In this document: positions 1 to 64,000 of the stretch, one piece after another | Layout: every line of letters starts with the position of its first letter | Position numbering within the stretch: position 1 is the first letter of the stretch | Source of the DNA: Anaerolineae bacterium | GTDB taxonomy: Bacteria; Chloroflexota; Anaerolineae; Aggregatilineales; Phototrophicaceae | Length of the DNA: 64,000 nucleotides | Assembly: GCA_022842885.1 (NCBI GenBank) | Contig: JALHOR010000015.1 | Location: 2,219-66,218, forward strand | Direction: 5' to 3' | Translations under genes and position numbers: made by a program | The notes under the pieces: model-generated | Database searches by the model: none | Told to the model about the DNA's origin: nothing | Seen by the model: only the letters and a program-made list of their open reading frames with translations

Positions 1-13
1 CTAACCGGAACAT
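1..13 (-). CDS. Possible 5' end of a leftward gene that runs off the window (4 codons only)
   Basis: ATG at 13..11 on the reverse strand, preceded by AGGAGG (23..18 reverse). The gene body lies outside the window, so the product is unknown. Confidence 0.25.
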
Positions 14-204
14 AATGCCTCCTGTCATATATGCTGACCTCTTCACTCATTAGACCGCCAATAACGCGGCAACGTCGCAAGCAAAAAATACGAATTTTTC
101 CACAACCTGCAAAAACCTGTAAATATCAGCGCAGACAGACCATTGTCACGTTATAATAGAAGGGGTTCAATCCGATTAAGCAAGATGAGCAACAAGGACG
201 CATT

Positions 205-789
205 ATGCAGTGTCCCAATTGCCAGCACTGGAACGAAGCTGGCGCACGCTTTTGTGAAGAATGTGGCTTTGAATTGGCACAAGCACCCGAAAAAGAAACG
301 CGGGTAAGCATTCGGGATGAGAATGGGGCTGTGCCATTGAGCGATTTATTGCCCAAACCGCCGCCCGTTCTACCGCCGACACAACCGCCGCTTGGTCTTC
401 CGCCGACGCAACCTGCACCGCGTTCTGCGTCTGCTGTACCGGATGCGGCTGATACGCCCGCTGTGCCGTTTACGGGCGCACGTCTCATCCTCACCAGCAC
501 CGGGTCAATTTTTAAGTTGGGCGAAGTCACCACCATTGGGCGACAAAATCCCACTGTGCAGATTGATTTTGAGGGCTATCCTGATGGCAAGTATGTCAGC
601 GGTCAACATGCCCGCATCCTGAAGATGCAAAATCGTTACTATATCGAAGATTTGGGTAGTTCCAACAATACCTATGTCAATGACATCAAATTGGCAAGCG
701 GGCAAATGGAGCCACTCAAACAAGGGGATAATGTGCGTATTGGCAAGATTGAACTGGTGTTTCATGAACCGCAGGATGACAAAGCATGA
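205..789 (+). CDS. Zinc-ribbon + FHA domain protein (small GarA/OdhI-style FHA effector with an added N-terminal zinc ribbon)
   Basis: N-terminus CPNCQHWNEAGARFCEECG (CxxC-12-CxxC). Pro-rich linker with a PPTQP repeat. C-terminal FHA signature TIGRQNP..VSGQHARI..YYIEDLGSSNNTYVND. The TGA overlaps the next ATG (ATGA at 786-789). Confidence 0.9.
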   Translation: MQCPNCQHWNEAGARFCEECGFELAQAPEKETRVSIRDENGAVPLSDLLPKPPPVLPPTQPPLGLPPTQPAPRSASAVPDAADTPAVPFTGARLILTSTGSIFKLGEVTTIGRQNPTVQIDFEGYPDGKYVSGQHARILKMQNRYYIEDLGSSNNTYVNDIKLASGQMEPLKQGDNVRIGKIELVFHEPQDDKA

Positions 790-2915
790 GCGTATCTGCC
801 AAAATCCCTTGTCCACACTGCCAACAACCGACCACAACCGACAGTGGCTTCTGCGATGAATGCGGCTTAGAACTGGCAACACAGCCCCTTAAACCGGTCA
901 CTGCAGCGCAAATCTTGGCAACTGGGTCATTGGAAAAGCGTACTGATTGTCCATTTTGTGGCTATAAACTGCGCCCCAATGCCAAACACTGCTCCAACTG
1001 TGGCAAAAAATTAGGCACGCGCCCCATTACCGAACCATTGCCCCTCTCGATGGTGCAGCAGGCGCTAGAAGAACCGGGTGTCATGCGCGTGGGGCGCGTC
1101 ATTTCTGACCGCTATGGCTTGGAAAAAATTCTGGGCGAAGGCGGCATGGGACGCGTATGGTTGGCGTATGACCGCAACCTGAGCAAACATATCGTCATCA
1201 AAACGGTGGTCGCACCTGATGAATCGTTACGCGCGGCGCTCAAAAAAGAGGCACAAACGCTCATCAATATTCGGCATCCTAATATTATTTCTGTGCTGGA
1301 TTTCTTCACGATTGAAAATGAATTATGTTATGTCATGGAATATGTGCCGGGTCCCAGTTGGGCAGATGAAATTGAAGAACCGATTGCCCGTAAGTTGGTG
1401 CAACCGCTGCCCGCCGAAGAAGCTCTACGGCGCATCAAGGGGTTGCTGCCCGCCTTTAAATATTTGCACGGATTGAACCCGCCCATCATTTATTGCGATT
1501 TTAAGCCATCTAACGTCAAACGGCTGACACTAGCAAACGGGGATATTGTGGAAGTGCTGCTCGATTTTGGCACTGCCTATACCTATGACCCCAAAGTGCC
1601 GCCCAAGCCAGCGCGTGGCACGCCGGGCTATCATTCGCCACAGGCAAAACACCCCGATTGGCGCGATGATTATTTTACGATTGGGCGGGCAATTGCCGAA
1701 TTGGTGGGCATGGCAGAGGTGCATACCGAAGAAAATCAATATACGCTGACCCCCGCCGATGTATTCCCGTGGTCAAGTTATGATGAATCGCTGCGCTATC
1801 TGGTTGAATGGATGACTGCCCCAGAACGAGAAAATCGTCCGCAAAATGTAGATGAGATTTTGCACGAATTGGATGGCGTCATTGGTTTTGTCAAAGGGCA
1901 AAAACCGGATTTAAAAGCCATGCGCCGCCAACGCCAGCGTGTCAGTTTTGCGGGTGTTACGTTGGATACCATCAAAGCCAATGCCATGACCGGCACCGTG
2001 ACGCATACCATCAAAATTGATTTCCCAGAAGTGCCAGCCGCGAATCCAGCAGCGACGGTGCTGCTCACCGCGCAAGAAGCATATCAACAGCGCGATTATA
2101 CGCGGGCGTTGATACTGGCGAACCAAGCGATTAATAATCATGGCGGCGCTTCAGCATATGCGCTGCGGGCAATGGTCTATAACCAGCAAGGCGATTTGCA
2201 GCAGGCACAAAAAGATTTGGTCATGGCACAGCGCCAAGGCGACCCCAAAGCCCAATGGGAAATGCTCATGGCAGAAGGACAACTCCATGAGAATGCTGGC
2301 AATTTTGAAAAAGCCGCTGATGCCTATCGTAAATTGATGGCACTGCGTCCCGGTGATTATCGCGGGCGCTTGCTGCTGGCAGATTTGTATCGGCGCAGCG
2401 GCAAAGCTGAACCTGCCATCGAAGAATATCAAGCCATTATTCAAGCCAAACCATCCGTCGGTTCGGCATATATTGGCGCGTCTAAGGCATATTTGGCGAG
2501 TAAACAACTGGATAATGCCATCAAAGTGCTGGAAGATGTCAGCAGCCGCAACGCCAGTTATAACGATGTGCTGCTGGAACTCATCGCGCTGTATAACGAA
2601 AAAGCCCAAATAGGTGATGTCAAAAGTCTAGAACAAGCGGCACGGGCGATTGACGTGCTGCAAGAAAATGGCGTCGAATCGCGTATGTATTTCCGGCTGC
2701 GCGGCGAATTTTATTTCACGGCGTATCAACTCGCTCGCAAAACAGGCGCTATTCCTAAATTGGTCTATCCCGATGGCACGATTAACACGTTGGCAGATTT
2801 GGCAAAGATGAATGAAGCCGCGTGGCGCGACTACCTTGCCCGCGATGACGATGCTGACCGCGATAAGATTATCAACACGCGCATTATGGCAGCCCGGACG
2901 TGGGCAGTGATTTGA
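786..2915 (+). CDS. Ser/Thr protein kinase with PknG-like architecture (two zinc ribbons, non-RD kinase domain, TPR repeats)
   Basis: Ribbons CPHCQQ..FCDECG and CPFCGY..HCSNCG. G-loop LGEGGMGRVW, VIK lysine (HIVIKTV), catalytic loop IIYCDFKPSN (Asp codon 1497-1499, no HRD Arg), LLDFGTA, GTPGYHSPQ. The C-terminal ~250 aa are TPR-like helices. Confidence 0.9.
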   Translation: MSVSAKIPCPHCQQPTTTDSGFCDECGLELATQPLKPVTAAQILATGSLEKRTDCPFCGYKLRPNAKHCSNCGKKLGTRPITEPLPLSMVQQALEEPGVMRVGRVISDRYGLEKILGEGGMGRVWLAYDRNLSKHIVIKTVVAPDESLRAALKKEAQTLINIRHPNIISVLDFFTIENELCYVMEYVPGPSWADEIEEPIARKLVQPLPAEEALRRIKGLLPAFKYLHGLNPPIIYCDFKPSNVKRLTLANGDIVEVLLDFGTAYTYDPKVPPKPARGTPGYHSPQAKHPDWRDDYFTIGRAIAELVGMAEVHTEENQYTLTPADVFPWSSYDESLRYLVEWMTAPERENRPQNVDEILHELDGVIGFVKGQKPDLKAMRRQRQRVSFAGVTLDTIKANAMTGTVTHTIKIDFPEVPAANPAATVLLTAQEAYQQRDYTRALILANQAINNHGGASAYALRAMVYNQQGDLQQAQKDLVMAQRQGDPKAQWEMLMAEGQLHENAGNFEKAADAYRKLMALRPGDYRGRLLLADLYRRSGKAEPAIEEYQAIIQAKPSVGSAYIGASKAYLASKQLDNAIKVLEDVSSRNASYNDVLLELIALYNEKAQIGDVKSLEQAARAIDVLQENGVESRMYFRLRGEFYFTAYQLARKTGAIPKLVYPDGTINTLADLAKMNEAAWRDYLARDDDADRDKIINTRIMAARTWAVI

Positions 2916-2957
2916 GTTAAAAGTGATAAGTTAAAAGTTAAAAGTTAAAAGTTAAAA
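2915..2957. repeat. Tandem heptamer repeat (AGTTAAA)n
   Basis: gttaaaagtgataagttaaaagttaaaagttaaaagttaaaag lies directly after the kinase stop. Related tracts are at about 12005-12040 and 50725-50757. Confidence 0.85.
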
Positions 2958-2987
2958 GCAATAACACGATGATGCAGATTAAAAATT

Positions 2988-3079
2988 AGGCTCATGTCCA
3001 GATTGCGTGAAAAGGACGTTGTTGTAGGGTGGAGGCATGCCTCCACCCTACGGAAAATTACTCGTTTTGAACTTGAGCG
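2988..3079 (+). repeat. ~90-bp composite palindromic element, copy 1 (GGCTCATGTCCAGATTGCGTGAAAAG..GTAGGGTGGAGGCATGCCTCCACCCTAC..TTTTGAACTTGAGCGA)
   Basis: 28-bp perfect palindrome at 3023-3050 with conserved flanks. Near-identical copies at 44328-44419, 45449-45537 (inverted) and 53294-53385. Confidence 0.9.
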
Positions 3080-3097
3080 AAAATCAAATTGGGTAAC

Positions 3098-3151
3098 TGT
3101 AGGGGAGCGCCGATGTGCGCTCCTTCTGGCGACCACATTGGGTCGCCCCTA
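3098..3151. repeat. 54-nt element that folds as a perfect three-way junction
   Basis: Closing stem GTAGG/CCTAC. Hairpin GGAGCGC-cgatgt-GCGCTCC and hairpin GGCGACC-acattg-GGTCGCC. A related GGCGACC-tgatgt-GGTCGCC hairpin is at 57712-57731. Confidence 0.8.
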
Positions 3152-3246
3152 CACATAACCTGATTATTTTGTTGAATCACTTTAGGTAGGGCGAGGTATG
3201 CCCCCTTCACAACATATTCTTAGATTTTAGAAATTTAGTAACGACT

Positions 3247-3349
3247 CAGCCCTCATCCCCCAACCCCTTCTCCCACAAGAGAAGGGGTGCAAAAACAAGT
3301 AGTATCTGAAGTCCCTCTCCTTCGGGAGAGGGATTTAGAGGGTGAGGGC
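3247..3349. repeat. G/C-rich hairpin element pair (GGGTGAGGG family) with outer inverted ends
   Basis: Hairpins CCCCTTCTC-ccacaa-GAGAAGGGG (3263-3286) and TCCCTCTCC-ttcg-GGAGAGGGA (3311-3332). Outer arms AGCCCTCA (3247-3254) and TGAGGGCT (3342-3349). Family members at 42384-42422 and 56236-56273. Confidence 0.8.
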
Positions 3350-3434
3350 TAAAGACGACTAGAGTAGTACAAAATTCACTAGATGAAGCACTAAGAAAAG
3401 CTAATCTCTAAAAGCCAACAGCTAAGAGCCAACC

Positions 3435-4679
3435 ATGAGCGCCTTCACTTTTAAAACATACTATAACAAACACATCAGCCCCACCACCAATTCGTTTTGG
3501 GGAGTGGTCTCGGTCACAGCAAATGAAACGGCACAGGCAATGGAAACAGTGGCTGTGACGTTAATATGCGATGTTTCAGGTTCGATGCAGGGCAACAAAT
3601 TTAATGCCATGATTGCCAGCACCGAAGATTTGCTGCGAACAACACCGGACGGCGTGATGTTGGGTGTGGTCGTCTTTGATGACCGCGCTGATGAAGCCGT
3701 GCCACTTGTTCGGTTAGATGCCACCGTTGACCGCGAAAAACTGGTTGACATGTTCCGGCGCAATATGCGGCAAATCAAAATTTTTGGTGGCACTGCCATG
3801 TCTACCGGCATTGATTTGGCGCTGAAACAGCAAGGCAAATTAGGGAATGAAGTTGCCCAATATGGCATTTTCTTATCGGATGGCAATAACACTGAACCCG
3901 AATCTCGCTTAGTGGAAGCGGTGCAAGCCGCCGCCGATACGACGATGCACCTATGCGCTTACGGTTACGGCAGCGATTGGAATCCGACACAATTAACGCA
4001 AATCGCGCAAATCACACAAGGTTGGATGCCCAAAGCCGTGCCTAACCCCGAACATTTACGCCAAGAATTTACGGCGCTCATCGCTCGCATGTCCAGAACT
4101 GTTGCCAGCGATGCCGTTCTGCACTTGTGGACGCCGACAGGCGCTAAAATTCTATCGCTCTCACAAGCCTATCCTGAATGGGTAAAAGGTGAAGCGGCGC
4201 CATTGGGCGATGACCATACTTGGGTTGTCCCGGTTCCGCCCATGTCAGCCGGCGACCACCGCGATTTTGTGGTGCATATCGAATTGGCAGCGGTGGGCGC
4301 TCGTGTGGCAGCATGTCGTCCGACGATGGTCTATGCGTTAGCTGGGCAGCGTGTCGAAGAAAAAGGCGATCAATCCACTTGGATGATTCTGGAACAAACG
4401 CACGATGCCGGACTGTATAATCAGGTAAATCCGGTGGTGGCAGGCTATCTGGGGCAAGGGCAACTGGCACGCGCTACGCAAGCCATGACAGAGGCTCTGG
4501 CAGCCGGGGATGTAAAAACCGCAGAACGGCATCGCACCGAAGCCCTAGAAATTGCCCAAGCCACGGGCAATCGCCCCATGACGCAAATTTTGCAAGACGC
4601 CAGCGGCAGCGAAGTCGCCCGTAAAACTGTTGCGCTTGGCACGTCCACTGTCAGCCTGACCGAAGATGAGAAAAAATAA
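3435..4679 (+). CDS. von Willebrand factor A (vWA) domain protein with a complete MIDAS
   Basis: VTLICDVSGSM (DxSxS), GGTAMSTG (Thr) and FLSDG (Asp). The C-terminal half is beta-rich and ends in a helical tail. Confidence 0.85.
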   Translation: MSAFTFKTYYNKHISPTTNSFWGVVSVTANETAQAMETVAVTLICDVSGSMQGNKFNAMIASTEDLLRTTPDGVMLGVVVFDDRADEAVPLVRLDATVDREKLVDMFRRNMRQIKIFGGTAMSTGIDLALKQQGKLGNEVAQYGIFLSDGNNTEPESRLVEAVQAAADTTMHLCAYGYGSDWNPTQLTQIAQITQGWMPKAVPNPEHLRQEFTALIARMSRTVASDAVLHLWTPTGAKILSLSQAYPEWVKGEAAPLGDDHTWVVPVPPMSAGDHRDFVVHIELAAVGARVAACRPTMVYALAGQRVEEKGDQSTWMILEQTHDAGLYNQVNPVVAGYLGQGQLARATQAMTEALAAGDVKTAERHRTEALEIAQATGNRPMTQILQDASGSEVARKTVALGTSTVSLTEDEKK

Positions 4680-4684
4680 AGCCC

Positions 4685-5110
4685 ATGCCCAATGCTCGTA
4701 AATTCTGTACCCAATGTGGGCATAGCAACCGCCGCACTGCCAAAGTCTGCGTGCAGTGTGGCGCGGCTTTTACGCGCCGTTTATTGGCAGAAACCAGCAA
4801 ATTCTGCCCGGAATGTGGCATCGAAAATAAAATAAGCACCAAATTTTGCCCGCATTGTGGTTATGCCTTAGTGCCAAAACCACCGGAAAAGCTCATTGCG
4901 CCACCCCTGATTCCTAACCCGGCTCCAGCAGTCGCTTTGCCGCCCATCGCTGAACTGCCACCGCCGCCTAATCCAGCTACGCCACCCGTCAGCAACCCAA
5001 CCAACACAACTAGCGAACCCGCTGTACCACTGACGCAGGCGGAAATTCATCTGCTGCGCCAATCCAAAAAACTTGTACTCAAATCGGCTCGCCACCGCAG
5101 GAAATCATAA
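4685..5110 (+). CDS. Double zinc-ribbon protein with a Pro-rich linker and basic tail
   Basis: FCTQCGHSNRRTAKVCVQCG and FCPECGIENKISTKFCPHCG. Pro-rich PPLIPNPAPAVALPPIAELPPPPNPATPP. C-terminus KSARHRRKS. Starts 5 nt after the vWA stop. Confidence 0.8.
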   Translation: MPNARKFCTQCGHSNRRTAKVCVQCGAAFTRRLLAETSKFCPECGIENKISTKFCPHCGYALVPKPPEKLIAPPLIPNPAPAVALPPIAELPPPPNPATPPVSNPTNTTSEPAVPLTQAEIHLLRQSKKLVLKSARHRRKS

Positions 5111-5113
5111 CTT

Positions 5114-6043
5114 ATGCATATCACGCACCATCTCCATGCCTCCGTTGAACATCCTGACCGCTGCGAAGATACGCTTTTGATTCTGAACCAAGCCGGATAC
5201 GCGCCCGTTTTTGCGGTCATTGATGGCATGGGCGGGCATCAACGCACTGCCCCGGATGGCACGCTCATCAGCGGACGCGAAGCCTCCCAAATGGTGAGCA
5301 AAGTGCTGAAAGAATTTTTGGGCGAGTTACCGCTTGATGCCGATGCTTCGGCGGGCAGCGACACAGAACAACGACTAAAAAATGCCATTATTCAGTCCCA
5401 TCGGCGTATCCGGCATGAACTGAACGGCGGCGATATTGGCTTTAGCGAATCGGTTGGCGCTGTCGCTACAGTGGTGGTTGTCTGTGAGAACGGGCAGCGG
5501 CTCCTCACCGCACAAGTCGGCGATACCCGGGGTTATCTTGTTTCCGAAGGCGATTTGATTCAGATGATACCGGATGAAGATAATGTCGAATTTTTGGTGC
5601 AGCGCGGCACTCTCAGCGAAGAAGATGGCGCTGTGATTAGCGATTTAATGAACATTTATGATGGCATCCATGAACCGGATGTTGAAGGCAAAGTTCACAT
5701 AGATGGGCAAGAATTTGACTTATATCTGGCGTGGCGCTGGTTTATGGTCGGCAATTCGGCATTGAGTATTCCGGGTGCCAATGTGGTTATCAGTGCTTTG
5801 GGGGTAGAAGATGAAGACCCGCTGCCCCTCACGTCACGCATTGAAATCAGTGTTGGCGATATGCTGCTGCTCTGTTCGGATGGTGTCTATAAAAATTTAG
5901 CGCACGATGAAATGCTCAAGCACCTAGAAACCAATGAAAATCGGGCAGAGGTGTTGTGCAATGCGGCTTATTTGCGCTCGCAAGATAAGACCAACAAGCG
6001 CATGAATCCCGATGATATTTCGGCGTTGGTGGTGGAATTTTGA
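5114..6043 (+). CDS. PP2C-family Ser/Thr protein phosphatase
   Basis: FAVIDGMGGHQ, AQVGDTRGY and LLLCSDGVY motifs. Starts 3 nt after the preceding stop. Confidence 0.9.
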   Translation: MHITHHLHASVEHPDRCEDTLLILNQAGYAPVFAVIDGMGGHQRTAPDGTLISGREASQMVSKVLKEFLGELPLDADASAGSDTEQRLKNAIIQSHRRIRHELNGGDIGFSESVGAVATVVVVCENGQRLLTAQVGDTRGYLVSEGDLIQMIPDEDNVEFLVQRGTLSEEDGAVISDLMNIYDGIHEPDVEGKVHIDGQEFDLYLAWRWFMVGNSALSIPGANVVISALGVEDEDPLPLTSRIEISVGDMLLLCSDGVYKNLAHDEMLKHLETNENRAEVLCNAAYLRSQDKTNKRMNPDDISALVVEF

Positions 6044-6157
6044 GAGAGCGATTGGCTTTTGGCTGTTAGCTTTGGGTTTTGAGATTGGTGGACACGATTA
6101 CTAATAGGCATCGGATACAAAAATTATTCAGGTCATCAGTCAATATTTCACTCACAT

Positions 6158-7456
6158 TCAGCTAGATTGGCTCGCCAATATAGAACGCAGGTGAGTTCGT
6201 CTGCCCTGAATGTCGAAGCAGTCCTGTTGATTATCGCTCATCAGCCGAGTCGCCAACTTGATTGCCTGTGCTTCTGTGAGTAAGCCATCGTTGATTTCCG
6301 CTTGCAGACTGCGTATCAGCCAGCGGCGAGACTGTGCAGCATAGGCAACAGACGAACTCGCCCACTGAGTATCACCTCCAAAAATGAAGAGCTTGTTTAT
6401 AGGGACTGTGTGAATAAACCGACGCACGAAATGGCTCGTAGTGTACGGGTCTATGCTCCATGCCCAACAGAGGTCAACGTAAACATTGCGGTAATGCTTG
6501 GCAATGGCGGCTAGTTCAGGATCATAGGGATAGGCAATGTGCATCAGTACGAAGCGTGCGTCGGGATAACGCTCCAACAGTCCGCACAAATGACCCGGCT
6601 TGATGCGCTCGACGGGCATCCGATTATTGCCAGCGTAGTAGCCAGTGTGGATTTTGAAGGGCAGATTATGTTCGATGGCAAGCTCAACGCCCCGCGACAA
6701 GCACCAATCCCCCAAACAAAGCTGTTCCTCGACGGTTAGCGTCACACCTCGCAAATATCGGTCAAGTACAGGTGCTACATCGGAGGCGGTGCGTTCTCGC
6801 CACAACAGCGTTCGTTCGTAGGCGTGCTGAGATTTGACGGCAATTGCGTTTGGACCATATTTAGCGAACAGGCTAGCCATTGCAATCTGTAAGGAATTCA
6901 GATCATGAACTTCATAGCCAGTTTCGGCATGAAGCTGAACCACATTGAAGTTAGCGTTGCAGAAATTTACCCACGAAAGGTCATAGAGAAAGAAATCCAC
7001 GCCAGAGCCATCAGGCAAGCAAGCCCACTCGAAATCATCGATCTGCACATGATCGAGGTTGCCTTCATCGCGCAGAATCCGAAGACGCTCGCCCGGTTGT
7101 CGGCGTTGGCGGTTGATTTCCATACTAGCTTCGATTCCCGCCAGCGTGATCTCATCCATGTTATACACATTCTGGGCAGTTAGTCGCACCGCTTCGCCAT
7201 ATCCGGTAAACTGACAGTGTATCCAGAAATCTTTCACAGCGTTCCAGCGCGTTGCAAGGTCGGGATTGCTGCTATCGACCAGTGCGCTAACCGCCCCCTG
7301 TGTGGCTCCTGCGGTAATTAAATCCGCTAGAATGTAATTATCGAACAAATCTGCCAGCACATCTGGACCGGCTTCGACGTATTTCCGTTCTGAAAGGAGA
7401 TGCTCATGGGTATCTATGAGGGGAGTCTGCTGAATATGCTGTGCGAGGTCGGTCAT
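6158..7456 (-). CDS. Amidohydrolase-superfamily metal-dependent hydrolase (TIM barrel)
   Basis: N-terminal LIDTHEHLL metal-binding motif. FVLMHIAYPY and DLCWAW-type later strands. Substrate not assignable. Confidence 0.7.
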   Translation of the reverse strand: MTDLAQHIQQTPLIDTHEHLLSERKYVEAGPDVLADLFDNYILADLITAGATQGAVSALVDSSNPDLATRWNAVKDFWIHCQFTGYGEAVRLTAQNVYNMDEITLAGIEASMEINRQRRQPGERLRILRDEGNLDHVQIDDFEWACLPDGSGVDFFLYDLSWVNFCNANFNVVQLHAETGYEVHDLNSLQIAMASLFAKYGPNAIAVKSQHAYERTLLWRERTASDVAPVLDRYLRGVTLTVEEQLCLGDWCLSRGVELAIEHNLPFKIHTGYYAGNNRMPVERIKPGHLCGLLERYPDARFVLMHIAYPYDPELAAIAKHYRNVYVDLCWAWSIDPYTTSHFVRRFIHTVPINKLFIFGGDTQWASSSVAYAAQSRRWLIRSLQAEINDGLLTEAQAIKLATRLMSDNQQDCFDIQGRRTHLRSILASQSS

Positions 7457-7560
7457 ACAGGTTTTCTCTCTTTTGGGGCGACAGTTTATGCGCTCATTAT
7501 ACGGCTATTTTAGATTGAAGACCGTCAGAGGTGTCTCACTTTATCCAAAACTTACGTAAA

Positions 7561-7788
7561 TTAATTTGTATAACAGTCGGAATCCCGCCAATCGTCTATT
7601 GGTAAGGCGTTCTCAACTTCACGATTCAATTTTTCAAGTTCACCTGCTGCCAATAACCACAACTCTTCTGGCTCAACATCGGTGTTTTGATGGTGCGCGG
7701 TAAGAAGGTTTAACCAACGCACTACTAATGGTAGGTGATTTTCGGGGATGTGTTGCAACGCCTCTATCCCCTGTTGCAAAAGTGTCAT
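7561..7788 (-). CDS. Small hypothetical protein (75 aa, acidic, helical)
   Basis: ORF only. Co-directional, 35 nt downstream of the 4-TM gene. No motif recognised. Confidence 0.4.
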   Translation of the reverse strand: MTLLQQGIEALQHIPENHLPLVVRWLNLLTAHHQNTDVEPEELWLLAAGELEKLNREVENALPIDDWRDSDCYTN

Positions 7789-7823
7789 TTTCGCTTTTCT
7801 TCAAGTTACTCGCTAACAGCCTA

Positions 7824-9230
7824 TCAAAATTCCTGATAGCGATGATACAACCCTAATCCCATCAGCACCAACACCAGCGCATACCCCAACACCCCCAATA
7901 ACCCTTGATTGCGCGGGAGTTCGGTTTGCTGCTGCTGCCAAATCGTATCAAAGACAGCGCGATTAAGCGCCTGAACCTTGAGGATGGCAGCGGCAAAACG
8001 CCCGTAGGCTTCTTCGCTATCGCCTGTATCTACCCCAGTATTCAGTTCAACAGCACCTGCGATGTCGCCTGCATCTAGCAACGTTTTCAAAGATTGATGA
8101 ATGCCCAAATAGTCTAAGAGCGCCAACCGCGCCGTTTCCATAGAAAACGCCTCACCCCCAAAGGTGATGTTGCCCATCAGAGCCACATTAAAATCAGCCG
8201 TGCGGTCATCGCCCAATCCCGCCGCACTCACGACACTGCCTGCCGGAATATCGCCCGCCGTCACAAACGAGCTTTGCAAGCAACCGGGTTCACGGCACAT
8301 CAATTGCTCGACACTGGCAATATTCGCCTCAAAGCGAGCATACCAATCTTCTTTGCGAGCAGTATCAATCACGGCACTACTTTCGGCGCGGTTGGCAAGG
8401 CTGGCGTACACTAGCACCCGCGATGCGCCGCTGATGCTGTAATACGAATCGAGCGTCATGCGCGTTAAGGCATCGGGCAGGGATAATAAATTGAGCAGCA
8501 TCACTGCCAACAACGCAATACTGGCGACCATCGCCAAATCCAGACTGGGCGTTAAATAGCGCCGAACTTTACGCCGCAGCCAAAAAGATGTAAAGACCAA
8601 CGCCAACACCAATATCCCAGCCGGAATTGCCAATAAAAGCACTTGCCCATAAATATCTGTCCGGGCGCGAGTCGCGGCATTCACCATCAATTCAAAATTT
8701 ATGGCTTCCAATTGTTGCAGCGCCGGAATGATGCGATTGCGTAAATTGTCATCGGCAGCAAGGTATTCGCGGCGGGCAATATCGCTGTCGCTACGTCCAT
8801 CGATCAAATTGCTGACGTGCCGCCAAAAACGCGAATAGGTGTAGGTATCGGCAACTGTGAAGGCGGTCGTCTCTTCGGCAGTTTGTAAATTACGCCGCAA
8901 GATAAACATCTCATCCCGATAATCTTCAAAATTGCGAAAAATATCGTTCACTGCCTGTTCAAATAACGGGGTATCGGAGGATAATGCCGTATAATCTGCC
9001 GTCGCTTGGCTGACCCCCGCAATCGCCTGAAGCGCCGATTCCGCAGCATCCACTTTGATGCTGTTCAGCGTCGCAATCTCCTCAAACAAACGGAAAGCAA
9101 CCGTATAGGCATTCACCGCCTGTACCGCTGTCAGCAAAATCAAGACCGATAGCACCACGCCATCCAGAATAAGCCGGACACGGGTGGTCAGATTCCAAGC
9201 TGAGGTGGTGCGCGTCGTCCGTGTGGTCAT
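7824..9230 (-). CDS. Four-TM membrane protein with two large helix-rich extracytoplasmic domains (GlnX-like topology)
   Basis: Hydrophobic segments at about residues 18-40, 196-218, 230-251 and 443-462. Arg-rich N-terminus and an RRKVRRY loop place the 155-aa and 190-aa loops outside the cell. No cytoplasmic output domain. Starts 12 nt after the upstream SBP stop. Confidence 0.75.
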   Translation of the reverse strand: MTTRTTRTTSAWNLTTRVRLILDGVVLSVLILLTAVQAVNAYTVAFRLFEEIATLNSIKVDAAESALQAIAGVSQATADYTALSSDTPLFEQAVNDIFRNFEDYRDEMFILRRNLQTAEETTAFTVADTYTYSRFWRHVSNLIDGRSDSDIARREYLAADDNLRNRIIPALQQLEAINFELMVNAATRARTDIYGQVLLLAIPAGILVLALVFTSFWLRRKVRRYLTPSLDLAMVASIALLAVMLLNLLSLPDALTRMTLDSYYSISGASRVLVYASLANRAESSAVIDTARKEDWYARFEANIASVEQLMCREPGCLQSSFVTAGDIPAGSVVSAAGLGDDRTADFNVALMGNITFGGEAFSMETARLALLDYLGIHQSLKTLLDAGDIAGAVELNTGVDTGDSEEAYGRFAAAILKVQALNRAVFDTIWQQQQTELPRNQGLLGVLGYALVLVLMGLGLYHRYQEF

Positions 9231-9242
9231 GCGTTGTGTCCC

Positions 9243-10322
9243 CTATTTCCCGGTTAAAGCGCGGACTTCTTGCCAAGTGGTGCTGAATAAGGTTTCAATT
9301 GCTGCATCCGATTCCAGAACAAACAATTTGCTCAAAATGGCATCGGGGGGATAAATCGCCGGGTCATTCAGATAATCTTCGTAAATCAAACCTTCATCTA
9401 CAGTCCGCTGATTAGGCGTGCCATACACCGTATAATTGGCAATATCGGCGCTGACCTGTTTATCCAATAGATAATCTATAAACACTTCTGCCAGCGGCTT
9501 ATTTTTCGCGCCCACTGGAATCACCAGACTGGTAATATCGGTCACAGTACCTTCATCGGGGATGGCATAAACAATATTTTGGTCGGGGAATTGGTTTATC
9601 GTCTGGAACACATCACCACTGTATTCAATCACAATATCTACCTCACCTGCCGCCAGCAAATCTTGCCCGGTATCATCGGCGATGACAGTCACATTTTGGC
9701 TGTTTGCCACCAGATAATCGCGGGCTTGTGCCAAATCCGCCGGATTACTGCTGCTCGGATTCAGCCCTAAAAGATTAAGCGCCACGCCCAACATCAAGCG
9801 ATCATAATCAATCCATGCTACCCGCGCAGATGATTCAAACACTTGCTGCCAACTGGTGATAGTTTGCCCCACTCTGTCGCGGTTGTAGCCAATGCCGGTT
9901 GTTCCCCATAAATACGGCACACTGTAGCGATTTTCCGGGTCGAAAGGACGTTTGACAAAATTGGGGTTCATATCGGCAAAATTGGGGATGTTATCAAAAT
10001 TCAGCGGTTGCAGCAGATTCTCATCTAACATGGTTTCCATTGTAAAATTAATCGGGATGACCACATCGTAGCCATTGGGATTGCCTGCCCGCAGTTCATC
10101 TATCAAGATGCTATCTTCTTCAAAAGTATCATACATCACCGTCACGCTGCACAACGCCTCAAAATTGGAAATCGTATCTTCGGCGATGTAGGTTGTCCAG
10201 TTATAGACATGCAGCGTTTGCCCGGCAACATTAACAGGACACGCCCAAAAATCAGTGGTTTGCGCGGCAACGATGCCCGTCAGCCATAGACCGCATAATG
10301 CCAATACCCAGAACCGAGCCAC
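9243..10322 (-). CDS. PotD/PotF-like polyamine-type ABC substrate-binding protein (orphan: no permease or ATPase nearby)
   Basis: GTG start with GGGGGA 6 nt upstream. Signal peptide MARFWVLALCGLWLTGIVAAQ. LHVYNWTTYI, KRPFDPENRYSVPYLWGTTGIGYN and VIPVGAKNKPLA match the E. coli PotD pattern. Confidence 0.85.
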   Translation of the reverse strand: MARFWVLALCGLWLTGIVAAQTTDFWACPVNVAGQTLHVYNWTTYIAEDTISNFEALCSVTVMYDTFEEDSILIDELRAGNPNGYDVVIPINFTMETMLDENLLQPLNFDNIPNFADMNPNFVKRPFDPENRYSVPYLWGTTGIGYNRDRVGQTITSWQQVFESSARVAWIDYDRLMLGVALNLLGLNPSSSNPADLAQARDYLVANSQNVTVIADDTGQDLLAAGEVDIVIEYSGDVFQTINQFPDQNIVYAIPDEGTVTDITSLVIPVGAKNKPLAEVFIDYLLDKQVSADIANYTVYGTPNQRTVDEGLIYEDYLNDPAIYPPDAILSKLFVLESDAAIETLFSTTWQEVRALTGK

Positions 10323-10533
10323 AGGTTTTCCCCCTATGCATCATCATTCTTATGCATGATTGTAACACAAGCAGCCAGCCAACATTGCAAAATCGCAGTA
10401 AAGAAACCCGGCAACCGCAGCACAATGAATATCCATTCCTAAAAATTTTTGAACCACTGAGTCGCTATGAAATACCATCACACCAAGAGATGAAAATTGG
10501 TAATCTGATTGACTGCTAAGTAGCATGTAGTTT

Positions 10534-10567
10534 TTGACTCAGCACTTAGTCCTCAGCACTCAGCACT
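10534..10567 (+). repeat. TTGACTCAGCACTTAGTCCTCAGCACTCAGCACT element, copy 1
   Basis: Near-identical copies at 55131-55165 and 61754-61787. A diverged copy is at 40731-40760. Confidence 0.85.
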
Positions 10568-10630
10568 ATTTTCAAAAGAGACCACCAAGACAATAATTTC
10601 ATCGGGTTACAGAAATCCACCTTCCATTCT

Positions 10631-11761
10631 CTAACGGCTAGGATGCAACTCAATTGGATAATTGGAGAGCAGTTCGCCGCCATGTTCCGTGACGAGATAC
10701 ATATTCTCGATACGAAAACCGCCATTAAGCTCCGATAAATAGACGCCGGGTTCCATCGTCACCACGCTGCCCACTTGCAGAATACCGCCGCGTTCTGGAT
10801 TCATATCCGGTTGTTCATGAGCGCGAAGCCCGATATTATGTCCGGCGTGGTGCGTCAAACCCACTTCGGCAATGGCAGGATGTTGGCGCAAACGAGCATC
10901 CAACCAATGATACAATGCTGTGCCATCCACACCGGGTTTTAGCTGTACCGGAATATCAGCAAAAATGGCTTTGATATGCTCAAACACCGAGTGCTGCAAA
11001 TCGCTAACCATATCACCGACAATAAATACTCGTGATAAGTCTGACCAATAGCCACGATAATTTGTCCACGCATCAATGATGTAGAGTTCGCCTGCTTGGA
11101 TTTGGCGGTCACGCGCAAAACCACCCCCTACCCCACATTGATAATCACCATTGTGATACACCTCTTCGCCTGCGGCGATTACCGTCGCTTGTTTTGCGGC
11201 GGCAAACACATCACATTCGCGCACACCGGGCGCAATCATCTTTTGGGCGGCATCATACGCGGCACAATTAATCGCTACCGCTTTTTTAATCAGTGCCAAT
11301 TCATCGGCATCTTTGCGGATTTGCATCGTTTGTAAAGTTTGGTCTATAGCGACCCATTCGAGTGCGCCGAGTATGGTTGTCGCCGTTTGCAGCAGCAGCA
11401 TGGGTGCAAATTCTGCCTGATAGCCGATGCGTTGGGCAGATTTGCTGGATAATTGTGTGTGGAATAACGCATTGGCACGCGAGAGCAAATCCGGGTGACT
11501 TGTGCCGCCGGAATTATGCGGATATGGCAAAAATTCGTTGACATACGGTTCGCCGCCCACTTCGGGCGCAATCAAAAACGTTGTGCCATCTGCCCCCAAC
11601 CAGAAAACACCGGGCAGAGTCACAGGTAGCACGGGCAATAATTTTCCCGTGAAATAATAAATATCATGTCTATCCGTAATCAGCACCGCATCCAAATGAT
11701 GTTCAGCGAGAATTTGTTGTAACCGTTGTTGACGTGTTAAACAACCATCTTGAGTGAGCAT
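10631..11761 (-). CDS. M24-family Xaa-Pro aminopeptidase / creatinase-like peptidase
   Basis: HHAGHNIGLRAHEQP, TMEPGVY and GGFRIENMYLVTE metal-ligand motifs, plus an N-terminal creatinase-like domain. Confidence 0.85.
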   Translation of the reverse strand: MLTQDGCLTRQQRLQQILAEHHLDAVLITDRHDIYYFTGKLLPVLPVTLPGVFWLGADGTTFLIAPEVGGEPYVNEFLPYPHNSGGTSHPDLLSRANALFHTQLSSKSAQRIGYQAEFAPMLLLQTATTILGALEWVAIDQTLQTMQIRKDADELALIKKAVAINCAAYDAAQKMIAPGVRECDVFAAAKQATVIAAGEEVYHNGDYQCGVGGGFARDRQIQAGELYIIDAWTNYRGYWSDLSRVFIVGDMVSDLQHSVFEHIKAIFADIPVQLKPGVDGTALYHWLDARLRQHPAIAEVGLTHHAGHNIGLRAHEQPDMNPERGGILQVGSVVTMEPGVYLSELNGGFRIENMYLVTEHGGELLSNYPIELHPSR

Positions 11762-11860
11762 ATCATGTATCCTTTTTAGCGTATTAGCTGTTAGCCTTTA
11801 GCCGTTAGCTATTAGCCTTTAGCTGTTAGAGCCTGTTATAGATTTGTCATTTACCGCAAT

Positions 11861-11940
11861 TTTGAACCACAGAGACACCGAGAACACCGAGATTTCACTG
11901 AGAAATAGGCTAAAAAGCTGATAGCTGACTGCTGAAAGCT
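11861..11940 (+). repeat. Composite repeat: TTTGAACCACAGAGACACCGAGAACACCGAG..CACTGAGAAATAGG unit + AGCTGATAGCTGACTGCTGAAAGCT unit
   Basis: The same two units recur at 45378-45427 and 45540-45564. An inverted copy of the first unit is at 51523-51563. Confidence 0.85.
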
Positions 11941-12047
11941 AAACACCTATTGAAAATCACACATGATAACATAAAGAACTATTACATTTACAAAACAGGC
12001 TCTTAGCTTTCATCTTTTAACTTTGCCCTTTTAACTTTGAACCCGCG

Positions 12048-12857
12048 CTATAAATCTTCGCAGCAGGTACGGCGTTTGATGATGTCGGTATTCAGCCATG
12101 TAACGCCCTGAATGGGCAGCCCGTTGATTTGTGCCAAAAGCTGCCGCGCTGCCCGCCGCCCTAATTCGACGACATCTGCCGCTACTGTGGTTAAGCCCAC
12201 AGTTTCGGCTTCGGGACCATCACCAAACCCTGCCACACAAATCTCTTGTGGAACGCGCCGCCCCTGCGCCCGCAGCACATTTAAAGCAACACACGCCATC
12301 AAATAATCAGCAGCAATGACGGCATCAAAAGTGATGTTGGTTTTCAAAAATGTTTGTAATGCTTGTGCCGCCACTGTCGGAATGAAATCACCCGCCAAGA
12401 CCCGCGCTGGTGGCAGTGGCAAGTGATGGCGCATCAGGCTTAACCGAAAGGCTTCGTCGCGCTGCTGACCATCTAACTGCTGCATATCGCCTTGGATAAA
12501 GACAAATTGCTTACACCCACATTCCAATACCATATAATCCATCAAGCGTTCAATTCCCTCCAAATTGGCGGGCATGACCGCCGGAATAGGCAAACTCGCT
12601 ACGGTGTGGCTAACGAGTGTTACAGCTTTCCCTGTCCCATGTACCAACGCTAGTTGAGCATTATCAAGCGCCGTCGTCAACACAATTACGCCGCTGCACA
12701 ACGGAATCGCTGAGGGTAAGGCTTGATGGCGCGGGTCAGAAATTTCGATGCGGACTTCAAAGTTATGCCGGTGCATCTGCCAACGAATACCATCAATCAC
12801 ATGACGCTGGAATACGGCATTCGGGTCATTGGTCACAACACAAATCATATTTGCCAT
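12048..12857 (-). CDS. LacI-family periplasmic-binding-fold ligand-binding domain protein lacking the HTH
   Basis: The protein begins directly in the sugar-binding fold (MICVVTNDPNAVFQRHVIDGI ...AVIAADYLMACVALNVLRAQGRRVPQEICVAGFGD) with no N-terminal HTH. Its ATG shares one nucleotide with the ROK stop (TGATG at 12855-12859). Confidence 0.75.
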   Translation of the reverse strand: MANMICVVTNDPNAVFQRHVIDGIRWQMHRHNFEVRIEISDPRHQALPSAIPLCSGVIVLTTALDNAQLALVHGTGKAVTLVSHTVASLPIPAVMPANLEGIERLMDYMVLECGCKQFVFIQGDMQQLDGQQRDEAFRLSLMRHHLPLPPARVLAGDFIPTVAAQALQTFLKTNITFDAVIAADYLMACVALNVLRAQGRRVPQEICVAGFGDGPEAETVGLTTVAADVVELGRRAARQLLAQINGLPIQGVTWLNTDIIKRRTCCEDL

Positions 12858-13987
12858 CAGAATAACCCCAATTCACGATGTAAAGCCCCCACCACTGCCC
12901 CCCGTAGGGTCAATTGTTGGCGGTTTGCCAGCGATAAATGAACTGTTTCCAACATCGTCTGGGGAAAGCGCAGGGCTAAACCACGCTGGATAGCATCTAA
13001 CAACGGTTGCCCGGTATCGCTCAACTGCCCGGCAAGCACAATTTCTTCCGGGCGAACCAACCCAATAATCCAAGTATAGACCTGCACCAACAACGCTGCC
13101 AATTCATCTACCAACTGCTGCGCTACCCTATCTCCATCCAGAAATGCCTGTCGCAGACCTAAATAAGTAGGCAAGGCGGCGGATAAAGAACTCTGGGTAG
13201 ACGCTGCCAATAAAGCCTGCAAGCGCATTAGCACTTGGTCATGGCTGAGGGCATTGACTGTCGTGCCGTCTGCCAGCGATAAAGGGCGTAAATCGCTGCC
13301 ATGCCGATACCCATTCGCAAAAGTCAAGCCGATTTCGACGGTATGATTAATTAACACCACCGCTAGATTTTTGACCCCACGCGGATTGTCGTAGACGATA
13401 CGGGCGCGGGCAGCCAATTCAGTATTATTGCTGACATAAACTGGCACCCTGTAACGGGCGCTCAACGGGGCGCTGATTGGCACTTGCGACCACCCCAAGT
13501 CAGTAGAGGCTTGGACAATACCCCGGTCTTCATCCACGATGCCCGGCACCCCCAACCCGATGCACAACAACGGCGCATCGCATTGTGCCATCAGTGCATG
13601 AATCACATATTCGATGGCGGTCATCAACGGCAAATCAGCCCGGTTTAATTGGTGGCGGGCAACAATGGCAGCATTCAAATTTGCCAAACACCCCATAATC
13701 ACATCATCGTTGATGGCAATGCCAATCACTTGCCGCGCAATGGGTACGAAACGCAGCAGCGTTGGGCGTTTGCCGCCGCCTGCCGTTGAAGCGCCTTGCC
13801 CGGTTTCTTCAACCAAGCCTTGCCCCATGAGTTCACTCACAATATCGGACACGGTGGGTTTGGCAAGACCTGTTTCTTCGGAAAGGGTGGCACGGCTGCA
13901 ACCGGGTTGTTCATAAATGGAGCGCAGCAGCAGTTGGCGATTATGCTTTTTGAGTTGCTGCCGGGTGGCTTTGTGATGGCGATTCAT
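12857..13987 (-). CDS. ROK-family transcriptional regulator (wHTH + ROK sugar-kinase fold)
   Basis: LKKHNRQLLLRSIYEQPGCSRATLSEETGLAKPTVSDIVSELMGQGLVEE wHTH followed by a ROK fold. I prefer the ATG at 13987, because the track's TTG at 14053 abuts the terminator T-tract. Confidence 0.8.
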   Translation of the reverse strand: MNRHHKATRQQLKKHNRQLLLRSIYEQPGCSRATLSEETGLAKPTVSDIVSELMGQGLVEETGQGASTAGGGKRPTLLRFVPIARQVIGIAINDDVIMGCLANLNAAIVARHQLNRADLPLMTAIEYVIHALMAQCDAPLLCIGLGVPGIVDEDRGIVQASTDLGWSQVPISAPLSARYRVPVYVSNNTELAARARIVYDNPRGVKNLAVVLINHTVEIGLTFANGYRHGSDLRPLSLADGTTVNALSHDQVLMRLQALLAASTQSSLSAALPTYLGLRQAFLDGDRVAQQLVDELAALLVQVYTWIIGLVRPEEIVLAGQLSDTGQPLLDAIQRGLALRFPQTMLETVHLSLANRQQLTLRGAVVGALHRELGLF

Positions 13988-14054
13988 CAAATACAATATC
14001 TTTCGGGATAACAATGATGGGGTGATTATGCCGCGTTTTTTGTCATCCGCCAAA

Positions 14055-14091
14055 CAATAAAAATAGCCCTTCCTGGGTAAAGAGAAGGGCT
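14055..14091 (-). terminator. Intrinsic terminator after the giant surface-protein gene
   Basis: On the reverse strand: AGCCCTTC-11 nt loop-GAAGGGCT, followed by ATTTTTATTGTTT. Confidence 0.6.
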
Positions 14092-14179
14092 GATAAAGAG
14101 GGAGGCAACTGCCCCCGATGACACGAAACTGGCAACCGTGTGTGGGTTAGAGGTGAAAAACCGGCTGCCAGACTGTGTT

Positions 14180-17100
14180 TTAACGATAGTGCCGCCGCCG
14201 GATGACCCGGAAAGCGACAACGGAAATTGTCATTACAACAGCGCCAAATGCTGCCAACAAGAGCAGACGCACGCCACTCCACGGTGATTCACCCGTGCGC
14301 GGCAAAGTCGTCACCACGCGGGCAGTCACCGACCGCGCTTGTCCACCGGGGATATTATCAGCGACGATGGTTGCCGTATTATTGACTTCCACCCCGCCGC
14401 GCAGCACAGTCGTAAAGATGCTCATCTGTACAGCTTCGCCCGGTGCTAGGTCGCCCAGTGAGAATGTCACCGTTTGCCCAGAAACACTCGCTGTCCCTTT
14501 GGAAGTAATCGCCCGGTCAACGCGCAGTTCACTCCGCAAGTTATCAGTCACGATAACATTGGTGCCTACGATAGTGCCAATGTTACGTGCCACAATCACC
14601 CATTCAATTTGTTCGCCGTTAACGCCCAATTGTCCGGGCAGCAGCAGCCCAATCTTGCTTAAACCGGGGTCAAAGACCGAAATTTGCGGATTCACTGTCA
14701 CTGAGCCAGCCACCTGTGCGCCCGGCGGTAGCGGTTGACCATCGGGACCAATTTGTGCCGGATTAGCCACATTGCCAGGAGGGGCATCTACCACCGTCAC
14801 GGTGACAGTCGCGGTATCGCACAAGCCGGACAAATCGCAAATCGTGTAAATGAAGCTGAGTGTCCCCACAAAATCTGTCCCCGGTTGCACACGCATTGTG
14901 CCGGTAACTGGATTGATGCTGGCGATGAAACCGTTGATGGGTTCGGTGATATGGATGACACTGCCCGGATTTAGCGCATTTTCAGGGTCAAAATCGTTCA
15001 GCACCACTGGCACTTCAATCGCCTGATTTTTGTTCGTTTGCGCCACATCATCCGCGGCAATCGGCGGCAAATTCCCACCAATCAACACCTGAACAGTGGC
15101 AGCCGCAACCACTGCGCCAGCCCCATCTGAGGCGGTGAAAGTACGGGTGTAATCCGTCGCCGGAGCCACTGCATCGGTGCAGGTAAAGGTCTGTTGAGCG
15201 CCAATCGCTAAGTCAAAAGCCGGAATGATACAGGTTTCTGGCAGACCCGCTGAATTGGTAATGGCAAACGAAATTCCGGTTAGGTTAGTATTGCCATTAT
15301 TGCGGATAGACAGGTTGAAGGTAACGGGCTGACCTGTGCCGACAGTTTGGGTATTGGGTGTCACGCTAACAAATAACGATGGCGCATTGATATTTTGGAC
15401 AATCGTGACGGTCGCCACATTAGACACGTTGGTGGTGATGTCGCGGATGGTATAGGTGAGCGTTACACTGCCCAAAGTTGGCACAGCCGGCGCAGTGTAA
15501 TCAATATTTTGACCATTCACCACGGCTGTCCCTTCGGCTGGAGCCGTAACAATCGTCACAGCGACAGCGCCGGGCGCAAAGGTATCGTTGGCAGTCACAT
15601 TCACCCCCACCGTTGCCCCCGCCGCGACCACCGCCACATCATTGACGGCAACGGGTGCGGGCAGCGGATTCACTGTAATCGTCACAATGGCAATGGCAAC
15701 ATCCGCGCCATTAACAATCTGATAAGTGAACGTATCGGTGCCGCTGAACCCGGCATTGGGCGTATACGTGAACGAGCCATCGTTAGCCGTCGTCAAGATG
15801 CCGTTATCCACGTTATCGGTCACATTCACTGTGACACCAGCCACCGGATAAATATCATTCGCCAAGATACCCGGCGCAGCCGTCAGCAGTGTTTGCCCCT
15901 GATTCACATTATAAGCATCGTTGGTAGCTGCCACGCTCGACAACGGATTGACTGTAATGGTCACTGTCGCCGGGGCGCTGGTTGCTGTACCATCCGTGAC
16001 GGTGTAATTAAATGTGTAAACTCCGGCGAATGTAGCATCGGGCGCGAAGAACAGTGACCCATCAGGATTGACGCCCAACCATGCCGGATTACCCGAATGT
16101 CCCGTAGGGGCAACCACCGTGATGATGGCGTTATCTACATCGGTATCATTAGCAAGAATGCCGGGTGCTGCCACACTTAAGATGGTGGCTTGCGTGATAA
16201 CAAAGGCATCGGCAACGGCGACAGGTGCATCGTTGACTGGCGTTACCGTAATGGTGACAATCGCCGTATCGAGATTTGTTGCCCCATCATCCAATTGATA
16301 GACAAACGTATCTGTGCCGTTGAAATTGGCATTCGGCGTGTAGGTAAACGACCCATTAGGATTCATGACTAATATACCGTTATCCACATTGTCCATGATG
16401 GTGATGGTCACGCCGCCGACCGGCACAGTATCGTTACCGAGAATGCCGGGGGCAGGAACGTTCAATACCGTATCTTCGTTGGTGGTATAAATATCATCAT
16501 TGGCAACCACCACCGGCGGATTGACATTGATAGTGACCGTCGCCACATCGGTTACGCCGCCGCTGGTCACATTGTATTGGAATGTATCAGCACCCAAGAA
16601 ACCAGCATTCGGTGTATAACTGAACGACCCATCAGCGTTGAAAACGAGCGTTCCATTATCTACATTATCTACGAGAGCAACGGTTGCCCCAACTGGGAAT
16701 ACATCATTCGCCAAGTAACCCGGCGCAGCCGTCAGCAGCGTTTGTCCAGAGATAACCGCATAAGTATCATTCACCGCCGCCAGAATATTCACAGTCACGG
16801 TCGCTACATCGTTATTGACGCTATCGGTTGCCGTATACGTGAATGTGACCGGCGTGGTGCTGCCCGCTGTGTGCTGGAAGGTGAAACTGCCATTAGCATT
16901 GAGGGCGAACCCAGTCACACCGATAGGCGGTGTCGCAACAGTGGCGGTCATCCCCGTTGCCGGGAAGTCGTTTAACAAGACACCCTGTGCCACTGGAATA
17001 TTGGCTAGCGAACCTTCAGCAATCAGATAGGTATCATTGACTGCATCCACTGGAACAGCTGCATTATTAAAGGTACAAGTCGCGGTTGCGCCTTCTGCCA

Positions 17101-20100
17101 ATGTCACACTGGCAGTTCCAGTCGCGGCATCGGTGAGACCCGTTGTACAGTTGATGCTGGTCAAATTCCAACCGAGTTGCAACGTTTCTGCAATGTTATA
17201 AGTTCCCGGTATCACACTCAGGATTTGGCGATTATTGGTCGTCACAATCTGGCGAATGCGGACATAGTTAATCTTGGTATTGGTACCGCCGATGGCATCC
17301 ACTGTCAGCCGTCCATCGGTTACGGGCAGCGTTTGCGTGGCTTGGCGAGTACGCGCCAGTGTTCCACTCACCCCTGCTTGGGCAAAGGTAATGAAATTCT
17401 GACCTTCGACATTAATCACATGCGTCGAGTTATTGTTGGGCGCTAACACATCGCCCACGCTGACTGTGACTTCGTATAAGCCATTCGGCACAACAATTTC
17501 CCATGCCGCATTCGGGAAAGTATTGTTGAAGGGGAAATACTGCATATGCATGTAAGTATCGAGTTCTTGCGGGATGCCGGGCGAGAAACCACGGTCACGC
17601 CCCAAACTGACCATGTTCGTCGGCACACCCGGTCCACCTGCGGCGATACTGGCTTGTGTCACCCAACCATATTCTAGGCCACCCTGAACCCGATACGACA
17701 ACCCATAATCTAGGGTGTACCCCGCTGGAACAGGATCCGCTTGTGCAGAGAAGTTGATATTGGCGACAAAAGAGGGCGGCAAAATACCGTCATCTACGAT
17801 GTTAAAGTTCTGGGCAAAGCCATTGGGTCCCGTCACGCCGAAGGGGAAAATAGTCGCACCTTCCGGCGTGGCTTCTTTGATAAGAACCAGCGTCGCGGGG
17901 GTCTGTTGGACAAAATGAACATCCAGAACGCCATTGGTACTAAATGCCGGGAAGGTATACAACGGGATAGCACCACGATTCACAGCGTTGCCGCTGCTAT
18001 CGGTGGTCACTACACGGTCAATGCGCCAGCCAACTGCCGGAAGGAAATTAAAGGTGGGTGTTTGCCCCTGCGTGAACGTCAGAACAGCATTCGCTGTAAT
18101 GTCACCACCCGCACTAGCAGGCGGGCGCACAATCCCATTACCGAAAACATTAACCGTCAGGTTATAGACCGGAATGGGTCCCGACAACACTTCTATCACA
18201 TAATCGCTGTTGATGTTGTTGAGGGTGTAGTTAGTAATCGCCCCCAAGCTGTTGCCATTCAAACGAACATCCGTGACGATGAAACCGGGCTGCGGTGTGA
18301 ACGTGAAGGTTTGGTTCGCGCCCGGTGCAACCGTAACCAACGGACCCGCCGGATTGACTGTAACCTGTGCCGCATTATTGATAATCTGAATATCATAATT
18401 GGCAGCCGTCACATTCACGGTCACGGTCACTTGTGCCGGGTCATAGCCCGGTGCCGTTGCCCGCAAAATGCAGGTATGCGGACCCGGTGTTAAACCTGTG
18501 CGATTCACCGTCACTTGAACTGGTAGGTTGCCACCGCCAGATGCCGGAACAGCGCCACTCGGCGGTGTAACGGCTGTAACAAACGGGCAAGCCGAAGTAT
18601 CCAGCGTCGCGGTGGTGGGTAAATTAAATGTTTGTGTCAAATTGACGGGCAATGTTGCCGTTGGGTCTGGTGAGTTTTCGTCAATATTGAAAGTGAGCGT
18701 ATTGGGCGTAAAGACCAAATCCGGTATCACTGCCGTCCCACGCAGCGTTATCGTGCTGGTGGGTCCGTTAGCGCCATCGTGTGTCAACGTCAGCGTGACT
18801 TGATGCACGCCTTCGGTAGTGGGCGCAAAATTCGTAGTCAACGATGTATCGTTAGTCTGAGGTGCAATCACAATTCCGGTTGCACCCAACGGATTCACCG
18901 TAAATTGCCCGGTTGCGCCTGCTGCCGCCACATTGGAAGTCGTGATGTTCGGCGCACCAACCACCCCTAAATTCGTGAGCGTGATATTTTGTGCTGTTGC
19001 CGTTGTTCCAACAATGATTGTGCCAAAATCTACGATAGTCGGATTTACGCCCAAGTTAGCGATCAACAGCGGATTAATCGGCACAATTTCGATGCCTCTA
19101 ACAGTGGGGTTATTAAATGCACCGTGGGCAAAATCTACCAAGATATTACCGCCGGCTCCAACCGTTACCGGGAAATCACGACGGATAGCGTTCCGTCCGT
19201 TGCCCGTTTGCGCCAATGCGGCGGCAAAGGTATCGAAATTGGTCAGAACCCGTGTGCCAGCAATATCCACATGGAACTGGCGTGCGCCTGCTGCCGTAAA
19301 GTTGTTCTCGGCAAAGAAGAGGCGGACTTCATACTGCTGCCCCGGCGTTAAACCGGTGAAGTTATACTGCATCCGGGTGGCATTATTAGTACCGTCAAAA
19401 CGCGCCGTGCCAAACAATGCCGTTGGCGCGTTGGTGGCATTTGTGCCAGTAAAACCAGACGTACTAATGGTCATATTGTTGACCAAGAACGGATAAGCAC
19501 CCGCTACACCCGGAGCCAATTGGTCACGGCTCCATACCACACCGCCATCGGCAGCTGCCAATTGCGGACCACCTACATTGACCCGATAAGTCGCCGGACC
19601 GTAAGTGATATTCGACACCACCAACGCCGTATCGCTTGCCGTCACCAGACTACCACCATTCAATGTGCCCGTAACCGTCGCTATATTGGTGAAGGTACCG
19701 GGGATATTTGCTAGAGCGCAGTTGTAGGTGGTGGTTGCGCCGGGTGCCATCGCCCCAATATTACGATTACAGGCGGGCGCTAACGGGTCAGCGACTGTGA
19801 CATTCGCCAACGGAATAACGCCGCTATTGGTCACAGTAACAGTGAAATTGGCAGTTGCACCGGGATTCAGCGTTTGGGTATCCGGCGTTTTATTGATGGT
19901 CAGTGCCGCATTCACCAACACCACATTGGCAGTATCAAAATCGGTGGGGGCAATCCCCGTCGCGGGTGTTCCGGTCACATTCGCTGTATTAGTCAGGTTG
20001 CCCGTGATAGGCTCTGATGTGCAGGTATAGGTTTGCACCGCTGTGGATGCCATCGTCCCCAAATTGCGGTCACAGCCGGGCGCTAACGGGTCGGTCACGG

Positions 20101-23100
20101 TCACATTGTTCAGCGGAACATTGCCGATATTGGTAACAGTCATTGTAAAAGTAACTGTTCCGCCCAGTGCGGCATCTTGGGTATCGGGTGTCTTTTGAAT
20201 ATCAATCACTGGACCCGTGATTTGCTGGTTATTGAACGTGCAAACAATATTCTGGGCGCTGGCAAGCGTTAGCCGGACACCATTGGTAATATTGGTGACG
20301 CCCGTATCACATACGATATTGCTCAAATTCCAGCCAATCGGAATCGCTGTTTCGGTAATATCGTAAGTGCCGGGCAGCACATAATTGAAGATGCGCGTAT
20401 TGCCGGGAATAGTAGGACCACCGACGATACGAATGAAGTTAAGTTTGGTATTGGTACCGCCAATGGCATCCACCACGATGCGCCCAGTGGTAACATTTAA
20501 GGTGATCGTTGTCGTGCGATGCCGTTCAGCCGCGCCATTGGGAAAACCGGGGGGCGGTATAAAATTGTTAATGAAATTTACACCATTAACATTGATGCGA
20601 TGCGTGCTGTTGATATTGTCAGCATCGCCGACTGCCACGGTGATTTGGTACGAACCGTTGGGAACATTCATTATCCACGCCCGCGCTCCGGGGTCGGCGG
20701 CAGTTCCCTGAACATGATTGAATGAGTTGTATTCGGGTCCTAAAACACTGGTAGTACGATTACGAGCATTGTTATTGACCGAAGGCGCTGGATTAGCATC
20801 ATTGCGCGTAGCTTCCGTGACCCAGCCGAAACCACGAGCCGGAGTATAAGCCGCGCCAGTATCCGCCACATTAAAGGTTGCCGGGGCGGTGCTGCTCGTT
20901 CCAAAGTTGACATGCGTCTGAATCTGCGGACCTGTGCCAGTGCCGTTATCTGCGAGCGTGAAATTATTCAAGCCGCCTGTCACCGCAAAATTAAAGACTG
21001 TATTGCTTTCGGGTGTGGCTTCTTTGACGATGGTAATCGTACCGGGCTGATTCGCCGGGTCAATCACGCCGCTGGTAACGGTTGCGGTGCGCGTTACACC
21101 ACTGCTGACCGCATTAACGGTATTCACTTTTTCGCCCGCTGTTGTGGGTGCAACGGTAATGGTGATGGTCGCGGTTTGCTGCCCTAACACATTGCCCAAA
21201 TTGCATGTGATGGTGCCAGCAGCAAATGTGCATGTCCCTTGCGAAGGTGTCGCCGATACGAAATTCAATCCGGCAGGCAGCACATCCGTCACCACCATGT
21301 TGGGTGCTTGGAAAATCAAATTATTGGTAACACTTACGGTATAGCTGTAATTGGATCCCAGTGGCACACTCGGATTGCTCACGGTTTTGCTTAGTGTGAA
21401 ATCGGGTGGTGGCACTACAGCAGGTTCGATACCGGTAATCAAAAACACATGGTCTTGATAATCGCAGTTACCGCCACCACCAATGCCAGCCCCGCAGCCC
21501 GGTGCAACAAAATCTTGGATAGCCACATACGTATTCGGAACAACTTGCCCAGAGGGTGTGCGGAAGGGCCACAAGCGGAACCCATGCTGCGTACAATTGG
21601 TCACGCCTTCGCAGCGATTGGTATTGTAACCAGCGGCAGTAATCGAATAGGTGCCAGTTGCCGGCACAAATAAAACTTCAGTCGGGGCAGTTCCCGAACC
21701 CGTAAACGGCAGTAGGGTTTGGCAGTAATTAGGATTGTAGGCAGGGGTAGCGCCACCCGGACCACCACCGACCCGGTTAAACCGCAAAGAGGTATTGCTT
21801 GGGCAACCTTGATACGCCGCCAAGAAACGCCCATAAATTGGACCCGTTGGACGCCAATAATACGATAGAACTTCTTCCCCTTGGGGCGTATATGCCGAGT
21901 TCATGTTGGCAGGAATATTGGATGTGATACCGAAAGCATGTTGAATAATTTGCAAATAGGTTGGCTCTGTATTACCGCCCGAATTGCGCTGTCCCAATGA
22001 CCGTAACTGCACTGTCTGAACAGGATTCGTCGGGTCACTAGATGGAATAGTCAAGGTGCCACTGCTGGCAGAAATACCGCGATCTGGACCGGCTGTGGGG
22101 GGCAACAACGTAATCGATTCCACATAGCGCACGCGCAAATCATAAAAACCGCCGGGGGTAATCGTCGTCGTCCAACCCGCCGCATCTTCGTTATTCACCA
22201 AATCAAACCGTAAAGTATCGCTCACAGTCATGCGTGTCAGCACCAGCGGCGTGCCACCGTCGTTATGAATACGCAGGGTAATGTCTGTATGGCTATTAAT
22301 AGCACCATTATGAACTTTGCTGAACGATAACCAAGTATTGAGATAATTTAACTGCGGAATGCCCATTAAATTCAGCGTTGACCAATCGCGGTTTTCAAAC
22401 CGGATGCGCCCTTGACCTGCGGGGGTCGCCAAGCGCACATTCCGGGCGATAAAGACCACATCATTATAATCTTGCCCAGTTGTGGCTTCATCATAAGCGA
22501 TGATATATGCATTCGGTTCTAGCACACCGTTAGCATCTGTATACGGATAAATGCGAGCATGATGGGGATATGCACCAGCAAACACATTAAGCGCATCTTC
22601 TGTGCTGGTCACGCGCCCTGCCCATGTTGGGTGATCCCATTTGGCATAAATGCCAAATTTGGCAGTACCGGGGTCAAAACTGGTTGCACCACCTGTTCCG
22701 GGATTCAAAGTTGAAGAACTGCCCGCCGCAATCGTCATCACCGGATTGAGCGTAGTGTTGCCTGTCGGATGCCAACCAATCGTAGTGACTGGAGTATGAT
22801 TCAAGGCAAAGGCAGCTAGTGGTTGCAGCGTTACCGGTCCGGGACCGGCTTTTTCAAACGATTGAATGCGAATTTCATCCGGACCCAACTGCCCGCTAGT
22901 GGCTAATGCCACCGAACTGTGAATCGGGTTGGTCACGGGGTCATCATCACCCGTGGTAATCGGCAGTCCATATGCATCAAAAATGAATTGTAACGAGGGT
23001 TCGGCTGCGCCCCCCCCCGGCGGCTTCCCAATACCCCGCAATTGCAAAATCGTCTGCGGTGTATCGGGGTCATTGCTGTTAATCGTCAAAGTCCCAGATG

Positions 23101-25300
23101 AAACACCAATGGTCGGGTTGGTAAAGGTAGATGTGTAACGCACATTAATGGTAGCGGTCGTACCGGCAGCAACACTCGCCGGGCAAGCTGCCGCCAAGCT
23201 GAAAGGCGCAGCAATCACACAGTTAATCGTCAGAGGACCTGTACCATTATTGGTAATTTGCACCGCCCGATTTGGACCAACACCACCGCCATTATCGTCC
23301 AACATAGGGACAACCATCGGCGTAACGGCAATATCCGGTGTCGCCGGACCTTGGTCGAGTAGCACCGGCATATCGCCACCGATGCCGTCTAGTCGCGTGG
23401 TAAAGCCACCGGGCAGTTTCATCATGCCCGTATTGCCTGCCGGGCGTTGCCTAGAACCCACCGGGTTAGAACCGGTGCTGGTCTCCGCCACTTTGGAAGC
23501 ATCCAACGGGCGCAGCAGCATAATCGTGCCGGGGGCATATTCGGCAACATAGAGGTTGCCATTGCGGGTATCTTCAATTAAGTCTAGCGGGTCACGCAGC
23601 CCCACAAAACCGGGAATGCCTTCAATCACTTCGGCAATCGTGCCATCTTCGCCGGGCTTCAGCACGATAATGTCATCCATCAAACTGTAGCGCACGACCA
23701 ACAATCCGCCGAGCAATTTGCTATCAAACACATCGGTTTGATATTCGATGATACCATTCGCGGATTTGTTCAAACCAAAATCATAAGCATTCGCACCGCG
23801 CCAATTGCGGTCTGGTTGCAACCCCACTGGGTAATGGTCGCCTGTTTGACCGGGGTCGGGGCGGTCAGTCGGATTGCCGCCATTCAACACCCATTCGCAC
23901 CGTGCGGGGTTCGGTTGCCCATAATAACCACCCGCTTCAATCAAAAACAGCCAATCATTTTGCGCCGGGGGTTTCACATTCGGGGTAGTCGGTGCTGTGT
24001 AAACACCATTCGTCGCCGCATCAATCCGCTGTTCGCAAGCAACAGGCAGCGGATTAGGGGTTTCGGGGGTTCTGCCGCCGCCCGCCGTGCCATTCACAGG
24101 TGAGTATAAGATGCCGTTGCTGTGCCAAACCAGATCATAGGCATTCCGTAGTCCGGTTGCATACAATTTAACGGGTGCATCCGGCAGCAGCGGATTGTAA
24201 TAAATTTCAGGGTCATCCAAATCGGTATTGGTCTGGGAAAGTTTGGCATCGCCCAAGCCAAAATTGCGATTCACCAGAACTTTGCCATCTTCGCCGACAT
24301 CGCCTGTCGTCACATCCAGCGGTTTGCCATTGGCTTCAACATACGCCAACAGCAGTGCCGGGTCAATTTGCAATATGGAGCCGCTTAACATGGTTTCCAC
24401 TTGGTTGCCCCAACCGGGGTCAGGCGAACCTGCACCGCTGATGCTGCCTTGCGTGACATACATCATGCCATCTGTACCAAACTCAATGCTGTTGGTCAGG
24501 TGGTCACGGATAGAACGTGGCAGCCCCACAATATAATCGGTACGTGTCCATGTTTCACCGCCATCGGTGCTATCAATGCGGCTAATTTCGCTAGAAAAGT
24601 TGGGAGCATCCACCAAACCCGCAAAGTTGCTCGTCACCCATAGCAGCATATTATCGGGTGTCGAAGCCGGGTCGAATTTTAAGCCAATCAAGACGCGCTG
24701 TTCAAACAACGGGAAAACCCGTTCATCGCTCAATTTGCCATCATCATTGACCTGCCAGCTAAAAACTTGCCCGGCATGGTTGACAGCATACAGACGATTA
24801 TCAGGACCGAATGTTAAACCTGTGTATCCATTTTCGGCAGTTGCACCCGCATCCATCTGTTCAAATTCAATGCCCTGCACGGGTTCACCATCAGGCGTTG
24901 CGCCCGTAGTGAAAGTCAGGGTAAAAGGTTTGAGCGCGTTGCCCTTTTTATCTTTGACATTTTCGGTGAGCGTCAGTGTATATTGAGTATTCGGCACCAA
25001 TGCTGCCAACGGCTGTACGCTAATGCTATCGCGTCCATACGCAGTAATAGATGCGGCGACGGCTGTTTGCACTTCCGACTGTTGGAGTGTTAGGGTGGTG
25101 GAATTGAGCGTATTTATATCAATCCCGGCACCATCTTCGGGTAGCTTTAAGGTAATCGCCACGCCGGTGTAGATGCTGACATCTACTGCATTATTTGCGG
25201 GGACAATATCAATCACCTCAACCCGCGGTGTTTCCGTACAAGCGGTGAGCAGCGCCAACAACAGCGCAACAACACCCAAACTGAACAATTGACGCTTCAT
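14180..25300 (-). CDS. Giant (3706 aa) multidomain cell-surface protein with a lipoprotein signal peptide and an LPXTG sortase signal
   Basis: Likely start is the ATG at 25300 (GGAGGG upstream). MKRQLFSLGVVALLLALLTAC contains a lipobox. C-terminus is LPRTG (14291-14305), a TM helix and RRRHYR. Domains seen by eye: Big_5-like Ig; PQQ-type sugar-dehydrogenase-like propeller (GLRNAYDLVWHSNG, NGNLYVAEY); DUF4114-like modules (DYNDVVF / DYQDHVF); DUF11-type repeats; a malectin-like domain (YRVNVGG..ARFDG..YEVRLFFAE); InlB-B-repeat-like units; about 8 cadherin-like units (DNVDNG..DGSFTYTPNAGF.GTDTF). Confidence 0.9.
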   Translation of the reverse strand: MKRQLFSLGVVALLLALLTACTETPRVEVIDIVPANNAVDVSIYTGVAITLKLPEDGAGIDINTLNSTTLTLQQSEVQTAVAASITAYGRDSISVQPLAALVPNTQYTLTLTENVKDKKGNALKPFTLTFTTGATPDGEPVQGIEFEQMDAGATAENGYTGLTFGPDNRLYAVNHAGQVFSWQVNDDGKLSDERVFPLFEQRVLIGLKFDPASTPDNMLLWVTSNFAGLVDAPNFSSEISRIDSTDGGETWTRTDYIVGLPRSIRDHLTNSIEFGTDGMMYVTQGSISGAGSPDPGWGNQVETMLSGSILQIDPALLLAYVEANGKPLDVTTGDVGEDGKVLVNRNFGLGDAKLSQTNTDLDDPEIYYNPLLPDAPVKLYATGLRNAYDLVWHSNGILYSPVNGTAGGGRTPETPNPLPVACEQRIDAATNGVYTAPTTPNVKPPAQNDWLFLIEAGGYYGQPNPARCEWVLNGGNPTDRPDPGQTGDHYPVGLQPDRNWRGANAYDFGLNKSANGIIEYQTDVFDSKLLGGLLVVRYSLMDDIIVLKPGEDGTIAEVIEGIPGFVGLRDPLDLIEDTRNGNLYVAEYAPGTIMLLRPLDASKVAETSTGSNPVGSRQRPAGNTGMMKLPGGFTTRLDGIGGDMPVLLDQGPATPDIAVTPMVVPMLDDNGGGVGPNRAVQITNNGTGPLTINCVIAAPFSLAAACPASVAAGTTATINVRYTSTFTNPTIGVSSGTLTINSNDPDTPQTILQLRGIGKPPGGGAAEPSLQFIFDAYGLPITTGDDDPVTNPIHSSVALATSGQLGPDEIRIQSFEKAGPGPVTLQPLAAFALNHTPVTTIGWHPTGNTTLNPVMTIAAGSSSTLNPGTGGATSFDPGTAKFGIYAKWDHPTWAGRVTSTEDALNVFAGAYPHHARIYPYTDANGVLEPNAYIIAYDEATTGQDYNDVVFIARNVRLATPAGQGRIRFENRDWSTLNLMGIPQLNYLNTWLSFSKVHNGAINSHTDITLRIHNDGGTPLVLTRMTVSDTLRFDLVNNEDAAGWTTTITPGGFYDLRVRYVESITLLPPTAGPDRGISASSGTLTIPSSDPTNPVQTVQLRSLGQRNSGGNTEPTYLQIIQHAFGITSNIPANMNSAYTPQGEEVLSYYWRPTGPIYGRFLAAYQGCPSNTSLRFNRVGGGPGGATPAYNPNYCQTLLPFTGSGTAPTEVLFVPATGTYSITAAGYNTNRCEGVTNCTQHGFRLWPFRTPSGQVVPNTYVAIQDFVAPGCGAGIGGGGNCDYQDHVFLITGIEPAVVPPPDFTLSKTVSNPSVPLGSNYSYTVSVTNNLIFQAPNMVVTDVLPAGLNFVSATPSQGTCTFAAGTITCNLGNVLGQQTATITITVAPTTAGEKVNTVNAVSSGVTRTATVTSGVIDPANQPGTITIVKEATPESNTVFNFAVTGGLNNFTLADNGTGTGPQIQTHVNFGTSSTAPATFNVADTGAAYTPARGFGWVTEATRNDANPAPSVNNNARNRTTSVLGPEYNSFNHVQGTAADPGARAWIMNVPNGSYQITVAVGDADNINSTHRINVNGVNFINNFIPPPGFPNGAAERHRTTTITLNVTTGRIVVDAIGGTNTKLNFIRIVGGPTIPGNTRIFNYVLPGTYDITETAIPIGWNLSNIVCDTGVTNITNGVRLTLASAQNIVCTFNNQQITGPVIDIQKTPDTQDAALGGTVTFTMTVTNIGNVPLNNVTVTDPLAPGCDRNLGTMASTAVQTYTCTSEPITGNLTNTANVTGTPATGIAPTDFDTANVVLVNAALTINKTPDTQTLNPGATANFTVTVTNSGVIPLANVTVADPLAPACNRNIGAMAPGATTTYNCALANIPGTFTNIATVTGTLNGGSLVTASDTALVVSNITYGPATYRVNVGGPQLAAADGGVVWSRDQLAPGVAGAYPFLVNNMTISTSGFTGTNATNAPTALFGTARFDGTNNATRMQYNFTGLTPGQQYEVRLFFAENNFTAAGARQFHVDIAGTRVLTNFDTFAAALAQTGNGRNAIRRDFPVTVGAGGNILVDFAHGAFNNPTVRGIEIVPINPLLIANLGVNPTIVDFGTIIVGTTATAQNITLTNLGVVGAPNITTSNVAAAGATGQFTVNPLGATGIVIAPQTNDTSLTTNFAPTTEGVHQVTLTLTHDGANGPTSTITLRGTAVIPDLVFTPNTLTFNIDENSPDPTATLPVNLTQTFNLPTTATLDTSACPFVTAVTPPSGAVPASGGGNLPVQVTVNRTGLTPGPHTCILRATAPGYDPAQVTVTVNVTAANYDIQIINNAAQVTVNPAGPLVTVAPGANQTFTFTPQPGFIVTDVRLNGNSLGAITNYTLNNINSDYVIEVLSGPIPVYNLTVNVFGNGIVRPPASAGGDITANAVLTFTQGQTPTFNFLPAVGWRIDRVVTTDSSGNAVNRGAIPLYTFPAFSTNGVLDVHFVQQTPATLVLIKEATPEGATIFPFGVTGPNGFAQNFNIVDDGILPPSFVANINFSAQADPVPAGYTLDYGLSYRVQGGLEYGWVTQASIAAGGPGVPTNMVSLGRDRGFSPGIPQELDTYMHMQYFPFNNTFPNAAWEIVVPNGLYEVTVSVGDVLAPNNNSTHVINVEGQNFITFAQAGVSGTLARTRQATQTLPVTDGRLTVDAIGGTNTKINYVRIRQIVTTNNRQILSVIPGTYNIAETLQLGWNLTSINCTTGLTDAATGTASVTLAEGATATCTFNNAAVPVDAVNDTYLIAEGSLANIPVAQGVLLNDFPATGMTATVATPPIGVTGFALNANGSFTFQHTAGSTTPVTFTYTATDSVNNDVATVTVNILAAVNDTYAVISGQTLLTAAPGYLANDVFPVGATVALVDNVDNGTLVFNADGSFSYTPNAGFLGADTFQYNVTSGGVTDVATVTINVNPPVVVANDDIYTTNEDTVLNVPAPGILGNDTVPVGGVTITIMDNVDNGILVMNPNGSFTYTPNANFNGTDTFVYQLDDGATNLDTAIVTITVTPVNDAPVAVADAFVITQATILSVAAPGILANDTDVDNAIITVVAPTGHSGNPAWLGVNPDGSLFFAPDATFAGVYTFNYTVTDGTATSAPATVTITVNPLSSVAATNDAYNVNQGQTLLTAAPGILANDIYPVAGVTVNVTDNVDNGILTTANDGSFTYTPNAGFSGTDTFTYQIVNGADVAIAIVTITVNPLPAPVAVNDVAVVAAGATVGVNVTANDTFAPGAVAVTIVTAPAEGTAVVNGQNIDYTAPAVPTLGSVTLTYTIRDITTNVSNVATVTIVQNINAPSLFVSVTPNTQTVGTGQPVTFNLSIRNNGNTNLTGISFAITNSAGLPETCIIPAFDLAIGAQQTFTCTDAVAPATDYTRTFTASDGAGAVVAAATVQVLIGGNLPPIAADDVAQTNKNQAIEVPVVLNDFDPENALNPGSVIHITEPINGFIASINPVTGTMRVQPGTDFVGTLSFIYTICDLSGLCDTATVTVTVVDAPPGNVANPAQIGPDGQPLPPGAQVAGSVTVNPQISVFDPGLSKIGLLLPGQLGVNGEQIEWVIVARNIGTIVGTNVIVTDNLRSELRVDRAITSKGTASVSGQTVTFSLGDLAPGEAVQMSIFTTVLRGGVEVNNTATIVADNIPGGQARSVTARVVTTLPRTGESPWSGVRLLLLAAFGAVVMTISVVAFRVIRRRHYR

Positions 25301-25871
25301 ATATCCCTCCGACGGGACTTGATAACCAGAGCGTGAAGGCTTCATCAACATAAAACCATAATACACCCTATGCGGACTGCCGATAGGATGTTTCAGTAGC
25401 ACATTATTTATCGTAGAAACGATTTTATCAAAACACCAAAGACGGTTCATACCAGCCCCACACTTGCCGGTAAAAGATAAGTCTATTTAGCTTTTATACC
25501 CGCTTATAGTATCCACCCATTTTGCTTACCGTTTCACAAAATTAACTTAACGGTATCATTATTTTAAAGTTGAAATACAATGAATTTTACACCCAATTTG
25601 TTGTTATTTTGTGTAGATTTGGTGCGTTAATTGATTTATATTAAATATCCTTACAAAACCCCTAACATTTTAGGTTGAGTAGTGGCAAAACTTGCAAAAT
25701 TTTGTTAGTGAAACCCATTTTTAACCTTGCAAATCTACTACTCGTCCGTTTTTTCCTTACAAATCCATAACAATGTCAGGGTGTTTTAATATGTCGCAAT
25801 TTGTATCAATTTCTTTATGTGGTTGCAAGAGCGAGATAACCAGTTTTTATATTTCTTAACAACATCCTTCT

Positions 25872-25911
25872 AAAAACAAAATTGGGATAGTGATGCTCGT
25901 CTATCCCAATT
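25872..25911 (-). terminator. Intrinsic terminator after the 1077-aa regulator gene
   Basis: On the reverse strand: AATTGGGATAG-10 nt-CTATCCCAATT followed by TTGTTTTTAG, about 40 nt after the stop. Confidence 0.65.
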
Positions 25912-25949
25912 GGTTATCTATTAAGGCTGTGTTTGTTATGCAAGGTGTA

Positions 25950-28900
25950 TCATGCTTCTGGGTTGTGCAGGAAATACCCCACCCGTGACCGAGTTTGAAT
26001 ATAACTTTCGCCTTTGGCAAATTCAACTTTACGGCGCAGGCGACTCATGTTCACCCATAGGTATTCTTTGTTATCGCGGCAATCCGGTCCCCAAACTTCT
26101 GTGAGAAGTTCTTCATGTCGGATAACTGTTCCGGGATTAATCGCCAGAATTCGCAGCAGTTCATATTCAATGCGCGTTAAATCTAGCGGCTTACTCTCCA
26201 AAAATACCTCGCGGGTGTTCAAATCAATATGCAGTTTGCCAATCTGCACGGGTTCTTGGGTACGTTCCGATGTGGAAGTACGGCGCACCAAGTTTTCAAT
26301 TTTTGCCATCAACGCCATCACTTCCGATGGGTCAGTGGTAATGTTCAGGTAATCGTTCACGCCGATAGACAGCGCCGTTACTTTTTGTTTGACATTCGGA
26401 TTATCCGACAAAATTAACACAGGCAGTTTGGTCGTATCACGCAAGCGGCGGCAAACTGTCATACAATCGGCATCATTGGGCGTGGCATCCACCAGAATAA
26501 TATCATATGCCCGCGATTTGACTGCCCACTGCACATCTTCCAACGATGTACACTCATAAACGTGGTCGCTGCCATATTGGCTCATCATCACCGGAAGAAC
26601 GCGCTGCCACAAACGCGATGTACCGCGCAAAACAATAATACCTTGCAATTCGGGCGCAGGTGCTGCATACGAGACTTCGGGCAATGCCAACGTTACAGGA
26701 ACTTCTGGTTCTACAGGGCGCGGCAATATCATCGTCAAAACGGTGCCTTTGCCGGGAATATTATGCGCTTCTAGGGGGCTGCCATGTTTGTTAATCACTG
26801 CCCGCGCCAAATACATGCGAAGATGGGTAATACCATCTTGGAACGAATACTCACCCAATTCAGTTGGTTGGAATACTTGGCGATAACCATCGGCTGGAAT
26901 CACATATAAATCATTGCTGATACTCAGGCGTACACCGCCCTGTTTATCCACTTCTGCCCGGATAGTAGTGATTGTTCCATGTGGCACACTCTCGCTAATG
27001 GTATAGAGAATACGCGCAATCGCCCGTGCCATCCGATTCATATCCACCTGCACCAGCGGCACATTGTTGGGGATGCGAAATTCAAAGTCGCGCCGCTGCC
27101 GCTGCAAAATTCGCAGTTCAAAAACTTTTTCAATCAAATCTGACACACTGATTTCCGTCATGGAAAGGGTCATGGTTTTGTTTTGCAGGTCTTGGAGTTT
27201 CAGCAAATCTTCCCACAACTGTTCCAGATAATGAATCTGGCTTTGCAAACGGGTAATCAACTGCCGCCGAATATCCGTATCTAAGCGTTCATAGCGTTCC
27301 AGCAGCGTATCAATGAGGCTGTTTGCCTGAGCATATGGCAACCGGATATATCCAGCAAGTTGGTCAATGACGGACACAGGCATTTCTACTGGCGTGTTAT
27401 CCTGCTGTATCACCCGCACAATGCCTAACCAAGTAGCAGTATTGCCTTCATTGCGGTAGCGTGTCATCACCAATTCAACGCGCAACAAACATTGTAACCG
27501 CTGCGATGGAATCTCAAACTGATAGCGGTCTTCGCCATACGCTTCTGGGTCGCCTTCCAGACCTTGTTGCAACACATTCATAAATTGACGCAAGGTGTCA
27601 TTAAAATCATCCGCGCATTCTGCCAACCGCCGGAATAAGACACTGCCACTTTGCCCCACAATATCATCATGCGGTATCGCCGTTAGGGCGCTGAGTTGTG
27701 GATTGGCAAAAAGCACATGATTATCTTTATCAATGAAGAACACGCCTTCGGAAATACTGCGAAGAATTGTCTCTAGGTCATGGCTTTTTTGATCCATCAA
27801 CCGCATAAAATTGATATGTTCCAGAATTTGCCCGGCAATTTTGAGCAAATTTTCAAACAGTTCTAGCTCGGTATCATCCAAACTGCTGCCGGGAGTCAGG
27901 CTAATCGCCAGCGTTCCATTGATATTCTTGGCGCTGAAGATGGGCATAAAAATTAAATAACTGCCGCGCATCAAGTTAAACAAGCGCACCGCATTGGTAC
28001 CCGGTAATTGCTGCGGTCCCATTAAAATCGGCTGCAAATCAGCATGAAACTGCTTCAAAATTTGGTTCAGTTCGCGGCTATCGCGCAAGGTCGCAAACGC
28101 TTGGGTAACATTATCGCTGCCAGCACTGATGATATCTTGCTCGCAGCCTTCTAATGTAAACGCTGCCAACCACACTAAGCCTTGCTGCACATAGGGAAGT
28201 TCCACGACCAAATCATGCAAAGTATCCGCCACTTGGTGATAATCTTGCAGATGTGCCAACCGCTTCCATGCTTCCAGCAAAATATGATTATGCCGTTCTT
28301 GGCTTTGGTAACGCTCGTAACGATGCACCGTAGAGAAGGCAATCGTAAAATGACTTGCCAATACACTAAAAATATGAATATCCGTTTGGGTGAACAATTC
28401 GGCATAGCGACTGAATAACACCAACGTGCCAATCGCTTTAGCATGATAGGTGAGGGGCATAATCAACGCCCGTTGGGCATCTGGCAGCACCGGGCTGGCA
28501 ACGTAACCGGGCGTATTGGCAATATCGCCAAGTTGCTTAGGCTTACGGTCTACCATGACCGACAGCATCACATCATTCGATTGCAAATAAACGCGCCCAG
28601 AATGAAAACGATTCTTACCCGCCCCGCCCCGCAAACTAAAGATTTTGAATGCTTCATCTTTAATCAGGATGGTCGCCCCATACAGATTATAGGTATTGCA
28701 CAACTTATCCAAAAAATCATGAATGAAATTGGCATTTTGCGCCATGCCATGCACCACATTCAGCATCTCTGCTAGCCGGTTAAAGCTATCCAACGAGACA
28801 CCCTGTGTTGTAACATCCACCCGGAATAAGTTGCTGACCTGTTCTTTAAAAAGCGTCGAAGTCATTTCACCGGGCAGTACATTATCCATGCCCACACCCA

Positions 28901-29183
28901 ATGCCAACAGACGGCGATAATCGCTCACATTCATCTGATGTGCGACGAACCACACCGGCACATCGGGGTATAAGCGGCGTACCTGCTCTACCTGCCATAG
29001 TGCATCATAGTCGCCACTGGCAACCACCACTAACAAGTTATAGCGTTCATGTTGGGCAGTATCGAGCGCACGGTCAAAGGGTGATTGAATAACAATGTGA
29101 TAGTAATCAGTGATAGATTCATCAAGCCAAGCGGGTGTGCCATGGCTGATAACAAGAATTGAACCAAAACGTGTTGTAATCAC
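25950..29183 (-). CDS. Fused multidomain regulator: pseudo-receiver, GAF region, PAS, degenerate HisKA/HATPase-like region, receiver, OmpR/PhoB-type winged-helix
   Basis: C-terminus IGKLHIDLNTREVFLESKPLDLTRIEYELLRIL..LWVNMSRLRRKVE..IQTRSRVGYFL is an OmpR-type wHTH. It is preceded by a REC (YDIILVDATPND, PVLILSD). PAS-like ILRSISEGVFFIDKDNHVLFANPQ. The H-box position reads AGYIRLPYAQA, with no His. Confidence 0.85.
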   Translation of the reverse strand: MITTRFGSILVISHGTPAWLDESITDYYHIVIQSPFDRALDTAQHERYNLLVVVASGDYDALWQVEQVRRLYPDVPVWFVAHQMNVSDYRRLLALGVGMDNVLPGEMTSTLFKEQVSNLFRVDVTTQGVSLDSFNRLAEMLNVVHGMAQNANFIHDFLDKLCNTYNLYGATILIKDEAFKIFSLRGGAGKNRFHSGRVYLQSNDVMLSVMVDRKPKQLGDIANTPGYVASPVLPDAQRALIMPLTYHAKAIGTLVLFSRYAELFTQTDIHIFSVLASHFTIAFSTVHRYERYQSQERHNHILLEAWKRLAHLQDYHQVADTLHDLVVELPYVQQGLVWLAAFTLEGCEQDIISAGSDNVTQAFATLRDSRELNQILKQFHADLQPILMGPQQLPGTNAVRLFNLMRGSYLIFMPIFSAKNINGTLAISLTPGSSLDDTELELFENLLKIAGQILEHINFMRLMDQKSHDLETILRSISEGVFFIDKDNHVLFANPQLSALTAIPHDDIVGQSGSVLFRRLAECADDFNDTLRQFMNVLQQGLEGDPEAYGEDRYQFEIPSQRLQCLLRVELVMTRYRNEGNTATWLGIVRVIQQDNTPVEMPVSVIDQLAGYIRLPYAQANSLIDTLLERYERLDTDIRRQLITRLQSQIHYLEQLWEDLLKLQDLQNKTMTLSMTEISVSDLIEKVFELRILQRQRRDFEFRIPNNVPLVQVDMNRMARAIARILYTISESVPHGTITTIRAEVDKQGGVRLSISNDLYVIPADGYRQVFQPTELGEYSFQDGITHLRMYLARAVINKHGSPLEAHNIPGKGTVLTMILPRPVEPEVPVTLALPEVSYAAPAPELQGIIVLRGTSRLWQRVLPVMMSQYGSDHVYECTSLEDVQWAVKSRAYDIILVDATPNDADCMTVCRRLRDTTKLPVLILSDNPNVKQKVTALSIGVNDYLNITTDPSEVMALMAKIENLVRRTSTSERTQEPVQIGKLHIDLNTREVFLESKPLDLTRIEYELLRILAINPGTVIRHEELLTEVWGPDCRDNKEYLWVNMSRLRRKVEFAKGESYIQTRSRVGYFLHNPEA

Positions 29184-30011
29184 GACTAACCCCCTAGAAC
29201 GGAGCAGAACGATGGGGATGGCGAACCTTACAAAATACCAACTTTTCCTAAAAAAACTCTCGTGAATTTATAGTAAAAAGATGGGTTTGTGAGCCGCTGC
29301 ATCCAAATAACTGGCTAGCAAGGGAAAAACGCCCTTTTTTCCTTACAATCGTAAATACATCTTGACACTCAGTCCACTAAAAACTAAATTAACATAATTT
29401 ACGACGTTTAGCAAGAGGTCGGCGAAAGTATTTTTAGGTTTTTTGCACATTTCGATATTAATAAACAAAATTACCTTGCAATTTTTGCGGCGTTAGTTTT
29501 AGTAATATACACACAAAACACCAACGCGATAAAAACATCTTGCTCAACATATCTTTTTTTGCCCAAAGTCGCCTAACACAAGACTCTTTCTGAGAAGCGT
29601 TCATAACAAATTTTTAATCATCCCAGATGCAGTTAGCGAGGCTTTTCCTAACAGAAATTTATTTTTAAGATGCGTTTAAAAGTATTTCTTAATTTTTGTG
29701 GCAGATTAGTGAATGTTCTTCGCATCTTAAATAACAATGACAATGAAACAACAAGCAACTTGTAAACACTCTTTTAGTTTCACGTAATGTAATGAGGATT
29801 ACAGTAGTGTCAGCGGCAATATAGGTTATCACTATCATTCATGCTGCTACCCTTAACACACTATCCCAATTTTGGGATGTTCTGTATACTTTTATGACAT
29901 ACAGGCAAAATTCCCTTAACATTTATCCAGTATAGTGTAGGTGCTGGTCATTAATTCTTATTGCAGCCAACACTAACCATCATCAAATCGTCAGGGAAAA
30001 AGGCAAAAGTT

Positions 30012-31775
30012 ATGAATGGCAATGGGATGTTAGCCAGTAAAAACAATCGGCAGGGTAAGGTTGTCAATTATCCAGCTAATATGCGGGTCAGTGGGGATGA
30101 TACTATGCAAGAACGCGCCGCCCTTCCCGGCAATGAGGGAGACTTCCGAATGCCTGATGAGTTAGAAACTGTACCCATTCGGGAAACACTCACCAATACC
30201 GTTCCTTTGGATAGCACCCCAGCAGCAATTTTGTTAGATGAACTCTTGGCACGCTTGCAAGCAGCTAAAGCAGCAGAAGAAGAACGACTACCACAAACTG
30301 TCACAGAAATTCGGGAAACACCGACCGTTAAAGAAAATCTGCTGCGCTATTATGGCATCAAATTGGCTGTCTTATCGTATGCATCTGATTTAGTTTTGGT
30401 GGCATTAGCCCTTTTTTTCACCTTTGAGTCCAATGGCATCAGTTTTTTTGGGAACTTCATCGCGCTGCTGCCTGTGACTATCCCAGCATTGCTCGCATGG
30501 TCAGTCGCGTCCATCTACTTGGGTGTTTATAACCCAGATGAAACACGCTTTTTGCCTAATGAGCTTAAGAATGTTTTCATCAGCGTTGCAGCGATGACAT
30601 TGACATTCGCCGGGATTGAGTATCTGCTTGGATTTGTCAATCTTCTGCCAGTGAATTTTGCGATGCAATTCGCAGTCAGTAGCGTCATCATGTTCTTTGG
30701 GATGCGCCTAGCGTTACGCGCATATTACACAATGACCGGCAAAGCCCGTTATCCTGTTCGCAAAGCCCTCATCGTTGGCACGAACCCATTAGGAGAGCAA
30801 ACGGCACAAGTCATTGAGAAATATACGTGGTCAGGCATTTCAGTCGCAGGTTTCGTCGGGCCCAATGCCAAAGAACGCTATGGCGGGTATCCGGTTCTGG
30901 GGAACATCTACATTGATATTGCCGAAATTGTGACGAAAAATAATATCACTGAGATTTTCATCACCCTGCCCCACAAAGAAAGCCATTACATCCAAGACAT
31001 CATCCTCTCACTCCAGCATACTGCCGTGTATATTTATGCCGTGCCGGATAGCTTGACCTTGAGCTTGTACCAAGCTACGAGCAGTGTACCGGAAGAAAAA
31101 GCCCGCAGCGTAGACCTGAAACACGACGCAGCCGAAGTTCACTTTATCAACTTACGTGCGCCTATGTTGACGGCACGCCAATATATCCTGAAGCGGTTGA
31201 TGGATATTATGATTAGCGCAAGCATTATTCTGATGACTTCGCCTATCATGATTTTAACAGCCATCGCGATTAAACTCGATTCACCCGGACCCATCATCTA
31301 CAAATCGAAACGTATGGGTGAAAATGGGCGCGTCTTCAATATGTATAAATTCCGGTCTATGTGCCAAGATGCCGATGTGCGCCAAAAAGATATTATCAAA
31401 CGGGATAAAGATGGCAACATCATTCACAAATCTACCAACGATTCGCGTGTGACCCGTGTTGGCAAGTTTATCCGTAAAACCAGTATTGATGAACTGGCGC
31501 AAATGTTCAACATCTTCAAAGGCGATATGTCGCTGGTGGGACCGCGCCCGGAATTACCCATGCTGGTGTATGATTATCAAACTTGGCAATTTGCCCGTTT
31601 CGCTGTGCCACAAGGCTTAACCGGATGGTGGCAAGTCAACGGACGTAGCTCCAAATTGATGCATCTGCATACCGAATATGACCTGTACTATGTGCAGAAT
31701 TATTCGCTGATGTTGGACGTGAAAATTTTGTGGAAGACCATCCCAGCGGTGGTGAAGCGTAGCGGTGCATTCTAA
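30012..31775 (+). CDS. Polyprenyl-phosphate glycosyl-1-phosphate transferase (WbaP/EpsL-type initiating sugar transferase)
   Basis: N-terminal TM bundle, a Rossmann-like KALIVGTNPLGEQTA, and a C-terminal bacterial sugar-transferase domain (KLDSPGPIIYKSKRMGENGRVFNMYKFRSM, KGDMSLVGPRPE). Start is uncertain: the track gives TTG at 29961, and ATG at 30012 is used here. Confidence 0.85.
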   Translation: MNGNGMLASKNNRQGKVVNYPANMRVSGDDTMQERAALPGNEGDFRMPDELETVPIRETLTNTVPLDSTPAAILLDELLARLQAAKAAEEERLPQTVTEIRETPTVKENLLRYYGIKLAVLSYASDLVLVALALFFTFESNGISFFGNFIALLPVTIPALLAWSVASIYLGVYNPDETRFLPNELKNVFISVAAMTLTFAGIEYLLGFVNLLPVNFAMQFAVSSVIMFFGMRLALRAYYTMTGKARYPVRKALIVGTNPLGEQTAQVIEKYTWSGISVAGFVGPNAKERYGGYPVLGNIYIDIAEIVTKNNITEIFITLPHKESHYIQDIILSLQHTAVYIYAVPDSLTLSLYQATSSVPEEKARSVDLKHDAAEVHFINLRAPMLTARQYILKRLMDIMISASIILMTSPIMILTAIAIKLDSPGPIIYKSKRMGENGRVFNMYKFRSMCQDADVRQKDIIKRDKDGNIIHKSTNDSRVTRVGKFIRKTSIDELAQMFNIFKGDMSLVGPRPELPMLVYDYQTWQFARFAVPQGLTGWWQVNGRSSKLMHLHTEYDLYYVQNYSLMLDVKILWKTIPAVVKRSGAF

Positions 31776-31811
31776 GTTTAAACATGATATAGTTTGAATA
31801 TCTAACAGACC

Positions 31812-31832
31812 AATGGGCAAATTTTGCCCATT
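31812..31832 (+). terminator. Hairpin between the initiating transferase and the rest of the EPS operon (possible attenuator or partial terminator)
   Basis: AATGGGCAAA-t-TTTGCCCATT perfect dyad followed by atctgtttc. The T-tract is weak. Confidence 0.3.
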
Positions 31833-31906
31833 ATCTGTTTCAGGTGCAGACTAACCTTTTTCAAACGGTCAGACAACATAATTCTATCAAAAACAGGTGG
31901 TGAGGC

Positions 31907-33139
31907 ATGGCAAAACGGGACAAACTGCGCGTGGGCATGGTCGTACACGCTTATTATCTGCGCGACGCCCGTGTGATTCGGTATGCAGAAGCCCTCTCGC
32001 AAGCTGGGCATGAAGTCACAGTCATCTGCTTGCAAGACCCCAACGAACCCCAAGTGGAACATGTTAATGGGGTAGAAATTCAGCGCGTGAAGTTTGAACG
32101 GCGGCGGGGTGGCAAATTATGGTACATCATGGAATATGTGTGGGCATTTGCGCTGTTCTTTGTGCGCTTGACGCAGTTAGAACTGAAGCAACATTTTGAT
32201 GTGATTCATGTGCATAATATGCCCAATTTTCTGGTTTTTACGGGCATTGTCCCGCGCTTACGGGGCGCCCCTATCCTACTGGATTTGCATGACCCCATGC
32301 CAGAATTGTTCATCTCCAAATATGACCTTGAAAGTGGTCTTTTTATCAAACTTTTGGAGATAGAAGAACGTATCTGCTTAACCTTCGCGCAGCACCTCAT
32401 CACGGTAGATCAATCCTTCAAAGATATTTTTATCCGGCGGCATATTCGCGGGGATAAAATTAGTCTTGTCCGCAACATGCCAGATGAACGCTTCCAGCGT
32501 GCCGGGCAAACCTTACACACGATTGAACGCCCTAAAGATAAATTTGTCATCATCTACGCCGGCACCATCGCGGAACGCTACCAACTTGATAATGTGATTC
32601 GCGCGGTGGTCATTGCGAGCAAAGACGTTCCCAATATTCATCTGCGGTTAGTGGGCAAACTCGATAAAGAAGGTGCCTATACGCAGCAGCTTTTTGATTT
32701 GGTCAAAGAACTCAAAGCCGAAGACCGGATTGAATTTCATCCGCCTGTCCCCTTAGACGATATTCCGCGGTTGCTACAACAAGCCCATTTGGGGATTGAA
32801 CCTTCGCGCCATGACCCATATACCGATTATGTACTGCCGTTAAAGCTGCTTGAATGTGTGGCGGTTGGGATTCCTAATTTGGTATCACGCCGTCCAACGA
32901 TTGAAAATTACTTCGGTCCCGAAGCAGTGGCATATTTTGACCCAAGCAGCGTAGACGATATGGCAGCTAAAATGGTGGAATTGGCACAAAATCCAGAAAA
33001 ACTAACCACCATGGCACGCAATGCCCGCCTTATCTTCGATAAATACAATTGGTCAACCGAAAAAGCAACCTATTTTCAGGTGCTGCATCAATTGACTGGC
33101 ACACCTATTCAGACGGTGGCAGAAGCCTCACTGTCGTAA
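31907..33139 (+). CDS. Glycosyltransferase (GT-B, GT4-like)
   Basis: N-terminal RVGMVVHAYY..., C-terminal LPLKLLECVAVGIPNLVS motif. GGTGGTGAGG SD. Confidence 0.8.
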   Translation: MAKRDKLRVGMVVHAYYLRDARVIRYAEALSQAGHEVTVICLQDPNEPQVEHVNGVEIQRVKFERRRGGKLWYIMEYVWAFALFFVRLTQLELKQHFDVIHVHNMPNFLVFTGIVPRLRGAPILLDLHDPMPELFISKYDLESGLFIKLLEIEERICLTFAQHLITVDQSFKDIFIRRHIRGDKISLVRNMPDERFQRAGQTLHTIERPKDKFVIIYAGTIAERYQLDNVIRAVVIASKDVPNIHLRLVGKLDKEGAYTQQLFDLVKELKAEDRIEFHPPVPLDDIPRLLQQAHLGIEPSRHDPYTDYVLPLKLLECVAVGIPNLVSRRPTIENYFGPEAVAYFDPSSVDDMAAKMVELAQNPEKLTTMARNARLIFDKYNWSTEKATYFQVLHQLTGTPIQTVAEASLS

Positions 33140-33178
33140 GTAAACCGTCCGTCAGTTTAGTTCATATAGGACAGCGTA

Positions 33179-34534
33179 ATGAAACTGGTAGACTATATTG
33201 AAATTTTGTGGCGGCGCAAATGGATTATTGCGCTGGTGGTCTTGGTGGTTCTGCCTGTCGTCATCCTCGCCAGCCGACGATTGACGTATACCTACATGAC
33301 GAGCGCCAAAATTCGCATCATTACCCCCACCTATGGCACAGATGTCTGGGTCGGGTTTGATGTACGTTATGCGGAACGTTTGACGACGACCTATGTCGAA
33401 ATTGCCAAAACCGACCCAGTGATTAACAAATTATTGGCACGCCTCAACATTGAGAGCAAAGATTTACCGAAGTTGGATGTGCGGTTGATGCCGGGGAGCG
33501 AAATCATCGAAATTAGCGCAGAAGGCAAAAGCCCGGAAATCGCCCAAGGGGCTGCCAACGAACTCGCGGATATTATGGTTTCGCAAGAAGTGCGTTTTGA
33601 ATATGTCAATGTCATCACCGAAGACCGCAAAGCCGGGTTAGTGGTCGAAAAAGCCGGGCTACCCAGCCAAAAACGTGGGCTTAACGCCACCACCTTTATC
33701 ATGATCGGGGCAGTCATGGGGTTAGTCGGGGGTGTTGGGGTCGCCTTATTGTTTGAAAGTCTGGATACGCGCTTGCATACCGTCCGCCATATCGTGGGTG
33801 TCACTCGTTTGCCGCTATTGGGGACGATTCCTAGTCTTAAACGCAGCAAAGATAGCAAAAAAGAGACTTCCTGTGATAACGCTTTGCGCTTGGCGCTGCG
33901 CCTATTTCCGCCGGATAATGCCAATTCCCATACTATTTTGATGCTCGTGAGTGCGTTGCCCGCTGAGGGGCGCAGCACCGTTGTAGCAGAATTAGCATTG
34001 GCAATTGCGGACACTGGGCGCAGTGTGGTCATGGTGGATGCTAATTTACGCAACCCCGCTTTGCATGAATTGTTCAAACTGGAAAACACGCACGGTCTCA
34101 GCGACCTCCTGCAAAATAATGGTCAGCTTAGTGAGCTAATCCAAGTCATTGCCACCGACAAACCCTTGAGTTTGTTGACGGGTGGCACAGCCCTAGCCCA
34201 ACCTGCCCGTTTGTTGACAAGCGATGGTTTTAAGAAAATCTTAGATGACTTAACATCAAAATTTGATGTTGTCCTCATAGATACGCCGCCCTTAGTTGCC
34301 GCTTCGGATGCGTTGTTCATGGCAAAACAGGTGAGCGCGGTTATCCCGCTTTTAAGCCGAGGACAAACGCCGCGTCCGGCATTCCAAGAGTTGTATCAGC
34401 AGTTTGTAGAAAACGGCGCGAGTATCCCCGGTTTTATTATCAACCGAGCGCCCAAACAACTCACTTTGGGCAGTTATGCGGCTGCCCAAGCCCATAACGA
34501 CACGATCATCCGCCAAACCGTCGGCTTACAATAA
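33179..34534 (+). CDS. Wzz-type chain-length determinant fused to a BY-kinase-like P-loop domain (Walker A Lys replaced by Arg)
   Basis: Wzz N-terminus (YIEILWRRKWIIALVVLVV) and a second TM at about residues 172-195. P-loop SALPAEGRST (Arg codon 33971-33973) and Walker A' VVLIDTPP. No C-terminal Tyr cluster. Confidence 0.8.
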   Translation: MKLVDYIEILWRRKWIIALVVLVVLPVVILASRRLTYTYMTSAKIRIITPTYGTDVWVGFDVRYAERLTTTYVEIAKTDPVINKLLARLNIESKDLPKLDVRLMPGSEIIEISAEGKSPEIAQGAANELADIMVSQEVRFEYVNVITEDRKAGLVVEKAGLPSQKRGLNATTFIMIGAVMGLVGGVGVALLFESLDTRLHTVRHIVGVTRLPLLGTIPSLKRSKDSKKETSCDNALRLALRLFPPDNANSHTILMLVSALPAEGRSTVVAELALAIADTGRSVVMVDANLRNPALHELFKLENTHGLSDLLQNNGQLSELIQVIATDKPLSLLTGGTALAQPARLLTSDGFKKILDDLTSKFDVVLIDTPPLVAASDALFMAKQVSAVIPLLSRGQTPRPAFQELYQQFVENGASIPGFIINRAPKQLTLGSYAAAQAHNDTIIRQTVGLQ

Positions 34535-34540
34535 ACGAGC

Positions 34541-36013
34541 GTGGCGATGATACGATTGTATAATCCGCAATGGCAATATCTTCCCTTCCACCAAAACCCT
34601 TGGTTTCAGGCAGCGGTGGCATGTGCCTTAGCAGTAGCGATGGGCATTGCCGCGCTGCTGGTTGATCCGCTGGCAGGTTTTGGCATTGTTTTTGGCGCAG
34701 CCGGTGCCATTATCCTCCTCAAACGCCCAGAATTGGCGGTTATCTTCGCCTTTATCGCCTCCTCAACGCTGTTTAATGCTGCCACCCACACCAGCATCGC
34801 TCGTTTAGCGGATGGAATGCTGTTGTTGGCATTGGGGATGATTGTTGTCCGTTGGATGCTCGAACAGCATTTTACTTTTGTTCCAACGCCCATCAATTTT
34901 GCCTTGATTGGCTTTTTAGGGATGGCAGGTATCTCTGGGTTGCTCAATTATCTGGGGTCGGTACTGAATCTCGCGGCATTCGTGCCGGAATTCCGCAATT
35001 GGTGTTATTATGCCATCTTCTTCATCATGGTGAATCTGGTGCGGCAAAAACATCAATTGATGTTGATTTTGAAGCTGCTGCTGGTCATTACACTAATATG
35101 TGCCGGCTTGATGATAGCCCAATATGCATTGGGAAGCAGCGTCAACTTATTGATGACGGGGCGCGTAGAAGCACTCATCACCCAAGATACCAAGTATGAT
35201 ACTGTTACCCGCATCTTGCCGCCCGCGCAGTCCAGCGTTTTTATGGGCTTTTTGATTTTGATGGTCATATTGATTGTGCGTCCGTTTACACGCTGGTCAT
35301 TGGTGTTGTTGGTTTTCTGGTTTATGTGTGCCGGAGCAGTCATCGTCACCTTTAATCGTAACTTCTGGGTGAGCGCCATGCTTATCATGGCGATGACGGG
35401 GGTCTTGTGTTTCTGGTACAATCGTCCGGCATTTGGGCGGGTTTTGCTGATTTGCGGCATTGGCATTAGTGTCCTCACAGCGATTCCGTTGCTCATGCCG
35501 GGGTCAGCCGCTGCCGGACTCATCCAAGCCAGTGCGGAACGCATCGGTTCAATTGCCAGCAGCGAACAAGTTGAAAATGATGAGAGTTTGCGGTGGCGCG
35601 ATACCGAATATGAATATGCAGTCCCTGCCCTTTTAGCCAACCCCATCATTGGTGTTGGACCGGGTAATGCCTACCGCCCTTTTGACTCACGGTTAGATAC
35701 CGTTGGGCATTTTTCCGGGATGCGCTACATGCATAATGGGCATTTGTGGCTCATGGTCAAAGGCGGTATTATCAGCTATATTTTCTTTGCGATTGCGATT
35801 GTGCTAACGATTTATCGGGGGGTGCGTTTCTGGCGGTTTGTCCCCGATTTGACCTTACGCAGTGTGGCGTTGGCAAACGCACTCACATTATTGGTGCTGC
35901 CTATCCAAGCAATTGTCGCACCCATCTATATGCAAGTCTTCTGGATTCCTATCTTAGGTATTATGATGGGTACAAACGAAGTGATTTATCGTCTGAGTGG
36001 CTTAACTCGTTAG
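34541..36013 (+). CDS. Wzy / O-antigen-ligase-family polysaccharide polymerase
   Basis: Polytopic (10 or more hydrophobic helices). Large late loop with RWRDTEYEY..GVGPGNAY and HNGHLWLMVKGG. Start is either GTG 34541 or ATG 34547. Confidence 0.75.
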   Translation: MAMIRLYNPQWQYLPFHQNPWFQAAVACALAVAMGIAALLVDPLAGFGIVFGAAGAIILLKRPELAVIFAFIASSTLFNAATHTSIARLADGMLLLALGMIVVRWMLEQHFTFVPTPINFALIGFLGMAGISGLLNYLGSVLNLAAFVPEFRNWCYYAIFFIMVNLVRQKHQLMLILKLLLVITLICAGLMIAQYALGSSVNLLMTGRVEALITQDTKYDTVTRILPPAQSSVFMGFLILMVILIVRPFTRWSLVLLVFWFMCAGAVIVTFNRNFWVSAMLIMAMTGVLCFWYNRPAFGRVLLICGIGISVLTAIPLLMPGSAAAGLIQASAERIGSIASSEQVENDESLRWRDTEYEYAVPALLANPIIGVGPGNAYRPFDSRLDTVGHFSGMRYMHNGHLWLMVKGGIISYIFFAIAIVLTIYRGVRFWRFVPDLTLRSVALANALTLLVLPIQAIVAPIYMQVFWIPILGIMMGTNEVIYRLSGLTR

Positions 36014-36046
36014 TTCCATCGCTGTCGGCAAGGGGGCAACATCATC

Positions 36047-37537
36047 ATGAGCAAGCCAAAATCGACATTTTCGCGTGTCGTCAGCGGAACATTGGCAACG
36101 GCACTTGGTAAAGGCACCTCGGTTATCCTCAATTTTGTCATTATTGTGGTGCTTGCCCGCGCTCTCACCCCAGAAGATTACGGCGCGTTTGTTTTACTAC
36201 GCACCTTTGCCTTGTTTTTAGGACAACTTAGCGGTATCGGCTTAGATACCTGTTTGCCTGTCTTGTTCTCGCGGTTGGAAAGCGACGAAGAAAAACGCCA
36301 ACTGGTCAATACCGCGCTCATCTTTCGCTGTGTGATGGTGGTGCTGTTTGGTGTCGTCGCCTTTGTTTTCCAAAAAGAGATTGCTGGACTACTGGGGTCA
36401 ACACTGCTGCCGCCAGAATTGGCGATTTATCTGCCGGTGATGATTATCTGCGAAGCCATCTATGTGATGACGCAAGCGATGCTGCAAAGTTTTATGCGCT
36501 TCCGACAGATGGGTAAGAATGACATTATCCTCAGCATCACCAATTTTGCCTTGACGATTTTATTTGTGGTTATCTTGCAAGTCGGTGTAGAAGGCTTGGT
36601 GTTTGCCCGCATTGGCGCTCAGATTGCCGCGTTATCCCAAGGGATTCGGGCAATTCCAGTGCAGAAAAAACTTGAATTTTATGGCAGCAAATTAATTTAT
36701 ATGCTGCGCTTTGGGCTGCCCATGCTGGCGAATGAAATTCTGACCTTCTGGTACAACCGCTTCGATACGGTGATAGTTGGGTTGCTGTTGGGGTCTAGTG
36801 GGGTTGCGTTTTATGAGGTGGGTAAACGTATTCCCGATACCATGCGGATTTTGTACGATGCCTTTCGTAGTGTTTATTATCCGTTTATCTCACGGTTATA
36901 TCATGACAAAGACTATGCCCAAGTGGAGTTATTTATCAATACGATTCTGCGCGTGGTAGCTTTCGCAACTTGCAGCGCGGCGCTTGTGGGCATCTTGGCA
37001 GGCAATGCGTTGGTGGTTATTTTCTTCACCGAGAAGTATGTGCCAGCCATCCCGGTTTTCATGCTGATGATGGTGACACTCAGTTGGCGACTCGTAGGCA
37101 ATGTGCTTGGCACGTCTATTGTAGCGCTTGGGGAAACCGAAAAACCTGCCATCACATCGGCAATTTCAGCCGTCGTGGGGTTTGGTGCCAATCTGCTGCT
37201 TATCCCCATTTTCAACATTTTGGGGGCAGCGATGGCAAGTTTGCTGAATGTCTGGGCTGCTAACCCTATTGATTACTTTTTTGTGTGGCGGCGGTTGCCC
37301 GGTGTTAGTGCCATCAGTTATTTAAAACCGTTTGCGATTTTTGCGGTTTTTGCCCTAGCTAGTGTGGCGCTTGCTTCCAATAATGTCTTGGTGTGGGTGC
37401 TGATATTCGTAGCCTATCTTTTAACAAATATTTTATTGGGCGTCATTAAACGCAGTGAACTGGATATGGTACGGGCAAAAGCGCCCCAGTTCGTGCGGGA
37501 ACGCTTTAAACATCGCTTCGCGGGGTCAAGCAAATGA
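36047..37537 (+). CDS. Wzx-type flippase (MOP superfamily polysaccharide biosynthesis protein)
   Basis: About 14 hydrophobic helices. N-terminus SGTLATALGKGTSVILNFVIIVVLARALTPEDYGAF is typical of Wzx. Confidence 0.8.
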   Translation: MSKPKSTFSRVVSGTLATALGKGTSVILNFVIIVVLARALTPEDYGAFVLLRTFALFLGQLSGIGLDTCLPVLFSRLESDEEKRQLVNTALIFRCVMVVLFGVVAFVFQKEIAGLLGSTLLPPELAIYLPVMIICEAIYVMTQAMLQSFMRFRQMGKNDIILSITNFALTILFVVILQVGVEGLVFARIGAQIAALSQGIRAIPVQKKLEFYGSKLIYMLRFGLPMLANEILTFWYNRFDTVIVGLLLGSSGVAFYEVGKRIPDTMRILYDAFRSVYYPFISRLYHDKDYAQVELFINTILRVVAFATCSAALVGILAGNALVVIFFTEKYVPAIPVFMLMMVTLSWRLVGNVLGTSIVALGETEKPAITSAISAVVGFGANLLLIPIFNILGAAMASLLNVWAANPIDYFFVWRRLPGVSAISYLKPFAIFAVFALASVALASNNVLVWVLIFVAYLLTNILLGVIKRSELDMVRAKAPQFVRERFKHRFAGSSK

Positions 37538-38784
37538 GGATTCTGGTTCTCAGCAATTTTTATCCGCCCTACTTCTTCGGCGGTTATGAAATCCAATGTC
37601 ACGTTTATAGCGAAGGGCTGCGTCAAAAAGGGCATGAAGTTCTTGTTCTGACGAGTCAGCATGGTAGCAGCGGGGTGGATGGGCATGTGCATCGGCTGTT
37701 GCATTACTTTAATCCGGCTGATGATGAGTTGAATTACCCTTCTTGGATTCCGCGCCGCTTATCGCGCCCGTATATCCATGCTCAACGTGCCTTGAATGCC
37801 CGCCGCAATTATCGTATTGCCCGCCAAACGGCATTAGAGTTTAAGCCGGATTTGGTCTTCGTGTGGAATATGGGCGCGGTGGAAGTGACGCCAGTCTTGG
37901 GTGTACAGCGATTAGGGCTGCCAACGGTCTTCAATTTGGGGGACTACTGGTTGGCGAAATTACGCCGACAGCTAGGTCCAGAATTTAGCTTGCCGCTGCG
38001 CCTGTACCGTGCTTATTATCGGGGAATCACCCATTTTGATGAACTAGATGTGAGTCACTTGCAAATTATCAGCCAAGCACTCAAACAACATTACGTCAAT
38101 GCGGGTTTCACGCCCGAAAGCCTCACGGTTATACCACGCGGTGTTGACCCCACTATGATTATTGATGAAGCCGATTTGCCATCTAATTTTCATGAACGCG
38201 GTGATAAAACGATTCGACTTATCTATGTGGGACGCCTTGATTCCGATAAAGGGGTACACATCGCCATCGAAGCCTTAAGCAACTTAAGCGACTATCCATG
38301 GAATATCACGCTGGATATTATCGGTGACGGTGAACAGGCATACATGGAACAACTCCAAGACCAAATCCAAGCCTTTGGTTTAGAAAAGCGCGTCAATTTT
38401 TTGGGACGCCAACCCCGCGAAAAAGTCTTGGCAGGTTATACGCGCTATGATGTGGCATTGCTGCCTTCTATCTGGATTGAACCACTGGGTAATGTCGTAT
38501 TAGAGGCGATGTCGAATGGGGTACCGATGATTGCCACTGCACAAGGCGGACCCGCTGAAATGATTATCCATGGCGAAAACGGGCTGCTCATCCCACCCAA
38601 TGATGCGCGGGCACTGGCAGATACCATCCAGTTGATGGTCAATGAGCCAGAATTGGTCGCCAAAATACGCCAGCAAGGGCTGAAAAGTGTGCGCCAAAAA
38701 TATAATTCTCGCATTATTCTCGATATTATGGAGAATTACTTGCTTACCCTAGTGGACAAGCACCGCACAGAAAGGAATGCCTAA
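37534..38784 (+). CDS. Glycosyltransferase family 4
   Basis: MRILVLSNFYPP... and the EX7E motif IEPLGNVVLEAMSNGVPMIAT..GENGLL. ATGA overlap with the flippase stop. Confidence 0.85.
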   Translation: MRILVLSNFYPPYFFGGYEIQCHVYSEGLRQKGHEVLVLTSQHGSSGVDGHVHRLLHYFNPADDELNYPSWIPRRLSRPYIHAQRALNARRNYRIARQTALEFKPDLVFVWNMGAVEVTPVLGVQRLGLPTVFNLGDYWLAKLRRQLGPEFSLPLRLYRAYYRGITHFDELDVSHLQIISQALKQHYVNAGFTPESLTVIPRGVDPTMIIDEADLPSNFHERGDKTIRLIYVGRLDSDKGVHIAIEALSNLSDYPWNITLDIIGDGEQAYMEQLQDQIQAFGLEKRVNFLGRQPREKVLAGYTRYDVALLPSIWIEPLGNVVLEAMSNGVPMIATAQGGPAEMIIHGENGLLIPPNDARALADTIQLMVNEPELVAKIRQQGLKSVRQKYNSRIILDIMENYLLTLVDKHRTERNA

Positions 38785-39992
38785 TGCGGATTTTAGCTAT
38801 CACACCGCATATCCCTTATCCCTTAAATGGGGGTGAACGTATCCGCGAATATCATCTATTAAAGCGGGCTGCCCAGCATCATGACATCTGGATTGCGGGC
38901 TTCACTTATAGCCAAGATTATGTGCCACCTCTGATGGAATTTTGCCAAGGGGTGGAAACAGTGCCATTTGAACGGTATCGCAATCAACTGATGCGCCAAA
39001 TTCCCGGTTTAGTTCGCTACGCCATTGAAGGCAAACCCTTAGAACATCGCTTTAAATATTCGCAGGCATTGGTGGATAAACTCCGCGCTCTCCAAACCCA
39101 AGTGCAATTTGATATTGTGCAAATTGAAGAATCGCATATGGCGTTGTATCGGGAATTTTTAGCTGCCGGACGCTATAAAACCTTGTTGGTCTTGCATAAT
39201 ATCACTGCGCCGCAGTACAAACGCATTTACCAAACGGAAAAACGCTTGCTGCCCAAATTCCGCGCCGGGTTATATGCCCGCCAAATGGAACACTGGGAAC
39301 CCGAATATGCGGGGCGCTTTGATAAATGTGTCACGGTGTCGTCTGTCGAAGAAAAAATGCTGCTCCAATTGAATCCCCGCCTGAATATCACAACGGTTCC
39401 CAACGGTGTAGATACCAAACAATATGAACCGCTGCCAGCGCCCGAACCGAATAATCATCAATTGATTTTTGTGGGCAATATGCGTTATGCGCCGGGCGTA
39501 GATGCCGCAATTTATATGGCAACCGAAATTTTGCCCATCGTCCGCGAGAGTGTACCCGATGCCGAATTGTGGATTGTGGGGCGTGAACCCACGCCAGAAG
39601 TACAAGCCCTCGCCAGCGATATTGTGCATGTAACGGGCGAAGTGCCAGAAGTGCTGCCGTATTATCAAAAAGGCGCAGTATCGGTAGTGGCGCTGCGTTC
39701 TGGGGGTGGTACACGCCTAAAAATTCTGGAAGCTATGGGAATGGGGCGTCCCGTCGTATCTACGACGATTGGCGCTGAAGGCTTAGAAGTCGTAGATGGC
39801 AAACACATCCTCATTGGGGATAACCGCGAAACTTTCGCCGCGCATACTGTCCGGTTGCTCAAAGACCGCCAACTGTATACCAATATCGTCGCGCAGGCTC
39901 GCCAATTGGTGGTCTCGCGCTACGATTGGGATGCCCTCGCTGACCAAATGAACGTGATCTACGATGAACTTGTGCCGCAGCGCGTGAATTAA
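38784..39992 (+). CDS. Glycosyltransferase family 4
   Basis: MRILAITPHIPYP..., GGGTRLKILEAMGMGRPVVSTTIGAEGL. TAATG overlap with the upstream gene. Confidence 0.85.
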   Translation: MRILAITPHIPYPLNGGERIREYHLLKRAAQHHDIWIAGFTYSQDYVPPLMEFCQGVETVPFERYRNQLMRQIPGLVRYAIEGKPLEHRFKYSQALVDKLRALQTQVQFDIVQIEESHMALYREFLAAGRYKTLLVLHNITAPQYKRIYQTEKRLLPKFRAGLYARQMEHWEPEYAGRFDKCVTVSSVEEKMLLQLNPRLNITTVPNGVDTKQYEPLPAPEPNNHQLIFVGNMRYAPGVDAAIYMATEILPIVRESVPDAELWIVGREPTPEVQALASDIVHVTGEVPEVLPYYQKGAVSVVALRSGGGTRLKILEAMGMGRPVVSTTIGAEGLEVVDGKHILIGDNRETFAAHTVRLLKDRQLYTNIVAQARQLVVSRYDWDALADQMNVIYDELVPQRVN

Positions 39993-40065
39993 CCGTAGTT
40001 GCCACGATAGCCTAAATGAGATGCAACCCAACCATTTAGAAGCTCTTGCAAATTTGATTCTTTCA

Positions 40066-40092
40066 GTAGGGGCGAGGCATATCTCGCCCTAC
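40066..40092. repeat. Core-only copy of the GTAGGG..CCCTAC palindrome, sitting between convergent genes
   Basis: gtaggggcgaggcatatctcgccctac followed by gaaaaggattttt. Could act as a bidirectional terminator. Confidence 0.75.
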
Positions 40093-40116
40093 GAAAAGGA
40101 TTTTTGAAAGAAGTTT

Positions 40117-40542
40117 CTAGCCTTGCGGCGGCGGCACAACACCAATCACCAAGAAAATATTGGCGTAAATGCGCTGTTCGCCCGTGGCAATCACCAGTGA
40201 GGTATCGCTGCCTTTTGCCAAATCATAAAAATCAAACCGTCCGTGCCGATGCAATTCTAAACCGGGCAGCAATGCTGAAAATTCGGCATGAATCGGCGGG
40301 GTGGAGTCATCATCCGGCACCATCACATGTGCGGCTTCCACCGGAATTGCAGTGATAATACCTTTCAGCACATCCGTCACGCTCAACATGCCGGGTGTAA
40401 AATTCAGATACACGCGCTCTGCTGCCGGATTCGCCCGCGTGATAAATGGGTAGTTGCCATCGGCAATCAGAATGCCGCTGCCATGCCCAGACGCGCCTAA
40501 AACTTGCAAAATCGTGGGGTGCAATAAGTGTGTTTTGAGCAT
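40117..40542 (-). CDS. RbsD/FucU-family sugar mutarotase/pyranase
   Basis: MLKTHLLHPTILQVLGASGHGSGILIADGNYPF parallels E. coli FucU ([34 protein letters not shown]). Confidence 0.8.
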   Translation of the reverse strand: MLKTHLLHPTILQVLGASGHGSGILIADGNYPFITRANPAAERVYLNFTPGMLSVTDVLKGIITAIPVEAAHVMVPDDDSTPPIHAEFSALLPGLELHRHGRFDFYDLAKGSDTSLVIATGEQRIYANIFLVIGVVPPPQG

Positions 40543-40772
40543 CGGTTATATCCTCTGAAATTTGTTATTTTAGCTATCAGCAATTAGCAGTCAGCTTTCA
40601 GCGTTATTGCAACATTCGATTGTCATTGAGCCATACCGCCAGAAACTAAAGTTTCCGGCTACCAAAGAAACAAGTCTGCTAAAGAGACTACTTCATTAAT
40701 TTGGGGCTAGAGTCAGAACTAGGGACTTTTAACTCAGCACTTCGTCCTCAGCACTTAGCCCTTTTTATTTAT

Positions 40773-42296
40773 CTATTCGCCCATCAATTCAAAGACTGCT
40801 TCTAACCCGGTGTATGCCTTCTCAAAAAGTAGATAGGCTTTGTCGTAAACGGCTTCATGCTGTTTTTGTGGCGACAGCGTTTCAGCAATCGCATTCATGC
40901 GCTCTGCCATGCTGAAATCAGGATACAACCCCACGCCGACGCCACCAATCACCGCCGCCCCCATCGAAGTCGCTTCTTCCAAGACTGCCAAGCGATGCAG
41001 CGGTACGCCATAAATATCTGCCATTATCTGCGCCCATAAGCGCCCACTCACGCCGCCGCCAATCACGCGAATAGCGTCTATCGCTGACCCTTGCCGCGAG
41101 AAAACCTCTAAAATCACGCGCAGATTCAGCGCCACACCTTCCATCGCTGCCCGCAGCATATCAGCGCGGGTATGACGAATGGTTAGCCCGATAAACGCTG
41201 CCCGCGCTTTAGGATTCCAGCGTGGCGAGCGTTCCCCCATGAGATACGGCAGAAAAATTAAGCCATTCGCTCCGGCTGGTGATTCTTCAGCAACGGCATT
41301 CATTAACGCATACGGACTGACATTTAGTGCCGCCGCCGCTTGTTTTTCCAACGGCGCGAGTTGGTCACGCATCCATTGATAAGCCGCACCTGCTGCTTGC
41401 ATCGTTCCCATTGGGATAAACAGCCCCGGCACCACATGAGCAAAGGTCATCGTGCGTTTTTCTGGGTCATAAATCGGTGTTTTGGAAGCGGTGGCAATCC
41501 ATGACGACGACCCCACATAACTATAAGCAATATTTTCCGCGATAGACCCCGCCCCAACCGAAGCACATGCCCCATCGCCGCCGCCCATCACCACAGGCGT
41601 ACCCGCTGGAACACCGATTTCATCCGCGACACTCGATAGCACTCCGCCCACCACTTGCGTTGACGGCACAATGTTGGGCAACTGCGCCGGGTTTAACGCC
41701 GCTGCTTCGATAATCTCTTGTGACCACATGCCTTTTTCTAAATCATAGAGATTCATGCCGCTGGCATCAGATGGGTCGGTGGCGAAAACGCCTGTTAAGC
41801 GGGCAATCATGGCATCTTTGGCATGGCTAAAAATATGGGTCGCAGCATAAATATCCGGCTGATGCTCACGAATCCACAAAATTTTGTGCAGCGAATATGC
41901 CGCACTCAACCGATGACCGGTGATGCGATACATCGTATCCACGCCTAATTTTTCGCCAAGCTGTGTCGCTTGTGCTGTAGCGCGGCTGTCTGCCCAAATA
42001 ATCGCCGGGCGCAGCGGACGCGCCTGAGCATCCAACGCGACCACGCCTTGCATCTGCCCGCTGAAAGTGATGCACGCTATATCATCGCCGCGCACGCCTG
42101 CTTCTACCAGTAATTGCTTAGTTGAAACACAGACCGCGTTCCACCAGTCATTCGGGTTCTGCTCTGCCCAACCTGTTTCAGGATGCGATAAACCATAGCC
42201 AAAAAAGGCACTGCCACGCAGTACCCCATCAGCGTCGTACAGCGTGGCTTTGTTGCCAGTTGTGCCTAAATCATGCGCCAGAATAAAATTTTTCAT
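40773..42296 (-). CDS. FGGY-family carbohydrate kinase (xylulokinase / fuculokinase-like)
   Basis: ILAHDLGTTGNKATLYD N-terminal phosphate loop. GGGDGACASVGAG and VIGGGVSGRLWAQIMADIYG C-terminal motifs. Confidence 0.85.
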   Translation of the reverse strand: MKNFILAHDLGTTGNKATLYDADGVLRGSAFFGYGLSHPETGWAEQNPNDWWNAVCVSTKQLLVEAGVRGDDIACITFSGQMQGVVALDAQARPLRPAIIWADSRATAQATQLGEKLGVDTMYRITGHRLSAAYSLHKILWIREHQPDIYAATHIFSHAKDAMIARLTGVFATDPSDASGMNLYDLEKGMWSQEIIEAAALNPAQLPNIVPSTQVVGGVLSSVADEIGVPAGTPVVMGGGDGACASVGAGSIAENIAYSYVGSSSWIATASKTPIYDPEKRTMTFAHVVPGLFIPMGTMQAAGAAYQWMRDQLAPLEKQAAAALNVSPYALMNAVAEESPAGANGLIFLPYLMGERSPRWNPKARAAFIGLTIRHTRADMLRAAMEGVALNLRVILEVFSRQGSAIDAIRVIGGGVSGRLWAQIMADIYGVPLHRLAVLEEATSMGAAVIGGVGVGLYPDFSMAERMNAIAETLSPQKQHEAVYDKAYLLFEKAYTGLEAVFELMGE

Positions 42297-42383
42297 ATCA
42301 TAAAGTCCAAAGTCTCTAGTCCAAAGTCCCTAGCAAGGGCAACCCATTTTTATTGCATTCAATCTAAATCTATGAAGATTTAA

Positions 42384-42422
42384 CACCCCTCGCCCTATGG
42401 GAGAGGGGCGGGGGGTGAGGGC
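42384..42422. repeat. GGGTGAGGG-family hairpin element
   Basis: cacccctcgccctatgggagaggggcggggggtgagggc (CCCCTC..GAGGGG stem). Confidence 0.75.
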
Positions 42423-42442
42423 TGCTGATAGCTAAAACACTT

Positions 42443-43372
42443 TTATCGCTTGAATCCCGCTATCGTCTGCTGAATACCCTCGGCTAAGGGCGTCTCATAA
42501 ATCGTCGTAAAATGCTGGCGCAAATCGCTATCATCAAAACCTTCTGGGAACGGCAGCGCATTCTCAGCGACGGTGATGGTTACACCGGGCGCATTGTCCA
42601 TGATGAGGCGTGCTACTTCGGTTAATGCGACGGGATTGCCGCCCAAATTAAAGCCATACGCGCCATTTAGCGGTTGGTCTGCTGCCAGAATAAATTGCTG
42701 CGCCATATCCGATGCAAAATGCATTTGGGTTTTGCCGCCAAAATTGATATGAAAAGGCTCGCCTTTGGCGGCGGCTTGCATGGCTTTAGTCGGGTCGCTG
42801 GTCAAGCCTTGGTCGCGTCCCAAGCCGTAAACCGTATACGGGCGTAACATGGTGCTGCTGATGCCATAATCCTGCCAATACACCCGCGCCGTGCCTTCGT
42901 TGGCAACTTTGTACACGCCATAAAGCGTATTCGGCATGAAGGGCGCATCGTGCTTGATAAAGCCCGGCGGATAATGCTCTGGTGAGCCATACACAGCGAT
43001 AGACGATGCCGCTGCCAAATGTTTGACGCCGGAATGCCGCGCTGCCTCATAAATATTGACTGTTCCGGTGACATTCACTTGCGCCCCCACCACCGGATTC
43101 GCCCGGCAAAATGGCACTTGCAGCGCCGCCAAATGAATCACATGGGTGATGCCGTGCTGCTCAAAGACATTTTTCACCTGCTGCGTATCGGTCAAATCAC
43201 CTTTGATAAACGTAATTGCCGCTTGTTCGTCTTTGCCCATGAGCAAGTCTAGACGCTGACGATCTTCGCTGAGGTCAAAGCTAACCGCGTGTGCGCCGCG
43301 CTGCACCAGATGATACAACGTCCATGCGCCGATGCAGCCCATCGCCCCAGTGACAAGATAAGTATTGGTCAT
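42443..43372 (-). CDS. NAD-dependent epimerase/dehydratase-type (extended SDR) enzyme
   Basis: VTGAMGCIGAWT (GxxGxxG) and LYGVYK (YxxxK). Confidence 0.8.
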   Translation of the reverse strand: MTNTYLVTGAMGCIGAWTLYHLVQRGAHAVSFDLSEDRQRLDLLMGKDEQAAITFIKGDLTDTQQVKNVFEQHGITHVIHLAALQVPFCRANPVVGAQVNVTGTVNIYEAARHSGVKHLAAASSIAVYGSPEHYPPGFIKHDAPFMPNTLYGVYKVANEGTARVYWQDYGISSTMLRPYTVYGLGRDQGLTSDPTKAMQAAAKGEPFHINFGGKTQMHFASDMAQQFILAADQPLNGAYGFNLGGNPVALTEVARLIMDNAPGVTITVAENALPFPEGFDDSDLRQHFTTIYETPLAEGIQQTIAGFKR

Positions 43373-43376
43373 ACCT

Positions 43377-44252
43377 TTAGCCTTCTACCATGCGATTGGT
43401 TAAGCGCCCCAAATTGCCCACTTCCACCACATATTCATCGCCGGGTTTCAGCCATACTTTGTCTGCCATGCCCAAAATGACGCCTTCGGGCGTGCCAGTC
43501 GAAATAATATCGCCCGAATTAAGGGTCATAAATTGGCTGGCATAAGCGATGCACTGCGCGACCGAAAAAATCATATCTCCCGTCGTGCTATTTTGGCGTA
43601 GTTCGCCATTCAGCCAACCTTTCACGATCATCTTTTGTGGGTCGCCCGCTTCATCGGCTGTGACCAAATAGGGACCAATCGGCAAAAATTTATCGAGCGT
43701 TTTGCCAATCAACCACTGCCCGGAACGCAACTGGAAATTTCTTTCGCTCAAATCATTGGCATTGGCATAGCCCAACACGTAATTGAGCGCGTCGGCTTCG
43801 CTGACATTTTTTGCCGTTTTGCCGATGACCACCAATTGTTCGGCTTCGTAATCTGCCATGCCCATGCTGCTGCTGATGGGGACACCTTCATTGGGGGCGG
43901 CGATGGCATTATTAAATTTGCTGAACAGAATCGGATATTCAGGAATTTTCGCGCCGGTTTCGATGGCATGTTGGCGATAATTCAGCCCGACGCACAACAC
44001 TTTGCCCGGATTCGGCACCACTGGCGCAAACGTTAGCGATGTTTCTTCATGCACATAAGCAGCATCTATGGGCAATTGCACGAAGGCTTGAAACGCAGGC
44101 AGCGCCTCGACACCAGCGGCATAAAAAGCAGTGGGTGTTTCTGGCACAGCACCGCCGTGTGCCGCTTTGGCAGCAGCCACATCTATCACACCTGCATCGG
44201 TCTTTATCCCTAATTTGAGCGTGTTATCAGCTTGGAAAACGAGAAAGCGCAT
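43377..44252 (-). CDS. Fumarylacetoacetate hydrolase (FAH) family protein
   Basis: N-terminal Rv2993c-like domain followed by an FAH fold (KVLCVGLNYRQHA, YEAEQLVVIGK, GDIISTGTPEGV). Confidence 0.85.
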   Translation of the reverse strand: MRFLVFQADNTLKLGIKTDAGVIDVAAAKAAHGGAVPETPTAFYAAGVEALPAFQAFVQLPIDAAYVHEETSLTFAPVVPNPGKVLCVGLNYRQHAIETGAKIPEYPILFSKFNNAIAAPNEGVPISSSMGMADYEAEQLVVIGKTAKNVSEADALNYVLGYANANDLSERNFQLRSGQWLIGKTLDKFLPIGPYLVTADEAGDPQKMIVKGWLNGELRQNSTTGDMIFSVAQCIAYASQFMTLNSGDIISTGTPEGVILGMADKVWLKPGDEYVVEVGNLGRLTNRMVEG

Positions 44253-44327
44253 AAAAATGTCCTTTTTAGCTGGTCGCTATGGGTTGTTCGCTGGTAGAAA
44301 TTTTTTTGATTCATTTACAGTAATTTT

Positions 44328-44419
44328 GGCTCATGTTCAGAAAATGGGCTATGTAAGGTAGGGTTTCTAAACCCTCCCCTACAATCATCTAATTTTTCAC
44401 TCGTTTTGAACTTGAGCGA
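44328..44419 (+). repeat. ~90-bp composite palindromic element, diverged copy
   Basis: ggctcatgttcag...ggtagggtttctaaaccctcccctac...ttttgaacttgagcga. The flanks match the copies at 2988 and 53294. Confidence 0.8.
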
Positions 44420-44503
44420 TAATTTTAACTACGAAATGGCAAGAATCCTTCGTGTCCTTTGTGTTCTTCGTGGTTCAAAAAGAATTCTATAATACACGCA
44501 ACA

Positions 44504-45343
44504 CTATAATTGATAAAACGCCTTCGCATTCTCATAAAAAATCTGGCGCTGTTCATCGGGTGATAATGCTGCCACAAACTGGCGCACAATGCCCACCCAT
44601 TCTGGATAAGTGGCGTGTGCCAACCGCAGCACGGGCGAATCGCTGCCGAACATGACGCGCCCACTGCCAAACGCATCCAACGTTATTTCCAGATAAGGCT
44701 GCAAATCGGCGGGTGTCCACGCTTCTAAATTCGCTTCTGTGACCATGCCAGAAATTTTGCACCATGTATTGGGGAATGCCGAAAGCGCGTTGATATGCTT
44801 GCGCCAAGGGTCTAACACACCACTTTTGATGTCCGGCTTGCCAATATGGTCTAACACAAAGCGCACCTGCGGGCAGCGTTTCACCAAGTCTAAAGTTTCA
44901 GGAAATTGCAAATGATTGATGCAAATATCAAAGCTGAAATTGTACTGCGCCAATAACTGCACACCTTTGATAAAATCAGGTTGTATCCCAAATCCGGCGG
45001 CTTCCCCTTGAATTAGGCGGCGTACACCGCGCACCGCTGCAACATCACGCAGCCGTTCCAAAAGCCCATGAGTGCCTTCGCCTGTTTCTAATGGCGCAAA
45101 TGCCACAATGCCCGCAATGCGCCCGTCATTATCCGCCAGCGATGTCACCCAGAGAGCTTCTTCCAGCCCTTGTTCTGGCAAACACCCCGCCTGCACAAAG
45201 ACCATTTTCTCCACTGACCAATCCTCGCCATCCTGCACATGGTCAGGCAAGATGAGATGATTGAGCGTGGGTAAACCATCCAACCAAGGATAGCGTAGAT
45301 ACTGCGGATTCCAGAAATGCACATGGCTATCTATGAGTTTCAT
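44504..45343 (-). CDS. Amidohydrolase_2 family protein (L-fucono-1,5-lactonase-like)
   Basis: MKLIDSHVHFWNPQYLRYPWL N-terminus, typical of the COG3618 sugar lactonases. FVLDHIGKP and MFGSDSPV motifs. Confidence 0.75.
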   Translation of the reverse strand: MKLIDSHVHFWNPQYLRYPWLDGLPTLNHLILPDHVQDGEDWSVEKMVFVQAGCLPEQGLEEALWVTSLADNDGRIAGIVAFAPLETGEGTHGLLERLRDVAAVRGVRRLIQGEAAGFGIQPDFIKGVQLLAQYNFSFDICINHLQFPETLDLVKRCPQVRFVLDHIGKPDIKSGVLDPWRKHINALSAFPNTWCKISGMVTEANLEAWTPADLQPYLEITLDAFGSGRVMFGSDSPVLRLAHATYPEWVGIVRQFVAALSPDEQRQIFYENAKAFYQL

Positions 45344-45377
45344 CCGGCAGTGTTCGCCTTTTCACCATAAAATTATT

Positions 45378-45427
45378 TTTGAACCACTGAGACACCGAGA
45401 ACACAAAGATTTTCACTGAGAAATAAG
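45378..45427 (+). repeat. TTTGAACCAC..GAGAAATAAG unit (copy 2)
   Basis: tttgaaccactgagacaccgagaacacaaagattttcactgagaaataag. Compare with 11861-11909. Confidence 0.85.
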
Positions 45428-45448
45428 CAACAAGAGAAAGACTGATCC

Positions 45449-45537
45449 CTCAAGTTCAAAATGAGTGATTTTCGGTAGGGTCGAGGCATGCCTCGACCCT
45501 ATAACAACGCGCTTTTCACGCAATCTGGACATGAGCC
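45449..45537 (-). repeat. ~90-bp composite palindromic element, inverted copy, lying between the two units of another repeat
   Basis: ctcaagttcaaaatgag..gtagggtcgaggcatgcctcgacccta..cacgcaatctggacatgagcc is the reverse complement of the 2988 / 53294 consensus. Confidence 0.9.
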
Positions 45538-45539
45538 AA

Positions 45540-45564
45540 AGCTGATAGCTGACCGCTGAAAGCT
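45540..45564 (+). repeat. AGCTGATAGCTGACCGCTGAAAGCT unit (copy 2)
   Basis: One mismatch to 11916-11940. Looser relatives at 40571-40603 (inverted) and 55103-55131. Confidence 0.85.
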
Positions 45565-45573
45565 ATAAACGTT

Positions 45574-46605
45574 TTAGCCCTTCACCGCGCCCACCAAAAT
45601 CCCACGAGCAATATAGCGTTCCAAAATCACTGCCAGCACCACAATCGGCGTAATCATCATCAACACCAACACCGAAATATTCCACCATTGCGGGCCCCGC
45701 GTAGCATTTTGCGCGGCAACTAGCAAAGGCATTGTTTGCGTCTCTGCGCCCGTCAGGAATAATGCCATTGTATATTCATTCCACGCGAAGACCAGCACAA
45801 TCAAAAATGTCGCAATCAGCCCCGGCGTAGACAGCGGCAAAATAATCCGCCATAACACCTGATAACGATTCGCGCCATCAATGAAAGCACTTTCTTCCAG
45901 TTCTATCGGGATACCCTGAAAATAATCGCGCAAGAACCACACAGCTAACGGCAGATGCGCCGCTGTGTAAGCAATAACCAATGCGGCATGGGTATTGAGC
46001 AAACCAAATTGCTGGAACATGATATAAATTGGGATAATCACGGCGACTGGCGGTAACATACGCTGCGAAATCAGCCAGAAAGCAATATCGCTGTTGCCCA
46101 ACGCCGCCGAAAACCGCCGCCCGACACTCTGCGCTAATAATGCATACACGGCAATCGCCGCCACGACCGAGAGTTGCCAAGGCACGCCCAAGCCCGTAAT
46201 CAGCACTGTCAGCAGCACACACACAATAAACAAGCCAATCAGTGCCAATTTGGGACGATAATCAAACCGCGCCAAGGCATACGATGCCGCTGCCCCTAAA
46301 ACCAACGAGCCTAACGCGCTGGCAATGCCCACCCCAATCGTATTGATGTATGGACGGCGCACAAAATTTTCGCCGCTTTCTACCAACAAATAATTCCACG
46401 CATCCATCACAGGTTGATAATCCACAAAGGGGATATACGCGGGACCATCATTCACATCGGCGGGCAGTTTAAACGCTGTCACCGCCAACCAATACAACGG
46501 GAACAGCACCACAAACGCCCAAAACCCAAGCAGCACATACGAAATCGCCATCCAAATGGGCGACGGGCGAAACGGATTAGAGGAGGTCAATAAACGCCGT
46601 ATCAT
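45574..46605 (-). CDS. CUT1-type sugar ABC transporter permease (MalG-like) with an extra TM hairpin
   Basis: EAA loop ELEESAFIDGANRYQVLWRIILPLSTPG. About 60 extra hydrophobic residues after TM2 (LALIGLFIVCVLLTVLITGLGVPWQLSVVAAIAVYALLA). Confidence 0.85.
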   Translation of the reverse strand: MIRRLLTSSNPFRPSPIWMAISYVLLGFWAFVVLFPLYWLAVTAFKLPADVNDGPAYIPFVDYQPVMDAWNYLLVESGENFVRRPYINTIGVGIASALGSLVLGAAASYALARFDYRPKLALIGLFIVCVLLTVLITGLGVPWQLSVVAAIAVYALLAQSVGRRFSAALGNSDIAFWLISQRMLPPVAVIIPIYIMFQQFGLLNTHAALVIAYTAAHLPLAVWFLRDYFQGIPIELEESAFIDGANRYQVLWRIILPLSTPGLIATFLIVLVFAWNEYTMALFLTGAETQTMPLLVAAQNATRGPQWWNISVLVLMMITPIVVLAVILERYIARGILVGAVKG

Positions 46606-46606
46606 T

Positions 46607-47926
46607 TTATTTCACCCAATCCAATAAACGCCGCCGGATAAAATTCACGAAGACGATGGCACAAAAAGTCGCCACAATCAACAAAATATACGCCAATGCC
46701 GCCGACCCGCCCAAATCGCCAGAACGCCACCCGACATACGCCTGCAAGGTCAGCGTCTCGGTGGCTGTGCCGGGACCGCCGCCCGTTAGAATATTGGGCA
46801 TGTCAATCAATTTGAAAGACTCAATCAAGCGAATGAGAATCACGGTGGTGCTAACCGGGATAATTTCTGGCAAAATCAAGTAACGAAACATCTGAAAGCG
46901 ATTCGCGCCATCCACCAGCGCCGCTTCGATCGTCTCTTTAGAAACACCTTCTAGCGCCGCCAACAAAATGATGAACACAAACGGCGTCCATTGCCAAGTA
47001 TCGCCAATGATGACCGCTAATCGGGCAGTATCGCCCTGCCCCAACATGGCAAAATCGCCCAATCCGGCAGCAATCCATACGGGCGAAAAGGGGCCCTTGA
47101 GCGTATCCGTCATCATCTTGAACAAGAAACCGATGCCCACTGGGGTAATCATCATCGGCAGCAAAAACACCACCCGGAAAAAACGTTTGCCGGGTAAATT
47201 TTGCGTCAACAGTAACCCCAGCCCCAACCCTAAGAAGTATTGCAGCGCCACCCCACCCAAGACAAACATCAAGGTCACGCTGAGGGTGCCGGGCAAACCA
47301 ATCGCGTTAGGCAGTATCAACACTGATTGCAACCGTGCCGAAAGCCAGATGATGATACCTGCGCCCACAATGACCCCAAGCGGGTGATAATAAGCCGTTT
47401 TGGTATATAAAAACAGCGCATAAAATAGAATGGCAATGCACAGCACCCACAATATCCAGCCTGCCAACGTCAGCGATGCCAAGAGCATCAGCAGCAGCGC
47501 CCCGGCAAAAATCATCGCCACAATCCGCATGATGAAACCAAAAATACGGAAGCGGTCACTGCGAACATAGCGATACATGAGATACACCATGCCGCCGATA
47601 GCCAGTGCCATCACCAGCATATCCAACGGCGTCAGGGGTGCAAATTTGCCGAGCAAGTGCCGTTGTTCGCTGCCAAAAAATAATTTGTTGTAGTTCGCAA
47701 AACCAATAAATGTAATTTCAAAACCGCCGCGCACAAATTTAAACCGTGAAAAAGACAAATACAACGACACCAACAGCGGGAAAATCGCCATCACCAGCAC
47801 AATCAACACCGCTGGCGCAATCAATACATAGCGTGCTGAATTATCCAACCATGAGGTGGGAATGCCGGATGTGCGTTTTTTCTTGGTTGGTTGACCGGGG
47901 ATAGCCAATTGATTTTCGAGTTCCAC
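46607..47926 (-). CDS. CUT1-type sugar ABC transporter permease (MalF-like) with about four extra TM helices
   Basis: EAA loop ETIEAALVDGANRFQMFRYLILPEI. I prefer the GTG at 47926 (GGAG 7 nt upstream) over the track's TTG at 47962. There is a hydrophobic insert of about 130 aa between TM1 and the canonical TM2. Confidence 0.8.
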   Translation of the reverse strand: MELENQLAIPGQPTKKKRTSGIPTSWLDNSARYVLIAPAVLIVLVMAIFPLLVSLYLSFSRFKFVRGGFEITFIGFANYNKLFFGSEQRHLLGKFAPLTPLDMLVMALAIGGMVYLMYRYVRSDRFRIFGFIMRIVAMIFAGALLLMLLASLTLAGWILWVLCIAILFYALFLYTKTAYYHPLGVIVGAGIIIWLSARLQSVLILPNAIGLPGTLSVTLMFVLGGVALQYFLGLGLGLLLTQNLPGKRFFRVVFLLPMMITPVGIGFLFKMMTDTLKGPFSPVWIAAGLGDFAMLGQGDTARLAVIIGDTWQWTPFVFIILLAALEGVSKETIEAALVDGANRFQMFRYLILPEIIPVSTTVILIRLIESFKLIDMPNILTGGGPGTATETLTLQAYVGWRSGDLGGSAALAYILLIVATFCAIVFVNFIRRRLLDWVK

Positions 47927-48003
47927 AATGCAACTCCGGGGACAAAAGACGCCCGGCGGCAAGACGCCGCCGGTGCATCTCAGTTCAAATTGAGGTTAAA
48001 AGT

Positions 48004-49494
48004 TTAGTTGCCGCCCTGAGTACCGAGCGTATTCAGATACGCTGCCAATTGGTCTTCGCGTCCGAGTTCGTCGCTGATTTCGTTCCAACGGGCTTCGATT
48101 TCGGCGGCGGCTTCGGCGGCAGTTAATTCATCTGCCAAGAAGCGGCTCAGAACTTCGTCCAAGACCACACCCTGATAGCGTTGATTTTGCGGGATACGCA
48201 GGTCAAGCACCATGTTCGGGCTGTTCAGGCTGGCTTCAATCGCGCCCAAATACACCGCAGCCGATTCTTCGCTGAAGCCACCTGCCAACCAAGCAGTGTT
48301 GTCTTCAAATTGCGAAATACGATAGGGGTTGAAGCCTGTCGCACCGATGGTCACATCCACATTGGCTTGTGCGGGCTGCGCCATATAGGAGAAATAGGCA
48401 TAAGCAGCATCTTTGGCAAGTTGGTCAATCTGGCTGCTGACGCCGCCCGACCAACCACCGAAAGCAGCAAACGGGGCATGATTCACACCGTCAATGGCAT
48501 TCGGGCAAGTTTCGGCAGAGCATTCAACCAGTTCACCCGTTGCACGATCCAGCACCATCGTCGAGCCGGGGCTAATGACAGCACCAGTCAAACCATTGAC
48601 CTGCGAGCCTTCTGCCACTGCCAACGAGCCAATATCGCCCCAGTCGAGCGTCAAGGCGCAGCGACCAGAAGTCCACATACCGCGAGTGTCACCTACGCCC
48701 ATCGCCAATTCATCCGGCGAGCCGTATTGGTTGGTTTCTTTGTAAATTTCCAACGCACGGATAAACCCGGCATTGTTCACCAACGGGTTAAAGGTTTCGG
48801 CATCAAAGAATGCGCCCTGCGAAGTGCCTTGCGTCTGGATGAACGGCGCAGCAATGGAGGTAATCCACCAATAGCCTTGTTCGCCGCGTTTCTTGGCAAT
48901 GCAGGAGCCGAAATCGCCTTCACCATCGCCGTTCATGTCCATGCCATTGGCGGCGGCGGCAACAGCTAAATATTCGTCCCATGTTGTAGGGGGTTCCATG
49001 CCGATTTGTTCCAAGACATCAGTACGATAATAAACCATATGGAAGTCACCATCCAACGGAATCGTGTAGATGCTGCCACCAAAGCTGGCGCTAAATTCAC
49101 GGAAGAACTGTCCCACATCTTCCCATTGCAAATCGGCATCGGCTTCAACGTAAGGAGTCAAATCTTCCAGATAGCCCGGCACGACATAATCTACCATCCA
49201 CTGCGGTGCGAAGACAAATGCTTCGTAGCTGAGGGTGCCAGTGGCTTGGTCAGTCAAAATAGTCTGATATAAATCAGAAAATGGCACAGTAACAACATTA
49301 ATTTTTGCGCCCGTCAGAGCCTCAAAATCGGGAGCGCGGCGTTGCAGTGGTTCGGCAATTTGCGGACCCGTGAAGGTCAACACATCAAGTTCCACCCCGG
49401 CGAAGGGCAGGTCTTGCGCGGTGACAAAGCTGGAGAAACTCAGCAATGCCAGTAGCCCTACGACGAATAACAACAATGTTTTGCGTGTGGTCAT
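48004..49494 (-). CDS. Extracellular solute-binding protein, family 1 (sugar ABC)
   Basis: Start at ATG 49494 (GGAG upstream) gives the signal peptide MTTRKTLLLFVVGLLALLSFSSFVTAQD. The upstream 26 codons in the track lack any signal-peptide or SD logic. Confidence 0.85.
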   Translation of the reverse strand: MTTRKTLLLFVVGLLALLSFSSFVTAQDLPFAGVELDVLTFTGPQIAEPLQRRAPDFEALTGAKINVVTVPFSDLYQTILTDQATGTLSYEAFVFAPQWMVDYVVPGYLEDLTPYVEADADLQWEDVGQFFREFSASFGGSIYTIPLDGDFHMVYYRTDVLEQIGMEPPTTWDEYLAVAAAANGMDMNGDGEGDFGSCIAKKRGEQGYWWITSIAAPFIQTQGTSQGAFFDAETFNPLVNNAGFIRALEIYKETNQYGSPDELAMGVGDTRGMWTSGRCALTLDWGDIGSLAVAEGSQVNGLTGAVISPGSTMVLDRATGELVECSAETCPNAIDGVNHAPFAAFGGWSGGVSSQIDQLAKDAAYAYFSYMAQPAQANVDVTIGATGFNPYRISQFEDNTAWLAGGFSEESAAVYLGAIEASLNSPNMVLDLRIPQNQRYQGVVLDEVLSRFLADELTAAEAAAEIEARWNEISDELGREDQLAAYLNTLGTQGGN

Positions 49495-49596
49495 AAATTT
49501 AAGCTCCTGAAAAAATAATTGGAACAAAAGGGTATTTCCTCTCCAACTGGCGGCGGCGGGTTTTATCCACAATTGCCTGCCGTTTTATCGGAAATG

Positions 49597-49620
49597 TGTT
49601 ACAATATGGTATCGGTACCA
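49597..49620 (+). promoter_or_regulatory. Candidate extended -10 (TGtTACAAT) overlapping a LacI-type operator TGGTATCGGTACCA
   Basis: 14-bp dyad with a central CG at 49607-49620 (half-sites TGGTAT / TGGTAC). It sits in the divergent spacer between the SBP operon and the LacI gene. TGTTACAAT is at 49597-49605. Confidence 0.55.
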
Positions 49621-49715
49621 TAGTGGTGATTATAACGAGTCAAAAATCAAATTGTCAAATTTCTCATTGCCTTTTTAGGTAATCAGAATCATTTCCACTG
49701 GTTATTGAGGTTTTC

Positions 49716-50720
49716 ATGCCGACGATTCGGGATGTCGCCCGCCGCGCCGGGGTTGCGCCGATTACGGTGTCGAGGGTCATTAACAACACAGGCTATATCA
49801 GCGATGAAACACGCCAGCGCGTGGAGGTGGCAATTGCTGAATTGCATTATCTCCCCAACACCCTCTCGCGCAGTTTACGCTTCAAAAAAACTAACATGAT
49901 TGCTTTGGTCGTCTCGGATATTACCAATCCCTTTTGGACGACGCTGACGCGCGGTGTGGAAGATGCCAGCAGCGAAGAAGATTTTAATGTGATTTTGTGC
50001 AACACCGATGAAAAACCAGAGAAGCAGCATAACTATGTCAAACTCTTGTTGCAGCGGCAGACGGATGGTATTCTGCTCGTCCCGGCGGATAATACGACTG
50101 AATTGGTCGAGATGATTCAAAATCAGAATGTACCGGTGGTCATCGTAGACCGTCCCTTGCCCAATACCCAAGTGGATGTCGTTCACAGTGATTCAACAGG
50201 TGGGGCGTATCGGTTGACGCAACATCTGATTGAACAGGGGCATCGGCAAATTGCGCTCTTGGCAGGACGCCAAGAAATTGCGACCAGTCAAGAACGTGCT
50301 GCCGGGTATCGGCAGGCATTGGTCGAAAATAAAATTCCAGTAGATGAGTCGCTGATTTATTTTGGCAGTTATAATCAGCCATCGGGTTATGCGATGGCGA
50401 TGACGGTATTCAACCATCATCACCCCCGCCCGACAGCGTTATTCGCAGGTAACAATTTTATCGCGTTAGGCATCTTGCAAGCGATCTATGAATGTGGGTT
50501 GCGCGTGCCAGAGGATATTTCGATTGTCAGTTTTGACGATTTGCCCTACAGCCTGCCACAGCCGTTTTTAACCGTCGTTGCCCAATCACCCTATCAATTG
50601 GGGCTGCAAGCGGCACGCTTATTGTTAAGCCGCATCACGGGTTATTATAATGGCGCACCGCGCGAAGTCGTTTTGCCTGTCGAATTGATTGTGCGCGATT
50701 CATGCCGGAAAATAGAGTAG
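49716..50720 (+). CDS. LacI-family transcriptional regulator
   Basis: MPTIRDVARRAGVAPITVSRVINNTGYISDETRQRVEVAIAELHYLPN HTH followed by a periplasmic-binding fold. GAGG SD. Confidence 0.9.
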   Translation: MPTIRDVARRAGVAPITVSRVINNTGYISDETRQRVEVAIAELHYLPNTLSRSLRFKKTNMIALVVSDITNPFWTTLTRGVEDASSEEDFNVILCNTDEKPEKQHNYVKLLLQRQTDGILLVPADNTTELVEMIQNQNVPVVIVDRPLPNTQVDVVHSDSTGGAYRLTQHLIEQGHRQIALLAGRQEIATSQERAAGYRQALVENKIPVDESLIYFGSYNQPSGYAMAMTVFNHHHPRPTALFAGNNFIALGILQAIYECGLRVPEDISIVSFDDLPYSLPQPFLTVVAQSPYQLGLQAARLLLSRITGYYNGAPREVVLPVELIVRDSCRKIE

Positions 50721-50839
50721 GAAGTACATAGTTAAAAGTACAAAGTTAAAAGTCGAAAAAACATATGTAGGGACTACTTAGGATGGCGAATTTTCACCCG
50801 AAAAACGATTAAAAATCTATCCGAAAAAGAAAATTTTCC

Positions 50840-50865
50840 GTAGGGTCGAGGCATGCCTCGACCCT
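50840..50865. repeat. Core-only copy of the GTAGGGTCGAGGCATGCCTCGACCCT palindrome
   Basis: Identical core to 45475-45501 and 53329-53356. Confidence 0.85.
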
Positions 50866-50903
50866 GCCACAAGAATTTACGAATAGATATTTCAGAGGCA
50901 AAT

Positions 50904-51494
50904 ATGGATACCTTCGCTGAAAAAATCGGTATGGCGCTCGATACCTTTCTGGAAGAACAGGCAATCCAGCCCTTTGAACTCATCCATGGGGAGAAAATCA
51001 TTCGTATAGCAACCGTCTTTGGGCATAGCGAAGTATTGCAAGCCTTGTTCCTAGCGATTTATTTGCATCTCATGACCCACAAAATCAGCGGCAATGCCTA
51101 TACCGAAACCACCTATATTTTGCCCGGCGCTTATAGCAATAAATGGGTCGAAAATTCGCGCATCCCGGATGTGATGTATTATGCGCCGGGGCGTATCGCT
51201 GCTTATAAAGCCGCTGAGACCGATGCTGCCAATCGTCCATTAGAACTCGTGCCGGATTTTGTGGCAGAAGTTATTTCACCCAATGACCGCTACAGCCAAA
51301 TGGATGAAAAAGTAGATATTTATTTGCAAGATGGGGTACGCTTGGTCGTGTTAGTAGACCCGCAGCGGCGCAAAGTAACGTGTTACGCGCCAGATTTTGA
51401 GCAACCTATCGTTCTCAAAGAGGAAGCCATTCTTAATCTGAGCAATGTGATACCCAATTTGCAGATTCCAGTAGCAACACTTTTTGAGAGCTAA
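50904..51494 (+). CDS. Uma2-family (DUF820) PD-(D/E)xK putative endonuclease
   Basis: IPDVMYY...LVPDFVAEVISPNDRYSQMDEKVDIYLQDGVRLVVLVDP is the Uma2 signature. Start moved to ATG 50904 (AGAGG SD), because the track's start lies inside the palindromic repeat. Confidence 0.8.
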   Translation: MDTFAEKIGMALDTFLEEQAIQPFELIHGEKIIRIATVFGHSEVLQALFLAIYLHLMTHKISGNAYTETTYILPGAYSNKWVENSRIPDVMYYAPGRIAAYKAAETDAANRPLELVPDFVAEVISPNDRYSQMDEKVDIYLQDGVRLVVLVDPQRRKVTCYAPDFEQPIVLKEEAILNLSNVIPNLQIPVATLFES

Positions 51495-51522
51495 GAAAGT
51501 ATTTTTGCTCAAATTCAAAACG

Positions 51523-51563
51523 AGTGAAAATCTCGGTGATCTCGGTGTCTCTGTGGTTCAAAA
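51523..51563 (-). repeat. Inverted copy of the TTTGAACCAC..CACTG unit
   Basis: agtgaaaatctcggtgatctcggtgtctctgtggttcaaaa. Confidence 0.8.
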
Positions 51564-51631
51564 TTATGATTAATTACAAATCTAATACAGTCGCTAATGA
51601 GTTATCTTTTCTCACATAAGGAGCTATTTTT

Positions 51632-53293
51632 ATGCCCGTTTCGTATACCCTCCCCGATATTCATTACCCAGACCCTGTGCCGGATAACGAAGCCATCTTG
51701 ATTGCCAGCGGCGATTTGCGCTTGTCTGCCAATCAGGTGTGTTGGGCGGCACAAGTTGCCATGGAAAAACAAGTGACAGATGCTTTTGCCAAAGAGGGCA
51801 TCATCGTTCGGCGTGGGCATCCCTATGACCCGGAACTAAAACATGGCTTCATCTGGAATCAGCGCATGGGCATGGATGTGTTTAAGACGATTCATCCCGA
51901 TGCCAAATTAATTGTGGCAGAAGCCGTCTGGCAGTACAGCCATCATGTGCTTGCCGGGTTACGCAATCATCGCGGTCCCATTCTGACCGTGGCCAATTGG
52001 AGTGGGCAATGGCCCGGGCTGGTTGGCTTGTTGAACCTCAACGGCTCGCTGACCAAAGCGGGCGTGAAATTCAGCAGCATTTGGAGCGAAAATTTTGACG
52101 ATGCCTATTTCCTGAATGGCATTCGCCAATGGCTAAAAGAGGGCAAAATTACCCACGATATGAGCCATGTACGGGCATTAGAACTGGAAAAATTGCCCAA
52201 TGCGGAAGTGATATTAGGCAGAACCTTGGCGCAGCAGCTTCAGCATGAAAAAGCCATCATCGGCATTTTTGATGAGGGCTGCATGGGCATGTACAACGCC
52301 ATCATTGATGACGAAATGCTGAATCCAACGGGCATTTTTAAAGAACGCCTGAGTCAATCAGCGTTGGTCGCAGCGATGCACACTGTCAGCGATGCCGAAG
52401 CACAAGCCGCCCGCCAATGGTTGGATGAACGTGGCATGACCTTCGTCACGGGCAGCAATGAAGCCACCGATTTGACCGATGCTCAGATTTTACAACAGCT
52501 AAAAATGTATATCGCGTCCGTGCGAATCGCGCATGAATTCGGCTGTGATGCCATCGGCATTCAGTATCAGCAGGGTTTAAAAGATATGACCCCCGCTTCC
52601 GATTTGGTAGAGGGCTTGCTGAACAATGTAGAACGTCCCCCGGTGTATCATGCGCTGACAGGTGATTTATTATATGCCGAAGAAGCATTACCGCATTTTA
52701 ACGAAGTGGACGAAGGCTGTGCGCTTGATGCCATCGTCACCAATCGCGTGTGGACAGCGATGGGTTTTGACCCGGCGACAACCTTGCACGATTTACGCTA
52801 CGGCGAACATTATTCCGGCGATGGTGTGGATGATTATGTCTGGGTATTTTTGATTTCCGGCGCTGCGCCAGCATCGCATTTCATCGGCGGCTATGCGGGT
52901 GCCAGCAGTGAACGCCAACCGGCGATGTATTTCCGGTTGGGCGGCGGCACGCTTAAAGGTATAAGCAAGCCGGGGCATATTGTGTGGAGTCGCGTGTTTG
53001 TGGCAGATGGCAAACTTTACGCCGATATTGGGCTGGCAACCGTGATTGAGCTGCCACAAGCAGAAACAAACCGCCGCTGGCAAAGCACTACGCCGCAGTG
53101 GCCTATCATGCACACGGTTCTACATGGCATCACCCGCGACCAGATGATGGCACGCCACAAAGCCAATCATATTCAGGTGGCGTATGCCCCCACTGCCGTA
53201 GATGCCAGCAATGCCCTTGCCGCCAAAGCTGCCATGTTCGATGCGATGGGGATTCAAGTGCAGTTATGCGGCGATATTCAATTTGAATTTTAA
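51632..53293 (+). CDS. L-fucose-isomerase-family (FucI-like, divergent) sugar isomerase
   Basis: AGGAG SD. The C-terminal region YFRLGGGTLKGISKPGHIVWSRVFV..RRWQSTTPQWPIMHTVLHG..ANHIQVAYA parallels E. coli FucI (YFRGGGYSSRF..TMTRVNI..KRTNSTWPTTWFAPRLTG..ANHGVLTIGH). Confidence 0.65.
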   Translation: MPVSYTLPDIHYPDPVPDNEAILIASGDLRLSANQVCWAAQVAMEKQVTDAFAKEGIIVRRGHPYDPELKHGFIWNQRMGMDVFKTIHPDAKLIVAEAVWQYSHHVLAGLRNHRGPILTVANWSGQWPGLVGLLNLNGSLTKAGVKFSSIWSENFDDAYFLNGIRQWLKEGKITHDMSHVRALELEKLPNAEVILGRTLAQQLQHEKAIIGIFDEGCMGMYNAIIDDEMLNPTGIFKERLSQSALVAAMHTVSDAEAQAARQWLDERGMTFVTGSNEATDLTDAQILQQLKMYIASVRIAHEFGCDAIGIQYQQGLKDMTPASDLVEGLLNNVERPPVYHALTGDLLYAEEALPHFNEVDEGCALDAIVTNRVWTAMGFDPATTLHDLRYGEHYSGDGVDDYVWVFLISGAAPASHFIGGYAGASSERQPAMYFRLGGGTLKGISKPGHIVWSRVFVADGKLYADIGLATVIELPQAETNRRWQSTTPQWPIMHTVLHGITRDQMMARHKANHIQVAYAPTAVDASNALAAKAAMFDAMGIQVQLCGDIQFEF

Positions 53294-53385
53294 GGCTCAT
53301 GTTCAGATTGCGTGAAAAGTAGGTTGTTGTAGGGTCGAGGCATGCCTCGACCCTACGAAAAATCATTTGTTTTGAACTTGAGCGA
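53294..53385 (+). repeat. ~90-bp composite palindromic element, copy 4
   Basis: ggctcatgttcagattgcgtgaaaag..gtagggtcgaggcatgcctcgaccctac..ttttgaacttgagcga, starting 1 nt after the isomerase stop. Confidence 0.9.
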
Positions 53386-53436
53386 ATTTTAAAGTGCTTC
53401 AACCTCATTAACATCACTTCCCCATAGTGTTTTAAT

Positions 53437-53467
53437 TTGACTCTCCTGTAATGGGAGAGTCAATAAT
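53437..53467 (+). promoter_or_regulatory. MerR-type promoter: TTGACT -35, 19-bp spacer containing a perfect 10-bp-arm dyad, AATAAT -10
   Basis: TTGACTCTCC-tgtaatg-GGAGAGTCAA (53437-53463). The -35 hexamer is 53437-53442 and the -10 candidate is 53462-53467. About 60 nt upstream of the MerR-family gene. Confidence 0.7.
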
Positions 53468-53524
53468 GTCTCCTGAAGGTACCTTCAAAAATAAAACGCA
53501 GCACATTTTAAAGAAAGTCAGCCT

Positions 53525-54346
53525 ATGCTCAAAATCGGCGAATTTTCCAAAATCTGCCAAGTTTCGGTCAAGGCGCTGCGTCATTGGAGCGATATTGGCT
53601 TATTGATTCCGGCACAAATAGATGAGCAGACCGGGTATCGTTACTACGGCATTGAGCAGATTCAACAGGTGAATCGCATTCAGGCGCTCAAAACGATGGG
53701 CTTATCGCTGCCGGAAATTGCCGATTTGCTGGCGCAGCATATGTCTAGTGATGAGATTCGACGGCTGTTGGTGATTAAACAACGTGAATTGCAACAGGAA
53801 ATGAAAGACGTTGCCGAGCGTTTAGCCGTCATCGAATCGCGCTTGAAGCAAATTGACCGGGCGGGGGTAATTCCGGGCTATGAAACTGTTCTGAAGCCCG
53901 TCGCCGAGCAAAAAATCATCGCCATCCGCGAAACCGTAGCCGATATGGAAGCGTTGGTCACATTGTTAGAGGAAACGCATCCCTATGCCCGCCAGAAAGA
54001 CAATACCAATTTGCTGGCAATCTTCCATGATGAGGGGTATCAAACCGAACAAGTGGATATTGAAGTTGGTTTTCCTGTGGAGGGGCATACCGATTGGGAA
54101 ATTCCCCTCAGCACCGGACGCCGTATGAGCATCACCACCTTGCCCGGTTTAGACCTCGTTGCCAGCACAGTGCATCATGGCACATGGCTAACGCTTGCCG
54201 AAGGCTATGAATATCTGGGCATTTGGATTGAAACCAGCGATTACATCATCATGGGTCCCGGACGCGAAATTTTCCATCATATTGATTGGGAGAATGAGCA
54301 GAAAGCCACCGTCACCGAATTGCAGTTCCCGGTTAAAAAACGCTGA
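53525..54346 (+). CDS. MerR-family regulator with a GyrI-like effector-binding domain (BmrR-like)
   Basis: MLKIGEFSKICQVSVKALRHWSDIGLLIPAQIDEQTGYRYY HTH, a coiled coil, then a C-terminal ~150-aa GyrI-like fold. Confidence 0.85.
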   Translation: MLKIGEFSKICQVSVKALRHWSDIGLLIPAQIDEQTGYRYYGIEQIQQVNRIQALKTMGLSLPEIADLLAQHMSSDEIRRLLVIKQRELQQEMKDVAERLAVIESRLKQIDRAGVIPGYETVLKPVAEQKIIAIRETVADMEALVTLLEETHPYARQKDNTNLLAIFHDEGYQTEQVDIEVGFPVEGHTDWEIPLSTGRRMSITTLPGLDLVASTVHHGTWLTLAEGYEYLGIWIETSDYIIMGPGREIFHHIDWENEQKATVTELQFPVKKR

Positions 54347-54410
54347 TGCTGTGCTGACTTTGGCTGCTGTGTAATTTATTGATGTTCATTAATTTTCAGG
54401 AGATAGCCTC

Positions 54411-55004
54411 ATGCTGCATCGGCATTTCAAAATAGTATTGGTTCTGATGATAGGAGGACTGTTATCTATGGCATTGATAGCAGTGGCACAAGATACCATG
54501 ACGGAACAAGAACTCCCCGCCCCCGATGAACATATGCAGGATTTGGCGTGGTTCATTGGCGAATGGAACGTAAAATCGCGCATGTTGATGGACGCTGCTA
54601 AAGATGAATGGCTCGAAGAGCAGTTACATACCATTCACACGTATGAACTCGGCGGCAATATCATCTTTGAACATTTTATTGGTCCCTTGGCGGGCAACCC
54701 GTTTGAAGCGTGGAGCTTGCGAAAATATAACGTGAATAGCGGCAGATGGGAACAACGATGGGTAGACACCGACCCCGGCGGATTCGCCAATTGGCTTGGT
54801 ACTTGGGATGCCGACACCAACTCGTTCACAGGTTATGCCATGCGCTTCATTGATGATAATTTTGCGCTCACCGGGGATAATGGCGCCCGCGAAATTTTTG
54901 ATAATATCACCGAAGATGGCTTCGCATGGCGCTATGAAACCACTAGCGACGGCGGCGCAACTTGGGCAGTGACGTGGACATTGGATTACGTCCGCGCTGA
55001 ATAA
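54411..55004 (+). CDS. Secreted hypothetical protein (DUF1579-like beta-barrel, tentative)
   Basis: AGGAG SD. Signal-like N-terminus MLHRHFKIVLVLMIGGLLSMALIAVAQD. FIGEWNV...WEQRWVD pattern. Confidence 0.6.
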   Translation: MLHRHFKIVLVLMIGGLLSMALIAVAQDTMTEQELPAPDEHMQDLAWFIGEWNVKSRMLMDAAKDEWLEEQLHTIHTYELGGNIIFEHFIGPLAGNPFEAWSLRKYNVNSGRWEQRWVDTDPGGFANWLGTWDADTNSFTGYAMRFIDDNFALTGDNGAREIFDNITEDGFAWRYETTSDGGATWAVTWTLDYVRAE

Positions 55005-55030
55005 TATTATGTAACTGTAAAACCGCTAAG

Positions 55031-55075
55031 AGCGCCAAGATTTTTCAACTGTTTTTGGCGCTTTTAGCAATTTTT
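55031..55075 (+). terminator. Candidate intrinsic terminator
   Basis: AGCGCCAA-16 nt-TTGGCGCT followed by TTTAGCAATTTTT. The loop is rather long. Confidence 0.45.
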
Positions 55076-55130
55076 AGATTTTAAATGCTTTTGCAGATTC
55101 GCTAAAGCTGATCGCTGAATGCTGATAGCT

Positions 55131-55165
55131 TTGACTAAGCACTTAGTCCTCAAGCACTCAGCACT
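55131..55165 (+). repeat. TTGACTAAGCACTTAGTCCTCAAGCACTCAGCACT element (copy 3)
   Basis: Compare with 10534-10567 and 61754-61787. Confidence 0.85.
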
Positions 55166-55311
55166 ATTTTTAAACGCTTCTTTGTGCCATTGTGGGTTAT
55201 AGCCTTCCCCGCAAAAACACCTTCCATTTGGTTGACGAACTCCCCGTTTTACGCTACGCTTTCCATGAGATAGAAATCCAAATCGTTATTTAATTGTTCA
55301 TAGAAGCCAAC

Positions 55312-56169
55312 ATGATAAAAACTGTTTTGGTCATTGCGCCTCACGCCGATGATGCGGCGGCATTCTGTGGCGGGCAAATCATTCATTTTGCCAACGACGG
55401 TTGGCGCGTGGTCATGGTGCGCGTGACCAACGATGAAACTGATTCGATTGGTCTGAGCCGCGAAGACACGATTCGCATCAACACCGAGCAGATGCATACT
55501 GCCGCCAAAATTTTGGGCATTCAGGAGATTGTTGAACTCGGTTATGTGACCGATACCTTGGGTGATGTTTCGCGGGTGGCACTGCGCGAAAAATTTATTC
55601 GCCTTTTTCGCCAACATCGCCCTTATGCCGTGATGTCTTTTGACCCCTATGCTCAGTACGAGCCTAATCTTGACCATACCGTGACAGCGCAAGCCGTTGA
55701 AGAAGCCTACTGGACAGCCACGTTTGATAAACATCATCCCGAACACTTGGCAGAAGGATTGCAACCGCATTCGGTGTGTGAACGCTGGTATTATGCCCGC
55801 CAACTGCCCCGCGTTACCTGTGCCATAGACATCAGCAGCGTGCTAGAACGGCGCATTGACGCATTAGCGGCACATGTCGAAATGATGAAAAATACGCTCA
55901 ATCAATCGCGTTTACAAATGGCAACCTGGGGGCGGCGTTTCCCGGCATTGGATGCAGCAATTACAAGCGGCAATGTACGCCCATTTTTGAGCATGTGGTT
56001 GCGCTATCAATATGCCCAAATCGGCGCGAAACATGGCATGACCTATGCCGAAGAATACCGCGTAGACCGTTTTGGCGGCGCAGAGGCTCTCTTGCAATCC
56101 GAATCGATTCCGCTGCCGGACATGGAAGATGAACCCATGCACAATCGTCCATGGTTCGAGTTTCCATAG
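55312..56169 (+). CDS. PIG-L / LmbE-family N-acetylglucosaminyl deacetylase
   Basis: VLVIAPHADDAAAFCGGQIIHFANDGWRVVMVRVTNDETD, the PH(P/A)DD metal-site motif. Start taken at ATG 55312. Confidence 0.8.
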   Translation: MIKTVLVIAPHADDAAAFCGGQIIHFANDGWRVVMVRVTNDETDSIGLSREDTIRINTEQMHTAAKILGIQEIVELGYVTDTLGDVSRVALREKFIRLFRQHRPYAVMSFDPYAQYEPNLDHTVTAQAVEEAYWTATFDKHHPEHLAEGLQPHSVCERWYYARQLPRVTCAIDISSVLERRIDALAAHVEMMKNTLNQSRLQMATWGRRFPALDAAITSGNVRPFLSMWLRYQYAQIGAKHGMTYAEEYRVDRFGGAEALLQSESIPLPDMEDEPMHNRPWFEFP

Positions 56170-56235
56170 GTGAATTTTGGCTAATAATTCATGAAACTAA
56201 CTCACTTACCCACTCTAACTGCCGTATGCGTGACT

Positions 56236-56273
56236 CCCCCTCTCCATGCAATGGAGAGGGGGTTGGGGGTGAG
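56236..56273. repeat. GGGTGAGGG-family hairpin element inside an operon spacer
   Basis: CCCCCTCTCCAT-gca-ATGGAGAGGGGG 12-bp stem, then ttgggggtgagg. Confidence 0.8.
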
Positions 56274-56330
56274 GTTGGAAAAACAACACTGCAAAATATT
56301 TCATTCATTTTACCGATAGGAGAATTGTTG

Positions 56331-57626
56331 ATGAAATCCTTACGTCGTATGCTGCTCTTGTTACCTGTTCTGCTCCTTTTGCTATCTGGGTTGGTTTCCG
56401 CGCAGGAAGTCACCGTCACGTTTTGGTCACATGCGTATCCCCCGCGTGAGGCGCTTGACCGCGAACTGATTGCCCAATTTGAAGCAGAAAATCCCGGCAT
56501 TAAGGTCGAATATGTGATTCCGCCGTCTGCCAATGATACCGAATATATCATCGCGTTATTCACCGCCATTGCCGGCGGCGAAGGTCCCGATTTGTTTAAT
56601 GTCGTGATTCAGGGTGTGCCGGATTTAATTCCGTCGGGTGCGGTTGCCCCGGTGGATGCCGCCCTACTCGGTTATGACTCTACGGATGATATTGTGGCAG
56701 AATACTTGGAAGGTAGCATCGCGGCATTTGTAGGCGATGATGGCTTGCTCTATGGTTTCCCCACTGAAATCGGCAATTATGCGCTGTATATCAACACCAC
56801 CTTGTTTGAAGAAGCGGGACTCGACCCGGTAGCCGATGCCCCGGCGACATGGGAAGACATGCTGGAAATTGCCCCGGCGCTGACCAAACGCGATGATGCG
56901 GGTAATCTGACGCAGCGTGCCTTTGATTTTGCCTATCCTGTGCCAGATGAACAACTTGACCCGCTGGTGGTCACGGCAACATTGGCGTATCAATTGGGCA
57001 GTGGCATCGTCAATGACGATAAGACCGAAGCCTCTTTTGGTGATGAGGGTTGGGTACAAGCAGTGAACTTCGTCAAAGACTGGTCGGAAATGTATGGCGA
57101 CCCCAATATTCAGCCGGCGTGGATGGGTTTTTATGAAGGCACCGTTGCCATGCATCTTTCAGGTCCTTGGTATCAGGCGCAGGTGTTACAAGCCCAAAAT
57201 CCTGATTTGATTGATGATTTGGTCATTGTGCCAACCCCGCGCTTTGCCGAAGGCGTCAATCAGGCGGGCAGTTATACTTATGGGTATGGCTTATTTGTGA
57301 ATGCCGCCAGCACACCGGAAGAACAAGCCGCCGCGCAACAATTGGCATTTTTTATGTCCAGTTTCCCGGAACGCTATTTGACCGAAACACTCTTGCTGCA
57401 ACCGCGCACCACCTTGGTAGAAAATACCGAAGTCATGGAAAGCAGTTTTGCAGCATTGTTCATCGCCGATATGGCAGGGGCGCCCTCATTGCCCGTCATT
57501 ACCAACGGGTTTGAAGCCAGCGGCATCTTCGGGCGAGCATTGGCATCCATCTTATTTGAAGGCGCAGATGTAACCGAAGCTCTGGCTGGCGCTGCCGAAG
57601 AATTTACCGCAGTGATTAATCCATAG
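56331..57626 (+). CDS. Extracellular solute-binding protein, family 1 (sugar ABC)
   Basis: TAGGAG SD. Signal peptide MKSLRRMLLLLPVLLLLLSGLVSAQE. The 60 upstream codons in the track run through the repeat element. Confidence 0.85.
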   Translation: MKSLRRMLLLLPVLLLLLSGLVSAQEVTVTFWSHAYPPREALDRELIAQFEAENPGIKVEYVIPPSANDTEYIIALFTAIAGGEGPDLFNVVIQGVPDLIPSGAVAPVDAALLGYDSTDDIVAEYLEGSIAAFVGDDGLLYGFPTEIGNYALYINTTLFEEAGLDPVADAPATWEDMLEIAPALTKRDDAGNLTQRAFDFAYPVPDEQLDPLVVTATLAYQLGSGIVNDDKTEASFGDEGWVQAVNFVKDWSEMYGDPNIQPAWMGFYEGTVAMHLSGPWYQAQVLQAQNPDLIDDLVIVPTPRFAEGVNQAGSYTYGYGLFVNAASTPEEQAAAQQLAFFMSSFPERYLTETLLLQPRTTLVENTEVMESSFAALFIADMAGAPSLPVITNGFEASGIFGRALASILFEGADVTEALAGAAEEFTAVINP

Positions 57627-57664
57627 AAAAGTAGGTGTTAGTAAAGAATATTTCGGTAATTTGT

Positions 57665-57731
57665 GGGATGACACGCAGGTCATCCCCTACGCGAAACCTG
57701 CTTTTCGGAGGGGCGACCTGATGTGGTCGCC
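57665..57731. repeat. Double-hairpin element (7-8-bp stems, 6-nt loops)
   Basis: GGGATGAC-acgcag-GTCATCCC (57665-57686) and GGCGACC-tgatgt-GGTCGCC (57712-57731). The second hairpin is related to the one at 3127-3146. Confidence 0.75.
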
Positions 57732-57801
57732 CATCATCAAACGTACTATTAAATCTAACTTCACATCACCCGCCCAAAATCACACCAGTGGTCTTCAGCA
57801 T

Positions 57802-58728
57802 ATGGATAGACCTGTTCGTTTAGCCCCATCCCAACGTTTCATGCTCACCCGGCTGAATATGTATACCCGCCGCAAATTGTGGGGGTTGGCATTTGTATTG
57901 CCTGCGGTCATTTTCTTCGCCATCTTCGCGTATTATCCTATTTTTTCGGCGGCGCGGTACAGCCTGACTGATTATAACGGGCTGCGTCCAGCGCAAGAGA
58001 TTGGGTTAGCCAATTACGAATTTTTGCTGGAAAGCAACCGTTTTGAGAAAGTGTTCGTCAATACGCTGCGATTTGTGGCGGGCTATGCGCTGCCCACATG
58101 GATAATCGGCTTGGGATTTGCGCTGATTTTTGTGCAGGAGTTTAAAGGACGCGGCATTTATCGCACGCTGTATTTCATGCCGATTCTGCTTTCCGAAACG
58201 GTGATTTCGATTGTGTGGCGCTTGTTATATCAGCAGCAAGGGGCAATTAATACGTTATTTGTTGCGCCGTTTAACATGGGGGCAGGTATTAATTGGATTA
58301 CTGACCCACAAGCCGCGCCTATTGCCGTCATGATTGTGTCTATCTGGCGCGTGTTTGGCTACTACATGATTATCTTTATGAATGGGCTGCAAAATATCCC
58401 GGTAGAATATTATGAGGCAGCACGGGTAGATGGCGCGAATACGCGGCAAATTTTCTGGCAGATTACGATGCCCCTGCTGCGCCCGACGAACATGTTTGTG
58501 ATTGTCGTCACCTTTATCACGGGTTTCCAGAGTTTTGCCTATCAATTTCTCATCACCAAAGGCGGTCCCAACGACGCCACCAATGTTTTAGGCTTGATGA
58601 TTTATGAAGAAGCCTTCGCCAAATTTAACTTGGGGCGGGCATCGGCAATGTCACTGGTGTTGTTTGCGCTGCTGCTGGTGTTGACCATTTTCCAGCTTTA
58701 TTTGCTGCGGGAACGAGAAGAAATCTAA
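57802..58728 (+). CDS. CUT1-type sugar ABC transporter permease (MalF-like)
   Basis: EAA loop EYYEAARVDGANTRQIFWQITMPLLRP. Start is uncertain (ATG at 57802, 57841 or 57859; none has a clear SD). Confidence 0.8.
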   Translation: MDRPVRLAPSQRFMLTRLNMYTRRKLWGLAFVLPAVIFFAIFAYYPIFSAARYSLTDYNGLRPAQEIGLANYEFLLESNRFEKVFVNTLRFVAGYALPTWIIGLGFALIFVQEFKGRGIYRTLYFMPILLSETVISIVWRLLYQQQGAINTLFVAPFNMGAGINWITDPQAAPIAVMIVSIWRVFGYYMIIFMNGLQNIPVEYYEAARVDGANTRQIFWQITMPLLRPTNMFVIVVTFITGFQSFAYQFLITKGGPNDATNVLGLMIYEEAFAKFNLGRASAMSLVLFALLLVLTIFQLYLLREREEI

Positions 58729-58814
58729 GTATGATGTAGGTCAATTTTCTTGATTTGCAAATTAAATTTCAGGGTAAACTGAACTTCAGAAAACAAAGTT
58801 TGCAGGAGCATCAT

Positions 58815-59072
58815 ATGGCAACCCCAGTTTTAGAGAAATCACCCACTGACGAAGTGATGGATTTTTTGTTATCCGCCCCCACACCCGAACAAATCTTGGC
58901 ACTGCGCCCTTCTGCGGCAGTACAGGAACGTCTGCGTTATTTACTGGATGGCAATCGCAATGCGACCTTGAATGATGCAGAACGGGCTGAATTGGATATG
59001 TATCTGCAAGTAGAGCATTTTATTCGTCGTTTAAAAGTCCGCGCTCAAGAAAAATTGGCGGAAAACGAATGA
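58815..59072 (+). CDS. Small helical protein (85 aa) coupled to the HNH gene (antitoxin / immunity-like by position only)
   Basis: AGGAG SD 6 nt before ATG 58815. Its stop overlaps the HNH start (ATGA at 59069-59072). No motif recognised. Confidence 0.6.
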   Translation: MATPVLEKSPTDEVMDFLLSAPTPEQILALRPSAAVQERLRYLLDGNRNATLNDAERAELDMYLQVEHFIRRLKVRAQEKLAENE

Positions 59073-59491
59073 CTTATATCTCTGAGTCTCTCCGCCGATT
59101 GGTTATTCAACGGGCAAAATCGCGTTGTGAGTATTGCTGTTTACATGAATTTTATGCATTTTTTGCACACGAAATTGATCATATCTACGCTGAAAAACAT
59201 GGCGGCGATACTATTGAGACCAATCTTTGTCTTGCCTGTGCAGATTGTAACCGACACAAAGGGAGCGATATTTGTTCCCGTGACCCTTTAACGGGAGATG
59301 TGGTGACTTTATTTCATCCGCGTCGCCATGAGTGGCAAACACATTTTCGTCTTGCGGAAACGGGTCTCATTGAACCTTTGACAGCAAATGGCAGAGTAAC
59401 TGAAAGGGTATTGCAATTTAATCGTATAGAACTTGTCACAGAACGCGCTCGTCTTATCGCTAAAGGTGGTTACAAGGAAAACGACACATGA
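59069..59491 (+). CDS. HNH endonuclease
   Basis: CEYCC...HEIDHIYAEKHGGDTIETNLCLACADCNRHKG (Cys4 + H-N-H). Its stop overlaps the next permease start (ATGA at 59488-59491). Confidence 0.85.
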   Translation: MTYISESLRRLVIQRAKSRCEYCCLHEFYAFFAHEIDHIYAEKHGGDTIETNLCLACADCNRHKGSDICSRDPLTGDVVTLFHPRRHEWQTHFRLAETGLIEPLTANGRVTERVLQFNRIELVTERARLIAKGGYKENDT

Positions 59492-60366
59492 CGGCTGCAT
59501 CCTCTTTTTCGACAACTTCTGCACCACCGCAATCCCGCCGTACTCATTGGCATTGGGGACAGCGAATTTTATTTCACGGACTGCTCTTAGTCGGCGTGGT
59601 CGTCGTGTGCTTGCCACTGTTCTGGATGATTTCAGCATCGCTTAAGCCGCCAAAAGAAATTTTTACTGTGCCAGTCCAATGGCTACCCACCGAAATCCGC
59701 TGGCAAAATTATGTGGATGCATGGAATACTGCGCCGTTTGCCCGCTATTTTTTCAACAGTGTCTATGTCGCTGGCATGACCACCGGCTTAAATTTATTCT
59801 TTTGCAGTTTAGCGGGTTATGGGTTCGCCAAATATCACTTTCCCGGTAAAAATATCCTGTTCATTTTTGTGTTGGCAACGCTGATGATTCCGTTCCATGT
59901 AGTCATGATTCCATTGTGGATGATGATGCGCGACTTCAAATGGCTAGATAGTTTTAGCGCGGTGATTATCCCCGGCATGATGAGTTCCTTTGGCATTTTT
60001 TTGATGCGCCAATATATCCAAACGCTGCCCAATGATTTGTTTGAAGCCGCCCGGATTGATGGCGCAGGCGAAATTTATTGTTATCAACACATTGTGTTGC
60101 CATTATCCAAAGCGCCATTGGCGGCACTGGCGGTATTTGTGTTTCTGGATAGCTGGAATAGTTTGTTATGGCCCCTCGTGGTAGTTAAAAGTGAAGAGAT
60201 TCGCACGCTGACGTTAGGGTTATCCGCATTCAGTTCGCAATATTCCACGTCGTATCATTTGTTGATGGCGGCTTCCACCATCATTATCTTGCCGATGATT
60301 GGGTTGTTTTTCCTGCTGCAACGCTATTTTATTCAGGGTGTCACACTCTCTGGTATCAAAGGATAA
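59488..60366 (+). CDS. CUT1-type sugar ABC transporter permease (MalG-like)
   Basis: EAA loop DLFEAARIDGAGEIYCYQHIVLPLSKAP. Six hydrophobic helices. Confidence 0.85.
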   Translation: MTAASSFSTTSAPPQSRRTHWHWGQRILFHGLLLVGVVVVCLPLFWMISASLKPPKEIFTVPVQWLPTEIRWQNYVDAWNTAPFARYFFNSVYVAGMTTGLNLFFCSLAGYGFAKYHFPGKNILFIFVLATLMIPFHVVMIPLWMMMRDFKWLDSFSAVIIPGMMSSFGIFLMRQYIQTLPNDLFEAARIDGAGEIYCYQHIVLPLSKAPLAALAVFVFLDSWNSLLWPLVVVKSEEIRTLTLGLSAFSSQYSTSYHLLMAASTIIILPMIGLFFLLQRYFIQGVTLSGIKG

Positions 60367-60371
60367 CGCTT

Positions 60372-61664
60372 ATGTTGATGGCTGGCGTTGGCAAAACGGT
60401 TATCACGCCCAAAGTGGGGGCAATGCTCTATGGCTATACCCACCCCACGCGCAATAATCCCTCAATTGGTGTGCATGATGATTTACATGCGCGGGCAGTG
60501 GTCTTGCAAACGCGCGGTTTTTCGCTGGCATTATGCAGCGTGGAATTATGTTATCTGCGGGCGCAAGATGTCGCCCAAATTCGCCAGCGTGTCAGCGCCC
60601 AATGTGGGTTATTTGGGCAAGATATTTTTATTGCAACCACCCATACTCACTCAGGTCCCGCCACGCATATCGAAAGCGAATGGGATTTTTCGCTGATAGA
60701 CCGCATCGCTGAAGCGATTTTGATTGCTTATAACCATCGCCAACCAGCACGTTTTGGCAGCGGCATCGGCTTATTGCACCATTGGCACATCAATCGCCGC
60801 TGGCTAGACCGCCCGGTAGACCCGGCACTGGGCGTCTTACGGATTGAAACGCTCGATAATAAGCCGTTGGCTGTAATGGGTTCTTTTGGCTGCCATGCGG
60901 TGGTGATGGGCGCGGATAATTTGTTTATCTCTGGCGATTACCCCGGTTATTTCAGCCGCATCATCGAAAAAACGCTGGCAAACAACAGCGTCGCGTTGTT
61001 CTTTCCCGGTGGCGCAGGCGATGCTAACCCCATGACCAGCGTTGTCCGAGCGCGATTGACACAAGGCAACCCCATTGGCACGTTGGGCGATTTGGTAGAT
61101 TATTATGGCAAGTTCCAAGAAGGCAAACGTGACCATTGGAACATCGGGGATAGAGCAGGTGGCACTTTTTCTGAAGCCGAAGAATTGGGGCAAGCGGTCG
61201 CCGACGAAGTGCTGCGCGTTTACCAAGCCATTGTCACCGCTGAACAAGTTCGCGTGTGGACAGACCGCATTGTCGTCAATGGCAAAGCTGACCCCAGCGA
61301 ACCTTATTTCCCCGGCACTTTGACACCCGATTTTCTGCAACTGCTGCCAGAATTGGAAAATAACCAACTGCCGCTAGAAATCATGCTGGTGGGCATTGGC
61401 GACAGTGTGTTGGTTGGGCATCCCGGCGAAACCTTCAGCGAGAATGCCGTGCAGTTGCGGATTGCCGCGCAGCAAATGGGGTATAAACATCCCCTGCTCA
61501 TCACCTATGCCAACGGCAATTACGCCTATTTGCCCCCGGCGTATGTGTGGGACGAAGGCGGCTATGAAATTAGCGCATGGGTGAGTTTTTTCGGCATCAG
61601 CCGCCAAGTGCAAGAGCGTATTTGGAATGCCATCGCGCCTATCTTGAAACAGCGCAAGCCGTAG
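60372..61664 (+). CDS. Neutral/alkaline ceramidase N-terminal-domain-like hydrolase (short bacterial form)
   Basis: AGVGKTVITPKVGAMLYGY..GVHDDLHARAVVLQ..FIATTHTHSGP parallels the Pseudomonas neutral ceramidase N-terminal pattern (GAGKADIT..GY..G.H..ARA.V..ATHTHSGP). Confidence 0.65.
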   Translation: MLMAGVGKTVITPKVGAMLYGYTHPTRNNPSIGVHDDLHARAVVLQTRGFSLALCSVELCYLRAQDVAQIRQRVSAQCGLFGQDIFIATTHTHSGPATHIESEWDFSLIDRIAEAILIAYNHRQPARFGSGIGLLHHWHINRRWLDRPVDPALGVLRIETLDNKPLAVMGSFGCHAVVMGADNLFISGDYPGYFSRIIEKTLANNSVALFFPGGAGDANPMTSVVRARLTQGNPIGTLGDLVDYYGKFQEGKRDHWNIGDRAGGTFSEAEELGQAVADEVLRVYQAIVTAEQVRVWTDRIVVNGKADPSEPYFPGTLTPDFLQLLPELENNQLPLEIMLVGIGDSVLVGHPGETFSENAVQLRIAAQQMGYKHPLLITYANGNYAYLPPAYVWDEGGYEISAWVSFFGISRQVQERIWNAIAPILKQRKP

Positions 61665-61753
61665 GTACTGGCAAATAAGCGTTTCGGTTACATTAGAAAA
61701 ATCATAGTTTAATTGGTGAGCTATGGACACAATCTTTATCACAATTATTCGAT

Positions 61754-61787
61754 TTGACTCAGCACTTAGTCCTCAGCACTCAGCATT
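61754..61787 (+). repeat. TTGACTCAGCACTTAGTCCTCAGCACTCAGCATT element (copy 4)
   Basis: 33/34 identical to 10534-10567. Confidence 0.85.
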
Positions 61788-61823
61788 ATTTTCACAACCA
61801 TATACGATAAAAAGGCACAGGGT

Positions 61824-62474
61824 ATGACCGAATGTTGTCCGCATTGTCAGGGGGCTGACCGCTTTTTTGATACGAAATTGGTGCGCGGCGATTTAGACGC
61901 TTATCGGCGCGAAGGCGTTGGCGGCATGACCAAACGGTTGGTCACATTGTTAAAATCATTCGGTGTGGAGGGGTTGACCGTATTAGATATTGGCGGCGGC
62001 ATTGGTGCGATTCAGCATGAATTGATGGCAGCCGGTGCAGCCAGCACCGTAGATGTGGATGCATCGCGGGCATATTTGGCATTGGCGCAAGAGGAGGCAC
62101 AACGGCGCGGCTATGCCGATAAAGCCGCGTATCATTTTGGCGATTTCGTGGCGCTGGCAGATAACATTGCCCCGGCGGATATTGTGACGCTGGATAGCGC
62201 GATTTGCTGCTACCCCGATGTGCAGGCGTTGGTAACAGCCGCCGCCGCCAAAACAGGACGCTATTTAGGCTTGGTGTATCCACGCGATGTCTGGTGGACA
62301 CGCTATCTTGTCCAGCCTGTATTTAACCTGTACTTTCGGCTGCGGCGCAATCCGTTCCGATTTTTTGTGCATTCCAGCGACAAAGTAGAAGCCATTGTCG
62401 CTGCCAACGGCTTACAAAAACAGGCACAGCAGCAATCTGGTTTCTGGCAAGTGGTGGTCTACGTGCGGCAATGA
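61824..62474 (+). CDS. Class I SAM-dependent methyltransferase
   Basis: Motif I VLDIGGGIGAIQHEL with acidic VDVDAS after beta-2. N-terminal CCPHCQG. Confidence 0.75.
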   Translation: MTECCPHCQGADRFFDTKLVRGDLDAYRREGVGGMTKRLVTLLKSFGVEGLTVLDIGGGIGAIQHELMAAGAASTVDVDASRAYLALAQEEAQRRGYADKAAYHFGDFVALADNIAPADIVTLDSAICCYPDVQALVTAAAAKTGRYLGLVYPRDVWWTRYLVQPVFNLYFRLRRNPFRFFVHSSDKVEAIVAANGLQKQAQQQSGFWQVVVYVRQ

Positions 62475-62485
62475 TACGGGTGGCA

Positions 62486-63367
62486 TCAACCTTTCACCGC
62501 GCCTGCCGTTAAGCCTTTGGTCAGGAAACGCTCAAACCCAAAGAACAAGATAATAATCGGCACGGTAATAATGACCGACCCCGCCATCAAATAGGTGCGC
62601 GGGACTTCCTGCGTATTGAGTTGCGCCAACCCAAGCGGCAGCGTCCAACTTTGCGGGGCATCCGTCAGGAATAGTACGGCGAATAAAAATTCGTTCCACG
62701 CAATCATGAAGGTATACAATCCCACCGACGCCACCGCCGGAACAGACAATGGCAGCACAATCCGCCAAATCGTCTCTAAACGTCCACAGCCATCAATGAG
62801 TGCCGCTTCTTCCAATTCTGCCGGAATCGTCTGGAAATAACTTCGCAGCATATACAATGCCACAGGCAGCGTCCCCGACATATACAAGACCACAATGCCC
62901 GGCAAACTGCCACGTATCCCCAATTGGCTGTAAATCACAAATAATGGAATGCCAATCACAATTGCCGGGAACATATACACCAGCAAAATGCCCTGATTCA
63001 TGCGATTGCGCCCACGAAATTGCAAGCGCGTGACAGCATAAGCGCCGGGAATTGCCAGCAACAATGTCAAAATGACCGTAATCACCGAGACTAGGGCGCT
63101 ATTGATGATAAAAGTGCCAAACCGAAAATCTACCAAGACCGCCTGATAAGGCTTCCAGAAATTGATGAGTTGGTCGCCCGTCGGAATTAAGCGCGTGGGA
63201 TTTTGCAACACATCGGTAATATCACGCACGCTCAGGTTGAGCATCCAATAAAATGGGAAAACCGTAATCAACAAAAAGAAAATAATCAACACGATTTTTA
63301 AAACGCGCCCGATGACCAGTTCAATTTCTTCACGAGTCCAGATGCGGGCGGGGATAGTCTGCGCCAT
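62486..63367 (-). CDS. CUT1-type sugar ABC transporter permease (MalG-like)
   Basis: EAA loop ELEEAALIDGCGRLETIWRIVLPLSVPA. Confidence 0.85.
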   Translation of the reverse strand: MAQTIPARIWTREEIELVIGRVLKIVLIIFFLLITVFPFYWMLNLSVRDITDVLQNPTRLIPTGDQLINFWKPYQAVLVDFRFGTFIINSALVSVITVILTLLLAIPGAYAVTRLQFRGRNRMNQGILLVYMFPAIVIGIPLFVIYSQLGIRGSLPGIVVLYMSGTLPVALYMLRSYFQTIPAELEEAALIDGCGRLETIWRIVLPLSVPAVASVGLYTFMIAWNEFLFAVLFLTDAPQSWTLPLGLAQLNTQEVPRTYLMAGSVIITVPIIILFFGFERFLTKGLTAGAVKG

Positions 63368-63369
63368 GA

Positions 63370-64000
63370 TTAATTTTCCTCCACCATGAACCAGCGGAAA
63401 TAAATCAGCACCACCACAATCAAAACCGCCGCCAGAATCAGCGCGGTGGCAGAGGCAGCCCCCACATTGCGAGCGCCGAATAATTGGTCATAAACTTCAA
63501 TAGTGATGAGCTTCGTCCCGGCTGCGCCACCTGTCAGTAAATAGACATCATCAAATTTATTGAATGTCCAGATGAAGCGCAGCAAGAACAACGTGCCGAA
63601 CACCGCCCGTAACTGCGGCAGCGTCACATACCACAAGCGTTGGCTGGGGGCAGCGCCGTCCACTTTGGCGGCTTCATAAATATCATCGGGGATGGCTTGG
63701 ATGCGAGCGAGAATGAACAAAAATGCGAAAGGAAAATAGCGCCATGCTTGGAACAAAATCACAAATGTAAATGCCACGCCGGGCGTATTCAAAAAATCAG
63801 TGCGCCGCCCGCCGAGCGCATCAATCATTTCGTTGACTAAGCCAAACTGCGCGTTGAGCAGCAACTGCCAAATGAGCGCCACCGACACAATCGGCGCGAT
63901 GTAGGGGAACAGCATAAAGCCACGAACAATATTGCGCCCACGAAAACTATCTTTGACGACCAACGCCGCCAAAAATCCTAGCAAAATTGCCAGCAATGTG
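63370..64000 (-). CDS. CUT1-type sugar ABC transporter permease (MalF-like), 5' end outside the window
   Basis: EAA loop DIYEAAKVDGAAPSQRLWYVTLPQL. The reading frame stays open to the window edge, so the track's Met at 63996 is probably internal. Confidence 0.8.
   Translation of the reverse strand, partial: TLLAILLGFLAALVVKDSFRGRNIVRGFMLFPYIAPIVSVALIWQLLLNAQFGLVNEMIDALGGRRTDFLNTPGVAFTFVILFQAWRYFPFAFLFILARIQAIPDDIYEAAKVDGAAPSQRLWYVTLPQLRAVFGTLFLLRFIWTFNKFDDVYLLTGGAAGTKLITIEVYDQLFGARNVGAASATALILAAVLIVVVLIYFRWFMVEEN

Follow-up and report, generated by a model that had tools for sequence, protein, structure and literature searches.

Two signalling systems that have so far been studied apart appear to meet at the locus described here. 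The first is the archaeal FHA-vWA phospho-switch formed by ArnA and ArnB of Sulfolobales, whose interaction is nutrient-dependent. [quoted passage not shown] The second is the actinobacterial nutrient-sensing kinase pathway, for which a GlnH-GlnX-PknG mechanism has been published (PMC6069109, PMC9769921, PMC8546545). An operon of Deinococcus, DRA0331-0334, encoding vWA, STPK, FHA and PP2C proteins, has also been studied (bioRxiv 10.64898/2026.01.23.701218). The sequence-only reading of this DNA knew of no characterised system of exactly the composition found here, a statement that the work on ArnA/ArnB and on Deinococcus has made outdated. The present cluster, conserved in Chloroflexota, appears to join the GlnX/PknG pathway and the ArnA/ArnB switch; in the literature, no paper was found that connects PknG with vWA proteins.

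Gene content and conservation of the cassette

The window (the whole 64,000-nt stretch of Anaerolineae DNA that was analysed) contains a cassette of five genes and, outside it, two putative sensor genes. The predicted features are as follows:

205-789, + strand: ZnR-FHA (ArnA-like) gene, 194 aa
211-264, + strand: N-terminal zinc ribbon of the FHA protein, CxxC-x10-CxxC (Zn_Ribbon_1, Pfam)
529-744, + strand: C-terminal FHA domain, after a Pro-rich linker (Pfam FHA, E 1e-16)
786-2915, + strand: PknG-type kinase gene, 709 aa (Pfam Pkinase, PknG_TPR and DZR)
810-863, + strand: zinc ribbon 1 of the kinase
948-1001, + strand: zinc ribbon 2 of the kinase, two CxxCG motifs at the rubredoxin position
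1119-1862, + strand: non-RD catalytic domain of the kinase (Pfam Pkinase, E 2e-25)
2013-2672, + strand: PknG-type TPR domain of the kinase (PknG_TPR, PF16918)
2916-3434, no strand: intergenic insertion of 519 nt, in whose sequence (GTTAAAA)n repeats and several palindromes are seen
[quoted passage not shown]
4617-4664, + strand: Thr-rich tail of the vWA protein, ARKT.ALGTSTVSLT, invariant in orthologues
4685-5110, + strand: small zinc-ribbon protein gene, 141 aa
5114-6043, + strand: PP2C gene, 309 aa
7824-9230, - strand: GlnX-family four-TM signal-transduction membrane protein (NF058618, hhalign, TM topology)
9243-10322, - strand: PotF/PotD-like extracellular solute-binding protein (SBP) with a signal peptide (SBP_bac_8, E 2e-25, Pfam)

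The ORF list places all five cassette genes on the + strand, and the junctions reported by the sequence-only reading are present: an ATGA overlap at 786-789 and gaps of 5 nt (4680-4684) and 3 nt (5111-5113). The same applies to its zinc-ribbon counts (a single ribbon in the FHA protein and a pair each in the kinase and the 141-aa protein) and to the Pro-rich linkers that follow the ribbons in the FHA and 141-aa proteins. Pfam searches with the five proteins returned matches to FHA, Pkinase, PknG_TPR, VWA, DZR/Zn_Ribbon_1 and PP2C.

Synteny was analysed in 22 related loci, 17 with complete flank and 5 partial. The order of the five genes is identical in 17/17 Aggregatilineales/Anaerolineae loci with enough flank, and the partial gene sets of the other five are consistent with it, whereas five other neighbours in the window, taken as a control, are retained in only 0-1 of the 22 loci. 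This synteny, set against the control neighbours, goes beyond chance and supports the view that the five genes constitute a conserved functional unit.

Homology of the cassette products

The kinase is assigned to the PknG type, in agreement with the initial annotation, because (i) its top PDB match is PknG of Mtb (2pzi; residues 100-625, comprising kinase and TPR), followed by PknG of C. glutamicum, (ii) it scores 44 bits against the Pfam model PF16918 (cutoff 27), (iii) its hhalign comparison with actinobacterial PknG gives a probability of 100% (E 2.5e-38, 588 columns, from ribbon 2 on) and (iv) at the position of the rubredoxin it carries a pair of CxxCG motifs, the criterion used in PMC8546545. 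The non-RD motifs noticed earlier (YCDFKPSN and GTPGYHSPQ) are conserved together with DFG, all 18 of 18 orthologues retain the catalytic residues, and T39 within KP.TAAQ is invariant among them.

The FHA protein shares with ArnA the architecture zinc ribbon-linker-FHA, and its residues 2-163, spanning all three parts, align with ArnA (5a8i, 8s05_C), but with weak sequence similarity (E about 1e-3). Among solved structures, its FHA domain is closest to GarA/OdhI (E 4e-6). All 17 of 17 orthologues retain the pThr-binding residues G112, R113, S132, H135, N154 and T156. A conserved Thr was sought in the N-terminal region and linker of the orthologues and none was found, nor was an ETTS-like self-inhibitory motif. 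In view of this and of the ArnA-type architecture, a GarA/OdhI-like mechanism was rejected for this protein.

The vWA protein matches Pfam VWA families and, in phmmer, 4fx5 (E 1e-21 over residues 31-392, covering all three domains). Foldseek searches with its AF2 model (pLDDT 79, pTM 0.72) retrieved 4fx5 (TM 0.83), ArnB (8s05, TM 0.64-0.69; only 14-15% identity in the structural alignment), vWA2 (5a8j) and Sec23/24. As modelled, the protein is a scaffold with the tripartite fold of ArnB (vWA domain, beta-sandwich and helix bundle), ending in the invariant Thr-rich tail. The MIDAS is full, as had been described, and its residues D46/S48/S50, T120 and D149 are, like the tail, kept in 20-21 of 21 orthologues. 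Natural vWA-ZnR-FHA fusion proteins occur (P0272, P0275), which points to a direct vWA-FHA partnership.

The small ribbon protein contains a Pfam DZR/Zn_Ribbon_1 region followed by a Pro-rich linker, and a conserved motif lies at its C-terminus. Its orthologues have three ribbons and the motif GEPAPY[IL][ST]..E[LF]..LR; the first of these ribbons has been lost from the copy in the window. In hhalign it matches the N-terminus of actinobacterial DZR-PP2C proteins (probability 94%, E 1e-7). The N-terminus of the NCBIfam model of a fused ribbon-PP2C phosphatase, PRK14559, matches this protein, and the PP2C part matches the product of the next gene. By these comparisons, its counterpart in Actinobacteria is the N-terminal ribbon part of ZnR-PP2C; here a separate gene encodes it. 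The product of 5114-6043 is predicted to be an active PP2C-family Ser/Thr phosphatase: it matches Pfam PP2C_2/PP2C and the NCBIfam Stp1/IreP family (E 1e-24), PstP and phosphatases related to it head its PDB matches, and all 22 of 22 orthologues retain the metal-binding Asp residues D19, D37, D137, D256, D300 and D301.

Sensor genes and a proposed phosphorylation pathway

A sensor pair encoded beside the cassette, comprising a GlnX-family protein and a PotF-like SBP, had been overlooked. In the window both genes lie on the strand opposite to the cassette, from which an amidohydrolase gene and a 75-aa ORF separate them. The GlnX-like protein matches NF058618 (NCBIfam) with E 1.6e-23 and 83.5 bits, under the curated cutoff of 250, and actinobacterial GlnX in hhalign with a probability of 94.6% (E 6.5e-8, 267 columns; controls <=0.4%). 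Its four TM segments occupy the same positions as in actinobacterial GlnX, and AF2 (pLDDT 88) models an all-alpha protein with a pair of helical bundles on the extracytoplasmic side; the Pfam Sensor_actino model did not match it. In 17 related loci the gene adjoins the cassette, for which two arrangements occur, and in 15 related loci the SBP gene lies beside the GlnX-like gene. The SBP matches PotF (E 3e-59) and PotD (E 1e-48) of NCBIfam, both under the cutoffs, and no permease or ATPase gene is adjacent to its gene in the window. It differs in class from GlnH, the SBP of the actinobacterial pathway, which belongs to SBP_bac_3 and with which hhalign found no homology. It is a candidate ligand sensor partnering the GlnX-like protein, a coupling suggested by adjacency only.

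In Actinobacteria, glnX, glnH (SBP), pknG and the genes of a ZnR-PP2C, an ArnB-like vWA (VWA_3_C) and a ZnR-FHA protein are contiguous in 6/6 loci examined, in two arrangements; each of these loci thus shows the linkage found here. The sensor of these loci is a true GlnX-family member (408 bits, cutoff 250). This homologous seven-gene cluster was likewise missed by the sequence-only reading.

What the analysis shows is the gene content, the conserved synteny, the homology of every part, the folds and the conservation of all catalytic and binding motifs. It is rather probable that the cassette supplies the cytoplasmic side of a Ser/Thr-phosphorylation pathway that crosses the membrane, in which a sensor-kinase arm of the GlnX/PknG type is united with an FHA-vWA phospho-switch of the ArnA/ArnB type; the most likely reading is that this switch is driven by a kinase/phosphatase pathway sensing nutrients or amines. 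The PotF-like SBP would bind a ligand outside the cell, probably a nutrient or a polyamine-like amine, and signal through the four-TM protein to the kinase, whose TPR domain may be the control point, as proposed for GlnH-GlnX-PknG. The kinase would phosphorylate Thr residues in the invariant tail and the helix bundle of the vWA protein, and probably its own T39. The zinc ribbon would pre-dock the ArnA-like protein on the vWA protein and the FHA domain would then clamp it, converting a loose complex into a tight one as in ArnAB. PP2C would reset the switch, probably recruited to the same scaffold by the separate ribbon protein. In this scheme we infer the ligand, the kinase-substrate pairing, the docking and the cellular output (metabolic or transcriptional control). 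The kinase/phosphatase switch acting on an FHA reader and a vWA protein, as originally envisaged, fits ArnA/ArnB/ArnC/PP2A; its "MIDAS-dependent vWA assembly" is not supported. The idea that shared ribbons may be a common docking module gains real support from 8S05 and from the [FY]C[DE]xCG subtype common to the kinase and FHA protein here and to PknG, PP2C and FHA proteins in Actinobacteria.

The similarity of the FHA domain to GarA and OdhI, known PknG substrates, and the PknG/GlnX type of the kinase and membrane sensor would also suit metabolic control, with the ZnR-FHA protein as the main kinase substrate directly inhibiting enzymes, e.g. 2-oxoglutarate or glutamate dehydrogenase, and the vWA protein only an accessory scaffold. 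This is improbable, given the missing linker Thr and ETTS-like motif, the ArnA-like architecture, the vWA-ZnR-FHA fusions and the rank of the vWA protein, with its invariant tail, as the second most conserved cassette member (67-74% identity). Another reading concerns the output rather than the switch: the order Zn ribbon/Pro-rich/FHA matches that of cyanobacterial FraH, and the Aggregatilineales/Anaerolineae relatives are filamentous; the FHA protein might work as FraH does, and the cassette might govern septal or membrane structures. The FHA protein DRA0333, from the Deinococcus operon, has indeed been described as a FraH orthologue (bioRxiv 10.64898/2026.01.23.701218). Yet neither in the window nor in the related loci is the cassette linked to genes for envelope, septum or division, and its conserved partners are a nutrient-type sensor pair, which makes such a role quite unlikely.

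The cassette also shares part of its gene content with the TerY-P triad (vWA, PP2C and STK; PMC11090510), relatives of the vWA protein are labelled "YegL" by JGI, and the kinase domain matches generic defence-kinase models of PADLOC; a conflict or anti-phage module triggering a defensive response upon infection is nevertheless very improbable, and the conflict-module alternative raised earlier is not favoured. In PADLOC the vWA, FHA and ribbon proteins had no match and PP2C only a marginal one (13.8 bits). The kinase has N-terminal ribbons and a C-terminal PknG TPR instead of a C-terminal ribbon or OB fold, and the vWA protein, with its three-part ArnB-like build, differs from a stand-alone TerY. 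Effector, nuclease and mobility genes were not found nearby, and tblastn gave 0 matches in 50,697 phage records and one in 72,556 plasmid records, to an 11.85-Mb replicon. Kinase and vWA protein are highly conserved across an order (66-74% identity), and the chromosomal partners are stable. The cassette does not resemble a defence system.

Gap between the kinase and vWA genes

The repeat-filled gap of 519 nt that separates the kinase and vWA genes was omitted from the sequence-only reading. It includes a REP-like palindrome, GTAGGG...CCCTAC (repeat/inverted-repeat scan), whose family is present in 4 copies in the window, where 0.03 would be expected; an Rfam search of the gap gave no match. 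The corresponding distance in orthologous loci is about 14-271 nt. In the source genome, the insertion may split the cassette into two transcripts, an FHA-kinase pair and a vWA-ribbon-PP2C trio.

Organization and conservation of the cassette

The cassette is composed of five genes, all located on the + strand and at the coordinates proposed in the sequence-only reading:

205-789, +, ZnR-FHA protein, 194 aa (ORF; Pfam FHA and zinc ribbon)
786-2915, +, PknG-type kinase, 709 aa (ORF; Pfam Pkinase, PknG_TPR (PF16918) and double zinc ribbon)
3435-4679, +, vWA protein, 414 aa (ORF; Pfam VWA)
4685-5110, +, small ribbon protein, 141 aa (ORF; Pfam double zinc ribbon)
5114-6043, +, PP2C phosphatase, 309 aa (ORF; Pfam PP2C_2/PP2C)

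The junctions also read as described there (an ATGA overlap of the first two genes, a 5-nt gap before the ribbon-protein gene and a 3-nt gap before the PP2C gene). The zinc ribbons, Pro-rich linkers, non-RD catalytic loop and MIDAS are all present in the encoded proteins, and a Pfam search recovered the domains assigned to them, with PknG_TPR above its gathering score.

What had been missed is a gap of 519 nt (2916-3434) separating the kinase and vWA genes, which contains (GTTAAAA)n repeats and several palindromes. It carries one member of a REP-like palindrome family (GTAGGG...CCCTAC, e.g. GTAGGGTGGAGGCATGCCTCCACCCTAC), which is present in four copies in the window, compared with 0.03 expected:

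3024-3051, REP-like palindrome (inside the 519-nt insertion)
40066-40092, REP-like palindrome
44358-44382, REP-like palindrome
53329-53356, REP-like palindrome

Promoter and terminator scans of positions 1-6400 yielded no signal above that of shuffled sequences, and an Rfam search of positions 1-12000 produced no match.

Related loci were searched for using one genome per species. This revealed 22 loci, all in MAGs of Aggregatilineales, Anaerolineae or other Chloroflexota. The five genes occur in the same order in all 17 loci with sufficient flanking sequence, which upholds the synteny anticipated from the window, and the five truncated loci agree with this arrangement. Identity to the window proteins is 66-69% for the kinase, 67-74% for the vWA protein, 48-58% for PP2C and 49-59% for the FHA protein, and the catalytic, metal-binding and pThr-binding residues are all retained in the orthologues. 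Five neighboring window genes used as controls (encoding an amidohydrolase, a 75-aa ORF, an M24 peptidase, and LacI-like and ROK proteins) were found in only 0-1 of the 22 loci, which indicates that the cassette is kept together by selection and not by mere relatedness. Two contigs of one MAG (L004, 2670-5990; L017, 2510-5830) contain approximately 3.4 kb with several ORFs between the vWA and ribbon-protein genes; the cassette can therefore be interrupted at this point.

Proteins encoded by the cassette

The PknG-like architecture previously ascribed to the kinase (Zn module, non-RD kinase, TPR) was borne out by three lines of evidence: (i) its five closest distinct sequences in the PDB are all PknG (2pzi, E 2e-21; 7mxb, 7mxj, 7q52 and 4y0x), the alignment with PknG of M. 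tuberculosis (2pzi) spanning the kinase and TPR regions up to residue 625 of the window protein, (ii) PF16918 (PknG_TPR) matches residues 410-629 (E 1.4e-11; 44.2 bits, cutoff 27) and (iii) hhalign against actinobacterial PknG gave a probability of 100% over 588 columns, starting from residue 44 at ribbon 2, opposite the rubredoxin region of these proteins. Ribbon 2 (CPFCG...CSNCG, residues 55-72) precedes the kinase domain by about 40 residues, and the non-RD catalytic loop (YCDFKPSN) resembles that of Actinophytocola PknG (FCDFKPDN). Lisa et al. recognize the rubredoxin module of PknG by two CxxCG motifs or by PF16919 (PMC8546545); in the window kinase it is present by the two-motif criterion alone, PF16919 giving no match. 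The same authors noted PknG homologs in one Chloroflexi and one cyanobacterial genome (PMC8546545), and thus a PknG-type kinase in Chloroflexota is not new in itself. A threonine near the N-terminus (T39, within KP.TAAQ) is invariant among the orthologues.

The sole strong PDB match of the vWA protein is 4FX5 of Catenulispora (residues 31-392). Its predicted model contains strands (residues 4-29), the vWA domain (38-219), further strands (222-321) and helices (325-401), and was compared with known structures using Foldseek:

Foldseek matches of the vWA model
4FX5: TM 0.83
ArnB in the ArnAB complex 8S05: TM 0.64-0.69, E 3.6e-20
ArnB paralogue vWA2 (5A8J): E 4.6e-18
Sec23/24: lower in the ranking

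As modeled, the protein has the plan of ArnB, where the vWA domain sits within an eight-stranded beta-sandwich and a helix bundle forms the C-terminal part. This tripartite fold was described by Hoffmann et al. for ArnB and vWA2, and also in 4FX5 (PMC6509490). The MIDAS is intact (D46-x-S48-x-S50, T120, D149) and is retained in 20-21 of 21 orthologues. The C-terminal tail (ARKT.ALGTSTVSLT), predicted to be disordered, is invariant in the same proportion (20-21/21) and contains three T-x-x-[L/V] motifs, whose threonines are candidate counterparts of the C-terminal Ser/Thr phospho-acceptors of ArnB.

An exhaustive profile search placed 545 clusters (50% identity) in the vWA family at E <= 1e-30, the sampled members of which come from several actinobacterial families and Candidatus Dormibacteraeota. 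Two library proteins (P0272 and P0275) are natural vWA-ZnR-FHA fusions, in which an ArnB-like vWA region, two zinc ribbons, a Pro-rich linker and an FHA domain form a single chain. Such fusions lend indirect support to a binding mode like that of ArnA and ArnB, in which the ribbon would dock on the vWA protein and the FHA domain would bind once phosphorylation has occurred. Three other members (P0235, P0244 and P0249) carry long hydrophobic Arg/Leu/Ala-rich N-terminal extensions of doubtful reality. The sole distant word-index match of the vWA protein (P0111) was set aside; it is a vWA plus a short kinase located beside dnaB and ribosomal genes, and the architecture differs.

The ZnR-FHA protein contains an N-terminal ribbon (CPNC-x10-CEEC, residues 3-20), a Pro-rich linker and an FHA domain (109-180), whose pThr-binding residues (GR, SxxH and N..T) are kept in all 17 orthologues. 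Among solved structures, this domain is most similar to that of GarA/OdhI (E 4e-6), and the solved protein whose alignment extends across the ribbon, linker and FHA domain together is ArnA (residues 2-163, E 1e-3). The order of these elements is that of ArnA: an N-terminal four-Cys ribbon, a linker and a C-terminal FHA domain. A possible counterpart of the GarA motif ETTSVFR (ETRVSIR in the window protein) was considered and rejected, as its Thr is not conserved. The orthologues share no conserved Thr before the FHA domain, and the ETTS-like acceptor expected of a PknG substrate is absent; a self-inhibitory switch of the GarA type is therefore unlikely.

The small ribbon protein corresponds to the N-terminus of actinobacterial ZnR-PP2C proteins (hhalign probability 94%). 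The two modules are fused in Actinobacteria, whereas they are encoded by separate genes in the window and in all 22 related loci. The orthologues from these loci contain three zinc ribbons and a C-terminal motif, GEPAPY[IL][ST]..E[LF]..LR. The window protein begins at the second ribbon, 5 nt past the vWA stop codon, and its first ribbon has apparently been lost by deletion.

The putative sensor pair and the matching actinobacterial cluster

Two genes linked to the cassette encode a putative sensor pair:

7824-9230, -, GlnX-like membrane protein
9243-10322, -, PotF-like binding protein

The GlnX-like gene adjoins the cassette in 17 related loci and the binding-protein gene in 15, the pair being placed on the downstream side of the PP2C gene or, in divergent orientation, upstream of the FHA gene. 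The four TM segments of the GlnX-like protein coincide in position with those of actinobacterial GlnX. Pfam, including its Sensor_actino model, gave no match to this protein, and NCBIfam and hhalign were required for its assignment: it matches the GlnX family (NF058618) with E 1.6e-23 and 83.5 bits, under the curated cutoff of 250, and aligns with actinobacterial GlnX over 267 columns with a probability of 94.6% (controls <=0.4%). The predicted model (pLDDT 88) is all-helical with two extracytoplasmic helical bundles, which agrees with the published description of GlnX (PMC9769921). Its best Foldseek match in the PDB (E 0.05) is not significant, and no GlnX entry was noticed among the matches. 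Linkage of the kinase to glnX, a feature of PknG, is thus present in the window via the GlnX-like gene. Linkage to glnH, which encodes an Asp/Glu-binding lipoprotein (SBP_bac_3), is absent; the binding protein belongs to SBP_bac_8 and is PotF/PotD-like (PotF, E 3e-59, under the cutoff), and hhalign against actinobacterial GlnH gave a probability of 1%. An Amidohydro_2 gene (6158-7456, -) and a 75-aa ORF (7561-7788, -) lie between the PP2C and GlnX-like genes in the window genome only (0/22 related loci).

Homologs of 4FX5 are abundant, and we inspected the surroundings of five of them (in Catenulispora, Actinophytocola, Kutzneria and two metagenomic contigs). All five are part of the cluster GlnX (Sensor_actino) - SBP_bac_3 - ~410-aa protein - PknG (rubredoxin, kinase, TPR) - ZnR-PP2C - vWA (VWA_3_C) - FHA. 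The same seven genes are contiguous in Nonomuraea, with the sensor pair at the opposite end. The Actinophytocola sensor scores 408 bits against the GlnX-family model (cutoff 250). The Nonomuraea locus lies on NZ_LT559118.1 (PLSDB), 'plasmid I' of N. gerenzanensis, which is chromosome-sized (11.85 Mb) with 10 annotated features; 'plasmid' matches to this record are therefore not evidence of mobility.

Homologs of the window proteins were recognized by hhalign for six components of this cluster (probability in parentheses): GlnX (94.6%), PknG (100%), PP2C (96.5%), the ribbon N-terminus (94.1%), vWA (99.8%) and ZnR-FHA (99.5%). The actinobacterial FHA proteins likewise open with zinc ribbons and a Pro-rich linker, and a ribbon subtype, [FY]C[DE]xCG, is common to actinobacterial PknG, PP2C and FHA proteins and to the window kinase and FHA protein. 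The MIDAS residues are invariant across both phyla in the vWA alignment (A1), and the actinobacterial vWA tails contain a comparable motif (...LDTRS[ST]KT[VM]RV). The cluster, which includes the family of the structural-genomics protein 4FX5 (Caci_2163), differs from the window in gene order, in the class of its binding protein, in the fusion of the ribbon to PP2C (its own gene in the window) and in the presence of a ~410-aa coiled-coil protein, no counterpart of which was found in the window or the 22 related loci using tblastn and hmmsearch. This conserved, soluble protein (about 363-417 aa, no TM) is encoded directly upstream of pknG in 6/6 actinobacterial loci, and between glnH and pknG in 5/6. 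It has no confident Pfam or NCBIfam match, apart from a faint similarity to ZapB in L028.

Position of the ~410-aa protein gene in the actinobacterial loci
L025: 3414-4646
L026: 3465-4691
L027: 5141-6394
L028: 2684-3775
L029: 5111-6364
L031: 4715-5863

Comparison with known systems and the possible role of the cassette

In M. tuberculosis, PknG acts as a virulence factor, and it is also a lever in the industrial production of glutamate. Among archaeal switches based on Ser/Thr phosphorylation, ArnA/ArnB has been studied best. In the published mechanism of GlnH-GlnX-PknG, the binding of a periplasmic ligand is signaled via GlnX to PknG at its TPR domain (PMC6069109, PMC9769921, PMC8546545). The window locus shares with GlnH-GlnX-PknG-GarA/OdhI of M. 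tuberculosis and C. glutamicum (i) a kinase with a Zn module of two CxxCG motifs, the non-RD loop (Y/F)CDFKP(S/D)N and PknG-type TPR, (ii) a four-TM GlnX-family protein and an extracellular binding protein linked to the kinase and (iii) an FHA protein, its FHA domain being most similar to that of GarA/OdhI. It differs in the additional N-terminal ribbon of the kinase (and the lack of a match to the PknG_rubred model), in the location of the sensor genes on the opposite strand (with no match to Sensor_actino), in its PotF/PotD-like SBP_bac_8 protein in place of the SBP_bac_3 protein GlnH, in an FHA protein with an N-terminal ribbon and without the ETTS-type phospho-acceptor, and in having a PP2C of its own, together with a ribbon protein and a vWA protein of the ArnB type.

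Like ArnA-ArnB of Sulfolobales, a module that regulates motility and stress (8S05, 5A8J, 5A8I), the window locus encodes (i) a protein with a ribbon (CxxC-x10-CxxC), flexible linker and FHA domain, (ii) a vWA protein whose vWA domain lies within a beta-sandwich, with a helix bundle after it, the MIDAS being intact and the C-terminus rich in Thr, and (iii) a Ser/Thr kinase and a phosphatase as the enzymes controlling both partners, a role that is predicted for the window; a nutrient response is known for the archaeal system. [quoted passage not shown] In contrast to the archaeal pair, which is associated with ArnC/ArnD and PP2A, the window system is bacterial, its kinase belongs to the PknG type and carries TPR and ribbons, its phosphatase is PP2C, ribbons are also borne by the kinase and the phosphatase-associated protein, and a membrane sensor pair is linked; the identity of the vWA protein to ArnB is just 14-15% in the structural alignment.

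The earlier statement that no system of this composition had been characterized is outdated. An operon of Deinococcus radiodurans (DRA0331-DRA0334), likened to the cassette by its domain types, combines vWA, STPK, FHA and PP2C, and antagonism of FHA and PP2C on kinase phosphorylation has been shown experimentally (bioRxiv 10.64898/2026.01.23.701218). Its kinase has C-terminal TM helices instead of TPR, its PP2C is joined to KI-FHA, and no link to GlnX or an SBP was reported.

Based on the homology of every part, we consider it reasonably probable that the locus encodes a sensor-controlled PknG-type kinase driving an FHA-vWA switch. The PotF-like binding protein and the GlnX-like sensor would control the kinase, which would phosphorylate the C-terminal region of the vWA protein and possibly its own T39. 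The ribbon-tethered FHA protein would then clamp onto the vWA protein, and the ribbon protein would recruit PP2C, which would reset the switch. We infer the ligand, the substrate sites, the ribbon docking and the output of the switch alike.

A purely metabolic regulator of the GarA type, which the GarA-like FHA domain favors, appears improbable: the phospho-acceptor motif is missing, the architecture is like that of ArnA and the vWA partner is strongly conserved. A FraH-like role in filament or membrane organization, which concerns the output alone, is a distinctly unlikely one.

The locus also resembles the TerY-P triad (as described in PMC11090510), in that genes for vWA, PP2C (here PP2C_2/PP2C) and a Ser/Thr kinase lie together, and a defense module of this kind could be envisaged. 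We regard this as very improbable, and set it aside after a PADLOC scan of the five cassette proteins. The vWA protein had no match at E <= 0.01 and the FHA and ribbon proteins had none, in a set that may lack TerY-P models; generic kinase-domain matches and a 13.8-bit PP2C match were obtained, and nothing TerY-like. In the TerY-P kinase, the C-terminus is formed by a zinc ribbon or OB fold, whereas the window kinase has N-terminal ribbons and a C-terminal PknG-type TPR, an architecture that is wrong for such a module, and TerY is a stand-alone vWA domain, unlike the tripartite window protein. TerY-P sits with tellurite-resistance, restriction or defense genes. The cassette does not; its neighbors encode an amidohydrolase, GlnX-like protein, SBP, peptidase and regulators, with no effector or mobility genes nearby, and its chromosomal partners are stable across related loci. 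Moreover, the vWA protein has no match in 50,697 phage records, and its sole match in 72,556 plasmid records is to an 11.85-Mb replicon.

Each half of the sensor-kinase-switch arrangement is known; what appears to be new is the linkage of PknG/GlnX to an FHA-vWA module. No such link to a vWA or ArnAB-type module was found in the searchable literature on PknG and ArnAB, and we found no paper describing the extended glnX-glnH-(~410-aa)-pknG-ZnR-PP2C-vWA-FHA cluster as a unit. Papers on the PknG operon mention glnX and glnH and no other genes, and those on ArnAB cite 4FX5 solely as a structural relative. The window locus, together with the seven-gene cluster in 6/6 actinobacterial loci, suggests that PknG/GlnX and ArnAB belong to a single conserved pathway. 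In that case, the binding protein, GlnX and PknG would be a candidate upstream sensor for ArnAB-type switches, PknG would have a second, widespread class of substrate and partner, the recurring zinc ribbons would be a docking tag for the vWA scaffold (cf. PDB 8S05), and 4FX5, a structural-genomics structure of 2012, would acquire a genomic context.

More speculatively, and with considerable doubt on our part, the ArnA/ArnB-type switch with its Sec23/24-like core may have been the original partner of PknG-type kinases, and one that is still widespread, across Terrabacteria (Actinomycetota, Chloroflexota and probably Dormibacterota). It would be evolutionarily continuous with the Arn network of Crenarchaeota, and the mycobacterial and corynebacterial GarA/OdhI branch would represent a derived simplification. 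This would imply an ancient nutrient-sensing cascade common to Bacteria and Archaea, in which the ribbon-tagged kinase, phosphatase and FHA reader alternate at one docking site on the vWA protein.

Two further genes of the window are of unusual size. A giant ORF (14180-25450, -; 3756 aa) contains Big_9, cadherin-like, DUF11, malectin and Big_5 domains, and its product is probably a surface adhesin. The other (25950-29183, -; 1077 aa) encodes an unusually large response regulator with GAF domains, a receiver and an OmpR-type Trans_reg_C domain.

Follow-up and report, generated by a model that had tools for sequence, protein, structure and literature searches.

A probable GlnH/GlnX-type sensor with a PotF-like binding protein beside a PknG-like kinase in Chloroflexota

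Two adjacent genes in Chloroflexota, one encoding a solute-binding protein (SBP) and the other a membrane protein with four transmembrane (TM) segments, probably form a transmembrane sensor of the GlnH/GlnX type that depends on its SBP and feeds the adjoining PknG-like kinase. The locus is a distant relative of the actinobacterial GlnH–GlnX–PknG pathway and has a different SBP. This reading is carried by the homology of the components, the four-TM architecture, the tight coupling of the SBP and GlnX-like genes, their linkage to the kinase cassette and the exchange of SBP class among relatives. The original prediction had proposed the same arrangement (a GlnH/GlnX-type sensor, a swapped SBP class and the adjoining kinase as output); it is supported by the analysis, and the three checks run against it, on homology to GlnX, linkage to the kinase in other genomes and exchange of the SBP, came out favourably.

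Arrangement of the locus

In the window (the whole 64-kb stretch of DNA that was analysed), the kinase gene belongs to another transcription unit than the sensor pair. The gene of the secreted PotF/PotD-like SBP, the proposed ligand sensor, lies on the minus strand (9243..10322; 359 aa). It is followed on the same strand by the gene of the GlnX-like transmembrane transducer (7824..9230; 468 aa, with four TM segments and two four-helix ectodomains), and the coordinates, the lengths and the 12-nt gap between the two (9231–9242) agree with those originally given. The cassette occupies the plus strand and comprises the genes of an FHA protein (205..789), a PknG-like Ser/Thr kinase (786..2915), a vWA-domain protein (3435..4679), a small double Zn-ribbon protein (4685..5110) and a PP2C-type phosphatase (5114..6043).

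The sensor pair and the cassette are thus on opposite strands, about 1.8 kb apart, with unrelated genes between them. Directly 3' of the GlnX-like gene is a 75-aa ORF (7561..7788, minus strand) without a Pfam match, which is kept only in the closest relative (L001, 11411–11614, 72% identity). This ORF lies in a 367-nt spacer that separates the GlnX-like gene from an Amidohydro_2 gene (6158..7456, minus strand; Pfam E 4e-17). A tblastn search across the related loci found no amidohydrolase homologue in any of them, and the amidohydrolase is outside the conserved system. The predicted convergence of the sensor operon on the cassette, with ends at 6043 and 6158, holds if the Amidohydro_2 gene is counted in the operon and fails otherwise.

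The transmembrane protein as a distant relative of GlnX

The likeness of the 468-aa protein to GlnX had been called topological only, and homology in sequence was found as well. The protein matches the NCBIfam profile NF058618, 'GlnX family signal transduction membrane protein' (Pfam counterpart PF28326, Sensor_actino), at an E-value of 1.6e-23, with residues 152–468 aligned to positions 138–412 of 413 and a score of 83.5 bits that lies below the curated cutoff of 250. A profile of its family gathered 773 proteins at E ≤ 1e-3. Among the remote matches of this profile, 88 of 89 fit NF058618 and 80 of 89 fit NF041460, the mycobacterial equivalog 'protein kinase G-activating protein GlnX' (cutoff 780 bits); six of ten that were checked singly exceed the 250-bit cutoff of NF058618. 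When the family profile was compared with 82 GlnX-family sequences by hhalign, the alignment extended over 436 columns (residues 15–468) with a probability of 100 and an E-value of 1.8e-41. The 4-TM protein itself gave no match to NF041460 at E ≤ 0.1, and it is linked to that equivalog only indirectly, by way of NF058618 members whose own matches to NF041460 have E-values of 1e-8 to 7e-26. Because the NF058618 score is below the cutoff and NF041460 is not matched, the protein is taken to be a distant relative of GlnX and not an orthologue; judged by its sequence, it is a homologue of the GlnX family beyond mere topology.

Several motifs are common to the GlnX-like protein and the GlnX family, namely RRxxRR..P, ANxxES, NITFxGE and a C-terminal G...R..E. 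In 45 sequences, G460, R464 and E467 never vary and the chain ends in L or F, and these positions align with the G...R..E(Y/F) of GlnX. The conserved C-terminus has been mutated in M. smegmatis GlnX, where the E437A/Y438F variant fails to complement a glnX knockout (2026 preprint). The precomputed Pfam field is empty for the entries P0001–P0078.

The four TM helices and the two large helix-rich loops that had been read from the sequence were recovered both by hydropathy and by an AF2 model (pLDDT 90.8, pTM 0.84). Hydropathy places the TM segments at residues 18–36, 197–215, 232–250 and 443–461, leaving loops of 160 and 192 aa (ectodomains at residues 37–196 and 251–442). In the AF2 model both loops are helical with four long helices apiece, the first and last of which continue into the TM helices (helices at 9–82, 88–113, 118–144, 149–222, 228–249, 251–288, 290–312, 360–386 and 405–467), an arrangement that has been described for GlnX as a 'helical tandem module' (PMC9769921). 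The second ectodomain has an insert at 313–359, beside the invariant C312 and C317. By the positive-inside rule, the termini and the RRKVRRY loop are probably cytoplasmic, as had been proposed, and the Arg-rich N-terminus fits this orientation. The protein lacks an output domain, and the RRKVRRYLTP loop and the HRYQEF tail would be its cytoplasmic elements. Foldseek, run with the full-length model, found no PDB match at E ≤ 0.001; the best hit by probability (0.85) was an MCP integrative model (9a65_A), with an E-value above 0.001. Since no PDB match was significant and ectodomain 1 was modelled poorly in isolation (pLDDT 49), the assignment of the 4HB fold rests on DSSP topology and homology.

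Linkage to the kinase cassette and exchange of the binding protein

The proposed tie between the sensor pair and PknG-like kinases extends to other genomes. The FHA/PknG-like kinase/vWA/Zn-ribbon/PP2C cassette adjoins the GlnX-like gene in 20 of 25 species-level Anaerolineae loci, in three gene orders: convergent (L010, L012–L020 and the window), divergent (L022–L024 and L026–L031) and co-directional (L032). The convergent and divergent orders are each confined to one clade, so the 20 loci amount to only a few independent rearrangements. In 19 of the 25 loci a PotF-like SBP gene immediately precedes the GlnX-like gene, despite identities of 46–58%, and the distance between the two genes is 2–49 nt in the loci inspected. 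In two loci (L010 and L020) the GlnX-like gene and the cassette occur without a PotF-like SBP, and two others (L033 and L034) have neither SBP nor cassette; the neighbours in L034 are a different kinase and a dCache histidine kinase.

The SBP had been predicted to be of a swapped class, and relatives with PknG_TPR kinases carry SBP_bac_3, SBP_bac_5 or Peripla_BP_6 proteins where the window has a PotF-like one, which brings the SBP classes beside GlnX-like genes to at least four. For instance, the gene order is kinase–PP2C–vWA–FHA–GlnX-like–SBP_bac_3 in L037, GlnX-like–SBP_bac_5–FHA–kinase–vWA–Zn ribbon–PP2C in L032, and Peripla_BP_6–kinase–vWA–GlnX-like–DZR on the contig of P0113. Elsewhere (L036, L038 and L039) the GlnX-like gene stands beside a PknG-type kinase gene without an SBP, and in L038 the kinase and GlnX-like genes overlap. 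The contigs of the relatives span 32–68% GC.

The kinase, the FHA protein and the cassette

The 709-aa kinase (Pfam Pkinase E 2e-25, PknG_TPR and DZR) consists of a double Zn ribbon (CPHC, CDECG, CPFCG and CSNCG), a kinase domain and a PknG-type TPR domain, in that order. The PknG_TPR match (E 1.4e-11, 44.2 bits) is above the gathering cutoff of 27, and the top five PDB matches are all PknG (2pzi, E 2e-21, over query residues 100–625, which span the kinase and TPR domains). The VIK, DFKPSN and DFG motifs of the kinase are present. The N-terminal rubredoxin-like module of PknG has been recognized by PknG_rubred or by two CxxCG motifs (PMC8546545). The kinase gave no match to PknG_rubred, Pfam calling the double Zn ribbon instead, and it has three CxxCG motifs (CDECG, CPFCG and CSNCG).

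The gene of the 194-aa FHA protein (Pfam FHA E 1e-16 and Zn ribbon) overlaps the start of the kinase gene. Its product carries a Zn ribbon at the N-terminus and a Pro-rich linker, all eight of its PDB matches are GarA or OdhI (E 4e-6 to 1e-5), and it is a candidate phospho-dependent effector or substrate. The conserved vWA protein (414 aa; Pfam VWA_3 and VWA) has orthologues of 67–73% identity in 19 of the 25 species-level loci. The small Zn-ribbon protein (141 aa), also a conserved member and recognized by its Cys motifs, has DZR-annotated orthologues in L002–L008 and tblastn matches further. The PP2C phosphatase (309 aa; Pfam PP2C_2, PP2C and SpoIIE) presumably reverses the kinase, and its gene and the FHA gene are conserved in the cassette across related loci, as found by tblastn.

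A cassette of this composition could also be a stress, developmental or conflict-type module, unlike the nutrient sensor of central metabolism in Actinobacteria; the GlnX-like protein would then serve to anchor it in the membrane or to sense the state of the envelope, and the SBP would be accessory or irrelevant. Its cytoplasmic components resemble those of the kinase–PP2C–vWA trios of actinobacterial GTPase-centred conflict systems (in part of the account in PMC7159879) and those of the Deinococcus operon DRA0331–0334, in which vWA, Ser/Thr kinase, FHA and PP2C proteins are encoded together, as here, and which is tied to DNA-damage signalling (in part of bioRxiv 10.64898/2026.01.23.701218). 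The loci with GlnX-like and PknG-like genes and no SBP (L036, L038 and L039), or no PotF-like SBP (L010 and L020), are also as such a module would have them, and according to the 2026 GlnH preprint GlnX by itself may hold PknG at the membrane. However, 19 of the 25 loci have the SBP, in tight coupling with the GlnX-like gene, and among solved structures the kinase and the FHA protein come closest to metabolic regulators, PknG and GarA/OdhI. The cassettes also showed no conflict-type gene (effector, toxin or NTPase). A module of this kind is therefore considered unlikely. In the parts of the two sources concerned, neither the Deinococcus operon nor the actinobacterial trios come with a GlnX-type sensor, an SBP or a TPR kinase of the PknG type.

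The PotF-like binding protein and the search for a transporter

The SBP begins with a signal-like hydrophobic segment, and the prediction of a PotD/PotF-like SBP with a signal peptide is borne out by this segment and by Pfam, NCBIfam and PDB matches. It matches Pfam SBP_bac_8 (E 2e-25) and also SBP_bac_1, SBP_bac_6 and SBP_bac_11, and it gave no match to SBP_bac_3, the fold class of GlnH. The NCBIfam matches to PotF (E 3e-59, 200.7 bits) and PotD (E 1e-48, 166 bits) are below the equivalog cutoffs of 636 and 582 bits, respectively. The best PDB matches are all polyamine binders, with E. coli PotF at the top (E 7e-52). The family has an N-terminal 'FWxCP' extension and a Cys28/Cys58 pair, both of which are absent from PotF and PotD.

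At the positions that we take to be the polyamine contacts of PotF (W37, S38, D39, Y40, S85, E185, W244, D247, F276, D278 and Y314), the window SBP has, in order, W, T, T, Y, I, L, Y, D, D, T and Y. PotF and PotD sequences were used for this comparison, and that of PotF is consistent with the PDB alignments. The replaced PotF ligand residues include D39T, S85I, E185L and D278T, and because several such residues are replaced, a 'polyamine' label is doubtful for the window copy. Most members of the SBP family retain D/E182, D247, W276 and D278. The pocket of the window SBP thus appears, at the residue level, to have diverged from that of PotF.

No ABC ATPase was found anywhere in the 64-kb window by tblastn with MalK-type ATPase queries, and CUT1/Opp permease queries located permease genes only at about 45.5–48, 57.6–60.4 and 62.5–64 kb, with a slightly lower sensitivity for PotB and PotC, which were not among the queries. 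Each of these permease regions adjoins its own large SBP ORF. The earlier observation that no ABC permease or ATPase lies within about 30 kb on this side of the pair accordingly stands, the nearest permease genes beginning at about 45.5 kb. Pot-type transporter genes (permease or ATPase) were likewise not found beside the pair in the annotated loci L001–L008.

It is common for an orphan SBP gene to serve a distant transporter. The SBP could be an ordinary part of a polyamine-type ABC uptake system, with its permease and ATPase elsewhere in the genome and no signalling meaning in its adjacency to the 4-TM gene. The homology to PotF and PotD is clear, all PDB matches of the SBP are transport SBPs, and the transporter search covered the 64-kb window of the genome. 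Conversely, the SBP gene, which in the loci inspected is 2–49 nt away from the GlnX-like gene, has been kept upstream of it in 19 of 25 at 46–58% identity, no annotated locus has a Pot-type permease or ATPase alongside, three other SBP classes occupy the same position in sister lineages, and the FWxCP extension and the Cys pair are the family's own. The two roles are also compatible, as Tar uses maltose-binding protein, which is a transport protein too (cited in PMC9769921). An exclusively transport role therefore has a low probability.

The adjacency to the kinase could, lastly, be inherited synteny without function beside a sensor with another output, and the opposite strands with 1.8 kb of unrelated genes between them in the window, the confinement of each gene order to one clade and the different kinase and dCache histidine kinase in L034 fit this; it is nevertheless very improbable, as the adjacency outlasts at least two rearrangements within the family and recurs in distant lineages with other gene orders (including the overlapping pair of L038), and the GlnX-like protein lacks an output domain and has conserved cytoplasmic motifs that match GlnX.

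Comparison with known sensors

The system most like the one proposed is GlnH–GlnX–PknG–GarA/OdhI of Mycobacterium and Corynebacterium, whose transducer likewise has four TM helices and two helical ectodomains and lacks an output domain (PMC6069109, PMC9769921, PMC8546545). GlnX and the GlnX-like protein are homologous over their full length and have in common the RRxxRR loop and the C-terminal R..E; in both systems the SBP gene is adjacent and the kinase has a Zn-binding module, a kinase domain and a PknG-type TPR domain, and GarA/OdhI are the closest solved relatives of the FHA protein. The system here differs in belonging to Chloroflexota (Anaerolineae/Aggregatilineales relatives) and in having a PotF/PotD-like SBP (SBP_bac_8), whereas GlnH is an SBP_bac_3 protein. 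Its GlnX-like protein is far under the family cutoff, has no mycobacterial equivalog match and carries a Cys-bearing insert in ectodomain 2, unlike GlnX. The kinase belongs to a five-gene cassette, whereas the glnX–glnH–pknG operon lacks vWA, Zn-ribbon and PP2C genes, and the kinase is encoded in a different transcription unit from the sensor pair, unlike in the actinobacterial operon. In contrast to GarA/OdhI, the FHA protein carries a Zn ribbon at its N-terminus, and an ETTS-type phospho-motif is not obvious in it.

A PotD-family SBP that acts as a signal receptor through a membrane partner, and not through an ABC transporter, is known from NspS–MbaA of Vibrio cholerae and Sinorhizobium meliloti (PMC8079147, PMC9993111). 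The partner there, MbaA, is an enzyme of the GGDEF-EAL type whose output is c-di-GMP and which carries a periplasmic domain of its own, whereas the relay here is of the non-enzymatic GlnX type with presumed Ser/Thr phosphorylation. In Tar/maltose-binding protein and LytS/XylFII (discussed in PMC9769921), a TM-flanked 4HB ectodomain receives a liganded SBP, as proposed here. Tar and LytS have one 4HB per chain, form homodimers and have their own cytoplasmic signalling domains, whereas the protein here has putative tandem bundles and no output domain, and its likeness to them comes without a significant Foldseek match in the PDB.

Proposed mechanism

For the SBP-dependent sensor, we infer the ligand, the contacts between the proteins, the course of the signal and its downstream target to be as follows. 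The secreted PotF-like SBP would bind a small extracellular ligand, probably an amine, with a pocket that seems remodelled in the window copy. The liganded SBP would dock on the paired four-helix ectodomains of the GlnX-like protein, and the resulting change would travel through the four TM helices to the conserved cytoplasmic face, made up of the RRKVRRYLTP loop and the HRYxE(L/F) tail. This face may recruit or activate the PknG-like kinase, most likely through the TPR domain of the kinase. The kinase would then phosphorylate the Zn-ribbon/FHA protein and perhaps the vWA protein too, and the PP2C phosphatase would reset the system.

Significance

In Mycobacterium tuberculosis and Corynebacterium glutamicum, the 2-oxoglutarate node is under the control of GlnH–GlnX–PknG. 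We know of no account of how GlnX reads its SBP and signals to the kinase. PknG orthologues are described as mostly restricted to Actinobacteria (PMC8546545), and the literature consulted treats the pathway as actinobacterial. A GlnX relay in Chloroflexota with another SBP and a PknG-like cassette would make the relay older and more modular than that literature describes. A wider proposal, whose chances are put slightly short of even, is that GlnX-type tandem 4HB proteins are a phylum-spanning, general-purpose adaptor that joins interchangeable SBPs to PknG-type kinases inside an old vWA–FHA–PP2C–Zn-ribbon module, that the actinobacterial glnX–glnH–pknG operon is a reduced derivative of it, and that the cytoplasmic loop and tail are a universal TPR docking site.

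The same relay would operate in Chloroflexota, with an SBP that varies by lineage and with vWA, FHA and PP2C partners that recur. The differences between lineages would serve as natural 'domain-swap' experiments on the SBP–GlnX interface, and the cytoplasmic residues conserved across phyla provide a short list of candidate kinase-docking sites. Homology now offers a putative function for some 80 clusters of proteins (at 90% identity) that are unnamed or called 'hypothetical protein'.

Arrangement of the genes

Two sets of genes converge at the start of the window. Four genes lie on the minus strand from 6158 to 11761 and encode an M24 peptidase (10631..11761), a 359-aa solute-binding protein or SBP (9243..10322), the 468-aa GlnX-like membrane protein (7824..9230) and an Amidohydro_2 protein (6158..7456). 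The GlnX-like gene begins 12 nt after the SBP gene, as originally noted, and a 367-nt spacer with a 75-aa ORF separates it from the amidohydrolase gene. The plus strand carries a five-gene cassette (205-6043) for a Zn-ribbon/FHA protein (205..789), a kinase with a double Zn ribbon, a kinase domain and PknG_TPR (786..2915), a vWA protein (3435..4679), a small double Zn-ribbon protein (4685..5110) and a PP2C phosphatase (5114..6043). The original description of these genes proved right on each point open to checking. Between the sensor pair and the cassette sit two insertions, the amidohydrolase gene, which is not conserved, and the 75-aa ORF. This ORF (7561..7788, minus strand) comes immediately after the GlnX-like gene; Pfam finds nothing in it, and its only counterpart is in the closest relative, locus L001 (11411-11614, 72% identical). 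A promoter and terminator scan of 5900-10900 gave counts no higher than in shuffled sequence and so defines no operon boundaries.

Further along the window, 12048..14053 of the minus strand encodes a 398-aa ROK-family regulator with an N-terminal HTH and a 269-aa LacI-type protein of periplasmic-binding fold, which has no DNA-binding domain; the ROK gene and the start of the LacI-type gene share one base. A 3756-aa ORF (14180..25450, minus strand) has the look of a giant surface adhesin, with six Big_9 domains alongside cadherin-like, DUF11, DUF7507 and malectin ones. Next come a gene for a 1077-aa regulator (25950..29183, minus strand), which has GAF domains, a receiver and, at its C-terminus, a Trans_reg_C DNA-binding domain, and an exopolysaccharide-type cluster (29961..39992, plus strand) encoding a Bac_transf priming transferase, three GT4 glycosyltransferases, an AAA_31 protein, a Wzy_C polymerase/ligase and a Polysacc_synt flippase.

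The membrane protein belongs to a wider GlnX superfamily

The four-TM topology predicted for the 468-aa protein is borne out by hydrophobic segments at residues 18-36, 197-215, 232-250 and 443-461, with loops of 160 and 192 residues. The protein has no Pfam match at E ≤ 10 (in a Pfam copy without PF28326), and one homologue has a weak match to TarH (E 0.011). Its 78 close clusters, at 35-84% identity, are all Chloroflexota or Anaerolineae 'hypothetical proteins' where they are named, and one distant match of the same search is annotated with Pfam PF28326 'Sensor_actino'; likewise, in the protein listing, members of its family have either no name or 'hypothetical protein', and exact look-ups found the window's protein unnamed and two relatives called 'hypothetical protein'.

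Residues 152-468 match the NCBIfam model NF058618 ('GlnX family signal transduction membrane protein') at E 1.6e-23, with a score of 83.5 bits that lies below the curated cutoff of 250, and the protein falls outside the mycobacterial equivalog NF041460. Run against 1.84 billion representative proteins, a profile of 45 family members (alignment A1) picked up 773 at E ≤ 1e-3. Among the 89 full-length remote matches, 88 carry NF058618 and 80 carry NF041460 ('protein kinase G-activating protein GlnX') as well; of ten remote matches checked one by one, six score above the NF058618 cutoff of 250 bits. In an hhalign-type profile-profile comparison, A1 aligned with 82 remote proteins over 436 columns (probability 100, E 1.8e-41). 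This alignment covers query residues 15-468, so that all four TM helices and both ectodomains are homologous to those of the GlnX family. The likeness, which the original prediction had called topological only, is one of homology: as judged from these profiles, the 468-aa protein is a homologue of GlnX within a wider GlnX superfamily. A protein search with the broader alignment A2 returned Chloroflexota and Ardenticatenales relatives and no named mycobacterial GlnX; the link to M. tuberculosis Rv0412c therefore runs through the NCBIfam models and not through a direct alignment.

Shared motifs lie on both sides of the membrane. The cytoplasmic loop reads RRKVRRYLTP in the window and RRxRRxxNP in the GlnX family, ectodomain 2 has ANxxES and NITFxGE in both families, and the C-terminal tail reads G...HRYxE(L/F) in the window's family and G...PRLxE(Y/F) in the GlnX family. 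The tail motif probably matters, because in M. smegmatis a GlnX double mutant in the conserved C-terminus (E437A/Y438F) is reported not to complement a glnX knockout (2026 preprint).

An AlphaFold2 model of the protein (45-sequence alignment; pLDDT 90.8, pTM 0.84) places helices 9-82, 88-113, 118-144 and 149-222 in a first unit, and helices 228-249, 251-288, 290-312, 360-386, a short 390-398 and 405-467 in a second. The first and last helix of each ectodomain run on into TM helices, and ectodomain 2 has an insert (313-359) beside two invariant cysteines, C312 and C317. The modelled arrangement is that of the 'helical tandem module' described for C. glutamicum GlnX (Sundermeyer et al., PMC9769921). 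Foldseek comparison of the full-length model with the PDB gave non-significant, all-helical matches only, and ectodomain 1 modelled alone (AlphaFold2, 11-sequence alignment) had a pLDDT of 49, too low for a fold search; the predicted assignment of the ectodomains as 4HB comes from helix topology and homology.

The kinase and the FHA protein

PknG structures of M. tuberculosis and C. glutamicum make up the top five PDB matches of the kinase; the alignment with 2pzi (E 2e-21) extends through the TPR domain, and PknG_TPR scores above the Pfam gathering cutoff. The catalytic motifs are intact. Of four CxxC motifs at the N-terminus, three are CxxCG, which would fit the looser rubredoxin definition of Lisa et al. 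(PMC8546545); the PknG_rubred model itself has no match there. The FHA protein has only GarA and OdhI as PDB matches, both weak (E about 4e-6).

The solute-binding protein and its ligand

Consistent with the original prediction, the SBP has a signal-like N-terminus and is clearly PotF/PotD-like in sequence: it matches the NCBIfam models for PotF (E 3e-59) and PotD (E 1e-48), in both cases below the equivalog cutoff, and E. coli PotF in the PDB (E 7e-52). Twenty-two SBPs of its family were aligned with E. coli PotF and PotD and compared at their ligand residues, the PotF sequence used agreeing with the PDB alignments. Most keep W37, Y40, D/E182, D247, W276, D278 and Y314, an aromatic and acidic pocket that would be compatible with an amine ligand; at PotF positions 39 and 185, however, these majority-pocket SBPs, that of L003 among them, are not acidic. 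The SBPs of the window, L001 and L021 have a remodelled pocket (I/E85, Y/N182, L185, D276, T278), so that 'polyamine' names the family of the window's SBP and not its ligand. Both neighbouring enzyme genes were rejected as hints to the ligand: of the related loci, only the 84%-identical relative keeps the M24 peptidase, and none has the amidohydrolase.

Of the 22 SBPs, 21 carry an FWxCP extension at the N-terminus and a Cys pair (C28/C58 in the window) that are both missing from PotF and PotD; the sole exception, from L018, is a fragment at a contig end. The SBP is unlikely to be a lipoprotein: the conserved Cys28 stands eight residues past the probable signal-peptidase site, outside any lipobox context, and would rather form a pair with Cys58. 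In 20 of the 22 there is also a second CxC pair around PotF position 250, which the window's copy and one other lack.

Linkage of the sensor pair to the cassette

In a scan of one genome per GTDB species, 25 loci were compared by tblastn with the window's proteins. Most are labelled Anaerolineae, Aggregatilineales, Ca. Flexifilum or Phototrophicaceae, three only Chloroflexota or Chloroflexi, L016 'Bacteroidetes bacterium' and L030 just 'bacterium'. The cassette adjoins the GlnX-like gene in 20 of the 25, including L018 and L026, where a contig end cuts it, and the predicted co-localisation of such pairs with PknG-like kinases thereby holds. In three of the other five (L011, L021, L025) the contig stops on the side expected to hold the cassette; only the two copies that diverge most, L033 and L034 (36-40% identity), seem to be without it, the view of L033 extending just 3.3 kb past the gene on its downstream side. 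In 19 of the 25, a PotF-like SBP gene immediately precedes the GlnX-like gene.

The order of the genes varies. In L003 the SBP and GlnX-like genes converge on PP2C-DZR-vWA-kinase(PknG_TPR)-FHA, L002 has the convergent order without a PotF-like SBP, and in L004, L005, L007 and L008 the cassette diverges from the SBP-then-GlnX-like pair. Each order represents one clade, so few independent events are involved; the adjacency of pair and cassette has, judging from these loci, outlasted at least two rearrangements.

Other genes adjoin the system in some loci. An Opp/Dpp-like ABC operon (SBP_bac_5 and two permeases) does so in three genomes (L002, 5064-8961; L004, 1-2988; L007/L008, 1-3038). Beside the GlnX-like gene lie a dihydrolipoamide-dehydrogenase-like flavoprotein and a lipoate ligase in L004 (11539-14130) and sdhCAB in L006 (3146-7176), neighbours from the TCA-cycle or 2-oxoacid dehydrogenase area that might reflect what PknG/GarA do in metabolism or might be there by chance.

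Other lineages and other binding proteins

Distant GlnX-like genes keep the PknG_TPR kinase and change the binding protein. L037 (GC 61%) reads kinase-PP2C-vWA-FHA-GlnX-like-SBP_bac_3. In L032 (GC 54%) the GlnX-like gene is coupled directly to one for SBP_bac_5, which starts seven nt after it and is followed by FHA-kinase-vWA-ZnR-PP2C. The contig of P0113, from an intermediate group whose named relatives (found via A2, first sequence P0101) are Ardenticatenales or Chloroflexota, reads Peripla_BP_6-kinase-vWA-GlnX-like-DZR. L036 (GC 58.5%) reads kinase(rubredoxin+TPR)-DZR-PP2C-vWA-DZR-GlnX-like, and in L038 (GC 68%), one metagenome locus found by a locus search with the narrower alignment A4, the kinase gene overlaps the GlnX-like gene. 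A Streptacidiphilus copy, L035, has no kinase or SBP nearby. A PknG-type kinase is otherwise the constant partner, usually with vWA, PP2C and FHA or Zn-ribbon proteins, and the SBP class varies or the SBP is missing, which matches the prediction of a swapped ligand class.

The 9378-bp contig of L039 (31.7% GC) reads vWA-FHA-GlnX family member-coiled coil-PknG-PP2C; its GlnX-family protein (271 bits) is above the NCBIfam cutoff and its PknG has rubredoxin and TPR. On the strength of this low-GC contig, the GlnX family is probably not limited to high-GC Actinobacteria. A protein of about 400 aa recurs in distant cassettes (L036, 1197-2438; L037, 1863-3146; L039, 4254-5429) and is missing from that of the window; Pfam gives it weak matches of coiled-coil type, none of them significant, and the one sequence read, from L039, is K-, E- and N-rich.

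The company of vWA, kinase and PP2C genes would also suit a stress or conflict-type module in which the GlnX-like protein is mainly an anchor, a reading that we consider unlikely.

A probable signalling route and its relation to known systems

The homology, architecture and gene linkage of the components are direct observations. GlnH-GlnX has been modelled with each SBP lobe on a different bundle. In the most likely mechanism here, a liganded SBP would dock onto the paired bundles of the GlnX-like protein, whose TM helices would pass the change to the conserved cytoplasmic loop and tail; these may recruit or activate the PknG-like kinase via its TPR domain. The kinase would target the FHA protein, perhaps the vWA protein too, and PP2C would undo the phosphorylation. 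Every interaction, target and sign of regulation in this scheme is modelled on the actinobacterial pathway (PMC6069109, PMC8546545, PMC9769921), for which the GlnH-GlnX and GlnX-PknG contacts are themselves still without direct proof (PMC9769921; 2026 preprint).

Its PotF/PotD likeness would fit an ordinary transport role for the SBP, a reading that looks quite improbable. In line with the original observation, no ABC ATPase is detectable anywhere in the 64-kb window, and its permease genes all lie more than 45 kb along, every one of them beside a large SBP ORF of its own. A sensor with an output other than the kinase beside it is very improbable given how often the two are adjacent.

By analogy, then, the window's system is one that would work like GlnH-GlnX-PknG, with a transducer from the wider GlnX superfamily. 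It differs in that its SBP is not GlnH and its transducer does not reach the curated NF058618 threshold or the NF041460 equivalog. NspS-MbaA likewise uses a PotD-family protein as signal receptor, but its membrane partner and output differ (PMC8079147, PMC9993111). In the literature searched, the pathway is described as actinobacterial, with only isolated PknG homologues in Ktedonobacter and Calothrix that have no GlnX or SBP partners (PMC8546545). The system is not categorically new, and it is relevant to bacterial Ser/Thr kinase signalling.

Follow-up and report, generated by a model that had tools for sequence, protein, structure and literature searches.

A 1077-aa Chloroflexota regulator on a two-component chassis that lacks the residues of phosphotransfer

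Can a protein assembled from the parts of a complete two-component system serve as a regulator when its phosphotransfer residues are missing? This question is raised by a gene in the window studied here (the whole stretch of DNA analyzed, 64,000 nucleotides of an Anaerolineae genome), which sits, as the original prediction stated, between the gene for a giant LPXTG protein (3756 aa, adhesin) and a divergent Wzx/Wzy EPS operon. The minus-strand ORF is a complete gene, stop-free across 1077 codons, with a GTG start and an AGGGGG Shine-Dalgarno sequence 6 nt 5' of the start; the product is soluble and without a transmembrane segment (maximum 19-aa Kyte-Doolittle mean of 1.41). Horizontal transfer was considered and rejected on composition (47.4% GC in the gene vs. 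49.1% in the genome, unremarkable). We propose, with a probability of roughly 0.6, that the product is a cytoplasmic, phosphorylation-independent and ligand-gated transcription factor on the chassis of a complete two-component system. In terms of known kinds, it combines a pseudokinase, an atypical response regulator, and a hybrid two-component system.

Domains and missing residues

Profiles and an AlphaFold model gave the following features, listed from the N-terminus to the C-terminus below the whole gene.

25950..29183, minus strand: complete regulator gene, 1077 aa (ORF, start and Shine-Dalgarno, hydropathy)
28803..29171, minus strand: Asp-less pseudo-receiver, aa 5-127 (family profile vs. 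PDB receivers, 6e-12; model; motif columns)
28296..28793, minus strand: GAF domain 1, aa 131-296 (Pfam GAF_2, 7e-11; model)
27789..28295, minus strand: GAF domain 2, divergent, aa 297-465 (family profile vs. 3eea, 4e-4; model)
27399..27788, minus strand: PAS domain, aa 466-595 (Pfam PAS, 24.2 bits; PAS_9, 25.8 bits; model)
27180..27386, minus strand: DHp hairpin without phospho-acceptor, aa 600-668 (HK853 alignments; model helices)
26718..27179, minus strand: degenerate CA (Bergerat-fold) domain, aa 669-822 (profiles, motif columns; pLDDT ~70-87)
26274..26642, minus strand: C-terminal pseudo-receiver, aa 848-970 (Pfam, 38 bits; profile vs. PleD/YycF, 1e-30)
25959..26240, minus strand: OmpR/PhoB-type winged helix, aa 982-1075 (Pfam Trans_reg_C, 66.6 bits)

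All eight domains are thus present and predicted to fold (mean pLDDT 75; pTM of 0.36, so the inter-domain geometry of the model is unreliable). The domain list proposed earlier stands, except that it had missed the second, weak GAF domain, which has GAF-like secondary structure in the model. The first GAF was matched by Pfam GAF_2 at aa 158-283 and the PAS domain at aa 469-590 (cut-off for Pfam PAS, 22.6 bits). There was no Pfam match in the N-terminal ~125 aa. The family profile of this region matches OmpR-family receivers (YycF, PhoP), and the model has a clean (beta-alpha)5 fold at residues 7-127. The active-site columns read Ser13-His14 for the DD pair, Val54 for the acceptor, Ala81 for T, and Gly105 for K, and the reading of this domain as a receiver without the acceptor Asp was correct.

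The alignment of the family profile to HK853 spans DHp and CA (E of 1e-34), and a Foldseek comparison of the model with HK853 gave a TM-score of 0.70 (normalized by HK853 length). In the model two DHp helices (603-633 and 636-667) are followed by an alpha/beta domain at 676-820, that is, a helical hairpin and then a Bergerat-type fold. Pfam HisKA gave only E=9.1, and HATPase_c at 730-822 scored 24.3 bits, under its cut-off of 26.4. The phospho-His column is occupied by Gly611 (codon 27351-27353) in pairwise and profile alignments with HK853 and against a canonical relative, G047. The H-box register is fixed because of the R614-x-P616 anchor and this relative (LSHELRTPL). A Tyr had been claimed at the His position; the alignments move it (Tyr612) to H+1, where Glu is conserved. 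In DivL the His column itself is occupied by Tyr, and the profile alignment led us to reject a DivL-like 'Tyr for His' reading of the regulator. The loss of the ATP-binding motifs was confirmed: in the CA domain the N-box Asn is replaced by Thr728, the G1 DxGxG by N757-D-L-Y-V761, and the G2 GxGxG by I785-T-H-L-R789. The profile alignments called for by the original prediction thus recovered neither a phospho-His nor intact N and G boxes. A conserved His located 20 residues past the H-box (EQH) was set aside as a possible alternative acceptor; it is Tyr in the 1077-aa regulator, is found in three of six canonical comparators as well, and is located on helix 1, at its hairpin end. From the aligned columns we concluded that canonical autophosphorylation is beyond this kinase core, which has Gly at the His column and no N-box Asn, G1, or G2.

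Pseudo-receivers are receiver domains detected computationally that lack at least one of five active-site residues (PMC12632262). The C-terminal receiver (Pfam Response_reg at 861-957) belongs to this class with three of the five missing: the DD pair is Arg853-Gly854 and the Lys column is Asp951, adjoining an invariant Pro952, while Asp899 (codon 26487-26489) and Ser926 are retained, exactly the state that had been read by eye. DD2 is a direct metal ligand and the T and K residues contact the phosphoryl oxygens (PMC12632262). In the alignments neither receiver has a full quintet: the acceptor Asp is missing from the N-terminal copy, and the C-terminal copy is without its two metal ligands and Lys. 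The general claim of a kinase/response-regulator fusion without phosphotransfer chemistry thus holds: His, ATP-binding motifs, metal-binding pair, and Lys are all missing.

The output domain is well preserved. Pfam Trans_reg_C covers it at 998-1072 from profile positions 2 to 77 of 77, far above its 26.2-bit cut-off. It is the best-conserved domain (50% identity between the regulator and its relatives, 72% among the relatives), and its recognition helix YLWVNMSRLRRK is nearly invariant across the family. NCBIfam OmpR-family equivalogs match the receiver and winged helix with RpaB as the best match, all far under their own cut-offs, and the regulator is therefore not an orthologue of any named regulator. 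Further weak matches were Pfam GlnR_1st and NCBIfam NblR.

A family of dead fusions and its canonical relatives

Eighteen relatives of the regulator were found at E-values of 1e-135 to 3e-75, with query coverage of 94-100% in all but one, and a 50%-identity library contains about 50 full-length family clusters. Motif counts were made on 65 non-redundant Chloroflexota relatives (sequence clusters), so the family comprises at least 65 clusters. The large set was aligned by faster MAFFT modes and single columns near indels (G1, K) were therefore read from the family-only alignment. The His column contains E in 36 members, D in 13, S in 5, H and N in 3 each, Q in 2, and G, R, and A in 1 each. Glu or Asp thus occupies it in 49/65, and Gly is found only in the 1077-aa regulator. 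At H+1, Glu occurs in 0/65 family members and Tyr in 6/65. The CA motifs are all intact in only 15/65. The N-terminal acceptor Asp is retained in 41/65 relatives (vs. Val54 in the regulator). For the C-terminal receiver the quintet is intact in 0/65, DD2 is Gly in 49/65, and the acceptor Asp is retained in 49/65. The regulator shares the features that mark the family, namely the eight-domain order, a non-His residue in the H-box column, and Gly at DD2 (Gly854), which is typical; its His column is non-His yet Gly rather than Glu or Asp.

The survey of this architecture also returned six canonical fusions from the same bacterial order (G047 at locus L024, P0074, P0076, P0114, P0123, and P0138), all of the same or similar architecture and all with the His and an intact receiver quintet. 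They share the domain order GAF-GAF-PAS-HisKA-HATPase_c-REC-Trans_reg_C (homology of G047 to the regulator, E of 2.6e-77) and a DNA-recognition helix, YLWVNISRLRKK, nearly identical to that of the regulator. In contrast to the regulator, they retain SHELRxPL, the N, G1, and G2 boxes, and the receiver quintet. G047, which lacks the N-terminal pseudo-receiver of the regulator, scores 56.6 bits for HisKA, 103 for HATPase_c, and 100 for REC in Pfam. Related short fusions (~600-660 aa) have a kinase core usually without the His and a fully canonical receiver quintet, which implies phosphorylation in trans for those proteins. The loss of phosphotransfer residues, as read from these alignments, is therefore common to a Chloroflexota family that also has canonical counterparts. 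No earlier description of this fusion family was found in the limited literature collection that we searched.

Could the C-terminal receiver of the regulator still accept a phosphoryl group at Asp899, with the help of Ser926, from a separate histidine kinase or a small molecule, the dead core being a sensor, phosphatase, or scaffold? The retained Asp in the regulator and most relatives, the retained Ser/Thr in the regulator, and the short fusions that have usually lost the His yet keep a canonical receiver all speak for it. However, DD1 is Arg and DD2 is Gly, so both metal ligands are gone, and DD2 binds Mg2+ directly and is required for the chemistry (PMC12632262). The Lys column is Asp, no family member has the full quintet, and the Asp-retaining regulators ChxR (PMC3960148) and HP1043 (PMC8345958) operate without phosphorylation. 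We regard phosphorylation of the receiver as very unlikely, and the phosphorylation-independent reading is preferred.

Each domain of the regulator has diverged further than those of its relatives (identity ratios of 0.54-0.91), and its branch of 2.47 vs. a median of 0.25 substitutions per site is the second-longest terminal branch in the tree. The gene may be under relaxed constraint. Degenerate motifs are shared with distant sisters at ~30% identity to the regulator (G013 with 'SND-LY'; P0075 with 'LRG' and an Asp-less N-terminal receiver), which shows that the dead state is old and has been kept. The term 'fossil' used in the original prediction is misleading; the dead state is family-wide, predates the lineage of the regulator, and goes with a maintained fold and winged helix. 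It is quite unlikely that the 1077-aa copy alone is a functionless relic heading to pseudogenization while other family members are functional. The long branch and the identity lowered in all domains would fit such a relic, as would its motifs, which are degraded further than in any other family member and include a Gly at the His column seen nowhere else, the missing FHA partner, and the lack of an orthologue in same-genus genomes (see below). But the frame is intact over its full length behind a good Shine-Dalgarno and start, all domains are predicted to fold, the degenerate features shared with P0075 and G013 are long-lasting, and the gene is flanked by motif clusters unique in the genome. 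The 56 residues invariant in the 19-sequence family alignment are present by construction, 24 of them in the winged helix. A working, if diverged, ligand-gated regulator remains our preferred reading.

Candidate operator sites, neighboring genes, and FHA partners

The two spacers flanking the gene contain the following features.

25649..25762, plus strand: three CCTTRCAA sites (25649, 25725, 25755) and a 1-mismatch copy (25690), upstream of the adhesin gene
25880..25911, minus strand: perfect 11-nt inverted repeat AATTGGGATAG-N10-CTATCCCAATT, 39 nt past the stop codon and followed by a minus-strand T-run
29226..29481, plus strand: three CCTTRCAA sites (29226, 29341, 29474), 43-298 bp upstream of the regulator start

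The inverted repeat probably serves as a terminator between the regulator and adhesin genes; the consensus terminator scan missed it because its loop exceeds 8 nt. Scans of 25300-30100 for sigma-70 promoters and intrinsic terminators gave counts at or under shuffled expectation.

The two spacers hold six CCTTRCAA sites vs. 0.074 expected (0/20000 shuffles), for a motif defined post hoc from the same spacers. The two clusters have the same orientation relative to their downstream genes and are the only ones in the 6.0-Mb genome. The cluster at 29226..29481 is a candidate autoregulatory operator. In the nearest relative, P0075, CCTTRCAA is found at -65 in the same orientation as at the regulator, and CTTRCAA lies within 250 bp upstream of 6/16 family genes, including 4/4 of the regulator's subclade. 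A family-wide operator was rejected, since the exact 8-mer is missing upstream of most relatives and no k-mer in 16 family upstream regions was enriched above shuffled controls; support is limited to the regulator's subclade and G047. The sites are spaced 30-130 bp apart, whereas OmpR-family operators typically have 10-11 bp tandem repeats, and for only 4/6 is a second, degenerate half-site present at +9 to +12 (P ~0.02). The core resembles the RpaB HLR1 half-site, (G/T)TTACA(T/A)(T/A) (PMC6525291). Of the two targets suggested earlier, the adhesin gene thus gains candidate sites, as does the regulator's own promoter, and the EPS operon is not clearly indicated.

No conserved adhesin/EPS synteny was found at the relatives' loci, and this candidate was rejected: an EPS-like cluster occurs only at L007, while isolated genes for glycosyltransferases or sugar modification occur at L035 and L008. 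Neither the regulator nor the EPS priming transferase next to it is present in the two same-genus genomes, which is consistent with the pair forming one accessory block.

A small FHA gene (143-168 aa) lies immediately upstream in ~10 of the 17 family loci examined (~60%), divergent in all but one, in both CA-intact and CA-degenerate clades. This pairing raises the possibility that the family swapped His-Asp phosphotransfer for Ser/Thr-phosphate/FHA signaling, under control of the small FHA protein or of a Hanks-type kinase and PP2C rather than a small ligand; the 1077-aa copy would then use an FHA paralogue in trans. The genome encodes ~10 FHA paralogues of this kind, one of them an FHA-REC fusion and another adjoining an OmpR-type regulator gene, and the best of them are located elsewhere and not obviously orthologous. 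However, no FHA gene or remnant adjoins the regulator gene (no similar ORF of at least 20 aa; tblastn of five FHA partners against 29100-30100 gave noise, E >0.6), and the nearest relatives G013 and G018 have no adjacent FHA gene either. No conserved Thr peculiar to the family stands out, the invariant Thr501 and Thr1003 sitting in generic PAS and winged-helix motifs, and the retention of two GAFs and a PAS favors ligand sensing. FHA control in place of a ligand is unlikely, and we retain ligand gating.

Known systems and a proposed mechanism

Some known proteins share part of this design. RetS acts without canonical autophosphorylation, and its structure (PDB 6dk7) aligns to the family DHp-CA profile at ~2e-21. 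PsmA of Streptomyces is hybrid histidine-kinase-like, lacks the critical His, as the regulator does, and does not depend on a canonical phosphorelay (PMC12963549). Unlike the regulator, RetS and PsmA have no DNA-binding output and act via protein-protein contacts; their sequence relationship to it does not extend past the kinase fold.

DivL of Caulobacter, whose structure (PDB 4q20) is among the matches of the family kinase profile (1.9e-23), is likewise a histidine-kinase fold without a phosphorylatable His, repurposed as a signaling scaffold, and it senses a separate response regulator (PMC4211667). The regulator differs in having Gly at the His column, a non-conserved Tyr at H+1, and its receiver and DNA-binding domain in cis.

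Closest to the C-terminal quarter are atypical OmpR-family regulators. ChxR (PMC3960148) and HP1043 (PMC8345958), which retain the Asp and work without phosphorylation, and the NblR and GlnR-type pseudo-receivers (PMC12632262) all pair an incomplete quintet with an OmpR-type winged helix. They are stand-alone proteins of ~230 aa, whereas the regulator has this part at the end of an eight-domain chain that also bears its own sensors and a dead kinase.

The HTCS of Bacteroides place sensor kinase, receiver, and DNA-binding domain in one polypeptide and face the same design problem, namely how to keep a DNA-binding domain in check when it is attached to a kinase dimer. Their glycan sensors are periplasmic, and their DNA-binding domains are of the AraC type. 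HTCS are membrane proteins with real phosphotransfer, and the restraint is solved by an inhibitory REC-DBD contact (PMC11253607). The regulator is not of this type: it is soluble with no hydrophobic segment, has GAF/PAS sensing and an OmpR-type winged helix with no AraC match, and lacks the phosphotransfer residues.

For the phosphorylation-independent transcription factor proposed here, the tandem GAF and PAS domains would sense small-molecule or redox signals, which would be relayed by the coiled coil of the DHp dimer. The role left to DHp and CA would be only that of a dimerization and docking scaffold, setting the tethered pseudo-receiver/winged-helix pair to be either held inactive or free to dimerize on DNA. 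Likely targets would be the TTRCA-type sites (CCTTRCAA) upstream of its own gene and the neighboring giant LPXTG gene, so that the protein would control cell-surface functions locally, the divergent EPS operon possibly among them.

A broader and doubtful extension is that a whole Chloroflexota lineage converted a self-contained His-Asp pathway into a hard-wired allosteric switch. A fixed carboxylate (Glu or Asp in 75% of members) would replace the phospho-His, the tethered pseudo-receiver would retain its Asp and lose metal binding, and the ancestral kinase-receiver docking interface would become a ligand-controlled clamp on the OmpR-type DNA-binding domain. A dedicated FHA partner in most members would supply Ser/Thr-phosphate signaling instead of His-Asp. 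If this were true, the family would offer a natural, covalently linked model of pseudo-receiver on/off switching.

Pseudokinases and pseudo-receivers are widespread across bacterial genomes, and a 2025 review calls pseudo-receiver activation an open problem (PMC12632262). In the present family a single chain joins candidate inputs (GAF, GAF, PAS) to a scaffold made of a dead kinase, followed by a pseudo-receiver and a domain for DNA-binding output, with intact homologues of the same architecture as evolutionary controls and graded intermediates (ATP-binding motifs retained in 15/65; receiver intact in the short fusions). With these controls and intermediates, the order of losses and the reuse of the kinase-receiver interface are directly testable. 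For annotation, the family shows that a Chloroflexota MAG protein can carry the label 'response regulator' or 'histidine kinase' and yet have no capacity for phosphotransfer. For the organism itself, the analysis nominates a local regulator for the 3756-aa LPXTG surface protein, and perhaps for the EPS operon, both in an accessory locus.

Domain layout and catalytic residues of the regulator

The regulator is encoded by one uninterrupted ORF of 1077 codons (25950-29183, minus strand) with a GTG start and a Shine-Dalgarno sequence AGGGGG at 6 nt upstream. It is present in one copy in its own genome, its composition is ordinary (GC 47.4% vs. 49.1% for the 6.0-Mb assembly), and no hydrophobic segment was found in the protein (maximum 19-aa Kyte-Doolittle mean 1.41).

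Table. Domains of the regulator and their profile matches
aa 5-127, N-terminal receiver-like: no Pfam match; family profile vs. OmpR-family receivers (YycF, PhoP) 6e-12
aa 131-296, GAF 1: Pfam GAF_2, 7e-11
aa 297-465, GAF 2: no Pfam match; weak similarity to 3eea, 4e-4
aa 466-595, PAS: Pfam 24.2 bits, about at threshold
aa 600-668, DHp: Pfam HisKA at E=9.1 only
aa 669-822, CA: HATPase_c 24.3 bits, below the 26.4 cut-off
aa 848-970, C-terminal receiver: Pfam Response_reg, 38 bits
aa 982-1075, wHTH: Pfam Trans_reg_C, 66.6 bits

An AlphaFold2 monomer model built on a 19-sequence family alignment resolved all eight domains (mean pLDDT 75), with a pTM of 0.36 that makes the packing between domains unreliable. 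It shows a (beta-alpha)5 fold at aa 7-127 for the N-terminal receiver-like domain, DHp helices at aa 603-633 and 636-667, and an alpha/beta CA domain (aa 676-820) followed by a disordered linker (825-844), the receiver and the winged helix. Foldseek matched the model to phytochromes, WalK, KdpE and HK853 (TM 0.70, normalised by HK853 length).

The DHp-CA region aligns with HK853 at 2e-6 (1e-34 with the family profile). Gly611 occupies the phospho-His column and Tyr612 the conserved-Glu position, in a register that is fixed by the R614-x-P616 anchor; alignment with the canonical fusion G047 gives the identical register (LSHELRTPL in G047, LAGYIRLPY here). The original prediction had placed Tyr at the His position, which is one residue off; its conclusion that the His is absent holds. 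In the same protein the N-box Asn is replaced by Thr728, G1 DxGxG by N757-D-L-Y-V761 and G2 GxGxG by I785-T-H-L-R789.

The C-terminal receiver (profile vs. PleD/YycF 1e-30) has Arg853/Gly854 at DD1/DD2 and retains the acceptor Asp899 and Ser926; its Lys column is Asp951, which adjoins the invariant Pro952 after a 3-residue insertion, and columns adjoining indels vary with the alignment method. The N-terminal receiver carries Ser13/His14 at DD, Ala81 at T, Gly105 at K and Val54 at the acceptor column, which bears out the predicted lack of an acceptor Asp. Under the definitions in PMC12632262, the C-terminal domain is classed by its residues as a pseudo-receiver and the N-terminal one as an aspartate-less receiver. 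Since DD2 is a direct Mg2+ ligand, phosphorylation of Asp899 would be very unlikely. Residual phosphorylation of this residue in trans, which its retention would favor, is the alternative to which we give the least credence.

Fold kept, chemistry lost and wHTH conserved across a family

A search of 5.8 billion proteins returned 18 relatives that share the architecture, at 21-30% identity (17 are 1053-1127 aa long and one is a 921-aa fragment), none of which has a precomputed HisKA match. Searching 1.84 billion representatives with a profile gave about 50 full-length clusters. A member was present in 16 of 61 related genomes, among them 13 of 36 other-genus genomes of the same GTDB family (one genome per genus); P0007, a retrieved protein labeled Chloroflexi/Chloroflexota at NCBI, has zero tree distance to a protein from a genome of that family. 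The window's own genome is likewise one of the Chloroflexota. Judged by architecture and similarity, the regulator is a family member and not a one-off.

Among 65 non-redundant members, aligned on their own, the His column holds Glu (36), Asp (13), Ser (5), His (3), Asn (3), Gln (2) and one each of Gly (the window protein), Arg and Ala, and Glu at H+1 occurs in no member. No member has an intact C-terminal receiver quintet (DD, D, T/S, K): DD2 is Gly in 49 and T is Ala in 41, Lys is retained in 5, and 49 members have Asp and 12 have Glu as the acceptor. The N/G1/G2 motifs are all retained in only 15 members, which represent one or a few clades. All six canonical fusions from the same searches, among them P0076, P0114 and G047 (from the same bacterial order as the window protein; HisKA 56.6, HATPase_c 103 and REC 100 bits), carry a SHELRxPL-type H-box and an intact quintet, and by eye P0074 has the complete eight-domain architecture in canonical form. 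Given these intact fusions and the family-wide loss, we infer that the dead state is old and derived from a working HK-REC-wHTH fusion.

Several features of the kinase core were observed alongside. A His in an EQH motif, 20 residues past the H-box column (aa 631, codon 27291-27293), is found in 39 of 65 members and 3 of 6 canonical relatives; the column is Tyr in the window protein and 8 other members. A family-specific Trp in DHp helix 2 (LWDNF; aa 657, codon 27213-27215) occurs in 55 of 65 members, the canonical fusions having Leu/Val/Ile/Ala. In the 986-aa P0037 (genome G019, locus L032) deletion has apparently removed the G2 region and most of the DHp H-box region, and GAF, PAS, receiver and wHTH are retained; this appears to be a further reduction step of the core. 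The representative search also retrieved a second, shorter group (P0079-P0132, about 600-660 aa, PAS-DHp-CA-REC-wHTH); read by eye, its receivers keep the complete canonical quintet (DD, D, T, K), and about 15 of 19 members have Asp, Arg, Tyr, Gln or Ser in place of the H-box His. The group thus joins pseudokinase cores to apparently live OmpR-type receivers, possibly an intermediate stage.

The window protein sits on a branch of 2.47 substitutions per site (median 0.25) and clusters with the G013 and G018 family proteins, a grouping to be taken with caution as all three are long branches; its best relatives reach only 31-32% identity. It shares an unusual G1 remnant, SND-LY, with G013, and an Asp-less N-terminal receiver (LILIVAT in the relative), Arg-Gly at DD and a degenerate CA with its nearest relative, P0075. 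Its identity to the relatives is reduced across all domains (ratios 0.54-0.91), the two receivers being lowest. Best conserved is the wHTH, at 50% identity between window protein and relatives vs. 72% among relatives, and the recognition helix YLWVN-SRLR-K is almost invariant, canonical G047 included. We read the window protein, from these comparisons, as an old, retained and fast-evolving pseudo-system and not as something fresh and pseudogene-like. That this copy is a decaying relic is improbable beside the conserved wHTH, even if relaxed constraint is compatible with its divergence.

Genomic neighborhood and the two unique motif clusters

Table. Features flanking the regulator
14180-25450, minus strand: gene for the 3756-aa LPXTG protein (adhesin), downstream of the regulator on the same strand
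25649-25762, plus strand: CCTTRCAA cluster, three sites
25880-25911: perfect 11-nt hairpin and T-run, AATTGGGATAG-N10-CTATCCCAATT, 39 nt past the regulator stop
29226-29481, plus strand: CCTTRCAA cluster, three sites
29961-39992: Wzx/Wzy EPS operon, upstream of the regulator and divergent (Bac_transf, GT4, Wzz/AAA_31 protein, Wzy_C, flippase, two further GT4)

The two spacers are AT-rich (GC 33-35%) and contain six exact CCTTRCAA copies, all on the plus strand, vs. 0.074 expected (0 of 20000 shuffles), the word having been defined post hoc and its statistics being partly so. The 6.0-Mb genome holds 338 copies, which form a cluster (at least three sites with gaps no larger than 200 bp) in each of these two spacers and nowhere else. 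Each of the two minus-strand genes, regulator and adhesin, therefore has three such sites ahead of it, oriented alike with respect to the gene; in the divergent spacer, the cluster is separated by 43-298 bp from the start of the regulator and by 480-735 bp from that of the EPS operon. In P0075, where 168 bp of upstream sequence could be examined, the identical word TTTTGTAAGGT is found at -65 and points the same way. Of 16 family genes, 6 carry CTTRCAA in the 250 bp before the start, and these comprise all four genes of the window's subclade; no word enrichment was found across the upstream regions of the 16 genes. In its core the word is similar to the RpaB HLR1 half-site, (G/T)TTACA(T/A)(T/A) (PMC6525291), and RpaB is the top NCBIfam match of the REC-wHTH part, far under its cut-off. 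The spacing of the sites differs from the canonical 10-11 bp tandem spacing; partner half-sites at 4 of 6 sites (P about 0.02) are only suggestive.

The hairpin and T-run after the stop suggest that the regulator and the LPXTG gene form separate transcripts. Both spacers contain the 11-mer CTATCCCAATT (25880-25911 and 29856-29885), and its copy at 29856-29885, some 80-100 bp ahead of the EPS gene start, yields the near-palindrome TATCCCAAttTTGGGATg; the shared 11-mer may act as a terminator, as an operator of a second type, or as both.

Comparison of the family loci found no conservation of the adhesin/EPS neighborhood. Since two same-genus genomes (G001, G002) have no orthologues of the regulator and the adjacent EPS priming glycosyltransferase, their best matches being paralogues of 33-35% identity, the regulator/EPS block appears accessory to the window's species; the adhesin gene is probably accessory as well.

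About 10 of 17 family loci have an FHA-domain gene (143-168 aa; conserved motifs RPWR...GVSRxH...SxNGT) directly upstream of the regulator, divergent except in G019, where both genes run in the same direction. The FHA gene is found in both the CA-intact and CA-degenerate clades.

Table. FHA-domain genes at family loci
L005:3523-3963, minus strand
L006:3226-3660, minus strand
L007:9474-9914, minus strand
L008:1573-2079, minus strand
L009:9347-9778, minus strand
Further loci: L017-L020, L032-L034

The gene is absent at the G013, G018, G005, G027 and canonical G047 loci, and neither gene nor remnant lies beside the window regulator. Control by FHA/Ser-Thr-phosphate in place of a small ligand, for which this frequent partner would speak, is unlikely, if less so than the other alternatives. 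Elsewhere in the window's genome, contig C4:71307-72221 encodes an FHA-receiver fusion, and C69:1353-2872 a zinc-ribbon/FHA protein whose gene directly precedes that of an OmpR-type regulator; FHA-response-regulator pairing seems recurrent in this organism.

Proposed mode of action and significance

We propose that a cytoplasmic ligand would be sensed by the GAF-GAF-PAS modules and that the DHp/CA core would provide a dimeric scaffold and a surface for docking. The pseudo-receiver/wHTH unit would alternate between restraint and release and, once released, may occupy TTRCA-type sites in front of both the regulator gene itself and the adhesin gene. Bacteroides HTCS share this design problem, and solve the restraint of the DNA-binding domain by an inhibitory REC-DBD contact (PMC11253607). 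Repurposed kinase domains are paralleled in PsmA (PMC12963549) and DivL (PMC4211667).

Each ingredient is already known: pseudo-histidine kinase, atypical OmpR-type regulator, aspartate-less receiver and hybrid one-chain system. In the literature searched, no description was found of their combination in a conserved eight-domain family whose His column is mostly acidic, whose receiver is dead in every member and which often has an FHA partner. For the study of pseudo-receiver control the family is a natural model, and for genome annotation it is a warning.
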